NCBI RefSeq assembly: GCF_003018115.1
Contig: NZ_CP027457.1
Length of the DNA stretch: 64,000 bases
From: Escherichia coli
GTDB taxonomy: Bacteria; Pseudomonadota; Gammaproteobacteria; Enterobacterales; Enterobacteriaceae
Strand: one strand, 5' to 3'
Shown: one piece after another, positions 1 to 64,000 of the stretch
Position numbering within the stretch: the first letter of the stretch is position 1
How the letters are laid out: each line of letters opens with the position of its first letter
The notes under the pieces: model-generated
What the model was told of the DNA's origin: nothing
Database searches by the model: none
Seen by the model: only the letters and a program-made list of their open reading frames with translations
Program-made: the position numbers and the translations under genes

Positions 1-637
<637 letters not shown>

Positions 638-694
638 CTAGTGGGACAAAAAGATAAAACTCAGGCGGTCGAACGACCGCCTGGAGATGTTCAC

Positions 695-931
695 TTACGC
701 CTGGTGGCCGTTGATGTAATCAATGGCAGCCTGAACGGTGGTGATTTTCTCAGCTTCTTCGTCCGGAATCTCAGTATCAAACTCTTCTTCCAGAGCCATT
801 ACCAGCTCAACGGTGTCAAGAGAATCCGCGCCCAGGTCTTCAACGAAAGAAGCATTGTTGGTAACTTCTTCCTGCTTAACGCCCAGCTGTTCGCCGATAA
901 TTTTCTTAACGCGTTCTTCGATAGTGCTCAT
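695..931 (-). CDS. acpP: acyl carrier protein
   Basis: 78-aa [26 protein letters not shown]...[17 protein letters not shown] with the phosphopantetheine-site DSLD motif. Confidence 0.97.
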
Positions 932-1141
932 ACTCTTAAATTTCCTATCAAAACTCGCTTTCGCGATGGTTTTCGTAGTGTATAAAATGTTGAAAAATTT
1001 GCAACTAAATCCCGGCAGGTCTTACCACGATTTTACGTTATTTTGAGGCCTTACCCCCCAATAACGCAAATCATTTTGCACTAATTATTACTCATAACCA
1101 CGCAGACTGCGCGCAACATGAGCATTTTGTGCAAATCGCGG

Positions 1142-1876
1142 TCAGACCATGTACATCCCGCCGTTCACATGCAAAGTTTCACCCGTGATGTAAGCTGCTT
1201 CGTCGGATGCCAGGAATGCAACCGCGTTGGCGATTTCCTGTGCGCCGCCGAGGCGACCCGCAGGAACCTGCGCCAGGATACCCGCACGCTGGTCATCGCT
1301 CAGCGCACGTGTCATGTCCGTTTCAATAAAGCCCGGAGCAACAACGTTTACAGTAATACCGCGTGACGCAACTTCGCGCGCCAGTGATTTACTGAAGCCG
1401 ATCAAGCCCGCTTTCGCCGCAGCGTAGTTGGCCTGACCGCCATTTCCCATGGTACCAACCACAGAACCGATAGTGATAATACGACCATGACGCTTTTTCA
1501 TCATAGCGCGCATTACCGCTTTTGACAGACGGAAAACAGATGAAAGGTTGGTTTCGATAATATCGTTCCACTCTTCATCTTTCATTCGCATTAACAGGTT
1601 ATCACGAGTGATACCGGCATTATTGACCAGGATATCCACTTCACCAAATTCTGCGCGAATTTTTTCCAGAACAGATTCGATAGATGCCGGGTCGGTCACA
1701 TTCAACATCAGACCTTTGCCGTTAGCACCTAAATAATCACTGATCGCCTGAGCGCCATTTTCACTGGTCGCAGTGCCAATAACTTTCGCGCCACGGGCTG
1801 CGAGCGTTTCAGCAATTGCGCGGCCAATTCCGCGGCTTGCACCGGTTACCAGTGCGATTTTTCCTTCAAAATTCAT
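1142..1876 (-). CDS. fabG: 3-oxoacyl-ACP reductase
   Basis: 244-aa SDR-family ORF (TGASRGIGRAIA Rossmann motif) between fabD and acpP. Confidence 0.95.
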   Translation of the reverse strand: MNFEGKIALVTGASRGIGRAIAETLAARGAKVIGTATSENGAQAISDYLGANGKGLMLNVTDPASIESVLEKIRAEFGEVDILVNNAGITRDNLLMRMKDEEWNDIIETNLSSVFRLSKAVMRAMMKKRHGRIITIGSVVGTMGNGGQANYAAAKAGLIGFSKSLAREVASRGITVNVVAPGFIETDMTRALSDDQRAGILAQVPAGRLGGAQEIANAVAFLASDEAAYITGETLHVNGGMYMV

Positions 1877-1888
1877 GATTTTCCTCTT

Positions 1889-2818
1889 TTAAAGCTCGAG
1901 CGCCGCTGCCATCGCTGAAGGTTCGTTCAGCGCCGAGGCGGTCAGGGTGTCGACAATGCGTTTCGTCAGGCCAGTAAGCACTTTGCCCGGGCCGACTTCA
2001 TAGAGATGTTCTACGCCTTGCGCTGCCATGTACTCAACAGACTTCGTCCACTGAACCGGGTTATACAACTGACGTACCAGTGCGTCACGAATGGCATCAC
2101 CATTGGTTTCGCATTTCACATCAACGTTATTCACAACAGGAACTGTTGGTGCGTTAAAGGTGATTTTCGCTAATTCTACTGCCAGTTTGTCGGCTGCTGG
2201 TTTCATCAGCGCACAGTGAGACGGTACGCTCACTGGTAACGGCAGAGCGCGTTTTGCGCCCGCAGCTTTACAGGCAGCGCCAGCACGCTCAACCGCTTCT
2301 TTATGACCGGCAATAACCACCTGTCCCGGAGAGTTAAAGTTTACCGGAGAAACGACCTGACCTTCTGCAGCTTCTTCACACGCTTTCGCAATAGACGCAT
2401 CATCCAGACCGATGATTGCCGCCATAGCGCCCGTACCTTCCGGTACGGCTTCTTGCATGAACTTGCCGCGCATCTCAACCAGACGCACCGCATCAGCGAA
2501 ATCAATCACACCAGCGCAAACCAGCGCGGAGTATTCCCCCAGGCTGTGACCGGCCATCAATGCCGGTGCTTTACCGCCCTGCTGCTGCCATACGCGGTAC
2601 AGCGCAACAGATGCAGTCAACAGCGCTGGCTGGGTTTGCCAGGTTTTATTCAGTTCTTCAGCTGGCCCCTGCTGGGTCAGCGCCCACAGGTCGTAGCCCA
2701 GCGCCGCAGAAGCTTCAGCAAACGTTTCTTCGACAATTGGATAGCTCGCCGCCATATCAGCCAGCATTCCAACGGTTTGAGAACCCTGTCCAGGGAACAC
2801 AAATGCAAATTGCGTCAT
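1889..2818 (-). CDS. fabD: malonyl-CoA:ACP transacylase
   Basis: 309-aa ORF MTQFAFVFPGQGSQTVGML... with GHSLGEY active-site motif. Confidence 0.95.
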   Translation of the reverse strand: MTQFAFVFPGQGSQTVGMLADMAASYPIVEETFAEASAALGYDLWALTQQGPAEELNKTWQTQPALLTASVALYRVWQQQGGKAPALMAGHSLGEYSALVCAGVIDFADAVRLVEMRGKFMQEAVPEGTGAMAAIIGLDDASIAKACEEAAEGQVVSPVNFNSPGQVVIAGHKEAVERAGAACKAAGAKRALPLPVSVPSHCALMKPAADKLAVELAKITFNAPTVPVVNNVDVKCETNGDAIRDALVRQLYNPVQWTKSVEYMAAQGVEHLYEVGPGKVLTGLTKRIVDTLTASALNEPSAMAAALEL

Positions 2819-2833
2819 GTTTTAATCCTTATC

Positions 2834-3787
2834 CTAGAAACGAACCAGCGCGGAGCCCCAAGTGAACCCACCGCCAAAGGCTTCAAGCAGAACCAACTGC
2901 CCCGGCTTAATGCGCCCGTCGCGTACAGCTTCATCCAGCGCGCACGGGACAGAGGCCGCAGAGGTATTACCGTGGCGATCCAGCGTCACCACGACATTGT
3001 CCATAGACATACCGAGTTTTTTCGCCGTTGCACTGATAATACGCAGGTTAGCCTGATGCGGAACCAGCCAGTCCAGTTGAGAACGGTCAAGATTATTCGC
3101 CGCCAGCGTCTCATCAACGATGTGCGCCAGTTCCGTTACCGCAACCTTGAAGACTTCGTTGCCCGCCATCGTCAGATGAATTGAATTCTCTGGATTCACG
3201 CGGTCGGCGTTTGGCAGCGTCAGCAATTCACCATAACTACCGTCGGCATGCAGATGGGTGGAGATGATTCCCGGCTCTTCAGAGGCAGCCAGCACCGCAG
3301 CGCCCGCACCATCGCCAAAAATAATAATAGTCCCACGATCTGTTGGATCGCAGGTGCGCGCCAGTACATCGGAACCGACGACCAGAGCATACTTCACCGC
3401 CCCAGATTTCACGTATTGATCGGCTACGCTTAATGCATAGGTGAAACCTGCGCAGGCTGCTGCAACGTCAAATGCCGGGCAACCTTTAATGCCCAACATG
3501 CTTTGAATCTGACAAGCTGCGCTCGGGAAAGCGTGCGTAGCAGAAGTCGTTGCCACAACGATCAGGCCAATCTGGTCTTTCTCAATGCCCGCCATCTCAA
3601 TTGCGCGTGTCGCCGCTTCAAAGCCCATGGTTGAAACGGTTTCGTTTGGCGCGGCAATGTGGCGTTCGCGGATACCGGTACGAGTGACAATCCACTCGTC
3701 AGAGGTGTCCACCATTTTTTCCAAATCGGCGTTTGTCCGCACTTGTTCGGGCAGATAGCTGCCAGTACCAATAATCTTCGTATACAT
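2834..3787 (-). CDS. fabH: 3-oxoacyl-ACP synthase III
   Basis: 317-aa [36 protein letters not shown]..., conserved position. Confidence 0.95.
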
Positions 3788-3854
3788 GTACGCTCAGTCA
3801 CTTTTCGGTTATATACCGTCACTTGCAAACTGCGAGTTCGCTGGCAGCGTCCTG

Positions 3855-4925
3855 CTACCGCAGAGTTCCGCTTTTGCCACCGTCCAGCAGCTCAAAACCA
3901 GCTGGGTATACAGATTCCAGGCGAGCGGCAATTCGCTGAGGAACTTGTCGCTGCACCGCCTGCACTGCCTGTTCAATCGCGACCGCAAAAGCTCGCTGAT
4001 TGGCTGCACCATGACTTTTTATCACCGTGCCGCGCAATCCTAACAGACAGGCGCCGTTATACTGGTCGGGGTTGAGGTGACTGAATCGCCTCGTCAGGCT
4101 CTTTTGTAGCCAACGCTTTAATAACAGTAGCCACCACGACCGTTTTTTCCCTTCACCCTGAGATTTCAGCAGAGAAAGGAACATCCTGACAACACCTTCC
4201 ATCGTCTTTAATGTGACATTTCCTGTAAAGCCGTCACAAACCAGCACATCTGTCTTGCCAGTTAACAACTCATTGGCTTCAAGATAGCCGATATAATTGA
4301 TAGAAGGGATTGTTTTAAGCACCGCTGAGGCATCCCGAATACTATCGAGACCCTTTACTTCTTCTTCACCAATATTGAGCAACGCCACGCGAGGATTGGG
4401 AATTTCCACCACCTCTTCAGCCAGGACTGAGCCCATAATGGCAAATTGCACCAACATTGTGCTGTCACAATCGACGTTGGCCCCTAAGTCAAGGACCACC
4501 GTTTTGCCCTTTTGCTGATGTGGTAATACCGTCACCAGCGCCGGACGCTCAATCCCCTCCAGGGGCTTGAGTAATAATTTTGCCAGCCCCATCAGTGCCC
4601 CGGTATTACCGGCACTGACACAGGCTTGCGCTCGACCTTCTTTCACCAGCTCCAGGGCCACGCGCATTGAACTCCCACGACTGGCGCGGATAGCTTGCGA
4701 AGGCCGGGCATCACTGGCGATAACTGACTGCGCAGGAATTATCTGCAGACGCGAACGTTGTTCAAAGTCAGCTTTAGCAAGTAATGGCGTGATGGCGTCG
4801 GGATTGCCGACTAAAAGAAGAGTGAGTTGCGAATTAGAATTCAGTGCCTGCAATGCTGCAGGCACTGTCACGGAAGGGCCAAAATCCCCTCCCATGACAT
4901 CTAACGCCAGGGTTAGACGTGTCAA
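3855..4925 (-). CDS. plsX: phosphate acyltransferase PlsX
   Basis: 356-aa [20 protein letters not shown]..., upstream of fabH. Confidence 0.93.
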
Positions 4926-5005
4926 GGTATCGTCGCCGCCCGGTTTGGTCTTTCCCCAGTTGCCTGGGGAAAATCCTCACTAAGCTTCATCACGCAGACG
5001 CGTGA

Positions 5006-5191
<186 letters not shown>

Positions 5192-5230
5192 TCAATTACG
5201 GTTTATCCCCGATCCAACGGGGAGCACCAA

Positions 5231-5764
<534 letters not shown>

Positions 5765-5950
5765 TTAACTTTGTAACGTCATAGAGTCAAAGAAAAAGGC
5801 AGCCTGTGGTTGCCTTTTGCCAATAATTCGCACACATTGCGGGTTACTGCTTTATTTTCGTTCAGTGCTGATAACGAACATCAACCTGCAAAACGAAGCG
5901 CATAGTTTAAAATGGCTATCATCAATACGCTATATCTGATGGAAAAAAAT

Positions 5951-6535
5951 ATGCCTAAACTTATTTTAGCCTCCACCTCGCCCTGGCGTCGCGCTCTTCT
6001 GGAAAAACTGCAAATCTCTTTTGAATGTGCAGCACCCGAGGTCGACGAAACTCCACACAGCGACGAATCACCGCGACAGTTGGTGCTTCGACTGGCACAA
6101 GAAAAAGCGCAATCTCTGGCGTCACGTTATCCGGATCATTTAATTATTGGTTCAGACCAGGTATGTGTTCTTGATGGCGAAATCACCGGTAAACCGTTAA
6201 CGGAAGAAAATGCCCGTCTGCAATTACGCAAAGCCAGCGGCAATATCGTCACCTTCTATACTGGACTGGCGTTGTTTAATTCGGCGAATGGGCATCTACA
6301 AACAGAAGTGGAGCCTTTTGACGTCCATTTCCGTCACCTGAGCGAGGCGGAGATTGATAATTACGTGCGTAAAGAGCATCCCCTGCACTGCGCGGGTAGC
6401 TTTAAGAGTGAAGGATTTGGCATTACGCTGTTTGAGCGTTTAGAGGGGCGTGATCCTAACACGCTGGTTGGTTTACCGCTAATCGCGCTGTGTCAGATGT
6501 TACGTCGGGAAGGGAAAAACCCGCTGATGGGATAG
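5951..6535 (+). CDS. yceF: Maf-like nucleotide pyrophosphatase YceF
   Basis: ORF 5912-6535; start placed at internal Met ([19 protein letters not shown]...) by known N-terminus. Confidence 0.88.
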
Positions 6536-6543
6536 TTTTTTGC

Positions 6544-6614
6544 GCCGGATGTGGTTACTTCGCATCCGGCAATCGGTGCTGGCGGCCTGATGCGGCGTAA
6601 ACGCCTTATCAGGC
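6544..6614. repeat. REP/BIME-type palindromic units (GCCGGATG...CATCCGGC hairpin plus GGCCTGATGCGGCGTAAACGCCTTATCAGGCC)
   Basis: Imperfect palindromes with the enterobacterial REP consensus between convergent yceF and rluC. Confidence 0.7.
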
Positions 6615-6646
6615 CAACCGCCCATTATCAGGTTTATATGCTTGTA

Positions 6647-7606
6647 TTAGCGCGCGTTACGCAGCTTTTGCAAACAACGCTTCAAACCATCATCCATCGG
6701 CGCTTCGATACGCATCACCTCACCGGTCCCCGGATGGGTAAACTTCAACGCTGCGGCGTGCAGGAACAGACGATTTAATCCCGTGCCTGCTTCAGTGAGC
6801 TGTCTGTCAAATTCACGGTCACCGTAGCGATCGTCAAAGGCAATCGGATGACCTGCATACTGTGTATGCACACGGATCTGATGAGTACGCCCTGTTACCG
6901 GACTACAACGCACCAGGGTGGCAAATGCATAGCGTTCTTCCACTTTAAAGCGTGTTTCCGACGGTTTGCCTTCCTGACTCACACGCACGATACGTTCGCC
7001 GCTTTGCAGAATATTTTTCAGTAACGGTGCTTGAACGCTCTTCACATGCGACTGCCACTGACCGCGCACCAGCGCCAGGTAATCTTTTTGCATCCCTTTT
7101 TCACGTAATTGCTCATGCAGAGAACGCAACGCCGAGCGTTTTTTCGCTACCAGCAACACACCTGAGGTGTCCCGGTCAAGACGATGAACCAGTTCAAGGA
7201 ACCGCGCTTCCGGGCGCAACGCCCGCAAACCTTCAATAACGCCGAAGCTTAAACCACTGCCGCCATGTACCGCCGTACCGGAAGGTTTATTCAGCACCAG
7301 GATGTGATCATCTTCATATAAGATGACGTCCGCCAGCGCCGCCACCTTTTGCAGATGTGGTGAAACCGCCTCTTCTTCCCGCTCAGCAACGCGAACCGGT
7401 GGGATACGCACCTCATCACCCGCTTCGAGTTTATATTCAGGCTTAATACGTTTTTTGTTCACCCGCACTTCGCCTTTACGCAAAATACGGTAAATCATAC
7501 TTTTTGGTACGCCTTTCAATTGGGTACGCAAAAAGTTATCGATACGTTGCCCCGCTTCGTCAGCGGTGATAGCAACAATTTTTACGGATGGAGTCTCTGT
7601 TTTCAT
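6647..7606 (-). CDS. rluC: 23S rRNA pseudouridine synthase RluC
   Basis: 319-aa ORF with S4 domain and RluA-family HRLDRDTSG motif. Confidence 0.93.
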   Translation of the reverse strand: MKTETPSVKIVAITADEAGQRIDNFLRTQLKGVPKSMIYRILRKGEVRVNKKRIKPEYKLEAGDEVRIPPVRVAEREEEAVSPHLQKVAALADVILYEDDHILVLNKPSGTAVHGGSGLSFGVIEGLRALRPEARFLELVHRLDRDTSGVLLVAKKRSALRSLHEQLREKGMQKDYLALVRGQWQSHVKSVQAPLLKNILQSGERIVRVSQEGKPSETRFKVEERYAFATLVRCSPVTGRTHQIRVHTQYAGHPIAFDDRYGDREFDRQLTEAGTGLNRLFLHAAALKFTHPGTGEVMRIEAPMDDGLKRCLQKLRNAR

Positions 7607-7723
7607 GGTTGGCGATTCTAATTAGCCAACAGGATTCGCGCCACTCATTTTTCTATGCTTATATTTACTTTTGCACCTTATTACTTCACTGCGTGATCAC
7701 TTTATTGATGGTTATTAAACCAA

Positions 7724-8098
7724 TCACCAGCAAGAAGTGAAAAAACTGTGAGTAAGCGGGTGATAAATGGTAAAAGTCATCTTGCTATAACAAGGCTTGC
7801 AGTGGAATAATGAGGCCGTTTCCGTGTCCATCCTTGTTAAAACAAGAAATTTTACGGAATAACCCATTTTGCCCGACCGATCATCCACGCAGCAATGGCG
7901 TAAGACGTATTGATCTTTCAGGCAGTTAGCGGGCTGCGGGTTGCAGTCCTTACCGGTAGATGGAAATATTTCTGGAGAGTAATACCCAGTCTGTTTCTTT
8001 GATAATTGCGCTGTTTTTCCGCATGAAAAACGGGCAACCGACACTCTGCGCCTCTTTGAGCTGACGATAACCGTGAGGTTGGCGACGCGACTAGACAC
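7724..8098 (-). CDS. questionable ORF antisense to the rne leader (position of K-12 yceQ)
   Basis: 124-aa ORF overlapping the rne 5' UTR on the opposite strand; Cys-rich, atypical composition; likely non-coding. Confidence 0.25.
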
Positions 8099-8178
8099 GA
8101 GGCCATCGGTTCACACCCGGAAAGGCGTTACTTTGCCCGCAGCTTAGTCGTCAATGTAAGAATAATGAGTAAGTTACG
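7818..8178 (+). promoter_or_regulatory. rne 5' untranslated leader (autoregulatory, RNase E-sensitive)
   Basis: Long non-coding stretch upstream of the rne ATG; ~361-nt leader length assumed from E. coli, boundaries approximate. Confidence 0.6.
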
Positions 8179-11100
8179 ATGAAAAGAATGTTAATCAACG
8201 CAACTCAGCAGGAAGAGTTGCGCGTTGCCCTTGTAGATGGGCAGCGTCTGTATGACCTGGATATCGAAAGTCCAGGGCACGAGCAGAAAAAGGCAAACAT
8301 CTACAAAGGTAAAATCACCCGCATTGAACCGAGTCTGGAAGCTGCTTTTGTTGATTACGGCGCTGAACGTCACGGTTTCCTCCCACTAAAAGAAATTGCC
8401 CGCGAATATTTCCCTGCTAACTACAGTGCTCATGGTCGTCCCAACATTAAAGATGTGTTGCGTGAAGGTCAGGAGGTCATTGTTCAGATCGATAAAGAAG
8501 AGCGCGGCAACAAAGGCGCGGCATTAACCACCTTTATCAGTCTGGCGGGTAGCTATCTGGTTCTGATGCCGAACAACCCGCGCGCGGGTGGCATTTCTCG
8601 CCGTATCGAAGGCGACGACCGTACCGAATTAAAAGAAGCACTGGCGAGCCTTGAACTGCCGGAAGGCATGGGGCTTATCGTGCGCACCGCTGGCGTCGGC
8701 AAATCTGCTGAGGCGCTGCAATGGGATTTAAGCTTCCGTCTGAAACACTGGGAAGCCATCAAAAAAGCCGCTGAAAGCCGCCCGGCCCCGTTCCTGATTC
8801 ATCAGGAGAGCAACGTAATCGTTCGCGCATTCCGCGATTACTTACGTCAGGACATCGGCGAAATCCTTATCGATAACCCGAAAGTGCTCGAACTGGCACG
8901 TCAGCATATCGCTGCATTAGGTCGCCCGGATTTCAGCAGCAAAATCAAACTGTACACCGGCGAGATCCCGCTGTTCAGCCACTACCAGATCGAGTCGCAG
9001 ATTGAGTCCGCCTTCCAGCGTGAAGTCCGTCTGCCATCCGGTGGTTCGATTGTTATCGACAGCACCGAAGCGTTAACGGCCATCGACATCAACTCCGCAC
9101 GCGCGACCCGCGGCGGCGATATAGAAGAAACCGCGTTTAACACCAACCTCGAAGCTGCCGATGAGATTGCTCGTCAGCTGCGCCTGCGTGACCTCGGCGG
9201 CCTGATTGTTATCGACTTCATCGACATGACGCCAGTACGCCACCAGCGTGCGGTAGAAAACCGTCTGCGTGAAGCGGTGCGTCAGGACCGTGCGCGTATT
9301 CAGATCAGTCATATTTCTCGCTTCGGCCTGCTGGAAATGTCCCGTCAGCGCCTGAGCCCATCACTGGGTGAATCCAGCCATCACGTCTGCCCGCGCTGCT
9401 CCGGTACCGGTACCGTGCGTGACAACGAATCGCTGTCGCTCTCTATTCTGCGTCTGATCGAAGAAGAAGCGCTGAAAGAGAACACCCAGGAAGTTCACGC
9501 CATTGTTCCTGTGCCAATCGCTTCTTATCTGCTGAATGAAAAACGTTCTGCGGTGAATGCCATTGAAACGCGTCAGGACGGTGTTCGCTGCGTGATTGTG
9601 CCAAACGATCAGATGGAAACCCCGCACTACCACGTGCTGCGCGTGCGTAAAGGGGAAGAAACGCCGACCTTAAGCTACATGCTGCCGAAGCTGCATGAAG
9701 AAGCGATGGCGCTGCCGTCTGAAGAAGAGTTCGCTGAACGTAAGCGTCCGGAACAACCTGCGCTGGCAACCTTTGCCATGCCGGATGTGCCGCCAGCGCC
9801 AACCCCAGCTGAACCTGCCGCGCCTGTCGTAGCCCCAGCACCTAAATCTGCACCGGCAACACCAGCAGCTCCTGCACAACCAGGGCTGTTGAGCCGCTTC
9901 TTCGGCGCACTGAAAGCGCTGTTCAGCGGTGGTGAAGAAACCAAACCGTCCGAGCAAGCAGCACCGAAAGTAGAAGCGAAACCGGAACGTCAACAGGATC
10001 GTCGCAAGCCTCGTCAGAACAACCGCCGTGACCGTAATGAGCGCCGCGACACCCGTAGTGAACGTACTGAAGGCAGCGATAATCGCGAAGAAAACCGTCG
10101 TAATCGTCGCCAGGCACAGCAGCAGACTGCCGAGACGCGTGAGAGCCGTCAGCAGGCTGAGGTAACGGAAAAAGCGCGTACCGCCGACGAGCAGCAAGCG
10201 CCGCGTCGTGAACGTAGCCGCCGCCGTAACGATGATAAACGTCAGGCGCAACAAGAAGCGAAGGCGCTGAATGTTGAAGAGCAATCTGTTCAGGAAACCG
10301 AACAGGAAGAACGTGTACGTCCGGTTCAGCCGCGTCGTAAACAGCGTCAGCTCAATCAGAAAGTGCGTTACGAGCAAAGCGTAGCCGAAGAAGCGGTAGT
10401 CGCACCGGTGGTTGAAGAAACTGTCGCTGCCGAACCAATTGTTCAGGAAGCGCCAGCTCCACGCACAGAACTGGTGAAAGTCCCGCTGCCAGTCGTAGCG
10501 CAAACTGCACCAGAACAGCAAGAAGAGAACAATGCTGATAACCGTGACAACGGTGGCATGCCGCGTCGTTCTCGCCGCTCGCCTCGTCACCTGCGCGTGA
10601 GTGGTCAGCGTCGTCGTCGCTATCGTGACGAGCGTTATCCAACCCAATCGCCAATGCCGTTGACCGTAGCGTGCGCGTCTCCGGAACTGGCCTCTGGCAA
10701 AGTCTGGATCCGCTATCCGATTGTACGTCCACAAGATGTACAGGTTGAAGAGCAGCGCGAACAGGAAGAAGTACAAGTGCAGCCGATGGTGACTGAGCTC
10801 CCTGTCGCCGCCGCTGTCGAACCGGTTGTTAGCGCGCCAGTTGTTGAAGAAGTGGCTGAAGTCGTAGAAGCCCCCGTTCAGATTGCCGAACCGCAACCGG
10901 AAGTGGTTGAAACGACGCATCCTGAAGTAATTGCCGCCGCGGTAACTGAACAGCCGCAGGTGATTACCGAGTCTGATGTTGCCGTAGCCCAGGAAGTTGC
11001 AGAACACGCAGAACCGGTGGTTGAACCGCAGGAAGAGACGGCAGATATTGAAGAAGTTGCCGAAACTGCTGAGGTTGTGGTTGCTGAACCTGAAGTTGTT

Positions 11101-11364
11101 GCTCAACCTGCCGCGCCAGTCGTCGCTGAAGTCGCAGCAGAAGTTGAAACGGTAGGCGCGGTTGAACCAGAGATCACCGTTGAGCATAACCACGCTACCG
11201 CGCCAATGACGCGCGCTCCGGCCCCGGAATATGTTCCGGAGGCACCGCGTCACAGTGACTGGCAGCGCCCTACTTTTGCCTTCGAAGGTAAAGGTGCCGC
11301 AGGTGGTCATACGGCAACGCATCATGCCTCTGCCGCTCCTGCGCGTCCGCAACCTGTTGAGTAA
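8179..11364 (+). CDS. rne: ribonuclease E
   Basis: 1061-aa [33 protein letters not shown]...; catalytic N-terminal half and Arg/Pro/Glu-rich low-complexity C-terminal scaffold. Confidence 0.97.
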
Positions 11365-11379
11365 TAATTAGCTCAAGTA

Positions 11380-11410
11380 ATCAAGCCCTGGTAACTGCCA
11401 GGGCTTTTTT
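11380..11410 (+). terminator. rho-independent terminator of rne
   Basis: GC stem AGCCCTGG..CCAGGGCT followed by a T-run directly after the rne stop. Confidence 0.7.
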
Positions 11411-11559
11411 ATTTCATGTTTGAATCAACATATTAAAATTCATAAAATGGTATCCTTGCTAACCAACAATGCAAAATAGGCAAAAAAAATGCCCGCCCCG
11501 GCGATCCCAGAGCAGGCAGACAAAACATACCCAGTTTCATGATATGTTTTAAAGCGAGC

Positions 11560-12513
11560 TTATTTGTTGAGCTGGAAGAGCGACAATCCCTGCATATCGG
11601 TAAATGCTTTATACGATGCCTGCAATGCCGTTTGCTGCATGATGTAAGATGAAATAGTTGCATTCCAGTCCACATCAACCAGATCGCTCATCTGCTGCGT
11701 TTGCCCTAAAGCGCGATCGCTACCTAATGAATCCAGCGACTCCAGTTCGTTCAGCTGCGTGCCTAATTCCGCGCGAACGGTCAGGACATTGTTCAGCGAG
11801 TTTTTCAGTCCGCGGTTGGTTTTATCTAACGCCGCAGCGGCGGTTTCTTTATCCGCTTCGCTATCCGCGACCGGCGTTTTCAGGGCTGCGATGGCGCTAT
11901 CCAGCATGGCAAAAAGATTGGTTTCAGAAGCGCTACCGTCTGGCTCCGCAACTGCGTTGCTGGTAATACTGTCGAAAATTTTGTCACCCGTGTGCCCTAT
12001 CACCATCGAACGCGAAGCATCGACCTGTTGCTTAATACTTTCTGCTCCACCGACGTATTTCCCTTTCTCTTCGCTAAACGGCGCAGTCTCTGTTTTATAA
12101 CCGGCAAAAATGTAGCGCCCATTACCGTCAGTGGTGTTCGCCAGATTCAGCAACTGGTCACGAAGCCCCTGAATATCCGTAGCCAGCGAGGCCCGGTCAT
12201 CGTCACTCAAGGTGCCATTGCTGGCGTAGACAATTTTTTCCTGAGCATTCTGGATAGCGGTGGTGACCTGGCTAAGTACACTCTCTTCCAGTGACACTTT
12301 TTGAGTGGCGAAAGTACGCGCCAGCGTGTACTGGCTGTTTTGCGCCTGTGCCTGGGAGAGAACAACAGCTTGTGATGCAGCAATGGGATCATCTGAAGGG
12401 TTAACGACTCGCTTACCCGTCGACATCTGTTCGCCGTACTTCATCCATTCTGCCTGAGAATTGGTGATGCCGCGCATGTTTTGCTGGTACATCATCTGGG
12501 TACTGAAACGCAT
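11560..12513 (-). CDS. flgL: flagellar hook-associated protein 3
   Basis: 317-aa ORF with flagellin-like N/C termini, last gene of the flg cluster. Confidence 0.93.
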   Translation of the reverse strand: MRFSTQMMYQQNMRGITNSQAEWMKYGEQMSTGKRVVNPSDDPIAASQAVVLSQAQAQNSQYTLARTFATQKVSLEESVLSQVTTAIQNAQEKIVYASNGTLSDDDRASLATDIQGLRDQLLNLANTTDGNGRYIFAGYKTETAPFSEEKGKYVGGAESIKQQVDASRSMVIGHTGDKIFDSITSNAVAEPDGSASETNLFAMLDSAIAALKTPVADSEADKETAAAALDKTNRGLKNSLNNVLTVRAELGTQLNELESLDSLGSDRALGQTQQMSDLVDVDWNATISSYIMQQTALQASYKAFTDMQGLSLFQLNK

Positions 12514-12524
12514 TTTATCTCCCC

Positions 12525-14168
12525 TTAGCGAATGTTAATCAGCGCATCAAAAATCGCGTTTGCCGTCTGCAGAACCTGCGCATTCGCCAGGTAATACTGC
12601 TGAAAACGTTGCAGATTTCCGTACTCCTCATCGAGATTGACACCGGAAATCGACTGCTGCTGATTGGAAAGCTGCGTCACCACATTACCTTGCGTGGTGC
12701 TACTGGTTTTCAACGTCGCGGTTTTATTACCGATATCACTCACTAACGAGGCATAAGCGTCGTTAAAGGATTTCGCACCGCCCACCGTTTTACTGTTGCT
12801 TTGCAGATCCAGCAGGGCCTGACCGTTGCGGTTGTCGCTATCACCCGCATCTTCTTCGCTCGCCATCGCTATTTTCGCTTCGTCGGTGATTAATACATCC
12901 ATGTTGACGATGGCGTCACTTACTGGTTTCAGCGTGAAGCTGTCGTTAACGGCAGGCGTTCCTGTAAACGTCAACTCCAGACCATCAAATGCCACTTTAC
13001 CGTTGGCATCTGGCGTCACCGTAAAAGTGGTATTGCTGGCAAGGCGGGTGACCTGGCACTGATTATTATCGAACGAGATTTTGTAATCAGTCGCCAGTAC
13101 CGCGGAGGCATCAGTTACCGTGGCACCGATCGCAACGTTACCTTTGTTTTTCGTGTCTTGCAGAACCGCGGGCTTACCGATAGCAAAGAAATCTTCACCC
13201 GCATCGCCGTTGGCATCAAATCCAGCTTTGTGTTGGCTGTTGAAAGCCTCGGCAAATGCCACCGCCAGTTGTCCAAGCGTATTACGCGTCTGGTCCAGAT
13301 CCTGAGAACGGAATGTCAGAATGCCGCCCAGCGACCCGGTATTCAGTAATTTCTCCGGGATCTCAATATTGCCTGCCGTCCCATCAACATAAGCGACAGT
13401 CGTACGAGAAGGGTCGGCGCTGGAAGGAACTGCCGCCAGTTGCCGCGCCGTACTTCCCTGAACCAGTGAGTAACCATTGGCCATCGTGATGTTATAAGTG
13501 CCGCCATCCTGAACGCTGACTTCTACACCAACAATCTGGTTTAATTCGCTCACCAGTTGATCGCGTTGATCCAGCAGATTGTTAGGTGACGCCCCTGCCC
13601 CCACGCCTGTCAGGCGGGAGATTTGATCGTTCAGGCTGGCGATTTGTTTAGCGTAATTGTTGATCTGATCAACGCTGGCACCTATCGCGATATTGACCTG
13701 TTTGTCCTGGTCGCGAAGATACTGATCGGTGGTTTTAAACTGATTCACCAACCCTTCTGATTTCCCAATCAGCGCCTGGCGCGCTGCCGGGTCTTCCGCG
13801 TTACTCACCAGCGTTTGCAGGCTGGTGAAGAAATCCTGCATCTGTGTTGCCAGCGAAGAGGTACTGGTGGAGAGCATATTGTCGATTTTCGACATCTGCT
13901 CATAGCGGGCAGTCAGGCCGCTACTTTGCGTCTGCGCCGCACGTAACTGGTTGGTAATAAACGCATCATACTCACGCTGCACACCAGAAACATAGACACC
14001 ATTACCAACCCAGCCGCCAGCGCCCAACGTGCTATTGGCCTGCGCCATAATAGTGGTTTGGCGGGTATATCCGGCAACGTTATAGCTGGAGATATTATTA
14101 CTTGCCGTATTTAACGCCGCCTGGGCCGCGTTCAGTCCGCTCATGGCGTTATTGATCAAGCTGGACAT
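12525..14168 (-). CDS. flgK: flagellar hook-associated protein 1
   Basis: 547-aa ORF MSSLINNAMSGLNAAQAALNTASNNISSYNVAGYTRQ... Confidence 0.93.
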   Translation of the reverse strand: MSSLINNAMSGLNAAQAALNTASNNISSYNVAGYTRQTTIMAQANSTLGAGGWVGNGVYVSGVQREYDAFITNQLRAAQTQSSGLTARYEQMSKIDNMLSTSTSSLATQMQDFFTSLQTLVSNAEDPAARQALIGKSEGLVNQFKTTDQYLRDQDKQVNIAIGASVDQINNYAKQIASLNDQISRLTGVGAGASPNNLLDQRDQLVSELNQIVGVEVSVQDGGTYNITMANGYSLVQGSTARQLAAVPSSADPSRTTVAYVDGTAGNIEIPEKLLNTGSLGGILTFRSQDLDQTRNTLGQLAVAFAEAFNSQHKAGFDANGDAGEDFFAIGKPAVLQDTKNKGNVAIGATVTDASAVLATDYKISFDNNQCQVTRLASNTTFTVTPDANGKVAFDGLELTFTGTPAVNDSFTLKPVSDAIVNMDVLITDEAKIAMASEEDAGDSDNRNGQALLDLQSNSKTVGGAKSFNDAYASLVSDIGNKTATLKTSSTTQGNVVTQLSNQQQSISGVNLDEEYGNLQRFQQYYLANAQVLQTANAIFDALINIR

Positions 14169-14199
14169 GGAGGTTCCTTATAAGCCTTCAATTACAGAG

Positions 14200-14226
14200 T
14201 ATTATCGGCAGCGACCCGCCGGACTT
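14200..14226 (-). promoter_or_regulatory. sigma-28 (FliA) class 3 promoter of flgKL
   Basis: Minus strand reads TCAAGTCC-N11-GCCGATAA upstream of flgK (consensus TAAAGTTT-N11-GCCGATAA). Confidence 0.6.
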
Positions 14227-14233
14227 GAGTTAT

Positions 14234-15175
14234 TCAGAACAGATTATCAATGTTCATGCTGTAGGTTTTGCTCACCTTGTCGCTTATCGATTTCATCTGC
14301 TGAATCATGTTGGTGAGTTTACGGGCATAGTGAGGATCGGTGGCATAGCCCGCGTCCTGTAGGGCCTGCGCCCCCTGTTCCGCACTCGCGGCGGTCGTCA
14401 CGGCAGCGTAGCGCGGGTTACGTGTTAACAGCCCAACGTAATCCGACAATGCTTCCAGATACGAGCTGTAGACCCGAAATTTCGCTTTTACTTTCTTCGC
14501 TTCGCCATTTTCATATTCAGTCGTGGTGATTTCAGTAACTGGCCCTTTCCAGTTGCCAGAGGCTTTGACGCCAAACAGGTTATAGCTCGGCTCGCCGTTT
14601 TCGCGGCGGATTTGCCGTTGCCCCCAACCAGATTCCAGCGCCGCCTGAGCGAGGATCAAATGATGTGGCACACCGCTTTGCTGGCTTGCCAGTTGGGCGG
14701 GCAGCGAGAGTTGCGCGAGGAATGCTTTACTGTCACCCGGCAGCGAATCATCGTAGTTACGTGGCACGGCTTTTTGCACCAGCTGCGAAAGCGCCTGGTT
14801 TTGATAACGCACCACGGTTTCGAGCGGGAATTTCATCGGTGCTGCTGACGTGGGCTCCTCTGGCAATGGTTGTTCTGGCGTCATCTGTTTAACCATCATC
14901 TCTGCAAGCCCCAGACCTTTGCCCGCCGTCATCTGTTGGGCAATCTGCTGGTCATACATACTGGTATACAGGCGAGTGTGCTCGCTGCTGAACAGGCCAT
15001 CTTTTGGTAAAGCGTCGCGCATGCTTTTCAACATCATCTGCACGAACATCCCTTCCACCTGACGGGCCACCGGACGGATATTTGCCGCCGGATCTTCGCT
15101 CGCTTTCGCCTTTAGTTCGTTGAGTGATTGCGCATCCCAGGCCGCACTTGCCTGTAGTTTGCTGTCGCTGATCAT
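14234..15175 (-). CDS. flgJ: flagellar rod assembly protein / peptidoglycan hydrolase FlgJ
   Basis: ORF 14234-15205; start placed at [25 protein letters not shown]... by known N-terminus; 1-nt overlap with flgI stop. Confidence 0.9.
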   Translation of the reverse strand: MISDSKLQASAAWDAQSLNELKAKASEDPAANIRPVARQVEGMFVQMMLKSMRDALPKDGLFSSEHTRLYTSMYDQQIAQQMTAGKGLGLAEMMVKQMTPEQPLPEEPTSAAPMKFPLETVVRYQNQALSQLVQKAVPRNYDDSLPGDSKAFLAQLSLPAQLASQQSGVPHHLILAQAALESGWGQRQIRRENGEPSYNLFGVKASGNWKGPVTEITTTEYENGEAKKVKAKFRVYSSYLEALSDYVGLLTRNPRYAAVTTAASAEQGAQALQDAGYATDPHYARKLTNMIQQMKSISDKVSKTYSMNIDNLF

Positions 15176-16275
15176 CAGATGATTTCCAGTTTTGCCCGCA
15201 GACATCCCGCGCTTTGCATAGATTGCAGTATGGACATTAAATCCATTGGGGTGGCTCCCAAGGCGTTGAGCGCGCGCACCACGTTATTGAGGCTGGCGCT
15301 GGAACGTACGCTTTGCAGCGAACCGCCGCTCTGGCGTAAGTCGATCTGCGTTTGTGGAGTAACCACAGTCTGTCCACCACCAAACGGTGTATCTGGCTGG
15401 CTGACATTGGCCTGACGATTGACTGTAACTGAGAGATTCCCCTGCGCTACCGCGCAGCTGTCGAGGGTCACTTCGCGATTCATCACCACCGAACCGGTGC
15501 GCGAGTTAATCACTACTTTAGCGTCCTGCGGGGTGACATTAACCTGCATATTCTGGATATCGGCAAGGAAACGGACCTGGGAACTGTTGCCACTTGGTAC
15601 GCGCACCTGAATAGTCCGCGCATCCAACGCGGTGGCGCTGCCATATCCACGCACGCGGTTGATGGTGTCAGCGATTTGCTGCGCCATGCTGAAATCTTCG
15701 TCGTTAAGTTGCAAATTAAGGGTATTCCCGACGCCAAACTGGCTGGGCAATTCACGTTCAATAACCGCACCATTGGTGATCCGTCCACCGTTCAGTTGGT
15801 TCACCTGAACACTGCTACCGCCAGCGGAGGCTCCTGCGCCGCCAACCAGAATATTGCCCTGCGCCAGCGCATACACCTGACTGTCAACGCCCTTAAGCGG
15901 TGTCATCAACAACGTACCTCCACGCAAGCTTTTGGCATTACCCATGGAAGAAACCACCACATCGATGGTTTGCCCCTGACGTCCAAACGGAGGAAGTGAC
16001 GCTGTCACCATTACCGCAGCGACGTTTTTTAGCTGCATATTGGTGCCCGTCGGAACGGTAATTCCCAGCTGTGAGAGCATGTTATTAAGCGTTTGTGTGG
16101 TAAACGGCGTCTGGGTTGTCTGGTCACCGGTGCCATCCAGCCCCACCACCAGACCATAGCCAATCAGTGAGTTTTGCCTTACCCCCTGAACACTGGTGAG
16201 ATCGCGAATACGCTCAGCCTGAGCCGCCGTCGTAACCAATAGAAGAATTAATGCAGAGAGAAATTTAATCACCAC
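15175..16275 (-). CDS. flgI: flagellar P-ring protein
   Basis: 366-aa ORF with signal peptide (M)[31 protein letters not shown]... Confidence 0.93.
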
Positions 16276-16283
16276 AGCCTCAC

Positions 16284-16982
16284 TTACATTGGCGACAGGT
16301 TAAGGAAGAAACGTTGCAACCAGCCCATATTTTGCGCTTCGTTAATGTAGCCATTGCCTACGTATTCAATGCGCGCATCCGCCACCTGAGTAGACGGTAC
16401 GGTATTGCTGCCGCTGATGGTGCGTGGATTAACCACGCCAGAGAAGCGAATAAATTCGGTACCCTGATTAATGGCAATCTGTTTTTCACCCACCACATGC
16501 AGGTTGCCGTTGACCAGTACCTGGTCAACCGTCACCGTCAACGTGCCGCTAAAGGTATTGCTGGCATTGGCCCCGCCCTTTCCGTTGAACGTGTTACCAC
16601 CGGAGGCTTCGACATCGGCACGAGCGTTACCAAACAGCCCCTGCAAATAGCGCGGCACAGTATCAAAGCCAAAATTAGTTTTACCGTCACGGCTGGCATT
16701 CGCAGAGGAGCTTTTGCTGGCGCTGACGTTCTCCTGCAACACGATGGTCAGCGTATCGCCAATATTGCGTGGTCGACGATCTTCAAACAGCGGTTGATAG
16801 CCATAGTTAATCGGCTGAGCAGACTGGAAAATAGAACCGTTGGCGACAGGCGTCGGACCGGGAACCGGTTGTGCACTGGTCGCCCCCTGCACCAGCGGCG
16901 TGGAGGGTATCCAGGCGCAGCCGGTTAGTGAAAGCACCAACAAGCTGGAAATGGCATAAGTATGCGCAGCGTTTTTTTGCAT
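16284..16982 (-). CDS. flgH: flagellar L-ring lipoprotein
   Basis: ORF 16284-16997; start at [22 protein letters not shown] (lipobox). Confidence 0.92.
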
Positions 16983-17034
16983 GGCTATCATCTTCAAAAA
17001 TCAATAAACCGGTGAACCTGCCACCGGTTATGCC

Positions 17035-17835
<801 letters not shown>

Positions 17836-17862
17836 TTAGTGACAAAGTGCATATGTCTTCTT

Positions 17863-17897
<35 letters not shown>

Positions 17898-17988
17898 AGT
17901 GCTCGCAAAATCGATAAATTGCGATTGCCCCCATAGACCCGATAAACTTGCGCATCGGGCAACTTATACTTGTCATGTATCCTTTCAA

Positions 17989-18744
17989 TTAACTCATCGA
18001 CAGCAGTTGGTTGGCACGGCCTGCGTTATCATCGACGCTGCTGATCACCTTCATCTGCATTTCAAAACGCCGCGCGCTGGCAATCATGTCGCTCATTGCC
18101 GCAACGGCATTGACGTTACTGCCTTCCAGAACACCCGACATCACACGCAAGGTTGGATCTGCCTGCAGTACCGGTCCACGTGTAGCCTGAGTTTCTGCGC
18201 TTAAACGAAAAATGCCGTCGTCACCGCGCTGCACTTCGCTGCCCGTGGCTTTCACCAGCTTCAGACGCCCCACTGGCGCAACCGTATTTGCCGGATCGCC
18301 CGGATTCAGCGCCGAGATTGTGCCATCGGCAGCAATCGTGATTTCCGCCCCTTCCGGCACAGCAATTGGCCCCGCCTCGCCTATCACCGGATGCCCCTGA
18401 ATTGTCAGTTGCCCGGTGGGATCAACCTGAATGCTGCCATTACGCGTATACCCTTCGCTGCCGTCAGCGGTCTGCACGGCCAGCCAGCCATCCTGCTGCA
18501 ATGCAACGTCCAGCGGGCGCGAGGTGTAATCCATCTTGCCGGGCGTCATGTCTGCACCCGGTGTTGACGCCGTTACCAGCGTGCGCGTGGGCAGTGAAAG
18601 CCCTTCCACCGGCACTGCGCGCAAGGCGTTTAACTGCGCGCGAAAACCGGGCGTTGAGGCATTGGCCAGATTACTGGCGGTTACCGCCTGTTGATTCAGC
18701 GTCTGGCTGGCTGCACCCATCGCAGTATAAATTGCGTGATCCAT
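17989..18744 (-). CDS. flgF: flagellar proximal rod protein
   Basis: 251-aa ORF MDHAIYTAMGAASQTLNQQAVTASNLANASTPGFR... Confidence 0.93.
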   Translation of the reverse strand: MDHAIYTAMGAASQTLNQQAVTASNLANASTPGFRAQLNALRAVPVEGLSLPTRTLVTASTPGADMTPGKMDYTSRPLDVALQQDGWLAVQTADGSEGYTRNGSIQVDPTGQLTIQGHPVIGEAGPIAVPEGAEITIAADGTISALNPGDPANTVAPVGRLKLVKATGSEVQRGDDGIFRLSAETQATRGPVLQADPTLRVMSGVLEGSNVNAVAAMSDMIASARRFEMQMKVISSVDDNAGRANQLLSMS

Positions 18745-18763
18745 TGAGCTATCCCGTCAGCGA

Positions 18764-19969
18764 TTAGCGTAAGTTAACCAGCGTGTTGAGGATCTGGTCC
18801 TGGGTTTTGATGGTCTGGGCGTTAGACTGATAGTTACGCTGGGCAACGATCATATTGACCAGTTCTTTACTGAGATCGACGTTGGACGCTTCCAGCGCAC
18901 CGTTGGTCAGGGTGCCAAAGTTTCCCGTCCCGGCTGTCCCCAACAGCGCCACGCCAGAAGATTGCGTCGCAGACCAGACGTTGTCGCCTTCGGATGCCAG
19001 ACCTTCGTTGTTGGCAAAGTTCGCCAGTACAATCTGCCCCAGCAGTTGGGTTTGTTCATTGGAATAGTTGCCGACAACCGTACCGTCATCATTGATTTGA
19101 TAACTCACCAGATCGCCCGGTTTGTAGCCATTCTGGGTGGTTGCCACAATATTGTTAGCGCCGGTATTTTGCTGCATGGAGTTGAGGAAGCTCAGGCTAA
19201 ACGTGGCGGGATCTGCGCCATTAATTGCGCCAGTGGTAATATTCTCTGTTGGATTTGACGTCAGAACGCCATTGGCATTAAACACCAGCTTCATTGCAGG
19301 CTCGGCTGTACCTGTTGGATCACTGCTATCCTGGGTGTAGACCTGCCAGTTATTATCCCCGGTCTTCACAAAGTAGACGCTCATGTCATGAGCATTACCC
19401 TGACTGTCGAAAACAGTCACCGAACCTTTTTTGTTATAGCTATCCGCATTGCTGGCATCAAATGCGTTAACAGTAGGAAGCGGATCACTGGAATTCAGGT
19501 TGATCTGCATCGACGCCGTGGTGGTAGTTTTCGCTGCCATCAGGGTATTCGGGATCGAAATATTGGTCGGATTCGCACCTTGCTGAATAGTCGGCGGCGT
19601 ACCGGTTGCCGGGTAACCCGTCAGCTGTAAACCTTGCATATTCACCAGGTTACGGTTTTCATCCAGCTTAAATTGTCCGTTACGGCTGTAGAACACCGAA
19701 CCGTTGCTGTCTACCAGACGGAAAAAACCGTTCTGGCTGATAGCAACGTCCAGACCACGCCCGGTGTTGGTGGTCGTGCCATCGGTAAAGTCCTGAGTGA
19801 TACCGGCAACTTTTACCCCCAGTCCCACTTTCGAACCGGCAAACATATCGGCAAAAGAGGCCGTGCCTGATTTAAAGCCGTAGGTGGCGGAGTTGGCGAT
19901 ATTGTTGCCAATAACATCGAGGTTGGTGGCGGCAGCGTTTAATCCGCTAACCGCTTGAGAAAAGGCCAT
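18764..19969 (-). CDS. flgE: flagellar hook protein
   Basis: 401-aa ORF MAFSQAVSGLNAAATNLDVIGNNIANSATYGFK... Confidence 0.93.
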   Translation of the reverse strand: MAFSQAVSGLNAAATNLDVIGNNIANSATYGFKSGTASFADMFAGSKVGLGVKVAGITQDFTDGTTTNTGRGLDVAISQNGFFRLVDSNGSVFYSRNGQFKLDENRNLVNMQGLQLTGYPATGTPPTIQQGANPTNISIPNTLMAAKTTTTASMQINLNSSDPLPTVNAFDASNADSYNKKGSVTVFDSQGNAHDMSVYFVKTGDNNWQVYTQDSSDPTGTAEPAMKLVFNANGVLTSNPTENITTGAINGADPATFSLSFLNSMQQNTGANNIVATTQNGYKPGDLVSYQINDDGTVVGNYSNEQTQLLGQIVLANFANNEGLASEGDNVWSATQSSGVALLGTAGTGNFGTLTNGALEASNVDLSKELVNMIVAQRNYQSNAQTIKTQDQILNTLVNLR

Positions 19970-19993
19970 GACTGACTCCTGAAATGTGAAGGC

Positions 19994-20689
19994 TTAAATT
20001 ATCTGCCGTACTTCGTCGAGGGTGGTGGTGCCGTAAGTGCCGAGATCCAGCGTATTACCGTTGTTGCCGCGGATCACACCCTGCACCAGAGCAAACTGCA
20101 GCGGCTGGGCAACCAGTTGTGTACCACCGTTACTGGCGCTAATCGCTACGTTGTAAGAACCGTTCGGCGCAGTGCTGCCGTCAGTCAACGTACCGTCCCA
20201 GGTGAAACTGTGGACTCCGGCGGTCAGTTCACCAATATCAATGGTGCGCACAACCGCGCCATTTTTATCGGTGATGGTGGCCGTAACTTTGTCTGCCGCC
20301 TGTTGCAGCTCAACACCAAACGGCGTGGTCGTGGTCACAGCCCCTTCTTCACTGCCGGTTCCCGCAAGAACAGTGGTGCCGGGGATCATCACGCCGTGAC
20401 CGATCAGGTTACTGGCCTGTAACGACTGGCTGTTATCAATCTGTCCGGAAATAGATCCGAGCGTGGTATTGAGTTTTTCAATCCCGCTGACCGTGCTGAT
20501 TTGTGCCAATTGCGACGTCAGCTCGTTGTTTTCCATTGGATTGGTCGGGTCCTGGTTTTTCAGCTGCGCCACCAACAAAGTCAGAAAACTGCTTTGTAAA
20601 TCTGCGGCGTTGCTGCCCGTGAGCGAACTACTGCTGGTGGTACTGACGCCGGTATTTGTCGGATCGGTGGTGGTTACCGCAATGGACAT
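19994..20689 (-). CDS. flgD: flagellar hook capping/assembly protein
   Basis: 231-aa ORF; Thr/Ser-rich N-terminus, conserved position. Confidence 0.92.
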   Translation of the reverse strand: MSIAVTTTDPTNTGVSTTSSSSLTGSNAADLQSSFLTLLVAQLKNQDPTNPMENNELTSQLAQISTVSGIEKLNTTLGSISGQIDNSQSLQASNLIGHGVMIPGTTVLAGTGSEEGAVTTTTPFGVELQQAADKVTATITDKNGAVVRTIDIGELTAGVHSFTWDGTLTDGSTAPNGSYNVAISASNGGTQLVAQPLQFALVQGVIRGNNGNTLDLGTYGTTTLDEVRQII

Positions 20690-20700
20690 AGCTTTCTCCT

Positions 20701-21105
20701 TTATTGACCGAGCGTAAGGGTTTTCAGCATCATGCTTTTCACCGTGTTGAGCACTTCAACATTGGCCTGATAGCTGCGTGACGCCGACATGGTGTTAACC
20801 ATCTCTCCGACAACATCAACGTTCGGCATTTTTACGTAGCCCTTTGCATCCGCCAGCGGATTACCCGGTTCATAAACCAGTTTGTCCGGGGCCTGACTTT
20901 CTATAACATCGGCAACCTTTACGCCGCCTGTCGCAGCACCTGGTGCAGCGTTAACCTGGAATACCACCTGTTTTGCCCGATATGGCTGTCCATCGGGACC
21001 GGTCACGCTATCAGCATTTGCCAGATTACTGGCCGCCACGTTCAGGCGCTGGGACTGGGCAGTTAACGCCGACCCGGCGATATCAAAAATATTCAGCAGT
21101 GCCAT
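20701..21105 (-). CDS. flgC: flagellar proximal rod protein
   Basis: 134-aa [36 protein letters not shown]... Confidence 0.93.
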
Positions 21106-21108
21106 CCG

Positions 21109-21525
21109 TTAATTTCCGCTCTGTAAAACGTTCATCATGCCTTTGATTTGCCCGCTCAACGCACTAAGGCTCATCTGGTATTGCAGGCTGTTATCGGCAA
21201 ACTGGGTGCGTTCGCGATCCATATCGACGGTATTACCGTCAAGCGAAGGCTGGTCCGGAATGCGGTATTGCAGTTCTGCGGTAGGAGGCGTCAGCGCCTG
21301 CGCCGGAATGTGTTGCGTTGAGGTCATCGTCAGAGCAACCACACTGGTTGCATCCCGTCCACGTTGCATGACTTTTTTAAGTTCACTGGCAAAATCGATA
21401 TCGCGCGCCTGATAACCAGGGGTATCGGCATTGGCGATGTTTGCTGCCAGCACTTCCTGACGCTGGGCGCGCAGATTGAGCGCCTCTTGTTGAAAACGTA
21501 AGGCGGCGTCGAGCTTATCGAGCAT
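21109..21525 (-). CDS. flgB: flagellar proximal rod protein
   Basis: 138-aa [48 protein letters not shown]... Confidence 0.93.
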
Positions 21526-21680
21526 ATCTCCTCCGCAGGTATCAAAATTCTGCCATCAGCTTAAATGCCTTTACGCGCGCGTTATCGGCGGAATAAACGC
21601 AAAATGGGTCGCTATTTATGCCGTTGATGACCATTGGGGACGGGTACAATTCACGTTGTAGAAATAGCTGGGGGGCGAAA
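21526..21680. promoter_or_regulatory. divergent class 2 (FlhDC-dependent) flagellar promoter region flgB <-> flgA
   Basis: Intergenic region between divergent flgB and flgA; known architecture, individual sites not resolved by eye. Confidence 0.5.
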
Positions 21681-22340
21681 ATGCTGGCAATAAAACGTAG
21701 CGTGGCGATCATCGCGATACTGTTCAGTCCGTTAAGTGCGGCGAGCAATCTCACATCGCAATTGCACACCTTTTTTAGCGCCCAGCTCGTGGGGGTAAGT
21801 GATGAGGTTCGTGTTTCTATTCGTACAGCACCCAATCTGCTACCGCCGTGCGAGCAGCCATTGCTTTCGATGAGCAATAATTCCCGCCTGTGGGGCAATG
21901 TGAATGTGTTGGCACGCTGCGGTAACGACAAACGATATTTACAGGTTAATGTACAGGCCACAGGAAATTATGTGGTTGCCGCGATGCCCATTGTACGTGG
22001 AGGAAAGCTGGAAGCTGGCAATGTCAAACTGAAACGCGGACGGCTGGATACCTTGCCACCGCGTACGGTGCTGGATATCAATCAACTTGTTGATGCCGTT
22101 AGCCTGCGCGATCTATCACCCGATCAACCTATCCAGTTAACCCAGTTTCGCCAGGCATGGCGGGTAAAAGCGGGACAACGCGTCAACGTGATCGCCAGCG
22201 GTGATGGGTTTAGCGCCAACGCAGAAGGTCAGGCGCTGAACAATGCAGCCGTCGCACAGAATGCACGGGTGCGCATGGTAACTGGACAGGTAGTCAGCGG
22301 CGTTGTTGATGCAGATGGGAATATTCTTATAAACCTGTAA
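21681..22340 (+). CDS. flgA: flagellar P-ring assembly chaperone
   Basis: ORF 21618-22340; start at MLAIKRSVAIIAILFSPLSAAS (signal peptide). Confidence 0.9.
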   Translation: MLAIKRSVAIIAILFSPLSAASNLTSQLHTFFSAQLVGVSDEVRVSIRTAPNLLPPCEQPLLSMSNNSRLWGNVNVLARCGNDKRYLQVNVQATGNYVVAAMPIVRGGKLEAGNVKLKRGRLDTLPPRTVLDINQLVDAVSLRDLSPDQPIQLTQFRQAWRVKAGQRVNVIASGDGFSANAEGQALNNAAVAQNARVRMVTGQVVSGVVDADGNILINL

Positions 22341-22345
22341 GCTGT

Positions 22346-22372
22346 TAAAGATTACCCGTCCCTTGCCGATAA
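22346..22372 (+). promoter_or_regulatory. sigma-28 (FliA) class 3 promoter of flgMN
   Basis: TAAAGATT-N11-GCCGATAA ~45 nt upstream of flgM. Confidence 0.7.
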
Positions 22373-22415
22373 ATAAGCAACACATGATAAAAGCGCCCTC
22401 AATGAGGAATAAACC

Positions 22416-22709
22416 ATGAGTATTGATCGCACTTCGCCTCTGAATCCCGTAAGCACCGTTCAACCGCGCGAAACCACTGACGCGCCGGTAACGAACACCC
22501 GGGCGGCAAAAACAACAGCCTCCACCAGCACCAGTGTGACGTTAAGCGACGCGCAAGCAAAACTGATGCAACCCGGCAGCAGTGATATCAATCTTGAACG
22601 TGTCGAAGCGTTAAAACTGGCGATTCGTAACGGTGAACTAAAAATGAACACCGGCAAAATTGCCGATGCGCTGATCAACGAAGCGCAGCAAGACTTGCAG
22701 AGTAATTAA
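22416..22709 (+). CDS. flgM: anti-sigma-28 factor
   Basis: 97-aa [30 protein letters not shown]... Confidence 0.93.
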
Positions 22710-22713
22710 TCGT

Positions 22714-23130
22714 ATGACGCGTCTTGCAGAGATCCTCGACCAGATGTCCGCTGTGCTTAACGATCTCAAAACGGTAATGGATCAAGAGCAGCAACATCTC
22801 TCTATGGGGCAGATCAACGGCAGCCAGTTGCAATGGATTACAGAACAAAAAAGCTCACTGCTGGCAACGTTGGATTACCTCGAACAGTTACGCAGGAAAG
22901 AACCCAATACAGCAAATAGCGTTGATATTAGTCAACGCTGGCAGGTAATTGCTGTGAAAACGCAGCAACTACGCCAAATGAATCAACATAACGGCTGGTT
23001 ACTGGAAGGACAGATTGAGCGCAATCAACAGGCGCTGGAAATGTTGAAACCGCATCAGGAACCGACGCTATATGGGGCGAACGGTCAGACCTCAACAACC
23101 CATCGCGGCGGTAAAAAGATTTCGATCTGA
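22714..23130 (+). CDS. flgN: flagellar export chaperone for FlgK/FlgL
   Basis: 138-aa ORF MTRLAEILDQMSAVLNDLKTVMDQEQQHL... Confidence 0.92.
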   Translation: MTRLAEILDQMSAVLNDLKTVMDQEQQHLSMGQINGSQLQWITEQKSSLLATLDYLEQLRRKEPNTANSVDISQRWQVIAVKTQQLRQMNQHNGWLLEGQIERNQQALEMLKPHQEPTLYGANGQTSTTHRGGKKISI

Positions 23131-23169
23131 AGATTATCTCCGGCCTGCACTGCAGGCCGGAATGCATTG

Positions 23170-24792
<1,623 letters not shown>

Positions 24793-24814
24793 CTACCGCC
24801 AGATGTTACAGGGT

Positions 24815-25738
24815 TTATTCACTCATCGCATCGCGCCAGATCTTGTCAACGATACGTTGCGCCAGCACTGCCTGTTCGCCGGCGGTTTGCGGAACTGTCT
24901 GATTTTGCACACATTCAATGAAGTGCCGCGCACAGCCGACAAATCCACGTTGCTCAAGCGTGCTCTGCCAACCAGGAATCGGTTTATTCACTACACCCTG
25001 CCCACGCTCCTCACGCCATTCGCGCATTTCCGTAATGTCGATGAGCGCCCCGTCAGTCACGGCCTGCACGGTTTCACGCTGACTTCCGGCACGGCGATGC
25101 ATACAAGTGGTGATCTGCAAAGGACCGGCCGAAAAATGGTGCTCGGCAAACAGCATTTCGCCAGCGTCGTTAGTCAATAGCGTACCGCCATCCAGAGAGG
25201 CTTTGCCGCCCGACAACCACAGCGCGGTATCCACCACATGCAGATAATCATCCAGCAACGTGAAATAAAGATCGTTTGGCCCGACGCTATTGCTACGATG
25301 TTTATCCATTCTTAGCGAGGCTGCGGTGGCGAGTTGCGTTTTTAACTCACCGTAGAGTGGTGCGAAACGACGGTTAAAACCGACCATCAACGTCAGTTTT
25401 TTCCGCGCCGCCAGTTCCACCAGCCGTTCAGCATCGCGCAGATTTTCTGCCAGCGGTTTATCGACACAGACATGTACCCCCGCATTGAGTAACGTACTGA
25501 CCACGTCAAAGTGACTGGCGGTGCTGGAATGTACAAAAACCGCATCGCAACTGGCGGCAAGGCTGGATAACGAATCGGCATAAGGAATGCGCCAGCTTTC
25601 ACAAATTGGCAGGGCTTTCGCGCGCGTAGGCGACCAGGCTCCTTGTAACGTCCAGTCAGACGCTGCCGCCAGCACCGGTAACCACGCTTTTTGCGCAATG
25701 CCGCCTAATCCCACTACGCCGATACGTAATTTTTTCAC
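24815..25738 (-). CDS. yceM: Gfo/Idh/MocA-family oxidoreductase YceM (MviM)
   Basis: ORF 24815-25771; probable GTG start at VKKLRIGVVGLGGIAQKAW (Rossmann motif). Confidence 0.85.
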   Translation of the reverse strand: MKKLRIGVVGLGGIAQKAWLPVLAAASDWTLQGAWSPTRAKALPICESWRIPYADSLSSLAASCDAVFVHSSTASHFDVVSTLLNAGVHVCVDKPLAENLRDAERLVELAARKKLTLMVGFNRRFAPLYGELKTQLATAASLRMDKHRSNSVGPNDLYFTLLDDYLHVVDTALWLSGGKASLDGGTLLTNDAGEMLFAEHHFSAGPLQITTCMHRRAGSQRETVQAVTDGALIDITEMREWREERGQGVVNKPIPGWQSTLEQRGFVGCARHFIECVQNQTVPQTAGEQAVLAQRIVDKIWRDAMSE

Positions 25739-25739
25739 T

Positions 25740-26982
<1,243 letters not shown>

Positions 26983-27217
26983 TCTATACCTACTCCTTCC
27001 CGTAACGTCTTTAATACGCTGTAAGTATTACTATACCTGCGCAACCAGACCCTGTGAAAAGCCCAAAATGCCATTTTCTGCATTATTCACATATTTGATA
27101 AAAACTCTCTATCAAAGCGACGTTTTGATAAAAAAATATTGTCCCCGAAGTGATGGGAAAAGTCTTAGCGGCAATGCAGAATAGATAGTGCTCATCTTTT
27201 ATTTCCCGGGAGGGGAA

Positions 27218-28426
27218 ATGTCCCGCGTGTCGCAGGCGAGGAACCTGGGTAAATATTTCCTGCTCATCGATAATATGCTGGTCGTGCTGGGGTTCTTTGT
27301 TGTCTTCCCGCTGATCTCTATCCGCTTCGTTGATCAAATGGGCTGGGCCGCCGTCATGGTCGGTATTGCTCTCGGTCTACGCCAGTTTATTCAGCAAGGT
27401 CTGGGTATTTTCGGCGGCGCAATTGCCGACCGCTTTGGTGCCAAACCGATGATTGTTACCGGTATGCTGATGCGCGCCGCCGGATTCGCCACAATGGGTA
27501 TCGCCCACGAACCGTGGCTATTGTGGTTTTCATGCCTGCTCTCGGGACTCGGCGGCACGTTGTTTGATCCGCCGCGTTCGGCGCTGGTGGTGAAACTAAT
27601 CCGTCCACAACAACGTGGTCGTTTTTTCTCGCTGTTGATGATGCAGGACAGTGCCGGTGCGGTCATTGGCGCATTGTTGGGGAGCTGGCTGTTGCAATAC
27701 GACTTTCGCCTGGTCTGCGCCACAGGGGCAGTTCTATTTGTGCTGTGTGCGGCGTTCAATGCGTGGTTGTTACCGGCATGGAAACTCTCCACCGTACGCA
27801 CGCCCGTTCGTGAAGGCATGACCCGCGTGATGCGTGACAAGCGTTTTGTCACCTATGTTCTGACGCTGGCGGGTTACTACATGCTGGCTGTACAAGTGAT
27901 GCTGATGCTGCCAATTATGGTCAACGACGTGGCTGGCGCGCCCTCTGCCGTTAAATGGATGTATGCCATTGAAGCGTGTCTGTCGTTAACGTTGCTCTAC
28001 CCTATCGCCCGCTGGAGTGAAAAGCATTTTCGTCTGGAACACCGGTTGATGGCTGGGCTGTTGATAATGTCATTAAGCATGATGCCGGTGGGCATGGTCA
28101 GCGGCCTGCAACAACTTTTCACCCTGATTTGTCTGTTTTATATCGGGTCGATCATTGCCGAGCCTGCGCGTGAAACCTTAAGTGCTTCGCTGGCGGACGC
28201 AAGAGCTCGCGGCAGCTATATGGGGTTTAGCCGTCTGGGTCTGGCGATTGGTGGCGCTATTGGTTATATCGGTGGCGGCTGGCTGTTTGACCTGGGCAAA
28301 TCGGCGCACCAACCAGAGCTTCCGTGGATGATGCTGGGCATTATTGGCATCTTCACTTTCCTTGCGCTGGGCTGGCAGTTTAGCCAGAAACGCACCGCGC
28401 GTCGTTTGCTTGAACGCGACGCCTGA
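27218..28426 (+). CDS. mdtH: MFS multidrug efflux transporter MdtH
   Basis: ORF 27188-28426; start at [23 protein letters not shown]...; 12-TM profile. Confidence 0.92.
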
Positions 28427-28489
28427 TTTGATACTCCCCCCTGACTCCTCCATACTGAAAGTGAACTGACAGCCAAATGGAGGAGTCAC

Positions 28490-29137
28490 GTGAAGCTATA
28501 CATTTACGATCACTGCCCTTACTGCCTCAAAGCCCGCATGATTTTCGGCCTGAAAAATATTCCCGTCGAATTACATGTTCTGCTCAACGACGATGCAGAA
28601 ACACCCACCCGGATGGTCGGTCAAAAACAGGTTCCCATTCTGCAAAAAGATGACAGCCGCTATATGCCAGAAAGCATGGACATCGTTCACTATGTCGATA
28701 AACTCGACGGCAAACCGTTACTGACCGGCAAACGTTCCCCTGCCATTGAAGAGTGGCTGCGCAAGGTCAATGGCTACGCCAACAAACTGCTGTTGCCGCG
28801 TTTTGCCAAATCGGCATTTGATGAGTTTTCTACTCCCGCCGCGCGCAAATATTTCGTCGACAAGAAAGAGGCCAGCGCGGGTAATTTTGCCGACCTGCTG
28901 GCCCACTCTGACGGTCTGATTAAGAATGTCAGCGATGATTTACGTGCGCTGGACAAACTGATCGTCAAACCGAACGCCGTGAATGGCGAACTTTCGGAAG
29001 ATGATATTCAGCTATTTCCGCTACTGCGTAATCTGACGCTGGTAGCCGGAATCAACTGGCCAAGCCGCGTTGCTGATTACCGCGATAATATGGCGAAACA
29101 GACACAAATCAATTTGTTATCATCAATGGCGATTTAA
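28490..29137 (+). CDS. grxB: glutaredoxin 2
   Basis: 215-aa ORF MKLYIYDHCPYCLKARMIFGLKNIP... (CPYC active site). Confidence 0.93.
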   Translation: MKLYIYDHCPYCLKARMIFGLKNIPVELHVLLNDDAETPTRMVGQKQVPILQKDDSRYMPESMDIVHYVDKLDGKPLLTGKRSPAIEEWLRKVNGYANKLLLPRFAKSAFDEFSTPAARKYFVDKKEASAGNFADLLAHSDGLIKNVSDDLRALDKLIVKPNAVNGELSEDDIQLFPLLRNLTLVAGINWPSRVADYRDNMAKQTQINLLSSMAI

Positions 29138-29270
29138 TCCTGACCCGCTGCGGCAGCCTGTATTCGCGGGTTGCCGCCGTTTTCAGTTTTTTCTGCTGGC
29201 GAGTTTATCGCTGGTGACACATGCTGCGTTGTGTCAGGATATTGACGCAGATTTCATGTCGAGGACTACC

Positions 29271-29831
29271 ATGAACAAGTTTTTATTTGCCGCTGCATTG
29301 ATCGTCAGTGGCCTGCTCGTTGGCTGTAATCAACTCACCCAATACACCATCACCGAACAAGAAATTAACCAGTCGCTTGCGAAACATAATAATTTCTCAA
29401 AAGATATCGGTTTACCCGGTGTGGCTGACGCCCATATTGTTCTGACAAACCTGACCAGCCAAATTGGTCGCGAAGAGCCGAATAAGGTTACCCTAACCGG
29501 AGACGCCAATCTGGACATGAACTCCCTGTTCGGTAGCCAGAAAGCGACCATGAAACTGAAGCTGAAAGCGCTGCCCGTGTTTGATAAAGAAAAAGGCGCG
29601 ATCTTCCTGAAAGAGATGGAAGTGGTCGATGCGACGGTACAACCGGAAAAAATGCAAACGGTGATGCAAACGTTGCTTCCCTATTTGAACCAGGCATTAC
29701 GCAATTACTTTAACCAGCAACCTGCTTACGTCCTGCGCGAAGATGGCAGCCAGGGCGAAGCAATGGCGAAAAAACTGGCGAAAGGCATTGAAGTGAAGCC
29801 AGGCGAAATTGTCATTCCATTTACTGATTAA
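29271..29831 (+). CDS. yceB: DUF1439 lipoprotein YceB
   Basis: ORF 29070-29831; start at MNKFLFAAALIVSGLLVGC (lipobox). Confidence 0.88.
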   Translation: MNKFLFAAALIVSGLLVGCNQLTQYTITEQEINQSLAKHNNFSKDIGLPGVADAHIVLTNLTSQIGREEPNKVTLTGDANLDMNSLFGSQKATMKLKLKALPVFDKEKGAIFLKEMEVVDATVQPEKMQTVMQTLLPYLNQALRNYFNQQPAYVLREDGSQGEAMAKKLAKGIEVKPGEIVIPFTD

Positions 29832-29936
29832 TCACGAGGGCGCATTCGCGCCCTTTATTTTTCGTGCAAAGGAAAACGTTTCCGCTTATCCTTTGTGTCC
29901 GGCAAAAACATCCCTTCAGCCGGAGCATAGAGATTA

Positions 29937-30983
29937 ATGACTGCACCATCCCAGGTATTAAAGATCCGCCGCCCAGACGACTGGCACCTTCACCTCCGCG
30001 ATGGCGACATGTTAAAAACTGTCGTGCCGTATACCAGCGAAATTTATGGACGGGCTATCGTAATGCCCAATCTGGCTCCGCCCGTGACCACCGTTGAGGC
30101 TGCCGTGGCGTATCGCCAACGTATTCTTGACGCCGTACCTGCCGGGCACGATTTCACCCCATTGATGACCTGTTATTTAACAGATTCGCTGGATCCTAAT
30201 GAGCTGGAGCGCGGATTTAACGAAGGCGTGTTCACCGCTGCAAAACTTTACCCGGCAAACGCAACCACTAACTCCAGCCACGGCGTGACGTCAATTGACG
30301 CAATCATGCCGGTACTTGAGCGCATGGAAAAAATCGGTATGCCGCTACTGGTGCATGGTGAAGTGACACATGCAGATATCGACATTTTTGATCGTGAAGC
30401 GCGCTTTATAGAAAGCGTGATGGAACCTCTGCGCCAGCGCCTGACTGCGCTGAAAGTCGTTTTTGAGCACATCACCACCAAAGATGCTGCCGACTATGTC
30501 CGTGACGGAAATGAACGGCTGGCTGCCACCATCACTCCGCAGCATCTGATGTTTAACCGCAACCATATGCTGGTTGGAGGCGTGCGTCCGCACCTGTATT
30601 GTCTACCCATCCTCAAACGCAATATTCACCAACAGGCATTGCGTGAACTGGTCGCCAGCGGTTTTAATCGAGTATTCCTCGGTACGGATTCTGCGCCACA
30701 TGCACGTCATCGCAAAGAGAGCAGTTGCGGCTGCGCGGGCTGCTTCAACGCCCCAACCGCGCTGGGCAGTTACGCTACCGTCTTTGAAGAGATGAATGCT
30801 CTGCAGCACTTTGAAGCATTCTGTTCTGTAAACGGCCCGCAATTCTATGGGTTGCCGGTCAACGACACATTCATCGAACTGGTACGTGAAGAGCATCAGG
30901 TTGCTGAAAGCATCGCACTGACTGATGACACGCTGGTGCCATTCCTCGCCGGGGAAACGGTACGCTGGTCCGTTAAACAATAA
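29937..30983 (+). CDS. pyrC: dihydroorotase
   Basis: 348-aa [37 protein letters not shown]... (HxH metal-binding motif). Confidence 0.95.
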
Positions 30984-31019
30984 AAATCGTAGCTTCCTGT
31001 TGTCATTAGGTTATTTTAC

Positions 31020-31035
31020 CTGTATAAATAACCAG
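31020..31035 (+). promoter_or_regulatory. LexA (SOS) box of dinI
   Basis: CTGTATAAATAACCAG matches CTG-N10-CAG with TA-rich core, ~20 nt upstream of the dinI start. Confidence 0.8.
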
Positions 31036-31056
31036 TATATTCAACAGGGGGCTATT

Positions 31057-31302
31057 ATGCGAATTGAAGTCACCATAGCGAAAACTTCTCCATTGCCAGC
31101 TGGGGCTATTGACGCCCTGGCTGGCGAACTTTCTCGCCGTATTCAGTATGCGTTTCCTGATAATGAAGGCCACGTATCGGTACGTTATGCCGCAGCGAAT
31201 AATTTATCGGTTATTGGCGCGACAAAAGAAGATAAACAGCGCATTAGCGAAATTCTCCAGGAAACGTGGGAAAGCGCCGATGACTGGTTTGTCAGCGAAT
31301 AA
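31057..31302 (+). CDS. dinI: DNA damage-inducible protein I
   Basis: 81-aa ORF MRIEVTIAKTSPLPAGAIDALAGELSRRIQYAFPDNEGHVSVRYAAANNLSVIG... from internal Met of track ORF 30925-31302. Confidence 0.93.
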   Translation: MRIEVTIAKTSPLPAGAIDALAGELSRRIQYAFPDNEGHVSVRYAAANNLSVIGATKEDKQRISEILQETWESADDWFVSE

Positions 31303-31323
31303 TATGCAGTGATTTTTGTTTTT

Positions 31324-31346
31324 GCCGGGTCGCCCCGGCTTTTTTA
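31324..31346 (+). terminator. rho-independent terminator of dinI
   Basis: GCCGGG-TCGCC-CCGGC stem followed by TTTTTTATTTT. Confidence 0.65.
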
Positions 31347-31591
31347 TTTTACTTACGAATTTTGAGTACAAAATTTCTACACCTCCTCAAAATAATTGCA
31401 CAATATGCTAAAAAAATATGAATGACATGCTGTTTTATTGTTCATATAAATCTTAAAAGCAGAAATTTATCTGTTTCCCCCTTTAAAAATTCGGTGAATA
31501 CCCTTACTTATTGGTATACTGAAGTTGCTTCAGATAAAAACGCATTGAACCTCGAATAACGTTGTCTAGTAACACGAATTAGGGGGCCATG

Positions 31592-31846
31592 ATGGAAAAA
31601 AATAATGAAGTCATTCAGACTCATCCGCTCGTAGGGTGGGACATCAGCACCGTTGATAGCTATGATGCGCTGATGTTGCGTTTGCACTACCAGACCCCAA
31701 ATAAGTCCGAGCAGGAAGGGACTGAAGTTGGTCAGACGCTCTGGTTAACCACTGATGTTGCCAGACAATTTATTTCGATATTAGAAGCAGGAATCGCCAA
31801 AATTGAATCCGGTGATTTCCCGGTAAACGAGTATCGGCGTCATTAA
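31592..31846 (+). CDS. bssS: biofilm regulator BssS
   Basis: 84-aa ORF MEKNNEVIQTHPLVGWDISTVDSYDALMLRLHYQTPNK... Confidence 0.9.
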   Translation: MEKNNEVIQTHPLVGWDISTVDSYDALMLRLHYQTPNKSEQEGTEVGQTLWLTTDVARQFISILEAGIAKIESGDFPVNEYRRH

Positions 31847-31960
31847 CATGACATGACCATCCACCCAAAAGGCACCTCACCGGTGCCTTTACCATTTCTG
31901 GGTTGTATATCTGCATTCAGTTAATTACTCTGCTTAAACCATGAGAGCAGAGAGAAAAAA

Positions 31961-33079
31961 ATGAAATACGATCTCATCATTATTGGCAGCGGTTCCGTAG
32001 GCGCTGCCGCCGGGTATTATGCAACCCGCGCCGGTTTAAACGTGCTTATGACCGACGCCCATATGCCACCACATCAACACGGCAGCCACCACGGCGATAC
32101 GCGATTAATTCGCCATGCTTATGGTGAAGGCGAAAAGTATGTCCCGCTGGTCCTCCGCGCGCAAACGCTGTGGGATGAGCTCTCCCGCCACAACGAAGAT
32201 GATCCTATTTTTGTACGCTCTGGTGTCATTAACCTTGGCCCGGCTGACTCCGCATTTCTCGCCAACGTCGCCCACAGCGCCGAACAGTGGCAACTCAACG
32301 TTGAAAAGCTCGATGCGCAAGGGATTATGGCCCGCTGGCCAGAAATACTCGTCCCGGACAACTACATCGGCTTATTTGAGACTGATTCCGGTTTTTTGCG
32401 CAGCGAACTGGCGATTAAAACCTGGATCCAACTGGCGAAGGAAGCGGGCTGTGCGCAACTGTTCAACTGCCCGGTCACCGCAATTCGTCATGACGATGAT
32501 GGCGTAACTATTGAAACGGCTGACGGTGAGTATCAGGCGAAAAAAGCGATTGTCTGCGCGGGAACATGGGTAAAAGACCTGCTCCCGGAGCTGCCTGTCC
32601 AGCCCGTACGTAAAGTATTTGCCTGGTATCAGGCCGATGGCCGCTATAGCGTGAAGAATAAATTCCCGGCGTTTACCGGTGAACTGCCCAATGGCGATCA
32701 ATATTATGGTTTTCCGGCAGAAAACGACGCGTTGAAGATTGGTAAACATAACGGAGGCCAGGTTATCCATTCAGCGGATGAACGTGTTCCGTTTGCGGAA
32801 GTGGCCAGTGATGGGTCAGAAGCCTTCCCGTTCTTGCGCAATGTATTGCCGGGTATCGGTTGCTGCCTGTACGGCGCTGCCTGCACCTATGATAATTCGC
32901 CTGACGAAGATTTTATTATCGATACCCTACCCGGCCACGATAATACACTGCTCATTACCGGCCTGAGTGGGCACGGTTTTAAATTTGCGTCAGTTTTAGG
33001 GGAAATAGCTGCCGATTTTGCGCAAGACAAAAAAAGCGATTTTGATTTGACGCCATTCAGGCTTTCCCGCTTCCAATAA
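31961..33079 (+). CDS. solA: N-methyl-L-tryptophan oxidase
   Basis: 372-aa [28 protein letters not shown]... (FAD-binding GxGxxG). Confidence 0.93.
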
Positions 33080-33099
33080 TCATCATTACGGCCTCCAGA

Positions 33100-33240
33100 A
33101 TGAGGCCGTTTTTACAGGAGTATTTAATGCGTCGGCTGTTGCACTATCTCATCAATAATATTCGCGAGCATCTGATGCTTTATCTTTTTCTCTGGGGATT
33201 GTTGGCAATTATGGATCTGATCTATGTGTTTTATTTTTAG
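33100..33240 (+). CDS. yceO: small membrane protein YceO
   Basis: 46-codon ORF below track cutoff: [46 protein letters not shown]; start overlaps the solA terminator hairpin. Confidence 0.7.
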
Positions 33241-33500
33241 TTTTCCGCACTGACATAAACTGACAAATATTTAATCTCCCTTTCATTTAGCGTGAAAAAT
33301 TGAATGAGATTATTCCTGCTTCTACAGCACTCACCAGACATCTCTGATGCTGAACCCACTAAACTTATGAAGATTCTTTCATTATTAATTCAAAATTATT
33401 GAAATAAAAATAAATATCATTCAATTTGTTATTTTTGTGTTGCAATTCATTCTCCGACACGCCATTTTCTTTCTCTCGCAAATTCGTTTTGGATGCACTT

Positions 33501-34067
33501 ATGTCATTCACAAATACCCCTGAACGCTATGGTGTTATATCTGCGGCCTTCCATTGGCTAAGCGCAATTATTGTCTACGGCATGTTTGCTTTAGGTCTGT
33601 GGATGGTCACGCTCAGTTATTACGATGGCTGGTATCACAAAGCACCCGAACTGCATAAAAGCATCGGTATTTTGTTAATGATGGGGCTGGTTATTCGCGT
33701 TCTGTGGCGTGTCATATCTCCACCGCCGGGTCCGCTGCCGAGTTATTCGCCCATGACTCGTCTTGCCGCAAAAGCTGGACATCTCGCATTGTACCTATTG
33801 CTGTTCGCCATCGGCATCAGCGGCTATCTGATCTCAACTGCCGATGGTAAACCGATCAGCGTTTTTGGCTGGTTTGACGTCCCCGCGACCCTTGCCGACG
33901 CTGGCGCACAGGCAGACTTTGCCGGTGCCCTGCATTTTTGGCTCGCGTGGAGCGTCGTAGTACTGTCCGTTATGCACGGATTTATGGCCCTGAAGCATCA
34001 TTTCATCGATAAAGACGACACTCTGAAGCGCATGCTGGGAAAGTCGTCATCTGACTATGGAGTATAA
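33501..34067 (+). CDS. yceJ: cytochrome b561 homolog
   Basis: ORF 33426-34067; start at MSFTNTPERYGVISAAFHWLSAIIVYGMF... Confidence 0.88.
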   Translation: MSFTNTPERYGVISAAFHWLSAIIVYGMFALGLWMVTLSYYDGWYHKAPELHKSIGILLMMGLVIRVLWRVISPPPGPLPSYSPMTRLAAKAGHLALYLLLFAIGISGYLISTADGKPISVFGWFDVPATLADAGAQADFAGALHFWLAWSVVVLSVMHGFMALKHHFIDKDDTLKRMLGKSSSDYGV

Positions 34068-34070
34068 AAA

Positions 34071-34646
34071 ATGAAAAAAAGCCTGCTTGGTTTAACCTTC
34101 GCGTCCCTGATGTTCTCTGCCGGTTCAGCGGTTGCCGCCGATTACAAAATTGACAAAGAAGGTCAGCACGCCTTTGTTAACTTCCGCATCCAGCATCTTG
34201 GCTATAGCTGGTTATATGGCACCTTTAAAGATTTCGACGGTACTTTTACCTTTGATGAAAAAAATCCAGCTGCCGATAAAGTGAATGTGACAATTAACAC
34301 CACCAGCGTCGATACTAATCACGCCGAACGTGATAAACATCTTCGCAGTGCAGATTTCCTCAATACCGCAAAATATCCACAGGCAACATTCACCTCCACC
34401 AGCGTGAAGAAAGACGGTGACGAACTGGATATTACCGGCGATCTGACGCTGAATGGCGTAACCAAACCCGTCACGCTGGAAGCGAAATTAATTGGTCAGG
34501 GCGACGACCCGTGGGGTGGTAAACGAGCAGGCTTTGAGGCCGAAGGCAAAATTAAGCTCAAGGACTTCAATATCAAGACAGATTTAGGTCCAGCTTCTCA
34601 GGAAGTGGATCTGATTATTTCAGTGGAAGGCGTACAGCAGAAGTAA
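34071..34646 (+). CDS. yceI: periplasmic polyisoprenoid-binding protein YceI
   Basis: 191-aa ORF with signal peptide [22 protein letters not shown]. Confidence 0.9.
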
Positions 34647-34687
34647 GAGTGAAATGTTGCCGGATGGCACGCATCCGGCAATGATAT

Positions 34688-35740
34688 TTATTCTGTTGGA
34701 TCAGGAATGCCCAGTGTTGTATTCAGACGTCCACGAGACTTATTAAAGATCTTATTGCCATTTTCACGTCCTGCCCGACGGCGTCGCTGTTCTTCTGGCG
34801 GTAACGCGCTTTCTTCGCAGCAAATCTCACTACAACAACCTTTGTATTTTTCCGCACATACTGGACACTGAATAAACAGCAGGTGGCAGCCATCATTTTT
34901 ACAGTTGGTATGGCTGTCGCACGGCGCACCGCACTGGTGGCAATGCGCAATAATCTCATCAGTTATACGTTCGCCCATCCGCTCGTCAAAAACAAAATTT
35001 TTGCCAATAAAACGCACCGGCAAGCCCTGCTCGCGCGCCCTACGGGCGTATTCAATAATTCCGCCCTCGATATGCCAGACTTTATTGAATCCGTTATGTT
35101 TCATCCAGGCACTGGCCTTTTCACAACGAATGCCGCCGGTGCAGTACATGACGATTTTTTTATCTTTATGTGCCTGCATCATCTCGACTGCTTTTGGCAG
35201 CTGCTCACGGAAGGTATCTGCTGGAATTTCCAGCGCGTTTTCAAAGTGCCCCACTTCATACTCATAGTGGTTACGCATGTCGATAAACAGTGCATCGGGA
35301 TCGTCAAGCATGGCGTTCACTTCCGCCGCTTGCAGATACTCACCAACATTGCTGGCATCAAAGTGAGGATCGTCAATACCGTCGGCAACGATACGATCGC
35401 GGACCTTCATGCGCAGTACCCAGAAGGATTTCCCGTCATCATCCAACGCGATATTCAGGCGTAAGCCATCTAAAGCCGAGTCGAAGGCATAGAGCTGCGC
35501 GCGAAATGTTTCAACATTGCTCGCAGGTACGCTGATTTGCGCGTTAATGCCCTCATGCGCCAGATACACTCGCCCAAAAACATTCAGCGCGGTAAACAGC
35601 TGATATAAAGCGTCACGGGTCGCCTTAGGATCGGCGATGTGGAAATACTTATAAAACGAAATGGTGGTTCGCGGTTCGCTCTCAGCCAACATTTTGGCTT
35701 TTAACGCGTCGTTGGAAATGCGGTTGTGTAACACTGGCAT
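34688..35740 (-). CDS. trhO: tRNA uridine(34) hydroxylase (rhodanese-domain, YceA)
   Basis: ORF 34688-35794; start at [32 protein letters not shown]...; rhodanese CTGGIRC motif and C-terminal Cys cluster. Confidence 0.9.
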
Positions 35741-35964
35741 GGTGTACGATTCCTGCGAGATGGGAAAGTAAAAATCCGCGGCATGATATAGCAATTATCG
35801 ATAATTAACATCCACATATTTTACGCTACATTTGCGCATTAAAAATTATTTGTTATTTACAAGCGCGGCAATTTCGCCCAGTCTTCAGCCACAAATTTTG
35901 GTTGCGGGCGAAAAAATGCGACAATACATACAATTGCCCGAATAGGTTGAAAAACAGGATTGAT

Positions 35965-36885
35965 ATGACGAATCTACCCAAGTTCTCCACCGCACTGCTT
36001 CATCCGCGTTATTGGTTAACCTGGTTGGGTATTGGCGTACTTTGGTTAGTCGTGCAATTGCCCTACCCGGTTATCTACCGCCTCGGTTGTGGATTAGGAA
36101 AACTGGCGTTACGTTTTATGAAACGACGCGCAAAAATTGTGCATCGCAACCTGGAACTGTGCTTCCCGGAAATGAGCGAACAAGAACGCCGTAAAATGGC
36201 GGTGAAGAATTTCGAATCCGTTGGCATGGGACTGATGGAAACTGGCATGGCGTGGTTCTGGCCGGACCGCCGAATCGCCCGCTGGACGGAAGTGATCGGC
36301 ATGGAACACATTCGTGACGTGCAGGCGCAAAAACGCGGCATCCTGTTAGTTGGCATCCATTTTCTTACACTGGAGCTGGGTGCGCGGCAGTTTGGTATGC
36401 AGGAACCGGGGATTGGCGTTTACCGCCCGAACGATAATCCACTGATTGACTGGCTACAAACCTGGGGCCGTTTGCGCTCAAATAAATCGATGCTCGACCG
36501 CAAAGATTTAAAAGGCATGATTAAAGCCCTGAAAAAAGGCGAAGTGGTCTGGTACGCACCGGATCATGATTACGGCCCGCGCTCAAGCGTTTTCGTCCCG
36601 TTGTTTGCCGTTGAGCAGGCTGCGACCACGACCGGAACCTGGATGCTGGCACGGATGTCCGGCGCATGTCTGGTGCCCTTCGTTCCACGCCGTAAGCCAG
36701 ATGGCAAAGGGTATCAATTGATTATGCTGCCGCCAGAGTGTTCTCCGCCGCTGGATGATGCCGAAACTACCGCCGCGTGGATGAACAAAGTGGTCGAAAA
36801 ATGCATCATGATGGCACCAGAGCAGTATATGTGGTTACACCGTCGCTTTAAAACACGCCCGGAAGGCGTTCCTTCACGCTATTAA
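35965..36885 (+). CDS. lpxL: lipid A lauroyl acyltransferase
   Basis: ORF 35902-36885; start at [27 protein letters not shown]... Confidence 0.92.
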
Positions 36886-37056
36886 ATCTCCCATGCCGGA
36901 TGCTTCAGAATGGCATCCGGCATTACCACAGCAAATCCCCCTGATTTAGCGATAAAAGCTCTCTGGATTGCGCCCCCTGGAAGTCGGGCGCATAATTAGT
37001 GTGCTTATCTTTTCTTCTTATGTTCACCGCGCCTGGCGCACCAACAGCGGATTGCT

Positions 37057-38283
37057 ATGTCACCCTGTGAAAATGACACCCCTATAAACTGGAAACGAAA
37101 CCTGATCGTCGCCTGGCTAGGCTGTTTTCTTACCGGGGCCGCCTTCAGTCTGGTAATGCCCTTCTTACCCCTCTACGTTGAGCAGCTTGGCGTTACCGGC
37201 CACTCCGCCTTGAATATGTGGTCCGGTATTGTCTTCAGCATTACATTTTTATTTTCGGCCATCGCCTCACCGTTTTGGGGTGGACTCGCCGACCGTAAAG
37301 GCCGAAAACTCATGCTATTACGTTCTGCTCTCGGCATGGGCATCGTGATGGTGTTGATGGGACTGGCACAAAATATCTGGCAGTTTTTGATCCTGCGGGC
37401 GCTTCTTGGTTTACTTGGCGGATTTGTCCCCAACGCTAATGCTCTTATCGCCACACAAGTACCGCGTAATAAAAGCGGCTGGGCGCTGGGTACGCTCTCC
37501 ACAGGCGGCGTTAGTGGTGCGTTGCTCGGCCCAATGGCTGGCGGCCTGCTCGCCGATAGCTACGGCTTACGTCCGGTATTCTTTATTACCGCCAGTGTGC
37601 TCATACTCTGCTTTTCCGTCACCCTGTTCTGCATCAGAGAAAAATTCCAGCCGGTCAGCAAAAAAGAGATGCTGCACATGCGGGAAGTGGTGACATCACT
37701 TAAAAACCCGAAACTGGTACTCAGCCTGTTTGTCACCACGTTAATCATCCAGGTAGCGACGGGCTCAATTGCCCCCATTCTGACGCTGTATGTCCGCGAA
37801 CTGGCGGGTAACGTCAGTAACGTCGCCTTTATCAGTGGCATGATCGCCTCGGTGCCAGGCGTGGCGGCTCTGCTGAGTGCACCACGACTCGGCAAACTTG
37901 GCGATCGAATCGGCCCCGAAAAGATCCTGATTACGGCGCTGATCTTTTCTGTACTGCTGTTGATCCCAATGTCATACGTTCAGACGCCATTACAACTTGG
38001 GATTTTACGTTTTTTGCTCGGTGCCGCCGATGGTGCACTACTCCCCGCCGTACAGACCCTGTTGGTTTACAACTCGAGCAACCAAATCGCCGGACGTATC
38101 TTCAGCTATAACCAATCGTTTCGTGATATTGGCAACGTTACCGGACCATTGATGGGAGCAGCGATTTCAGCGAACTACGGTTTCAGAGCGGTATTTCTCG
38201 TCACCGCTGGCGTAGTGTTATTCAACGCAGTCTATTCATGGAACAGTCTACGTCGTCGTCGAATACCCCAGGTATCGAACTGA
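37057..38283 (+). CDS. mdtG: MFS multidrug efflux transporter MdtG
   Basis: 408-aa [48 protein letters not shown]... Confidence 0.93.
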
Positions 38284-38365
38284 TTTTTCGCCTTTCATAC
38301 TTGCAAAAGCGGAGAATCAGCTATCCTTTTCCCTGAAACCTCATCAACTCAAAGGGAGAATCGTG

Positions 38366-38740
38366 ATGACCATGTACGCAACGCTTGAAGAAGCCATTGA
38401 CGCTGCACGCGAAGAATTTCTTGCAGACAACCCCGGCATTGACGCCGAAGACGCGAATGTGCAACAGTTCAATGCCCAAAAATACGTTTTGCAGGACGGC
38501 GACATCATGTGGCAAGTTGAGTTTTTTGCCGACGAAGGGGAAGAAGGTGAATGTTTACCTATGCTTAGCGGTGAAGCCGCGCAAAGTGTTTTTGATGGCG
38601 ACTATGATGAGATAGAGATCCGCCAGGAGTGGCAGGAAGAGAATACATTACATGAATGGGACGAGGGGGAATTTCAGCTTGAGCCACCGCTGGATACCGA
38701 GGAAGGACGCGCAGCAGCTGATGAGTGGGATGAACGTTAA
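38366..38740 (+). CDS. msyB: acidic protein MsyB
   Basis: 124-aa highly acidic ORF MTMYATLEEAIDAAREEFLADNPGIDAEDANVQQF... Confidence 0.9.
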   Translation: MTMYATLEEAIDAAREEFLADNPGIDAEDANVQQFNAQKYVLQDGDIMWQVEFFADEGEEGECLPMLSGEAAQSVFDGDYDEIEIRQEWQEENTLHEWDEGEFQLEPPLDTEEGRAAADEWDER

Positions 38741-38968
38741 TCACTCATACGGGCCATGATGAATGTCGATCGGCAGCAGTAAAGTATCAAAAACCAGGGA
38801 GAATGGCAGATCAAGGATTGTGACATAACGCCAGGCGGAGTCACGCACATCCCATTGCACACCGGGATAATATTGGTTGCCATGCCCCTGCCCCGGTATA
38901 GTGCGGCTAATGATGCTGCCACAGCCACTCAGCAAGGTCACCATGATGCTCACCACAATTAAACGCAT
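38741..38968 (-). CDS. yceK: DUF1375 lipoprotein YceK
   Basis: 75-aa ORF MRLIVVSIMVTLLSGCGSIISRT... (lipobox); convergent with msyB. Confidence 0.85.
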   Translation of the reverse strand: MRLIVVSIMVTLLSGCGSIISRTIPGQGHGNQYYPGVQWDVRDSAWRYVTILDLPFSLVFDTLLLPIDIHHGPYE

Positions 38969-38984
38969 TTGATACCTCTTCCGT

Positions 38985-39016
38985 AAAAAAATACCGGCAT
39001 AACGCCGGTATTTTTA
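38985..39016 (-). terminator. bidirectional rho-independent terminator downstream of opgH
   Basis: Perfect 10-bp stem AAATACCGGC/GCCGGTATTT with 5-nt loop, flanked by A-run and T-run. Confidence 0.7.
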
Positions 39017-39032
39017 TTGGCTCGTTGTTTTT

Positions 39033-39133
39033 GCCAGATGCGACGTGAACGCCTTACCCAACCTACAAAATCTTGCAAAATCAATAAATTGCAGGAACGA
39101 TGTAGGCCTGATAAGCGTAGCGCATCAGGCAAC
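39033..39133. repeat. REP-like palindromic units
   Basis: GATGTAGGCCTGATAAGCGTAGCGCATCAGGCAA and a degenerate REP copy between the opgH stop and the terminator. Confidence 0.6.
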
Positions 39134-39140
39134 TACGTTT

Positions 39141-43323
<4,183 letters not shown>

Positions 43324-43604
43324 TCAGCACGCTGGCTCATGGATTAAGCACCTGATTGCAACCGTTTTCACTTTCCGTGCTTCTCCTAAAGACAGAAGCA
43401 TCGACTTCGTGTAGGGTTTGCCAGCAAATTTATTTATCAACCGTCTTACAGACGCTTCCATTCTGGTTAGTGGTAGCGGTGATGCTATGCATAAAAACTT
43501 GAAGCCTGCGCCTGGCGCGGTCAGGTCGGTGTCGCTATGGCAACAAGCCTAAAGGCATAACCCGACAGGGATAAGACGAAAAATCCGAGATTAGTTAACC
43601 ATAT

Positions 43605-44762
43605 ATGAATCCAGTACCCGCGCAACGTGAATATTTCCTCGACTCCATCCGCGCCTGGCTGATGTTGTTAGGGATCCCTTTTCATATTTCTTTAATCTAT
43701 TCGAGCCATACATGGCATGTGAATAGCGCCGAACCGTCATTGTGGCTGACCCTTTTTAATGACTTCATCCACTCGTTCCGCATGCAGGTATTTTTCGTTA
43801 TATCCGGCTACTTTTCCTACATGCTTTTTTTACGCTATCCCTTGAAAAAATGGTGGAAAGTACGTGTCGAACGTGTAGGTATCCCGATGTTAACAGCCAT
43901 CCCCCTACTGACATTGCCGCAATTTATTATGCTGCAATACGTCAAAGGGAAAGCGGAAAGTTGGCCTGGACTGTCATTGTATGACAAATATAATACGTTG
44001 GCCTGGGAATTAATATCGCACCTGTGGTTTTTATTGGTGTTAGTGGTCATGACGACGCTGTGCGTCTGGATATTCAAACGCATCAGAAATAATTTAGAAA
44101 ATTCTGATAAAACGAATAAAAAATTCTCGATGGTAAAACTATCGGTGATTTTTTTGTGCCTCGGCATCGGCTATGCGGTAATAAGAAGAACGATTTTTAT
44201 TGTGTATCCGCCCATTCTGAGTAACGGCATGTTCAATTTTATTGTCATGCAAACGCTATTTTATTTGCCGTTCTTTATCCTCGGCGCACTGGCTTTCATT
44301 TTCCCTCATCTTAAAGCCTTGTTTACCACGCCGTCTCGTGGCTGTACCCTCGCAGCAGCATTGGCATTTGTCGCTTACTTACTCAACCAGCGCTATGGCA
44401 GTGGCGATGCCTGGATGTACGAAACCGAGTCTGTGATCACCATGGTCCTCGGTCTGTGGATGGTGAATGTGGTCTTCTCCTTCGGCCACCGTTTGCTTAA
44501 CTTCCAGTCAGCGCGGGTGACTTACTTTGTTAACGCATCGCTATTTATCTATCTGGTTCACCACCCGTTAACGCTGTTTTTCGGCGCGTACATTACACCG
44601 CACATCACCTCCAACTGGCTTGGTTTTCTCTGTGGCCTGATATTCGTAGTAGGGATTGCGATAATTCTGTATGAAATTCATTTACGCATCCCATTACTGA
44701 AGTTTTTGTTCTCTGGTAAACCGGTTGTTAAGCGTGAGAACGATAAAGCACCAGCCCGTTAA
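43605..44762 (+). CDS. opgC: OPG succinyltransferase (membrane acyltransferase-3 family)
   Basis: 385-aa polytopic [30 protein letters not shown]..., divergent from opgGH. Confidence 0.9.
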
Positions 44763-44769
44763 GCCGCGT

Positions 44770-46200
44770 TTACAATAACCATTCCACGGGCAATATCGAC
44801 GCCAGTCTGACCATAACCCGCTTCCAGAAACTGGTGGCGGGTTCTTTTTTGAGAACAATCTCTTTCTTTGCATGACGATCAACCCAGTTGATCCGTCCCC
44901 ACCTGTCCAGACGGAGCTGCCAGGCCGCATCATACTGGCTCTGAATAAAGCGTTTATCAATTAACTGTGCCAGCGTTTCGCTCTCTATCACGAAGCCCAT
45001 TTCAGTATTGAGCAATGTTGAACGCGGATCGAAATTGAAAGAGCCGATAAACACCGTTTTACCATCGATGCTAAAGGTTTTAGCATGCAGGCTGGCACCG
45101 GAATTACCTGTTATGCCGCGATCGTGTAACGTACTACTTTGTTCACACGTCGGCTTGAGTTCATATAATTCCACGCCATAACGGAGCAATTTTTTGCGCC
45201 AGCGCGCGTATCCGGCATGGACGACAGCAACATCGTTAGCGGCAAGAGAATTGGTTAGGATCGCAATCTTTACCCCTTTTCTCACCATCCGTAAGAGTTG
45301 CGCCACACCTGCGCGTGTCGGTACAAAATAGGAAGAGATAATATCGATGCGTTCACTGGGTGAGCCCATGATATCGAACAGGCGCTGCGGTAACAGTGAA
45401 TGCCGTTTTGCCTTGCCCTCCCCTTTCGCCGGATCATCACTTAATAAACGTGTCTTCGCCCAGATAAGCGGCAACGTTCCATCAACCAGATGATTTATAA
45501 ACGGACTGGATTCCATTTTGCGTAAATAACGATGCGTCATGGCATCGTTATGCCAGGAGGCGGGTAACTCGATGCGATCCGCCATTTCACCTTCCGGGAC
45601 ATCCAGCACCTGCTGTAAGGGTGAAACCGATTTGCAATACCAGTAGCGGGCGAAATCATCGGCAACGTCCTCTACTACGGGTCCTATTGCCATGACATCT
45701 AAATCCGAAAAAAGTGGCTCTTCCCCTGCCCCAAAATAGGCATCACCAATATTTCGCCCCCCTACCAGCGTCACCACGCCATCGACAGTGAAACTTTTAT
45801 TGTGCATACGGCGATTGAGGCGGGAAAAGTCGGTGATATAACCAAGCGGACGCAGCAAGCGAAACGAGAAAGGATTAAAAAGCCGGACTTCAATGCGGGG
45901 ATGGCTGTCAAGCAAGCGTAAAATGTCGTCAAGTCCGGGCGTATTGTTGTCGTCCAGCAACAAACGGACGCGAACGCCACGCTTTGCTGCGGCTAACAGG
46001 GCGGAAAACAGTAACCGACCCGACATATCGTCCTGCCAGATGTAATACTGAACATCCAGCGTATGCTCTGCCATTTCGGCCAGACGATACCGGGCGGCAA
46101 ACGCATCCAAACTTTTCTCCAGAGGGAAAAGACCACACTGACCGGGATGTTGCGAACACAGTGGCAGCACCGCGCTCGCCAGCCGGGGCAAATCATTCAT
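44770..46200 (-). CDS. clsC: cardiolipin synthase C (phospholipase D family)
   Basis: ORF 44770-46350 with two HxK(x4)D motifs (HNKSFTVDG; HAKTFSIDG); start placed at [17 protein letters not shown] giving ATGA-type overlap with ymdB stop. Confidence 0.85.
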
Positions 46201-46726
46201 CTCCTTGTTGGGTAAGGAGTCTTTCGTAGAGGTGGGCGTTTTCTTCATCATAACAGACAAAGTATACCTGTTCGGGTAAAGCGTGACGGGTAATAAATTC
46301 TGAAACGGTTTTAACTGCGATTTCAGCCGCTGCCGCACGAGGGTAACCATAAACCCCAGTACTGATTGCAGGAAAAGCCACTGACGTATAGCTGTTTGCC
46401 GCCACCAGTCGCAGGCTATTCAGATAGGCATCCTGCAAAAGCTGGTCTTCGTTTTGTTCACCACCACGCCAGACTGGCCCGACGGTGTGTACTACGGCTT
46501 TAGCGGGAAGATCGCCTGCAAGCGTAATAACGGCATGCCCCGTAGGGCAATCGCCCTGCTGTTGCCTGACTTTTAAACAGGCATCCAGCAGGGCCGGACC
46601 CGCTGCGCGATGAATGGCCCCATCGACGCCGCCGCCTCCCATTAATGACGGATTAGCCGCATTCACAATCACATCAACGGCCAGTTTGGTAATATCACCC
46701 TGCACAACATGAATACGCGTTTTCAT
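46193..46726 (-). CDS. ymdB: O-acetyl-ADP-ribose deacetylase (macrodomain)
   Basis: 177-aa [46 protein letters not shown]... Confidence 0.92.
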
Positions 46727-46820
46727 AACGCCTCCTTACACCTTCTTGTTTCTTAAGTGTACAGCAGGCTTTTTGGTTAAATCGCATTTTTCTGCTCAGC
46801 AACGTGCGTTGTTCAGAAAC

Positions 46821-47585
<765 letters not shown>

Positions 47586-47643
47586 ATTCTTCTCCCGAAA
47601 AAAAACAGGGCTTGCGCCCTGTTTCTGTAATACAAATGATGTA

Positions 47644-48099
47644 TTAGTACTGATGAGCGGTCGCGTTGTTACCAAAGCCAACCTGAGTCACGTTGACGGA
47701 GGAATTAGATGCAGTCTGGTCAACTGCAGCACCGTTGCCACCACCGAACTGTTTAACAGTCATTTCAGAATTTTTGCCGTTCCACTGATCAAGAGTGGCG
47801 CTGTTACCGAAGCCACGTTGGGTCAGATCGATTGAGCTGTCATCTGAGCCCTGACCAACATCTGCACCATTACCACCGCCATGCTGGGTAATAGTCAAGT
47901 CAGAGTTACGGGCATCAGTTTGCAGAGCAAGTGCAGAGTTACCGCCACCGTACTGGTAAATGTTCAGCTCTGAATTTGGGCCGCTATTATTACCGCCACC
48001 ACCGTGGTTACCGCCGCCGCCGTACTGAGGAACAACACCTGCCAGAGCGCTACCGGAGAATACGATTGCTGCAATTGCTGCTACTTTTAAAAGTTTCAT
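47644..48099 (-). CDS. csgA: major curlin subunit
   Basis: 151-aa ORF MKLLKVAAIAAIVFSGSALAGVVPQYGGGGNHGGGGNNSGPNSELNIYQYGGGNSAL... with five S-X5-Q-X-G-X-G-N-X-A-X3-Q repeats. Confidence 0.97.
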   Translation of the reverse strand: MKLLKVAAIAAIVFSGSALAGVVPQYGGGGNHGGGGNNSGPNSELNIYQYGGGNSALALQTDARNSDLTITQHGGGNGADVGQGSDDSSIDLTQRGFGNSATLDQWNGKNSEMTVKQFGGGNGAAVDQTASNSSVNVTQVGFGNNATAHQY

Positions 48100-48139
48100 G
48101 TAAAACCCCCATCGGATTGATTTAAAAGTCGAATGGAAA

Positions 48140-48595
48140 TTAACGTTGTGTCACGCGAATAGCCATTTGCGACTGTCTCTGCACTACAATTGCCGTTTTT
48201 TGAGTACCATACTGTGTAATATTTGCTTTATTACCAGAACCTTTCTGGATAATCATCGCAGTATTACCATAAGCACCTTGCGAAATACTGGCATCGTTGG
48301 CACTGCCCGCCTGATCAATATATGCAAGGTTATAATCTCCTGTCTGGTCAATCTTTGCCCGGTTGCTACTACCTTCTTGCGCAACAACCGCCAAAAGTTT
48401 TGAGCCTCCCTGCCGTAACTGAGCACTATTATTAGTCCCAGCTTGACCAATTATGGCTGCCTGATTAAATGAAGACTTACTCAATTCATTTACCGCGAAG
48501 TTATATTCTGAATTAGCTAAATCATAACCTGCTGCGGCTGCAATCCCAGGCGCACCCAGTATTGTTAACATCATAAATAACAATTTGTTTTTCAT
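48140..48595 (-). CDS. csgB: minor curlin subunit / nucleator
   Basis: ORF 48140-48622; start at MKNKLLFMMLTILGAPGIAAA. Confidence 0.95.
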   Translation of the reverse strand: MKNKLLFMMLTILGAPGIAAAAGYDLANSEYNFAVNELSKSSFNQAAIIGQAGTNNSAQLRQGGSKLLAVVAQEGSSNRAKIDQTGDYNLAYIDQAGSANDASISQGAYGNTAMIIQKGSGNKANITQYGTQKTAIVVQRQSQMAIRVTQR

Positions 48596-49348
48596 GTTGT
48601 CACCCTGGACCTGGTCGTACATTTAAGAAATTAAATCATTTCAACTTGGTTGTTAACGCAACCTGTATTTTGTTAACGCTGCGTTACGATGGAAAGTATG
48701 TCTGCGGAAATATTTTTAATAACTCACCCGCGCGTTGTATTTTTCTTTTTTTGTTCATACCAAAGTATTAAAACCCACGTAAATACGCTGTTATCTACGC
48801 AAAAAATATTTTGTTTTCTTTTAAATCTCCGTTTTCCGCTAGCAAAAAACACCAGACAGTCATTCTTCTTGCCCGTCGCTGATTGCTGCGATATGTCTTG
48901 CGCACAAGCCGTGACAAACCTCGTCTTTTTGCAGTAAAAAATTGTCCACGGAGGTGTGGAGAAAAAACAAGAACGTTTTACATGACGAAAGGACTACACC
49001 GAAATATTTTTTATATGCATTATTAGTAAGTTATCACCATTTGTATGATTTTTTAAAATTGTGCAATAAAAACCAAATGTACAACTTTTCTATCATTTCT
49101 AAACTTAATAAAACCTTAAGGTTAACATTTTAATATAACGAGTTACATTTAGTTACATGTTTAACACTTGATTTAAGATTTGTAATGGCTAGATTGAAAT
49201 CAGATGTAATCCATTAGTTTTATATTTTACCCATTTAGGGTTGATTTATTACTACACACAGCAGTGCAACATCTGTCAGTACTTCTGGTGCTTCTATTTT
49301 AGAGGCAGCTGTCAGGTGTGCGATCAATAAAAAAAGCGGGGTTTCATC
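48596..49348. promoter_or_regulatory. csgB-csgD divergent intergenic regulatory region
   Basis: ~750-bp AT-rich non-coding region between divergent curli operons; known multi-factor control region, individual sites not resolved by eye. Confidence 0.7.
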
Positions 49349-49999
<651 letters not shown>

Positions 50000-50003
50000 A
50001 GCC

Positions 50004-50393
50004 ATGAAACGTTATTTACGCTGGATTGTGGCGGCAGAATTTCTGTTCGCCGCAGGGAATCTTCACGCCGTTGAGGTAGAAGTCCCGGGATTGTTAACTG
50101 ACCATACTGTTTCATCTATTGGCCATGATTTTTACCGAGCCTTTAGTGATAAATGGGAAAGTGACTATACGGGTAACTTAACGATTAATGAAAGGCCCAG
50201 TGCACGATGGGGAAGTTGGATCACTATAACGGTGAATCAGGACGTTATTTTCCAGACTTTTTTATTCCCGTTGAAAAGAGACTTCGAAAAAACTGTCGTC
50301 TTTGCACTGATTCAAACTGAAGAAGCACTAAATCGTCGCCAGATAAATCAGGCGTTATTAAGTACGGGCGATTTGGCGCATGATGAATTCTAA
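50004..50393 (+). CDS. csgE: curli secretion specificity factor
   Basis: 129-aa [50 protein letters not shown]... Confidence 0.93.
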
Positions 50394-50417
50394 ATAAAAA
50401 ATTGTTCGGAGGCTGCA

Positions 50418-50834
50418 ATGCGTGTCAAACATGCAGTAGTTCTACTCATGCTTATTTCGCCATTAAGTTGGGCTGGAACCATGACTTTCCAGTTCCGTAA
50501 TCCAAACTTTGGTGGTAACCCAAATAATGGCGCTTTTTTATTAAATAGCGCTCAGGCCCAAAACTCTTATAAAGATCCGAGCTATAACGATGACTTTGGT
50601 ATTGAAACACCCTCAGCGTTAGATAACTTTACTCAGGCCATCCAGTCACAAATTTTAGGTGGGCTACTGTCGAATATTAATACCGGTAAACCGGGCCGCA
50701 TGGTGACCAACGATTATATTGTTGATATTGCTAACCGCGATGGTCAATTGCAGTTGAACGTGACAGATCGTAAAACCGGACAAACCTCGACCATCCAGGT
50801 TTCGGGTTTACAAAATAACTCAACCGATTTTTAA
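50418..50834 (+). CDS. csgF: curli assembly component
   Basis: 138-aa [41 protein letters not shown]... Confidence 0.93.
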
Positions 50835-50860
50835 GCCCCAGCTTCATAAGGAAAATAATC

Positions 50861-51694
50861 ATGCAGCGCTTATTTCTTTTGGTTGCCGTCATGTTACTGA
50901 GCGGATGCTTAACCGCCCCGCCTAAAGAAGCCGCCAGACCGACATTAATGCCTCGTGCTCAGAGCTACAAAGATTTGACCCATCTGCCAGCGCCGACGGG
51001 TAAGATCTTTGTTTCGGTATACAACATTCAGGACGAAACCGGGCAATTTAAACCCTACCCGGCAAGTAACTTCTCCACTGCTGTTCCGCAAAGCGCCACG
51101 GCGATGCTGGTCACGGCATTGAAAGATTCTCGCTGGTTTATACCGCTGGAGCGCCAGGGCTTACAAAACCTGCTTAACGAGCGCAAGATTATTCGTGCTG
51201 CACAAGAAAACGGCACGGTTGCCATTAATAACCGAATCCCGCTGCAATCTTTAACGGCGGCAAATATCATGGTTGAAGGTTCGATTATCGGTTATGAAAG
51301 CAACGTCAAATCGGGCGGGGTTGGGGCAAGATATTTTGGGATCGGTGCCGACACGCAATACCAGCTCGATCAGATTGCCGTGAACCTGCGCGTCGTCAAT
51401 GTGAGTACCGGTGAGATCCTCTCCTCGGTGAACACCAGTAAGACGATACTTTCCTATGAAGTTCAGGCCGGGGTTTTCCGCTTTATTGACTACCAGCGCT
51501 TGCTGGAAGGGGAAGTGGGTTACACCTCGAACGAACCCGTTATGCTGTGCCTGATGTCGGCTATCGAAACAGGGGTCATTTTCCTGATTAATGATGGTAT
51601 TGACCGTGGTCTGTGGGATTTGCAGAACAAAGCAGAACGGCAGAATGACATTCTGGTGAAATACCGCCATATGTCGGTTCCACCGGAATCCTGA
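50861..51694 (+). CDS. csgG: curli secretion channel lipoprotein
   Basis: 277-aa ORF MQRLFLLVAVMLLSGCLTAPPKEAARPTLMPRAQSYKDLTHLP... Confidence 0.95.
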   Translation: MQRLFLLVAVMLLSGCLTAPPKEAARPTLMPRAQSYKDLTHLPAPTGKIFVSVYNIQDETGQFKPYPASNFSTAVPQSATAMLVTALKDSRWFIPLERQGLQNLLNERKIIRAAQENGTVAINNRIPLQSLTAANIMVEGSIIGYESNVKSGGVGARYFGIGADTQYQLDQIAVNLRVVNVSTGEILSSVNTSKTILSYEVQAGVFRFIDYQRLLEGEVGYTSNEPVMLCLMSAIETGVIFLINDGIDRGLWDLQNKAERQNDILVKYRHMSVPPES

Positions 51695-51732
51695 CAGATA
51701 AAAATGCCAGAATTAATAATCCGGCATTTACT

Positions 51733-51762
51733 GTTTAAGCGAAAGCGTGAGTGCCCCTCACG
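51733..51762 (+). terminator. terminator after csgG (bidirectional with ycdZ)
   Basis: GCGTGAG-TGCCC-CTCACGC hairpin followed by TTTATTTTT. Confidence 0.65.
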
Positions 51763-52249
51763 CTTTATTTTTGATTTCCTGCTCACGGTGAGCCGTCTTT
51801 GCACTACGCGCCGCCAGCCACAGGCCGCTGTTTTTCATTGCGTAACCAAATACCAGCCCAAGCGCCAGCGAAGGTAACACCAGTTTCCAGTCACCCTGCC
51901 CGGCAAACGTCGCGCATGCGCCTATAAACGTCCCCGGAACAAATGAAAGCAGCAGCTGTTTGGCCTGAATACACATCAGAAACGCGACAATACCGGTTAT
52001 GACATAACCGAGAATTTCCAGATGTGGCGTCAGTGCACTACCGTAAATAATGACCATCGCCCACACCACGCCACTAAGCAGGGTTGCAGCGGAGATCGCC
52101 AGCCCTTTCAGCCCACCTTGCGGGCAAGCAAAGTAGGCCGTACAGCCCAGGAAGCCCGCCCAGCTTAGTAAGCCCAGGGAAACAGCCACCCATCCCCAGA
52201 TACCGGAGAGAATGCCTGTTGTGATTGCAATAGAGAGAAGTATGTTCAT
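51758..52249 (-). CDS. ycdZ: DUF1097 inner membrane protein YcdZ
   Basis: ORF 51758-52297; start at MNILLSIAITTGILSGIWGW; hydrophobic throughout. Confidence 0.85.
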   Translation of the reverse strand: MNILLSIAITTGILSGIWGWVAVSLGLLSWAGFLGCTAYFACPQGGLKGLAISAATLLSGVVWAMVIIYGSALTPHLEILGYVITGIVAFLMCIQAKQLLLSFVPGTFIGACATFAGQGDWKLVLPSLALGLVFGYAMKNSGLWLAARSAKTAHREQEIKNKA

Positions 52250-52350
52250 GCCGCGCATGATAGCAGAAAACGCGGCCATGAATGAGATCGAGCACACATT
52301 TTATGCAACAACAAATTATCAGTTGCAGTTATGAGTGACGTAGATCACAT

Positions 52351-52905
52351 TTACTCTTCAGAATCCTCTTCCAGCTCGTCCCACATTGCACTAATGGCAT
52401 CACGGGTTAGCGGTGCCATGGTGCGCCAGAAAGGCGTGGTTGCATGGGCCTCCACTTTGCCAAGGAACGCGCCACACCAGGGTACCAGATACTCACTGAA
52501 CAGTGTTTCCAGTGCTTCGCTCTCATCTTCCGTTGACTGATCTTCCAGCCAGGAAGCCGCGAGCAGCAATGTGCCGATGTGATCGGCTGGCGTATCTGCT
52601 AATGGCATCCCTCGCTCAGAAAGAAAAGCGCGCACTTCCGCTTCCGTTGCGTCCTCAACCCATGCGCTACGATATGGCGGCACGGCACATTCATCGCCGA
52701 TAAACAACGCATTGTAATCGGCAGAGACTTGCGTCATATCACAGCTTTTCTGCAAACGTGTCAGCAACTCATCCTGCTCCAGTGGCCAGTTCGCAGCCAG
52801 TTTCCCCTCACGAATCAGGGTAAACAGCGGCACCAGTAAAGGATCTTGCGGTTGGCGGTAATAGAGCGAACCCAGCACACGACAGAGGATAGAAAACTCG
52901 TTCAT
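52351..52905 (-). CDS. ycdY: TorD-family chaperone for YcdX
   Basis: 184-aa ORF MNEFSILCRVLGSLYYRQPQDPLLVPLFTLIREGKL... Confidence 0.9.
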   Translation of the reverse strand: MNEFSILCRVLGSLYYRQPQDPLLVPLFTLIREGKLAANWPLEQDELLTRLQKSCDMTQVSADYNALFIGDECAVPPYRSAWVEDATEAEVRAFLSERGMPLADTPADHIGTLLLAASWLEDQSTEDESEALETLFSEYLVPWCGAFLGKVEAHATTPFWRTMAPLTRDAISAMWDELEEDSEE

Positions 52906-52928
52906 TAATATATTTCCATTACTAGTAA

Positions 52929-53666
52929 TTAAAGGTCTGCAAATTCCGCAATCGGTGCCATACCGCGAGATTCAAGGAAGTTCAGTAAGCGGCGCGGAGA
53001 AACATTCAAAATGCGCTCTGGCGGAAAATCTACCGCGTCGAGGATTTTAAGACACTCTTCAAATTCCCCCAGGGTAAACGCGGTGTGAGAATCCGAGCCT
53101 AATGCAACCCAACCTCCAGCATCACGTACCGCTGCGGCTACCGCACGACAGTTGTCTTCACTGCCCTTACGTGAGTGTAAAAATGAGGAATTATTGATTT
53201 CCAGCGCCACCTGATGTTTCGCGGCTGCTTCAGCAACGGCTTTAACATCTATTTCATATTTCGGATTTCCGGGATGGCTTATTATATGCACATTGCCGCT
53301 GGCGATAGTGGCGATCATCGCTTGTGTATTGGTCGCTTTGTCATGTGGTGCAAAAACCGGCTCATGAAAACCGGCAATAATCAGATCCAGCGAGTCAAAC
53401 ATTTTACCGCTGCAATCAATTTCACCATCAACATTTTTAATGTTAGCTTCGATGCCGCGCAGGATCCCTACCCCATCAACCACTCGCGGCCAGATACGCA
53501 TGTTAATGAAGTGCCAGTGATGCGGCGCATCTTCCATATCCGGGCCATGATCGGTGATCGCAAAAAGTTTAATGCCCTTTTGTTTGGCCTGGGCAATGTA
53601 ATCACTCAATGTGCTATATGCATGTGTGCTGGCAACGGTATGCATATGAAGGTCGACGGGATACAT
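52929..53666 (-). CDS. ycdX: PHP-family zinc phosphatase YcdX
   Basis: 245-aa [56 protein letters not shown]... Confidence 0.92.
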
Positions 53667-53720
53667 AACTCTCTCCTGTATTCAATTCCCGCCAAGGATA
53701 GCAGGAATCCTGATGCTTTA

Positions 53721-54698
<978 letters not shown>

Positions 54699-54892
54699 TT
54701 ATCGTTATGATCTACAAAGGCCACCAGCATAACAAATCCGTGGTCGGTGGCAAAAAAAGCAGATTTCGCTTATTAAAACCACACATTGATTGAAGTTTGA
54801 ATAAACGCGCGATTTTTTAAAAAAGTTTGTTGACCTCAGGTCATGATTTCCCTAAATTAGCGCCCGTTCCAGCAAGACAGGAACGACAATTT

Positions 54893-54980
54893 GGTGAGGT
54901 GTCCGAGTGGCTGAAGGAGCACGCCTGGAAAGTGTGTATACGGCAACGTATCGGGGGTTCGAATCCCCCCCTCACCGCCA
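54893..54980 (+). tRNA. serX: tRNA-Ser (anticodon GGA), serX-type
   Basis: 88-nt GGTGAGGTGTCCGAGTGGCTGAAGGAGCACGCCTGGAAAGTGTGTATACGGCAACGTATCGGGGGTTCGAATCCCCCCCTCACCGCCA; long variable arm, encoded CCA; adjacent to ghrA. Confidence 0.97.
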
Positions 54981-54984
54981 GATT

Positions 54985-55021
54985 ATAAGCGCATGTTATT
55001 GTTTAACATGCGCTTTTTTAT
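54985..55021 (+). terminator. rho-independent terminator of the tRNA-Ser gene
   Basis: AAGCGCATGTT-ATTGTTT-AACATGCGCTT stem followed by TTTTTTATTTTT. Confidence 0.8.
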
Positions 55022-55129
55022 TTTTCCTTCCAGACAGTATGCCATCGGGTATGCCATCTGAAACCGGTTTATATGCCCCGCGATCATATCTTATCGGACA
55101 ATTTCCGATCTTTGAGCATACTGGCAAAG

Positions 55130-55971
55130 CTATACTGCCAGCATGTCAGGATAGTGTTTTGCGATAATATCATTCAGTCTGTCAACCAGTTCTGGTTTTC
55201 TGAACGTGATATGCGCGGAGCCCTTCTTAAAGTATCTGATGCTGAACATCTCATCTTCATAGTCCTCTTTTCCCTGAACAGATTGGATATGGTCATCCAG
55301 ATGAATGGTGATGTTTTCCCGGTTGTCGGGGATCGGTTTGCCGCTGAACAGGTGCAGCATTCTTTCCAGATCGGCAAGTCGATCGGCCTGTTGCCCGGTG
55401 ATAAGATGCCCCCCCACCGGTCCCACCTCACCAGATTGTTGACGATAATTTTACTGCCAAATTTGCAGGGTGAATTGGTTTTGTAATTCCAGCTCAGTCC
55501 CCTGAAAACGTTGATCACCCCTCGCTCAAACACTTCATCTTTGTTCTGGTGCAGTTGTTCAAACGTGCTCAGGATATTCGCTTCGCTGATTTCCGGAAAA
55601 TTATCGTACTCCAGTGACCGGTACCATGTATCACGGGCTTGTGCATCCATTAATGACAGCATCCCTGAACGTTGCATCAGGTCACGCCAGATTTCGCGGT
55701 CAAGGTTGTGGGTGATGGCTTTCATTGCGGTTTCCGGTTTCTCCATGAGCCAGCAGCCACAGCGAAAATCCTGTTTCATGGCCCAGTCCAGTGCGGTTTT
55801 ACCTCCGATGCTTTCCGCCAGCACCGAGATTTCTGCCAGTTGCCGGATAAGCGTGTCGATTTGCAGCAGTGTACTTTTTCGTACAGCCAGAATGTGGCGG
55901 ATACTGGTTGAGCAGATAACGTCCGTATGCCCGTTGACAACTTCCAGACGAGAGGCTGTGATATCAGACAT
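55130..55971 (-). pseudogene. uncharacterized island protein split by a -1 frameshift at a G7 tract (265-aa ORF 55174-55971 plus 98-aa ORF 55130-55426)
   Basis: Two overlapping same-strand ORFs switch frame at GGGGGGG (plus-strand C7, 55409-55415); an 8-G tract would give one ~330-aa protein; family not recognised. Confidence 0.6.
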
Positions 55972-55982
55972 AATCGATTATA

Positions 55983-57403
55983 TGAACGCATCCCGTTTGC
56001 AAAGGCATCCATTGTTCTGACATCGACGGTAGGTTGCAGCTTTATATCCGGCTTTATTGCAGCCCGGAAGCTGCGAGCCCCTATGTAATTCGCCGACTCA
56101 CGCCTCATTTCCTCAGCGGGCTTTAGGCCCAATCGATTATCCAGGTTTAGTGAGTCACGGTCTTACCTGTCTTTGTCATCACGCTGGCTGCCAGAGCAAC
56201 CTTTCTGCATTCACCCTTTTGTAAAGAGTTTATGTTTATCGGTATCAGCGATTAATCAGGCCTGATACTGACATGATTTTTGTCGTATTTACGTCCGTGA
56301 GCGGCTATTGCCCACACCGTTCGCGCCAGCTTGTTTGCCATTGCGACGATTGCCACGCTGGCCGGACGACGCTTTTTCAGTTCGGTTATCCATGGACCAG
56401 GTTCTTTGGTCAGTAATGCTGCCGCCCTTGCACCATGAATAAACAGGGTTCGCAGATATTTATCACCACGTTTGCTTATTCCCAGCAGGCGGATTTTTCC
56501 TCCTGAGCCTGTCTGTCTGGGCACCAGACCGATAAACGCGGCGAATTCCCGTCCCGACTTAAAGGCGGAGGCGTCTCCCATCGTGGCAACGGCAGCGGTG
56601 GCGATTAACGGCCCCACGCCTGGGATGTTCAGTAACCGCTGACAGGTTTCATTCTGTCTGGCTACCGCCTGCAACTGCTTCTCAATGTGGTCAAGATGTT
56701 CATCAAGTTCAGTAATTCGCTGATATTGTTCATCCAGCATGTTTATCAGGTAGAGCGGTAGCCGCTCCTTCAGACGCTCCAGGGCTTCCGGCACCTCCTT
56801 CGCCAAAGCAGCACGCCCCTTGTGCGTCGTTTCACCAAATTCCAGCAAGAGACCGTGAAGCGCGTTTATTTGTGCTGTCCTGAACTTCACCAGTTGCTGG
56901 CGCATTCGGTGTAACCCCAGCGTAGCCTGTTGCTCCTCGCTTTTAACGGCGACGGATTTTACCGGCTGCTGAACCGCCAGCCAGATGGCTCGGGCGTCCA
57001 TCACATCGTTTTTATTTCCCATCACGAATGCTTTGACGAACCGGCCTTTGAGTAATCTGACCTTATGTCCCAGTTTCTGAAGCTCACGCGCCCAGTGATG
57101 AGAACCCCCACAGGCCTCCATGCCGATAAGGCAGGGTTCACGGTTGCTGAAATATTCAAGGAATTTCTCACGCTTAACCTGCTTATCGATAATCTCTCCG
57201 GTATGTTCATCAACGAAATGCACCTGCATAAGATGTTTTGCAATATCAACCCCGACAGGGATATATTTCATGGTGTGGATCCTCCAGTCTGTTGGGAGCG
57301 AAACGCATCCCGTTGGGCACGATGATGCCGGAAATCTGCGGGGATCCACACTCATCTACTTAATCCCCGAGCGGCTCATTTCATAATGTTGGGATGCGTT
57401 CAT
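55983..57403 (-). mobile_element. IS110/IS1111-family insertion sequence (~1.42 kb)
   Basis: DEDD-type IS110-family transposase ORF bounded by a perfect 13-bp inverted repeat ATGAACGCATCCC (55983-55995) / GGGATGCGTTCAT (57391-57403); exact termini uncertain. Confidence 0.75.
56252..57271 (-). CDS. IS110-family transposase/recombinase
   Basis: ORF 56252-57355; start at MKYIPVGVDIAKHLMQVHFVDEHTGEI... typical IS110-family N-terminus, C-terminal LGISKRGDKYLRTLFIHGARAA region. Confidence 0.88.
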   Translation of the reverse strand: MKYIPVGVDIAKHLMQVHFVDEHTGEIIDKQVKREKFLEYFSNREPCLIGMEACGGSHHWARELQKLGHKVRLLKGRFVKAFVMGNKNDVMDARAIWLAVQQPVKSVAVKSEEQQATLGLHRMRQQLVKFRTAQINALHGLLLEFGETTHKGRAALAKEVPEALERLKERLPLYLINMLDEQYQRITELDEHLDHIEKQLQAVARQNETCQRLLNIPGVGPLIATAAVATMGDASAFKSGREFAAFIGLVPRQTGSGGKIRLLGISKRGDKYLRTLFIHGARAAALLTKEPGPWITELKKRRPASVAIVAMANKLARTVWAIAAHGRKYDKNHVSIRPD

Positions 57404-57484
57404 TACATTTCCTTTTTGCAGATAAATGAAAACGCCAGCCCTGTTCAGGCTGACGTCAGTGGAATAAAGTCTGGTGAGTGAGAT

Positions 57485-57682
57485 TCACCGGTTCTGGTGC
57501 AGAAGCTGCAGTTGGCGCAGGGTACGGATATCCTCCCCGGCCTGTTCAATACAGGGCAACAGTGCTGCCGAATCCGTTTTATCTTCATCGTTGTCAAAGA
57601 TAATCCCCGATTCGCAGTCGATATTGTCCTGCAGCCACGCAATCAGAATATCCAGTGCTGTTTCCGTGGTTAATGATTTCAT
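57485..57682 (-). CDS. small conserved island protein (DUF957/YeeW-like)
   Basis: ORF 57485-57727; start placed at MKSLTTETALDILIAWLQDNIDCESGIIFDNDEDKTDSAALLP... to avoid overlap with upstream ORF; family name from memory. Confidence 0.6.
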   Translation of the reverse strand: MKSLTTETALDILIAWLQDNIDCESGIIFDNDEDKTDSAALLPCIEQAGEDIRTLRQLQLLHQNR

Positions 57683-57693
57683 GTTGTTCCTGG

Positions 57694-58182
57694 TTACCAG
57701 TCGAAAGTGGGTAAATCCGGCAGACATTCGGCGCTGGCATCCAGATGAATGAGACTGACGCCATAACGTCGGGTAAGTGTGACAACCAGACGGCGGAACG
57801 TTTTTGACAGCCCCAGGCGTTTAAGCCGCAGAACCGGGTATGACCACGCACCGGTACGTAACAGATATCCGCTACCTGTGAAATGAATCCATTCTGATTC
57901 GCCAGTGTCATTCGTCTGATGTGACAGCGAATACAACCAGGCGTTGTCCTTTGCCGTGATATGCGCGGTACTGCAGCGTATGCCGGTCAGGGCAGCAAAT
58001 GGTGGCGTGCGCTCTGCTGATGTCCGGTCAGATTCATCAACAACACGAAGGGAGTAGCCATTGTCGCAGGCCACGTTAATCAGTTCAGCGAGATTAACAC
58101 CATCGACGTCAACGACAATTCGTCCCATGTTCAGCGCCTGCACGTTAACGCTGTCTGCTTCCAGCGTCAGGGCCAGTTTCAT
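57694..58182 (-). CDS. conserved island protein downstream of CbtA (DUF5983-like)
   Basis: 162-aa ORF MKLALTLEADSVNVQALNMGRIVVDVDGVNLAELINVACDNGYSLRVVD...; start overlaps cbtA stop (ATGA). Confidence 0.65.
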   Translation of the reverse strand: MKLALTLEADSVNVQALNMGRIVVDVDGVNLAELINVACDNGYSLRVVDESDRTSAERTPPFAALTGIRCSTAHITAKDNAWLYSLSHQTNDTGESEWIHFTGSGYLLRTGAWSYPVLRLKRLGLSKTFRRLVVTLTRRYGVSLIHLDASAECLPDLPTFDW

Positions 58183-58556
58183 TGTTTCGCCCCCGGATGT
58201 TTACCCAGGGTAATGTTATTTACCGTTCTGTAATTGTCGCGGGTCATCAGGCCTGTCGCCCGGCGGGCCCGGAGGATATCGATGCTGTTTATTAACTGAG
58301 AGTGGGTACAGGTGCTGAATCCCGGCTGGTCGGTACGCACCAGTGCGTATTTTTCCACGAGAAAGTTCACCGCATCGCACAGTGAAATGCCGGCCTCAAT
58401 ATGCTGCTCAATCACACGTTCATCAGCGAACGGTGTGTCATTCAGCGTAAGGCCGTAGTGCTGGTCCAGTAGTCGGGAGAGCAGTGTCTGCCAGATGGTG
58501 ACGGGAGACGGGCTGCGCGATGCCTCCCGTACGTGTGTATCGGGTAATGTTTTCAT
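58179..58556 (-). CDS. cbtA: type IV toxin-antitoxin system toxin, CbtA/YeeV family (cytoskeleton-targeting)
   Basis: 125-aa ORF MKTLPDTHVREASRSPSPVTIWQTLLSRLLDQHYGLTLNDTPFADERVIEQHIEAGISLCDAVNFLVEKYALVRTD... near-identical to remembered YeeV/YkfI/YpjF sequences. Confidence 0.9.
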   Translation of the reverse strand: MKTLPDTHVREASRSPSPVTIWQTLLSRLLDQHYGLTLNDTPFADERVIEQHIEAGISLCDAVNFLVEKYALVRTDQPGFSTCTHSQLINSIDILRARRATGLMTRDNYRTVNNITLGKHPGAKQ

Positions 58557-58645
58557 ACTGAAGATTTTCCTGATATGAGAGATTAAATTTTGAGGAGAGT
58601 GGTGCTGTAGCGCACCGGGCCGGAGCAGACGATTATTTCGGTGGT

Positions 58646-59014
58646 TTACTTTTTCGTTTCTGGCGTCGGATAAACAGCCATATAAACGTAACCACAGCTG
58701 CCGAGGGTGTCGGCTTCGCAGGTCAGCCCTCTGGCATACAGCGTGACGGTATGCTGATGGCTGGGGCTGAGTTCACCGCTGGTGAGCATGAGTTCCAGTT
58801 GTTTCATCAGCAGCGGAAAGGCCTGGTCCAGATGGTACGCATCCGCGTCGCTGAACCGGCCTCTGATACCGGCGCGGTCTGCAAGGTAATGCAACCGGTT
58901 ACCCTCCTGCACCAGACGTGCCCCAAAACAGGGCGTCACGGTGCAGGGTAGCCCCCACCAGGGGCGGTCGTTGTTATCGTCGGGATGCGTTGTCCCGGGG
59001 AGAGTGTCTGACAC
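58646..59014 (-). CDS. cbeA: type IV toxin-antitoxin system antitoxin, CbeA/YeeU family
   Basis: 122-aa ORF MSDTLPGTTHPDDNNDRPWWGLPCTVTPCFGARLVQEGNRLHYLADRAGIRG... Confidence 0.9.
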   Translation of the reverse strand: MSDTLPGTTHPDDNNDRPWWGLPCTVTPCFGARLVQEGNRLHYLADRAGIRGRFSDADAYHLDQAFPLLMKQLELMLTSGELSPSHQHTVTLYARGLTCEADTLGSCGYVYMAVYPTPETKK

Positions 59015-59093
59015 GATAAAATCCTCACAGAAAATTGGTTAAGAATGGTCCGGTGGTGGCGATAATTCTGCTCTTCTGAATGCCCTTCCAGAC

Positions 59094-59315
59094 TCAGTTC
59101 AGGGTGACGCTCATCAGCCGGACATACGGACCGAAACTGTCCTTACGGCGTTCTGCAAACACAGCCAGCACACCGGGAATATCCTGCACTTCACGGCCGG
59201 TATATGTATCCGTGCTACCGTGCCAGCGGTATTTACCGGTACAGAACGGAAAAAGACGGGATGCAGGATGCTGACGGTGAATACGCATGGCTTCACCACG
59301 GGGGATGATTTTCAT
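59094..59315 (-). CDS. DUF987 protein, YeeT-like
   Basis: 73-aa ORF MKIIPRGEAMRIHRQHPASRLFPFCTGKYRWHGSTDTYTGREVQDIPGVLAVFAERRKDSFGPYVRLMSVTLN. Confidence 0.85.
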   Translation of the reverse strand: MKIIPRGEAMRIHRQHPASRLFPFCTGKYRWHGSTDTYTGREVQDIPGVLAVFAERRKDSFGPYVRLMSVTLN

Positions 59316-59401
59316 GAGAATAGTCCTCCTGAATGTGAAAGTAAGAAACAGCTGAGAAAGAGAAACTGAAGTGATATGAAGGTGATTGTGACGGTGACGG
59401 G

Positions 59402-59893
59402 TTAAAGCAGTCCGTGTTCCGCAAAGGAGAAAACCTGGCTGCCACCGACTATCAGATGGTCCGGCACCCGGATATCCACCAGAGCCAGTGCCTGTACCAG
59501 ACGTTCCGTGATAAGGCGGTCTGCCTTGCTGGGTGTGACTTCACCGGACGGGTGATTGTGCGCCAGCACCACGGCAGCGGCATTGTGATACAGGGCGCGT
59601 TTAATCACTTCCCGGGGATGGACTTCCGTGCGGTTGATGGTGCCGGTGAAGAGGGTTTCACCGGCAATCAGCTGATTCTGGTTGTTCAGATACAGCACCC
59701 GGAATTCTTCACGCTCCAGTCCCGCCATGTTAAGAATCAGCCATTCCCGTGCCGCACGGGTGGAGGTGAAGGCCACGCCGGGTTCATGAAGATGGCGGTC
59801 CAGGGTTTTCAGGGCCCGCAGAATGAGACTGCGCTCGCCGGGCGTCATCTCTCCGGGCAGAAAGGAAAGCTGCTGCATTGTTCCTGCCTCCAT
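59402..59893 (-). CDS. RadC-like JAB-domain protein (YeeS/YfjY/YkfG family)
   Basis: 163-aa ORF with JAMM-like motif AVVLAHNHPSGEVTPSKAD; start may be internal Met (MQQLSFLPGEM). Confidence 0.85.
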   Translation of the reverse strand: MEAGTMQQLSFLPGEMTPGERSLILRALKTLDRHLHEPGVAFTSTRAAREWLILNMAGLEREEFRVLYLNNQNQLIAGETLFTGTINRTEVHPREVIKRALYHNAAAVVLAHNHPSGEVTPSKADRLITERLVQALALVDIRVPDHLIVGGSQVFSFAEHGLL

Positions 59894-60379
59894 TCAGTCG
59901 ATGATGCGCATAATGGCGCTGCATTCCGGATGCTGCAGGGCGTAATCCCGCAGCCGGTAATAATGGACCGTCATGGCATAACACTCCGTACGACAGGCAT
60001 GATGACTGTACGTCATCAGACAGGCAGCAATGCCGGCGGCTTCCGGACTCATTTCAGCGCGGTTACCGTTCATGGCATTGAACAGTACCCATTTTTCGTC
60101 ATCATCGTCATCCGGTTCAGGTGCCATAAATGCCCCGCCGTTGTTCAGGGTGTACAGATTCCAGATACCACCGCAGTAGTCTTCGCACAGACGGTCCATC
60201 CAGCCGAAAACACGGGGCTCCAGGGTCACCCACTGTGGAATGAGGCCAAAATGCTGCGGCCAGAAGCTGATGCGCTGTTCATCAGGGACTATGGTGGCAA
60301 CCAGCTGAGGCTGGTCATTCCCTGATGCAGCGGTTACGGAAACAGAAGGAGTGGTGGAATTATGCAAGACGGTTGTCAT
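59894..60379 (-). CDS. antirestriction protein (KlcA/ArdB-like; YfjX/YafX family)
   Basis: 161-aa ORF with acidic patch PEPDDDDDEKW; immediately upstream of RadC-like gene as in CP4 prophage remnants. Confidence 0.8.
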   Translation of the reverse strand: MTTVLHNSTTPSVSVTAASGNDQPQLVATIVPDEQRISFWPQHFGLIPQWVTLEPRVFGWMDRLCEDYCGGIWNLYTLNNGGAFMAPEPDDDDDEKWVLFNAMNGNRAEMSPEAAGIAACLMTYSHHACRTECYAMTVHYYRLRDYALQHPECSAIMRIID

Positions 60380-60470
60380 GAGATGATTCCTTATAAAAAG
60401 TAAATGAATGGAAGAAACCCCGGGGGAAGGGACAGACGTGAGTCAGAACTGCGCTTTCAGGGAAAAGGCA

Positions 60471-61289
60471 TCAGCACATGCTCTCCAGCAGCGTTTCAGC
60501 CATCACCCACAATGCGCGGTTGAGCTTAATATCGGTGTCGATGCTGTGAATGGCCCGGGTATGGATACGTTTTCCTCTGGCACTGCGACCGGAAATCCCG
60601 CCTTTCAGCATATTCTCCTGGATGGTCTGATAAGCACTCCACAGGTCCTTACCGTAATCCTCCCGGCGTCGTGGCGTCAGAATGTCGGCGGTGGTGACGG
60701 GCTGATGTTCGTCACCATAACGGTAAGTCAGTGCCGCCTGTGCCAGCGCCTGGCGTGCCGGTGGCGGCAGAATCAGCGACTGCATGGCATCACGTTTCTC
60801 TTCAATCCGGTCAAAAACCCCCACCACCTCGTAAGCACCTTCAATCACCCTGTCCACCACGTTTCCCCGGTGTGGCACCCGGACTTCTCCCAGCGACTGA
60901 CCGCAGACCAGGCCATTGGTGCAGATGGCACGAAAATATCCGGGTAACATCTGGTAGCTGGATGAACCGTCATGGGAGTTGAGCAGAATAATTTCAGGCA
61001 CATGCTGACCGGTTATCTGTCCGGCCCGCCGCAGACGCAGCATATGTTTGGTATATTCCCGGCGGCTCTGGTCGCGCACACGGGTCTGGCAGGCGAAGAA
61101 CGGCTGAAAGCCTTCCCGCTGCAGATTTTCCAGGACGGTGATGGTGGGAATGTACGCATACCGTTCACTGCGGGAGGTGTGCCGGTCTTCTCCAAAAATA
61201 CTCGGGACGTGGTACATCAGTTCTTCGCGTGTCAGTGGGCGCTCCCGACGGATCTGATTTACATGACCAAAACGACTGGCTAATTGCAT
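60471..61289 (-). CDS. DUF932-family protein (YafZ/YfjQ-like)
   Basis: 272-aa ORF MQLASRFGHVNQIRRERPLTREELMYHVPSIFGEDRHTSRSERYAYIPTITVLENLQREGFQPFFACQ...; family name from memory. Confidence 0.7.
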   Translation of the reverse strand: MQLASRFGHVNQIRRERPLTREELMYHVPSIFGEDRHTSRSERYAYIPTITVLENLQREGFQPFFACQTRVRDQSRREYTKHMLRLRRAGQITGQHVPEIILLNSHDGSSSYQMLPGYFRAICTNGLVCGQSLGEVRVPHRGNVVDRVIEGAYEVVGVFDRIEEKRDAMQSLILPPPARQALAQAALTYRYGDEHQPVTTADILTPRRREDYGKDLWSAYQTIQENMLKGGISGRSARGKRIHTRAIHSIDTDIKLNRALWVMAETLLESMC

Positions 61290-61329
61290 ACTTTGCTCCT
61301 TATGAATGAGTTAGCGGTATAAACGAAAA

Positions 61330-61357
61330 GGCCGCGTCTCCCGGAGAAGACGCGGCC
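61330..61357 (-). terminator. rho-independent terminator downstream of the DUF905-like gene
   Basis: Perfect 10-bp stem GGCCGCGTCT/AGACGCGGCC; minus strand then reads TTTTCGTTT. Confidence 0.65.
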
Positions 61358-61378
61358 TGATGGATGAAATGAAGACGT

Positions 61379-61671
61379 TTATTGCCTGAGAATTCCCTCA
61401 CTGGCGAGATACGGATTTAGCTGTTTTCCGGCATCAGATTCAAAATTCCAGCACCGCCAGCGCAACTGACCTTCAGCGTTGCGGATCACCAGACGAAAAT
61501 GCGTACCCGGGTCATCCTTGATAAACACATTGCGGTAAGCGGTTATGACAGCAACCGCCTGCCCGTATGAGAAAGATCCTTCAGCCAGGACATACTCTGT
61601 GTGTAACCCGGCATATCTGGTTTCTCCTGATAAATAGCCTCTGCCACAACGTATGGCAGAGGCTGAAGCAT
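61379..61671 (-). pseudogene. DUF905/YkfF-like small gene with apparent frameshift
   Basis: Frame A from ATG ([42 protein letters not shown]) shifts to frame B (...[60 protein letters not shown]), which carries the remembered HFRLVxR...WRxWNFExDAG signature. Confidence 0.55.
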
Positions 61672-61688
61672 GAAACTGACTTCAGGGA

Positions 61689-62144
61689 TCAGTTAACATT
61701 TTTTCCGGAAACGGTAATCAGCAGTGGATGGTAGTCCTGGGGATCGAAAACCGATAACGGCAGACTGACACGATGGCCGTTACTTTCTTCAGTTGCTTTA
61801 ATGATTTCGGTTGTGGCGACATTTTCCACGCACTCCGTTTCCAGAAATGCGTCTGTGGTTCGCGTGGCATTACTGTCACCAAAGGCTTCCGTTTCCATTT
61901 TTCTGGTCACCAGCGTCTGACCATATTTGTCTTTGAGTTGCAGAGTGATGGTGAGGGGGCCAAATCCTTCATAGTTTCCGCCATTATCCAGCCGGAACTG
62001 GTAGGCACAAATATTTCCCGGGAGCCATATCGTATCTGTATTGCGTATACTGATGTAACGTTGATCCTGTGCCCGGAGTGGGGCAGACCACGTTAACCCC
62101 AGAATGAAGGCGGTAATCATGCAGGTTTTGAACAGGTGAATCAT
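61689..62144 (-). CDS. secreted/periplasmic protein of unknown function
   Basis: 151-aa ORF with signal peptide MIHLFKTCMITAFILGLTWSAPLRA|QDQ; no recognisable motif. Confidence 0.6.
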   Translation of the reverse strand: MIHLFKTCMITAFILGLTWSAPLRAQDQRYISIRNTDTIWLPGNICAYQFRLDNGGNYEGFGPLTITLQLKDKYGQTLVTRKMETEAFGDSNATRTTDAFLETECVENVATTEIIKATEESNGHRVSLPLSVFDPQDYHPLLITVSGKNVN

Positions 62145-62219
62145 GGTATTTACCTCTCTGAGTCATGACGATGACACTGACAAATCAGGTGATAAAACGT
62201 AAAAGGCGCAGAATAGCCG

Positions 62220-63941
62220 TTATGCCGGTAACTCCGGGGGTAATGCTTCTTCCAGTCGGTTAACCATCTTGCCGAGATGGGATACATCATATTCCATGAC
62301 GGGGCGTTGCCTGATGATACTGACCACCAGTGGTTTGATTAACATATTGGTCGCGGCCCGTTGTTGTATACCGGCGGCGAAAATGATCTCCAGAGCATTC
62401 TGATCGATAACACGGGCCAGATTCGCGTTCAGATTTTCAATCTCATGTCCGGTCAGCAGGAAACTGCCGGCAAGCCATGTCACCTGCTCCTGAATCATTG
62501 CCAGAATTTTGACGCGATCTTCTTCAACCAGCGCTCCGGCAATTTTTCCTGATACAGCGGAGGCAATCATTCCCCCCAGAACACCGCCAACCACACGTCC
62601 TGTCAGTGCACCAAATGGTCCCAGTGGACTGAACAATATCCCGCCCGCCACTGACCCGACAGCACCACCTGCCACACCGGAAGATGCCACGGCAAGATTC
62701 CTGATGAACTGCGCACCGGAGATCCGTCCCCGCAACATTTTGATCATGTCAGGGCCGGTTGTGACAGCGACCAGTGCCAGAGATGTCACCAGCGTACCCT
62801 TCATCACTTTGTTCAGGGCACTGATATTTCCTGCACCGGTCCCCTTCTGAAGCGCCTGCCGGACAGTCGGGCTGGCCGTCGAAAAATCAATATGCTTCAG
62901 CATACCCTGAACAACACTGAGCCGGTGAAGTTGCTGGGTTGTGACGTAGACAGCCAGTGTGCGGGTGAAGGTTTTTCCTGCCTGGACAGCAGCTGTCTGC
63001 AGGGCAGCATCGCGATCGCCGGTGCTGAGCCAGAAGACCGATGCCGTCAGGGCAAAACTGATCCCTCCGGCCGCCAGACTGACAACCGCCCCCTCGGCAA
63101 TATCATAAGTGACCGATTCGATGGTCCCGAACCGGGTGATATTACGGGCCTGGGTATAAGTCAGATGTCCCCGACGAATCAGCCGGGACGCTTCTGCGGG
63201 ATCGGTTACACCGGGTACTTTACCTTCGCGGATCTTATTCTTCATGGTTTCCACAGCGCCGGCATACTGATCACGGGGGACTTCCAGTTGCATGGGACCA
63301 TGATTTCCCATGTAACGATACTGTCCGTTTTGTCCGTCGAATGCCGCACCGACGCTACGGGCTGCAGTTGAACAATATTTCGTCTGGATTTCTGTTCCGC
63401 TGACCAGTCTGTCTGCTCCATTTCTGGCATTATTATCACCGAGGATCCGTGCGTTTTTCAGACGGACTCTGTCGACAATATGGTTTCCCCGTTCAGCGGC
63501 AAACCCATGTCCCTGCCCTCCGGAAGCAAACATTTTCTCATTTGTACTCCAGGTTTCCGGCAGTTTCATGAGAATCAGACCATTCGCCGTTGCATCGGAA
63601 ATAAAACCGGTGTAAGAACGTTCATAAATGTCCTGACACAGTGTTTCTGTTTCGCGACAAAGAGAGGAGCAGTACCATTCCGGATCCGGCTTATGATTTT
63701 CCGGGGCATGATGTACTTCTGTCAGCCCGCAGGAGGCACAGATACGAAGCTCATCCACGTGGTGGAATGATACAAAACGGCGGCCTTCTGAAAAGGGGTA
63801 CCAGTCACCGCCGTCCAGGCAACGATCGAGAAAATCGTCATTCGCTTCCGGTGATAAATTCAGGCGGTTCCGGAAGAGGGTTTTCAGTTCATCAGGGGTA
63901 AATGACAGGCTCTCTCTCAGCTTTTCGTTGAAACCCGCCAT
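62220..63941 (-). CDS. large uncharacterized protein with N-terminal Cys cluster and C-terminal glycine-zipper membrane region (possibly YeeR/YfjW-like); reading frame stays open to the window end
   Basis: 573-aa ORF from first in-window ATG; frame continues without stop through 63942-64000, so true start may lie outside; GGAVGSVAGGILFSPLGPFGALTGRVVGGVLGGMIASAVSG segment. Confidence 0.65.
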   Translation of the reverse strand: MAGFNEKLRESLSFTPDELKTLFRNRLNLSPEANDDFLDRCLDGGDWYPFSEGRRFVSFHHVDELRICASCGLTEVHHAPENHKPDPEWYCSSLCRETETLCQDIYERSYTGFISDATANGLILMKLPETWSTNEKMFASGGQGHGFAAERGNHIVDRVRLKNARILGDNNARNGADRLVSGTEIQTKYCSTAARSVGAAFDGQNGQYRYMGNHGPMQLEVPRDQYAGAVETMKNKIREGKVPGVTDPAEASRLIRRGHLTYTQARNITRFGTIESVTYDIAEGAVVSLAAGGISFALTASVFWLSTGDRDAALQTAAVQAGKTFTRTLAVYVTTQQLHRLSVVQGMLKHIDFSTASPTVRQALQKGTGAGNISALNKVMKGTLVTSLALVAVTTGPDMIKMLRGRISGAQFIRNLAVASSGVAGGAVGSVAGGILFSPLGPFGALTGRVVGGVLGGMIASAVSGKIAGALVEEDRVKILAMIQEQVTWLAGSFLLTGHEIENLNANLARVIDQNALEIIFAAGIQQRAATNMLIKPLVVSIIRQRPVMEYDVSHLGKMVNRLEEALPPELPA

Positions 63942-64000
63942 GTTTCTTTCATACCAGGCATTGTCCAGTAGCCAGTTTCCGTCTGCCAGTTCAAATTCCC

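Follow-up and report, generated by a model that had tools for sequence, protein, structure and literature searches.

In E. coli K-12, the DUF905 family (Pfam PF06006) includes YkfF, a protein encoded in the CP4-6 prophage, with a structure in the PDB (2HJJ), and listed among the K-12 proteins of unknown function (PMC6174562). Genes of the same Pfam family name are also found in the leading regions of plasmids (e.g., EDL933_p0084 of pO157), beside antirestriction and early-entry genes (PMC12826799, PMC11125564). In particular, plasmid DUF905 genes lie near psiB/psiA (PMC12826799), while the pO157 copy adjoins ssb, and its transcript is up 5-fold with ciprofloxacin (PMC11125564). The literature on DUF905 and ykfF offers context statements of this kind, and we found no functional study in it. 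Because DUF905 genes are co-located with antirestriction, ssb, and psiB genes, the intact proteins may be small accessory "establishment" factors of incoming mobile DNA.

The copy considered here is on the minus strand of the window, that is, the whole 64,000-nt stretch of E. coli DNA that was analysed (contig NZ_CP027457.1). It differs from YkfF by a frameshift at codon 6 and by belonging to another subfamily, the one with the MPGYTEYV N-terminus. Unlike the plasmid genes, which are plasmid-borne and presumably intact, it is chromosomal, broken, and situated in a degraded island. Its orthologues in strains 33F4 (WP_001119729.1) and SK1144 (WP_001119727.1) occupy the same position between the IrmA-family and DUF932 genes; there, ACAC gives one open frame from the ATG, whereas the frame in the window is broken. 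The 3′ halves differ as well, with RWRCRNSE in the intact orthologues and RWRCWNFE in the window. The copies labelled "frameshifted" by PGAP in M217, UK_Dog_Liverpool, 2013C-4991, 2013C-4538, WB61, and HS13-1 have the same lesion, a third AC unit, in the same place. However, these M217-type copies add a second (−1) frameshift, observed in six sampled loci in five genomes of this type, while the window copy has the AC duplication only.

Family membership and genomic setting

The minus strand of region 61379-61671 contains no ORF of at least 60 aa starting with ATG, GTG, or TTG, in agreement with the sequence-only reading of this region. The only ORFs listed are a 49-aa ORF with a GTG start (61379..61528), the sole canonical-start ORF in the DUF905 frame, and a 42-aa ORF with an ATG start (61543..61671), which has no Pfam match. 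The stop-to-stop frame carrying the DUF905 similarity (61379..61681, minus strand; frame B) has no in-frame ATG, again as had been noted. The gene is absent from the ORF list as a consequence of the restriction to ATG, GTG, and TTG starts and of the 60-aa minimum.

The proposed assignment to the DUF905/YkfF-like family was borne out by alignment. Frame B matches PF06006 with a score of 83.2 bits, well above the gathering cut-off of 22.3 bits (E = 1.3e-23), the match covering positions 2-68 of the 70 in the profile, and the homology is real, far beyond chance. The gene also matches the YkfF structure, PDB 2HJJ (E = 1.9e-20), and its product is predicted to have the alpha-beta3-alpha fold of that protein. 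On the other hand, family members have a single open frame of ∼73-77 codons from the conserved Met1, while the ATG frame in the window ends after 23 codons. By descent, the window gene is a DUF905 member, yet a disrupted one. A tblastn search revealed no further DUF905 copies within the window, and no Rfam families were found in or near the DUF905 region. Elsewhere in the window, at 5789-5957, 7818-8154, 29887-29936, 39067-39109, and 49202-49293, there are gathering-level Rfam matches to the SraB sRNA, the rne 5′ UTR, the PyrC leader, and the ES036 and ES056 sRNAs; all of them belong to the ordinary core genome and have no relation to the DUF905 gene.

The upstream neighbour is an IrmA-family gene encoding 151 aa (61689..62144, minus strand; Pfam PF18673, E = 1.7e-37; present in RefSeq), and the downstream neighbour encodes a DUF932 domain protein of 272 aa (60471..61289, minus strand; Pfam PF06067, E = 3.4e-49; also in RefSeq). 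The island sits at tRNA-Ser(GGA) (54893-54980), and its gene order is Ag43, an 838-aa YeeR-like protein, the IrmA-family gene, DUF905, DUF932, antirestriction, RadC, DUF987, and YeeU/CbtA. This is the usual setting of the family, with DUF932, antirestriction, and RadC neighbours in CP4-type islands. The DUF905 gene is part of a conserved IrmA / DUF905 / DUF932 / antirestriction / RadC / DUF987 / YeeU-CbtA module of a CP4-type island at tRNA-Ser(GGA).

The YeeR-like protein (WP_096148373.1, annotated as a hypothetical protein) is represented in the window by its C-terminal part, the 573-aa ORF at 62220-64000 (minus strand), as its start lies beyond the window end; related loci have the Pfam domain YeeR_C, and in some other genomes the gene is flagged as frameshifted. 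At the island end by tRNA-Ser(GGA), RefSeq annotates a DUF4942 pseudogene, also frameshifted, and a transposase of the IS110 family (55130-55971 and 56252-57271, minus strand), which are further signs of island degradation. Just past the window, the same island in strain 2014C-4135 carries a type I restriction-modification system with an inserted DarT/DarG pair, DarT being frameshifted, and an anti-phage dGTPase.

Two hairpins flank the DUF905 gene. The first one (61636..61664, minus strand; 13 bp, −23.1 kcal/mol, z = −5.7) begins 25 nt past the stop codon of the IrmA-family gene. In the aligned homologues, the two arms of the stem are similar and the loop is variable, and the hairpin is probably the terminator of the IrmA-family gene. 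The second one, 3′ of the DUF905 stop codon (61329..61358, minus strand), resembles an intrinsic terminator: it has 13 pairs, 9 of them GC (−27.2 kcal/mol, z = −6.5), and is followed by a T-rich tail, TTTCGTTTAT. This confirms the earlier mention of a clean terminator after the gene. No sigma-70-like promoter site was found in a scan of 61200-62300.

The frameshift and the start codon

Alignments, three-frame translations, and the haplotype alignment place the lesion at 61599..61604 (minus strand), where a +2 bp tandem AC duplication has produced the tract ACACAC in place of ACAC in the intact copies. It follows codon 5, so that the frame changes at codon 6. Over their first ∼95 nt, the intact 77-aa homologues from 33F4 and SK1144 differ from the window only by one AC unit fewer, the same site reading TTACACAG in the homologues and TTACACACAG in the window. 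With the AC duplication set aside, the window allele has a clean downstream frame, and the family-invariant residues are retained.

The sequence-only reading had correctly called a frameshift, although it was placed near GGCAGGCGG (61550-61560), ∼45 nt downstream of the actual site. We reject that position, as frame B is already the one matched by the DUF905 profile and aligned with the homologues from ∼61591 (VLAEGSF) on.

The actual start codon is the ATG at 61614-61612, with which Met1, invariant across 31 family members, is aligned. It is preceded by a Shine-Dalgarno sequence, AGGAG (61624..61628, minus strand), with the anti-SD duplex energy of −7.4 kcal/mol. All other candidate starts are between −3.2 and +1.9 kcal/mol, and none has a Shine-Dalgarno sequence; the respective values are −0.5 for the ATG at 61671, +1.2 for the ATA at 61654, −2.4 for the CTG at 61588, and +1.9 for the GTG at 61528. 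The ATG at 61671, which begins the 42-codon frame and had been taken for the start of the gene, was rejected: it lacks a Shine-Dalgarno sequence, and its frame passes through the terminator hairpin of the IrmA-family gene.

The remnant of the DUF905 (YkfF-like) gene therefore spans 61379..61614 (minus strand), from the family-conserved ATG to the stop codon TAA at 61381-61379. Its length is 236 nt, compared with 234 nt in the intact homologues, and the intact protein has 77 aa, not the ∼85 aa suggested initially. Its predicted elements are helix 16-25, strands 29-32, 40-44, and 50-55, and helix 61-70. As a product of the frameshift, the window retains an out-of-frame stub of 23 codons (61543..61614, minus strand), which ends at TAA 61545-61543 and is the 3′ part of the 42-codon ORF.

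Loss of function, the CTG start, and public annotation

Given these features, the window DUF905 gene is very probably a null or near-null allele, a pseudogene resulting from the 2-bp AC duplication. In intact copies, the ribosome would load on AGGAG and start at the ATG equivalent to 61614, yielding a 77-aa alpha-beta3-alpha protein. In the window, the change from ACAC to ACACAC would shift the frame at codon 6. Because of this shift of the ATG frame, ribosomes from the only good start site would produce a 23-residue nonsense peptide ending at the stop codon TAA 61545-61543. The DUF905 domain frame would then be left without a usable start, from which a null or near-null allele most likely follows. 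Judging by the sequence, no meaningful amount of DUF905 protein would be expected from the CTG at 61588 or the GTG at 61528. The 49-aa product of the latter would lose predicted helix 1 (residues 16-25).

Three findings count against the gene being a pseudogene. Firstly, beyond the AC duplication, the frame is undamaged and has kept the invariant residues of the family. Secondly, the 69-aa product of the CTG start modelled by PGAP would keep every predicted element (residues 16-70). Thirdly, the frameshifted mosaic allele is far more common in public assemblies than its intact relatives. It is called as a 91-aa "protein" with an ATA start on 201 contigs and as the 69-aa form with a CTG start on 98, while the intact relatives, 96% identical, are rare (5 and 4 contigs), and a collection of ∼15 billion sequences has no exact match to the repaired 77-aa protein.

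These findings bear on the possibility that the gene is functional as presented in RefSeq, with translation from the CTG at 61588 giving a 69-aa DUF905 protein devoid only of the variable first eight residues. The corresponding PGAP CDS, WP_061351117.1, annotated in 2014C-4135 with the start read as ctg, spans 61379..61588 (minus strand) in the window coordinates, and its counterpart in EC958, WP_032142237.1, also begins at CTG. None of the predicted helices and strands would be lost from this product, which also keeps almost the entire Pfam match. In addition, alleles with three AC units, hereinafter (AC)3, and an otherwise intact frame are abundant. Still, we regard functional translation from this codon as unlikely. 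In E. coli, CTG initiates translation very weakly, and here it has no Shine-Dalgarno sequence (−2.4 kcal/mol compared with −7.4 kcal/mol for the ATG), while ribosomes from the strong ATG 26 nt upstream cross it in another frame. Moreover, PGAP is not consistent, labelling the same lesion "frameshifted" elsewhere or picking ATA, and other (AC)3 copies have gained extra lesions.

Recombination with an intact paralogue can account for the clean 3′ half of the gene, as the window allele is a mosaic. Its 5′ ∼95 nt are of the MPGYTEYV subfamily (78/78 matches within alignment columns 1-80), whereas the 3′ 76 nt are nearest to the S88-type MSDCHPVL...WNFE subfamily, with 74/76 matches compared with 62/76 for SK1144.

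The CDS WP_061351117.1 is probably an annotation rescue and not a gene with a real CTG start. The window-type copy has been given such a CDS because the AC duplication is its only lesion, while several decayed copies are labelled "frameshifted" by PGAP, and elsewhere fragments of 29-43 aa are listed. In total, the 2-bp lesion is recorded in at least five ways: as a 69-aa protein with a CTG start, as a 91-aa protein with an ATA start, as fragments of 29-43 aa, as a "frameshifted" pseudogene, and as nothing. Rescues with non-canonical starts create spurious protein clusters. The inconsistency inflates protein-cluster diversity and masks the fact that, at this locus, about one third of the copies share one site of disruption. 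The gene is present in public annotation, as the 69-aa DUF905 CDS of 2014C-4135 in RefSeq, and the (AC)3 allele is common, already annotated, and already known, an ordinary decaying island gene. Its biological weight is small, as it is one more accessory gene decaying within a degraded genomic island of E. coli, and the practical value of the finding is in annotation.

Allele frequencies and the origin of the AC duplication

The locus was typed in 5,426 complete E. coli genomes by exact matches to a 73/75-nt segment surrounding the start; about 2,190 of the complete records have this locus. The alleles were distinguished by the number of AC units and by a SNP 24 nt upstream, and all four combinations occur. 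The (AC)3 allele was found in 610 records with SNP variant C and in 29 records with variant A (e.g., EC958, ST131), and the (AC)2 allele, in 83 records with variant C and in 1,311 records with variant A. The frameshift is therefore present in about 31% of the typed records (at least 639 exact matches to (AC)3 compared with 1,394 to (AC)2). The search for (AC)4 with variant C produced no full-length exact match, the best full-length matches being (AC)3 alleles (97.4%); five records in the ≥99% band fell outside the matches listed and are presumed to be short partial alignments.

Decay of the locus goes beyond the AC tract. A TGG>TGA nonsense mutation was found in copies at this locus in GE3, Nissle 1917, M16807, ST69, and 2013C-3181. 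It hits the conserved Trp of "RWR", equivalent to ∼61453-61455 in the window, and is common to several otherwise different haplotypes. As a group, the nonsense mutation and the −1 frameshift cover both (AC)2 and (AC)3 backgrounds, and the nonsense mutation by itself is found on either.

Two pairs of loci, EC958 with SK1144 and GE3 with 2013C-3181, are identical within each pair over ∼450 nt except for the AC unit, and the pairs are on different haplotype backgrounds. The AC change has therefore arisen or reverted at least twice, or else travelled via short conversion tracts.

Another reading is that the AC tract is a recurrent mutational switch, with (AC)3 still weakly expressed via CTG initiation or via a +2 hop of tRNA-Thr on ACA-CA. 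If true, (AC)3 would be a down-tuned, rather than dead, establishment gene of a mobile element, kept because full expression would be costly in a resident chromosomal island. We consider this quite improbable.

Even less probable is that the tract is a reversible on/off switch of DUF905 operating by slipped-strand phase variation. The two pairs differing only by the AC unit and the occurrence of all four combinations of the AC state with the upstream SNP are what such a switch could produce. However, the tract has only two or three units, far below known contingency repeats, and the (AC)4 search had no full-length exact match. Neither the long tract nor the many length variants of a contingency locus are seen here, although the change recurs on two backgrounds. 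In one of the pairs, the AC unit varies on a copy that TGA has already inactivated, implying that the change is not tied to function. In addition, short gene-conversion tracts among the paralogous copies, of which there are two to nine per genome, explain the pattern equally well.

Programmed recoding was suggested by the sequence-only reading as something to be checked. A −1 or +2 shift, for instance, a hop of the peptidyl-tRNA-Thr from one ACA onto the ACA that overlaps it two bases further, would yield the full-length DUF905 protein, and ACACACA indeed provides overlapping ACA codons in the right register. The outcome was negative, making such recoding extremely improbable. The sequence lacks an X XXY YYZ slippery heptamer, homopolymer runs of five or more, and a shifty stop, and the ACA is followed by neither a stop nor a rare codon. 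Folding of 61530-61625 is no better than that of shuffled sequences (z = −0.9), leaving the tract without a stimulatory element. The two-frame arrangement is not conserved either: about two thirds of the typed copies are unshifted, leaving the shifted arrangement in the minority. Recoding at 61550-61560 in particular would fall within a stretch where the homology is in frame B already.

The pseudogene had been offered together with a sequencing indel as the two possible readings, and only the former stands. The lesion is a real allele and not a sequencing error, being by no means confined to one assembly: while the full 471-nt query is matched at ≥99% by one complete genome only, a sequencing or assembly indel hiding an intact gene in this strain can be practically discounted, since 639 complete records from many laboratories contain an exact match to the (AC)3 segment and about 200 further public assemblies have the identical gene, with its product called on 201 contigs and the DNA identical to the window in the assemblies checked. 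A dinucleotide duplication is also atypical of homopolymer-type read errors.

The DUF905 region of the window is 100% identical to the respective region of E. coli 2014C-4135 (NZ_CP027310.1). In that genome, the 471-nt query matches three places, indicating two further IrmA/DUF905-type loci there.

Follow-up and report, generated by a model that had tools for sequence, protein, structure and literature searches.

The long minus-strand open reading frame (ORF) at the end of the window, which is the whole 64,000-nucleotide stretch of Escherichia coli DNA analysed here, corresponds to the C-terminal two thirds of the intact yeeR gene, which stands between agn43 and irmA in a published operon (agn43-yeeR-irmA). 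We propose that YeeR is an integral inner-membrane, single-gene defence protein, which would direct a restriction-endonuclease-fold module at the cytoplasmic face against incoming phage or plasmid DNA; this is the reading that we favour, though we hold it tentatively and rate it as somewhat short of probable. YeeR is not novel as an entity, since it is encoded by a gene of a published operon (PMC4807369) and a Pfam family, PF27347 (YeeR_C), already exists. The present analysis replaces the label "uncharacterised inner membrane protein" by a concrete proposal, with putative catalytic residues (E415, D442, Q451 and K453), zinc ligands, zipper positions and a topology. The gene is of interest as one of unknown function that is co-transcribed with the well-studied adhesin Ag43 and with the vaccine candidate IrmA.

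Identity and extent of the gene

As described in the initial annotation, a minus-strand ORF of 573 amino acids, counted from the first in-window ATG (62220..63941), remains open up to the window edge, reading ...EFELADGNWLLDNAWYERN-MAGFNEK. The suspicion that the protein is longer than this ORF also proved right. The window matches E. coli 2014C-4135 (NZ_CP027310.1) with 100% identity, and upstream extension gives an annotated CDS of 838 amino acids (WP_096148373.1, L001 12721-15237). The true yeeR ATG (L001 15237), accompanied by a GGAG ribosome-binding site, lies outside the window, 795 nt upstream of the first in-window ATG. The latter encodes an internal residue, Met266, and the 573-aa ORF corresponds to residues 266-838 of the 838-aa YeeR. 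The same gene is annotated as "YeeR family protein" in strain E7, and the annotations of both NZ_CP027310.1 and strain E7 give the gene order agn43, the 838-aa CDS and an IrmA family gene. To judge from its homologues, which measure 820-850 aa and share 30-67% identity in gamma- and beta-proteobacteria, the ORF did not arise by chance and is a real gene. The uncharacterised island protein of the initial annotation is, indeed, YeeR itself. Kinship with YfjW of CP4-57, which the initial annotation had named beside YeeR, was rejected because no similarity is detectable: BLASTP gave at best a segment of 23.5 bits (E = 0.031), confined to the transmembrane (TM) helices.

YeeR has been described as uncharacterised, and yeeR as co-transcribed with agn43 and irmA under OxyR control (PMC4807369). 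The sole published functional statement on YeeR is that the release of IrmA is independent of it (PMC4807369). When 5426 complete E. coli genomes were searched with a 2.5-kb irmA/yeeR query, matching sequence was found in 2607 of them. The island that holds yeeR also carries an anti-phage dGTPase, a type I restriction-modification system, and toxin-antitoxin and anti-restriction genes. The features of the in-window part of the gene are collected in Table 1.

Table 1. Positions in the window of the yeeR features and of the neighbouring irmA gene
Feature	Position	Strand	Residues and details	Basis
In-window yeeR	62220..64000	-	codons 247-838 and stop	100% identity to NZ_CP027310.1
Predicted winged-helix region	63768..63998	-	end of unit 1 (247-258) and whole unit 2 (~259-323)	AF2, Foldseek
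Zinc-ribbon-like Cys cluster	63621..63749	-	330-372; C333-x2-C336 ... C356-x3-C360 ... C367	
Core alpha/beta domain, predicted PD-(D/E)xK (restriction-endonuclease-like) fold	63102..63554	-	395-545	
Putative catalytic signature	63378..63494	-	E415 63492-63494; D442 63411-63413; Q451-T-K453 63378-63386	
First C-terminal hydrophobic helix	63018..63101	-	546-573	Kyte-Doolittle
Amphipathic helices and second, weaker hydrophobic helix (~640-668)	62697..63017	-	574-680	
Glycine-zipper helical hairpin	62526..62696	-	681-737; LAVASSGVAGGAVGSVAGGILFSPLGPFGALTGRVVGGVLGGMIASAVSGKIAGALV	
C-terminal helical domain	62223..62525	-	738-838	AF2 helices 738-831, pLDDT ~60-86
irmA (IrmA family protein), next gene downstream of yeeR; context only	61689..62144	-	151 aa	

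Membrane topology and the modules preceding the core

The N-terminal part of YeeR contains six hydrophobic helices, and the positive-inside rule holds for them over 44 family sequences. Sequence and prediction together show six predicted TM helices with an N-in and C-in orientation, which would put the soluble region in the cytoplasm. Furthermore, in many relatives the domain stands at the very N-terminus, with neither a TM helix nor a signal peptide ahead of it, and we counted this in favour of the cytoplasmic topology. The "soluble N-terminal region" noted earlier thus exists, but it is central and probably cytoplasmic, and six hydrophobic helices precede it. Since six TM helices are already found at the true N-terminus, YeeR would be a constitutive membrane protein, and not a soluble one with an insertable tail as had been supposed.

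Secondary structure elements in the AF2 model of the region behind these helices are arranged in the order a1-b1-a2-a3-b2-b3, twice. This repeated arrangement is suggestive of two winged-helix units, the first of which starts at about residue 205, outside the window. Local Foldseek matches with a probability of 0.97-0.98 were obtained only to tandem winged-helix proteins (ESCRT-II, STIV F93, SelB and BlaI), with non-significant E-values of 0.1-0.5, and the comparison of the whole YeeR model with the PDB gave no significant E-value either. The Cys motifs pointed out in the initial annotation, CASCGLTEVHH and CSSLCRETETLC, are both present in the protein. Their region forms a zinc-ribbon-like cluster, in which none of the five Cys residues (C333, C336, C356, C360 and C367) varies among 44 homologues. 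In other family members, the part ahead of the core gives weak Pfam matches to zinc ribbons (DZR, Zn_Ribbon_1 and Zn_ribbon_3). In place of the generic sensor postulated earlier, the soluble part would comprise two winged helices, a zinc ribbon and a domain of PD-(D/E)xK fold in which residues of catalytic type are invariant.

The core domain and its putative active site

The core domain is the best conserved part of YeeR, with 63% mean identity across the family. Its predicted elements show the alpha-beta-beta-beta-alpha-beta arrangement required for the PD-(D/E)xK superfamily. E415 on helix a1, D442 at the beginning of strand b2 and Q451-T-K453 on strand b3 occupy the positions expected for this fold. 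Conservation was assessed with two alignments, one of 44 orthologues (A1) and one of 49 relatives with other architectures (A3), and E415, D442 and Q451-x-K453 are invariant in both. In YeeR, the acidic position of (D/E)xK is occupied by Gln, so that the domain might serve for binding and not be an enzyme. Taken together with the winged-helix and Zn modules, the invariant catalytic-type residues suggest that YeeR acts on nucleic acid rather than, or besides, forming a pore.

In sequence-profile searches of the kind suggested as a check in the initial annotation, the domain could be connected with no named nuclease family. When Pfam-A was searched with YeeR, even at E <= 10, no PD-(D/E)xK family was retrieved and the sole match was a weak one to C19orf12. 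The NCBIfam search with the 573-aa and 838-aa forms gave no match. Searching the PDB by sequence and by profile returned nothing relevant, the L7Ae matches at E ~0.3 being noise.

The glycine zipper: a possible anchor or pore

Behind the core, a stretch of about 190 residues (545-737) holds four hydrophobic helices, the zipper included. The first of them has a Kyte-Doolittle value of 1.86 in E. coli and of 1.73 as the family average, and in most relatives it lies about 140 residues past the HGxAAE motif. The following amphipathic zone carries approximately nine Lys/Arg. The Gly/Ala-rich stretch with GxxxG spacing reported in the initial annotation is present and conserved, but the zipper extends over about 57 residues rather than about 100. 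Within it, G694, G713, G717 and G721 are invariant (44 homologues), and G690, G691, G698, G699, G706 and G718 show a conservation of 90% or more. The AF2 confidence is low in this zone. The C-terminal helical domain shows 38% mean identity across the family.

The conservation of the zipper is no less strict than that of the nuclease-fold site, GxxxG periodicity is found in all architectures of the family, and the zipper always accompanies the core domain. These observations would also fit an abortive-infection pore former. In such a protein, the winged-helix/Zn-ribbon/PD-(D/E)xK-like module would only sense a phage cue (foreign DNA or a nucleotide signal), and the zipper would oligomerise into a depolarising, killing pore. 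We consider this explanation unlikely, yet deserving of attention. The Gln at the second acidic position would suit a non-catalytic sensor, but the presence of invariant E, D, QxK, H, N and R at canonical active-site positions in more than 90 diverse sequences argues for chemistry. The weak matches to C19orf12, DUF1269, Gly-zipper_Omp, the LeoBC C-terminus and the hydrophobic segment of tape-measure proteins are in line with a pore; nevertheless, YeeR already possesses six predicted N-terminal TM helices, so that the zipper may be a mere anchor or oligomerisation device. The defence-island context described below is equally compatible with a pore and with a nuclease. Two further points weigh against a killing pore: matching sequence occurs in about half of the E. 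coli genomes, and it is transcribed together with agn43 without any partner antitoxin. Of the defence effector proposed in the initial annotation, the defence role is plausible, given the defence-gene neighbours and the weak matches to PDC-M09B, but nothing in the present analysis favours abortive infection specifically.

Spread of the family and its genomic neighbourhood

In total, 413 homologues of about 820-850 aa were found across proteobacteria. A precomputed PF27347 match is recorded for cluster representatives 96-99% identical to this YeeR and for 120 of the 120 homologues among the matches listed. Short fragments holding the core domain alone also carry PF27347, and the domain-profile search returned mostly short fragments and contributed little more. 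The nuclease-fold and zipper core is present in 1049 clusters at 50% identity, joined to many different N-termini. Furthermore, in a collection in which each of 100,044 species is represented by a single genome, the pattern matches included 301 confirmed relatives, which belong to many phyla. Sequence and prediction show the conserved unit to be the predicted nuclease-fold and zipper core, with N-termini that vary and with changing gene neighbours among which defence genes are plentiful. A phage or plasmid origin of the family is not supported by the records retrieved, namely one INPHARED phage, five IMG/VR contigs and 11 PLSDB records. The seven Escherichia records of PLSDB, four of 4.6-4.9 Mb and three of 1.0-1.4 Mb, are probably chromosomal sequence filed as plasmids.

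Examination of 76 loci revealed no universal partner gene and no neighbour family common to all of them, which speaks for a gene that acts alone. The commonest neighbours, WYL-WCX regulators, occur in 10 of the 76 loci, and in the 17 YeeR-type loci each Pfam family listed among the neighbours occurs once. Neighbours are specific to subfamilies only, being WYL-WCX and Xre regulators or, in Firmicutes, small ORFs without Pfam matches. Several individual loci place family genes among defence genes. For instance, family genes are flanked by Gabija and HEC-05, adjoin Azaca, have a TIR effector and HicAB close by, or have RES-Xre as direct neighbour. On a Lactococcus plasmid, a WYL regulator lies upstream of the family gene and an Abi gene nearby, and one YeeR orthologue has PDC-M09A/B immediately upstream and DndBCDE downstream. 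In Dyella, the family gene stands between ordinary neighbours, a GGDEF gene and a gene for a TonB receptor. Based on about eight contexts and the neighbour census, the association with defence islands is anecdotal. In the library searched, we found no paper linking yeeR to phage defence or nuclease function, and no mention of "PDC-M09".

Proposed function and operon context

According to the mechanism that we favour, the winged-helix and Zn modules would bind nucleic acid, and the PD-(D/E)xK site would cleave DNA appearing at the membrane during injection or transfer. Confinement to the membrane would, by analogy with the SNIPE system discussed below, keep YeeR away from the chromosome. The glycine-zipper helices could anchor or oligomerise YeeR and may contact the entry channel. 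Since yeeR is transcribed with the phase-variable agn43, its expression is expected in Ag43-ON cells.

An adhesin and a secreted host-interaction protein are unusual operon partners for a defence gene. Alternatively, YeeR could be an envelope or colonisation factor, an inner-membrane accessory of agn43-yeeR-irmA with a role in, for example, aggregation, biofilm or envelope state, and its nuclease-like fold would then have no bearing on this role. The shared transcription of yeeR, agn43 and irmA, their control by OxyR/Dam and their repression by H-NS/Hha (PMC4807369, PMC6480617) are consistent with this explanation, as are the duplication of the cluster, its enrichment in pathogenic strains and the above-mentioned frequency of the irmA/yeeR query sequence among complete E. 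coli genomes. We regard it, nevertheless, as improbable: YeeR is dispensable for IrmA release (PMC4807369). In addition, irmA has its own promoter in strain 042, and orthologues equal to it in length and architecture, from Pseudomonas, Methylomonas, Herbaspirillum, Dyella, Vibrio, Bordetella and others, have unrelated neighbours with no autotransporter; in other Enterobacterales, yeeR follows PDC-M09A/B and not Ag43. Finally, Ag43 is still functional in K-12, which is devoid of a functional yeeR. Highly improbable is a toxin-like or selfish element, either a membrane nuclease or pore toxin of competition or addiction (with a CdiA-CT-related fold and immunity elsewhere) or a decaying, functionless passenger: the island is full of toxin-antitoxin and anti-restriction genes and yeeR is often broken by deletions or IS elements (K-12, CFT073 and ET729), but the protein carries no domain for secretion or delivery, its gene has no conserved immunity gene next to it, the N-terminus is polytopic, and the strong cross-phyla conservation of length, active-site and glycine residues argues against decay.

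The reading of YeeR as a membrane-embedded, nuclease-like defence protein can be extended to the whole family, though such an extension is doubtful. In that case, YeeR_C would be a large, unrecognised class that combines a PD-(D/E)xK fold and a glycine-zipper module with interchangeable N-terminal sensors or anchors, and that intercepts entering DNA or converts DNA sensing into a membrane lesion. The E. coli member would be phase-variably co-expressed with Ag43 and would thereby arm aggregating cells. If the nuclease reading is true, a function would be assigned to more than 1000 sequence clusters over many phyla; if YeeR is instead a DNA-triggered pore, it would represent a new coupling of sensor and effector. 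Either outcome bears on why an adhesin operon holds yeeR.

Comparison with known systems

The closest described protein is YeeR of K-12 (b2001, "inner membrane protein YeeR", CP4-44), which is identical to the present YeeR at 480 of 507 residues (95%) over positions 1-507 and whose gene lies in the same place, between agn43 (flu) and irmA or the RadC/CbtA block of the island. The K-12 protein is, however, a 510-aa deletion remnant of residues 1-507, which ends inside the nuclease-fold domain and is devoid of the whole C-terminal membrane and glycine-zipper module, whereas the form in the window is intact, with a family-typical length of 838 aa. Since the truncated remnant is all that K-12 carries, work with this standard laboratory strain cannot uncover what YeeR does, which may explain its uncharacterised status.

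Regarding the putative active site, Mrr-type type IV restriction enzymes, which join a winged-helix N-domain to a PD-(D/E)xK catalytic domain, use a D...QxK variant, whose residues are catalytic in Mrr. The E. coli Mrr sequence has the same D...QxK arrangement as the YeeR core. On the other hand, hhalign of the YeeR core profile against E. coli Mrr gives no alignment, YeeR has no Mrr_cat Pfam match, and Mrr is soluble whereas YeeR is predicted to be a membrane protein. The zipper gives weak, composition-driven matches to glycine-zipper modules, namely C19orf12-like and, in relatives, DUF1269 and Gly-zipper_Omp. The sole PHROGs match is also a weak one, of the zipper helices to a family of tape-measure proteins (phrog_167), within its hydrophobic region. 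Unlike YeeR, none of the C19orf12-like, DUF1269 and tape-measure families has an attached nuclease-fold domain.

Among defence systems, PADLOC contains no validated system matching YeeR, and the scan gave weak matches to PDC-M09B, a component of PDC-M09, which is itself an unvalidated PADLOC candidate. The HMM matches are colinear, with E = 8e-5 and 2.4e-4, and cover both the YeeR core and the hydrophobic region; the relative P0145 gave an E-value of 2.4e-7. PDC-M09B and the YeeR family have the motifs HGxxAE and AD..[IV].G..[IV]Q[ST]K[FY] in common, and PDC-M09B has a core of similar size and, likewise, a Gly-rich hydrophobic C-terminal half. A profile-profile alignment (hhalign) gave E = 4e-5 over the b2-b4 region with the deeper profile only, and hhalign of the core profile against a single PDC-M09B sequence was not significant. 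Furthermore, in islands of Enterobacter, Serratia and Citrobacter-like bacteria, a YeeR orthologue is encoded directly downstream of PDC-M09A and PDC-M09B. However, a true PDC-M09B member scores 709 bits as compared with 19 and 18 bits for YeeR, and PDC-M09B proteins have no PF27347 match and are devoid of the N-terminal half with six TM helices, winged helices and Zn ribbon. PDC-M09A/B is found in 7 of 5426 E. coli genomes versus about 2600 matching the irmA/yeeR query, and no PDC-M09A partner was found among the eight neighbouring proteins of the E. coli yeeR locus. Because of the weak match and the missing PDC-M09A partner, membership of YeeR in PDC-M09 was rejected, and the relation is one of distant homology only.

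The proposed mechanism has its nearest parallel in SNIPE, a membrane-bound nuclease that cuts phage DNA during injection and whose confinement prevents self-cleavage (bioRxiv 10.1101/2025.11.03.685801). SNIPE is encoded by a single gene and presents its nuclease and DNA-binding domains at the cytoplasmic face of the inner membrane, a logic that YeeR may match, and it associates with tape-measure proteins (bioRxiv 10.1101/2025.11.03.685801). The two proteins are, nevertheless, unrelated, and the likeness concerns the proposed mechanism only. SNIPE has one TM helix, DUF4041 and a GIY-YIG nuclease (bioRxiv 10.1101/2025.11.03.685801), whereas YeeR, in which the Pfam scan detected neither DUF4041 nor GIY-YIG, has about ten hydrophobic helices, predicted winged-helix and Zn-ribbon modules and a putative PD-(D/E)xK fold. 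Should YeeR prove to be a nuclease that is embedded in the membrane and active on entering DNA, it would constitute a second, structurally independent case of the SNIPE strategy.

Identity and extent of the gene

The minus-strand reading frame described in the initial annotation is present, with the cysteine motifs and the glycine-rich segment where that annotation had placed them. As it had also noted, the frame remains open at the window edge (to base 63998); the true start lies beyond it. The window matches the E. coli 2014C-4135 chromosome (NZ_CP027310.1) at 100% identity, and in that record the CDS of 2517 nt encodes 838 aa (WP_096148373.1, labelled 'hypothetical protein'); a near-identical copy in strain E7 is annotated as 'YeeR family protein'. 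Since the true ATG, preceded by GGAG, is situated 795 nt past the first in-window ATG, the window covers residues 247-838 only. The entity is already known: the gene is yeeR and the family is Pfam PF27347 (YeeR_C). YfjW, previously grouped with YeeR, shows no similarity to it in a direct comparison.

Across residues 1-507, the protein shares 95% identity with K-12 YeeR. The K-12 product (510 aa) breaks off at residue 507, within the nuclease-fold domain, and runs into yeeS (6780-8312 of the K-12 locus versus 12721-15237 of the NZ_CP027310.1 locus), which fits the published truncation of K-12 yeeR by deletion (PMC6480617, PMC4807369). Because this product lacks the entire C-terminal membrane and glycine-zipper module, K-12 yeeR data tell little of the intact protein.

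Upstream of the gene lies agn43 and downstream an IrmA-family gene; it is part of a CP4-type island whose insertion site is a tRNA-Ser gene beside ghrA and the csg genes. In UPEC EC958 and CFT073, agn43-yeeR-irmA is a single OxyR-repressed transcript; release of IrmA does not require YeeR, whose function 'remains to be elucidated' (PMC6480617, PMC4807369). EAEC 042 has a separate irmA promoter within the yeeR-irmA spacer. The 120-nt agn43-yeeR spacer carries, between the agn43 stop and the yeeR start and outside the window (15300-15345 of the NZ_CP027310.1 locus), a perfect 11-bp inverted repeat with a 3-nt loop and no T-run after it, GGTCCCGGTCA-TCA-TGACCGGGACC. It might serve as attenuator, RNA-processing site or REP-like element and set the yeeR/irmA level relative to agn43.

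Coordinates of features in the window (nt) and in full-length YeeR (residues)
Feature	Position	Strand	Remark
ORF	62220..63941	minus	573 aa
tRNA-Ser	54893-54980		island insertion site
DUF5983	57694-58182		
CbtA toxin	58179-58556		
CbeA/YeeU antitoxin	58646-59014		
Six hydrophobic helices	residues 1-205		
Tandem unit a1-b1-a2-a3-b2-b3, x2	residues ~205-323		suggestive of winged helix
Cys cluster	residues 330-372		C333-x2-C336, C356-x3-C360, C367; all Cys invariant
Core domain, invariant residues	E415; D442; Q451-x-K453		helix a1; b2 start; b3
C-terminal membrane region	residues 546-737		four hydrophobic helices: 545-570, 640-668, 681-713, 707-733
Glycine zipper	residues 681-713, 707-733		last two hydrophobic helices; G694, G713, G717, G721 invariant
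Helical tail	residues 738-838		

Domain organization of YeeR

The AF2 model of full-length YeeR has a mean pLDDT of 78, with low confidence over the C-terminal membrane region, and a domain-only model reaches 80-97 in the core. Over 44 sequences, the N-terminal loops alternate between Lys/Arg-poor (23-26, 83-92, 158-163) and Lys/Arg-rich (51-61, 117-133, 187-205), which predicts an N-in, C-in topology and a cytoplasmic soluble region. A cytoplasmic location would also agree with the many relatives whose core domain stands at the extreme N-terminus, with no TM helix ahead of it. Tandem winged-helix proteins are the sole high-probability Foldseek matches, at non-significant E-values, so that two winged-helix units are only suggested here. 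The Cys cluster is a zinc-ribbon-like element, and other relatives display weak zinc-ribbon Pfam matches ahead of the core.

In the core, the invariant polar residues occupy the active-site positions of the predicted PD-(D/E)xK fold, and they are still invariant in 49 relatives with quite different architecture. The D...QxK spacing is the same in E. coli Mrr, where these residues are catalytic; a sequence-profile comparison of the YeeR core with Mrr found no link.

A widespread core with variable N-termini

A search found 413 YeeR homologues, and all 120 of those listed carry a precomputed PF27347 match; direct scans of YeeR against Pfam-A (a set without that model), NCBIfam and PDB sequences gave nothing useful. 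Full-length homologues (820-850 aa, 30-67% identity) occur in Enterobacterales, Pseudomonas, Shewanella, Methylomonas, Herbaspirillum, Cupriavidus, Dyella and others. The core-domain profile (residues 380-565), searched against 1.84 billion representatives, retrieved 1049 clusters at 50% identity. Furthermore, a pattern scan of one genome per species across 100,044 species confirmed 301 relatives, in Proteobacteria (including Campylobacterota-type genera), many Firmicutes, Lentisphaerae, Cyanobacteria, Fusobacteria, Riflebacteria, Parachlamydiales and others.

The constant part across the 1049 clusters consists of the nuclease-fold domain, a hydrophobic helix ~140 residues on and the Gly zipper ~300 residues on. 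N-termini vary, the forms including none at all, the six-TM YeeR type, a ~185-aa domain, Sel1/TPR repeats, a P-loop-like segment, and a domain resembling the N-terminus of BnzA of the Bunzi defence system. The latter is fused to one relative, P0152 (residues 5-138, E = 8e-21), and is encoded just downstream of the YeeR_C gene on Lactococcus plasmid pNCDO184A (L016 9923-10780, E = 1e-13); by these sequence matches, BnzA-N-like and YeeR_C domains are connected through fusion or adjacency.

YeeR is rare in phage and plasmid collections. In PLSDB, several yeeR-bearing Escherichia 'plasmid' records (H21-H27) measure 1.0-4.9 Mb and probably represent misfiled chromosomes, whole or in part. Genuine plasmid carriage is rare: a 229-kb plasmid of Klebsiella and a 75-kb plasmid fragment of E. 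coli. A 4-kb contig labelled MAG Oxalobacter sp. (JAHAYL010000019.1) encodes a YeeR 99% identical to that of E. coli, between an autotransporter beta-domain and an IrmA gene, and is most likely a mis-binned E. coli contig.

Genomic neighbourhoods

A common neighbour was sought in 76 loci of different species and none was found, the largest neighbour cluster being WYL-WCX regulators (10 loci); in the immediate surroundings of 17 YeeR-type loci, each listed Pfam family was seen once. YeeR is therefore a self-contained gene. In a ~634-aa Firmicutes subfamily (L044-L100), a small same-strand ORF (~113-133 aa, two clusters of 8 and 4 loci) often lies just upstream and another (~120 aa, 9 loci) just downstream; neither has a clear Pfam match, and they may be subfamily-specific partners.

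The company of YeeR follows the pattern seen for defence genes, which is supportive, not decisive. Directly upstream of an Enterobacteriaceae orthologue (67% identity) are a WYL regulator and the two components of a PADLOC candidate system, PDC-M09A (E = 3e-120) and PDC-M09B (E = 5e-214); DndBCDE is downstream. Another relative, P0145, has the Gabija genes GajA and GajB to one side and HEC-05 (GmrSD-like) to the other, and an AlwI-type restriction enzyme is encoded nearby. YeeR adjoins Azaca ZacABC within an integrase-bearing element in Herbaspirillum, HicAB and a TIR effector occur at the Methylomonas locus, and RES-Xre at that of Pseudomonas. On a Lactococcus dairy plasmid, the YeeR_C gene follows a WYL regulator and precedes the gene for a BnzA-N-like protein, with an Abi gene at a distance of 6 kb. 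Some loci, e.g. in Dyella, look ordinary.

The E. coli yeeR island also holds CbtA/CbeA, an anti-restriction gene, an anti-phage dGTPase and a type I R-M system. The genes at its start are damaged (frameshifted DUF4942 gene, 55130-55971; IS110-family transposase insertion, 56252-57271), and a standard CP4-type block lies downstream of irmA (57694-61588: DUF905, DUF932, anti-restriction protein, RadC, DUF987, CbeA/YeeU, CbtA, DUF5983). The far end, beyond the window (18850-26501 of the NZ_CP027310.1 locus), encodes a YeeP-like GTPase that weakly matches LeoA and LeoBC (dynamin-like), along with an integrase fragment, the dGTPase and the R-M system; the island itself thus bears defence genes.

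Relation to PDC-M09B

YeeR gives weak but colinear matches to two PDC-M09B profiles, P0145 matches better, and a pairwise alignment reveals common HGxxAE and AD..G..Q.K motifs. Profile-profile comparison of 213 core with 114 M09B sequences yielded E = 4e-5 (probability 69%). A true M09B, in contrast, scores 709 bits and has no PF27347 match. YeeR and M09B are therefore distant relatives in separate families. The M09A-M09B-YeeR order recurs in two genomes of Enterobacter and one of Serratia. In Enterobacter, Serratia and Citrobacter-like CP4-type islands (L009 4761-10523, L027, L034, L037), the orthologue directly follows the WYL regulator, M09A and M09B on the same strand with gaps of 0-40 nt, an arrangement that may be an extended three-gene form of PDC-M09. 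Of 5426 E. coli genomes, only 7 carry M09AB, whereas a 2.5-kb irmA/yeeR query matches 2607, so YeeR is independent of M09AB. In at least one of the seven, ET729, IS1 has destroyed the YeeR-type gene after M09B, leaving 48 codons (L106 9328-9474).

Possible mode of action

Sequence comparison and prediction give the gene identity, domain order, residue conservation, predicted fold and topology, lack of a fixed partner gene and defence-rich neighbourhoods. We tentatively propose, as the reading with most support but at somewhat under even confidence, that YeeR is a polytopic inner-membrane protein acting on entering foreign DNA. The winged-helix and Zn-ribbon modules would bind nucleic acid and, with the PD-(D/E)xK active site, would be displayed on the cytoplasmic membrane face; this site might be catalytic and act on foreign DNA during its entry, while membrane confinement would limit access to the chromosome.

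The zipper may have a role of its own. Its conservation is as strict as that of the nuclease-fold site, whose motif carries a Gln substitution, and both points favour the main alternative, which is in line with the initial annotation's view: the nuclease-like module would serve as sensor and the zipper as a pore-forming abortive-infection effector. We regard this as unlikely. An envelope role linked to Ag43/IrmA is improbable; orthologues from taxa and contexts that lack Ag43 contradict it. That YeeR is a toxin or a decaying passenger gene is more improbable still.

In the searchable literature, we found no recognition of intact YeeR as a nuclease-fold module between two membrane modules, of the missing half in K-12, or of the core as a widespread unit with swappable N-termini and defence-rich neighbourhoods. 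The YeeR proposal, based entirely on computation, gives a clear lead, cheap to test, on a gene that is very common in E. coli. YeeR would belong with membrane-tethered or N-terminally variable defence nucleases. The membrane-bound SNIPE provides an experimentally characterised precedent for the membrane-confinement logic, though its nuclease is an unrelated GIY-YIG.
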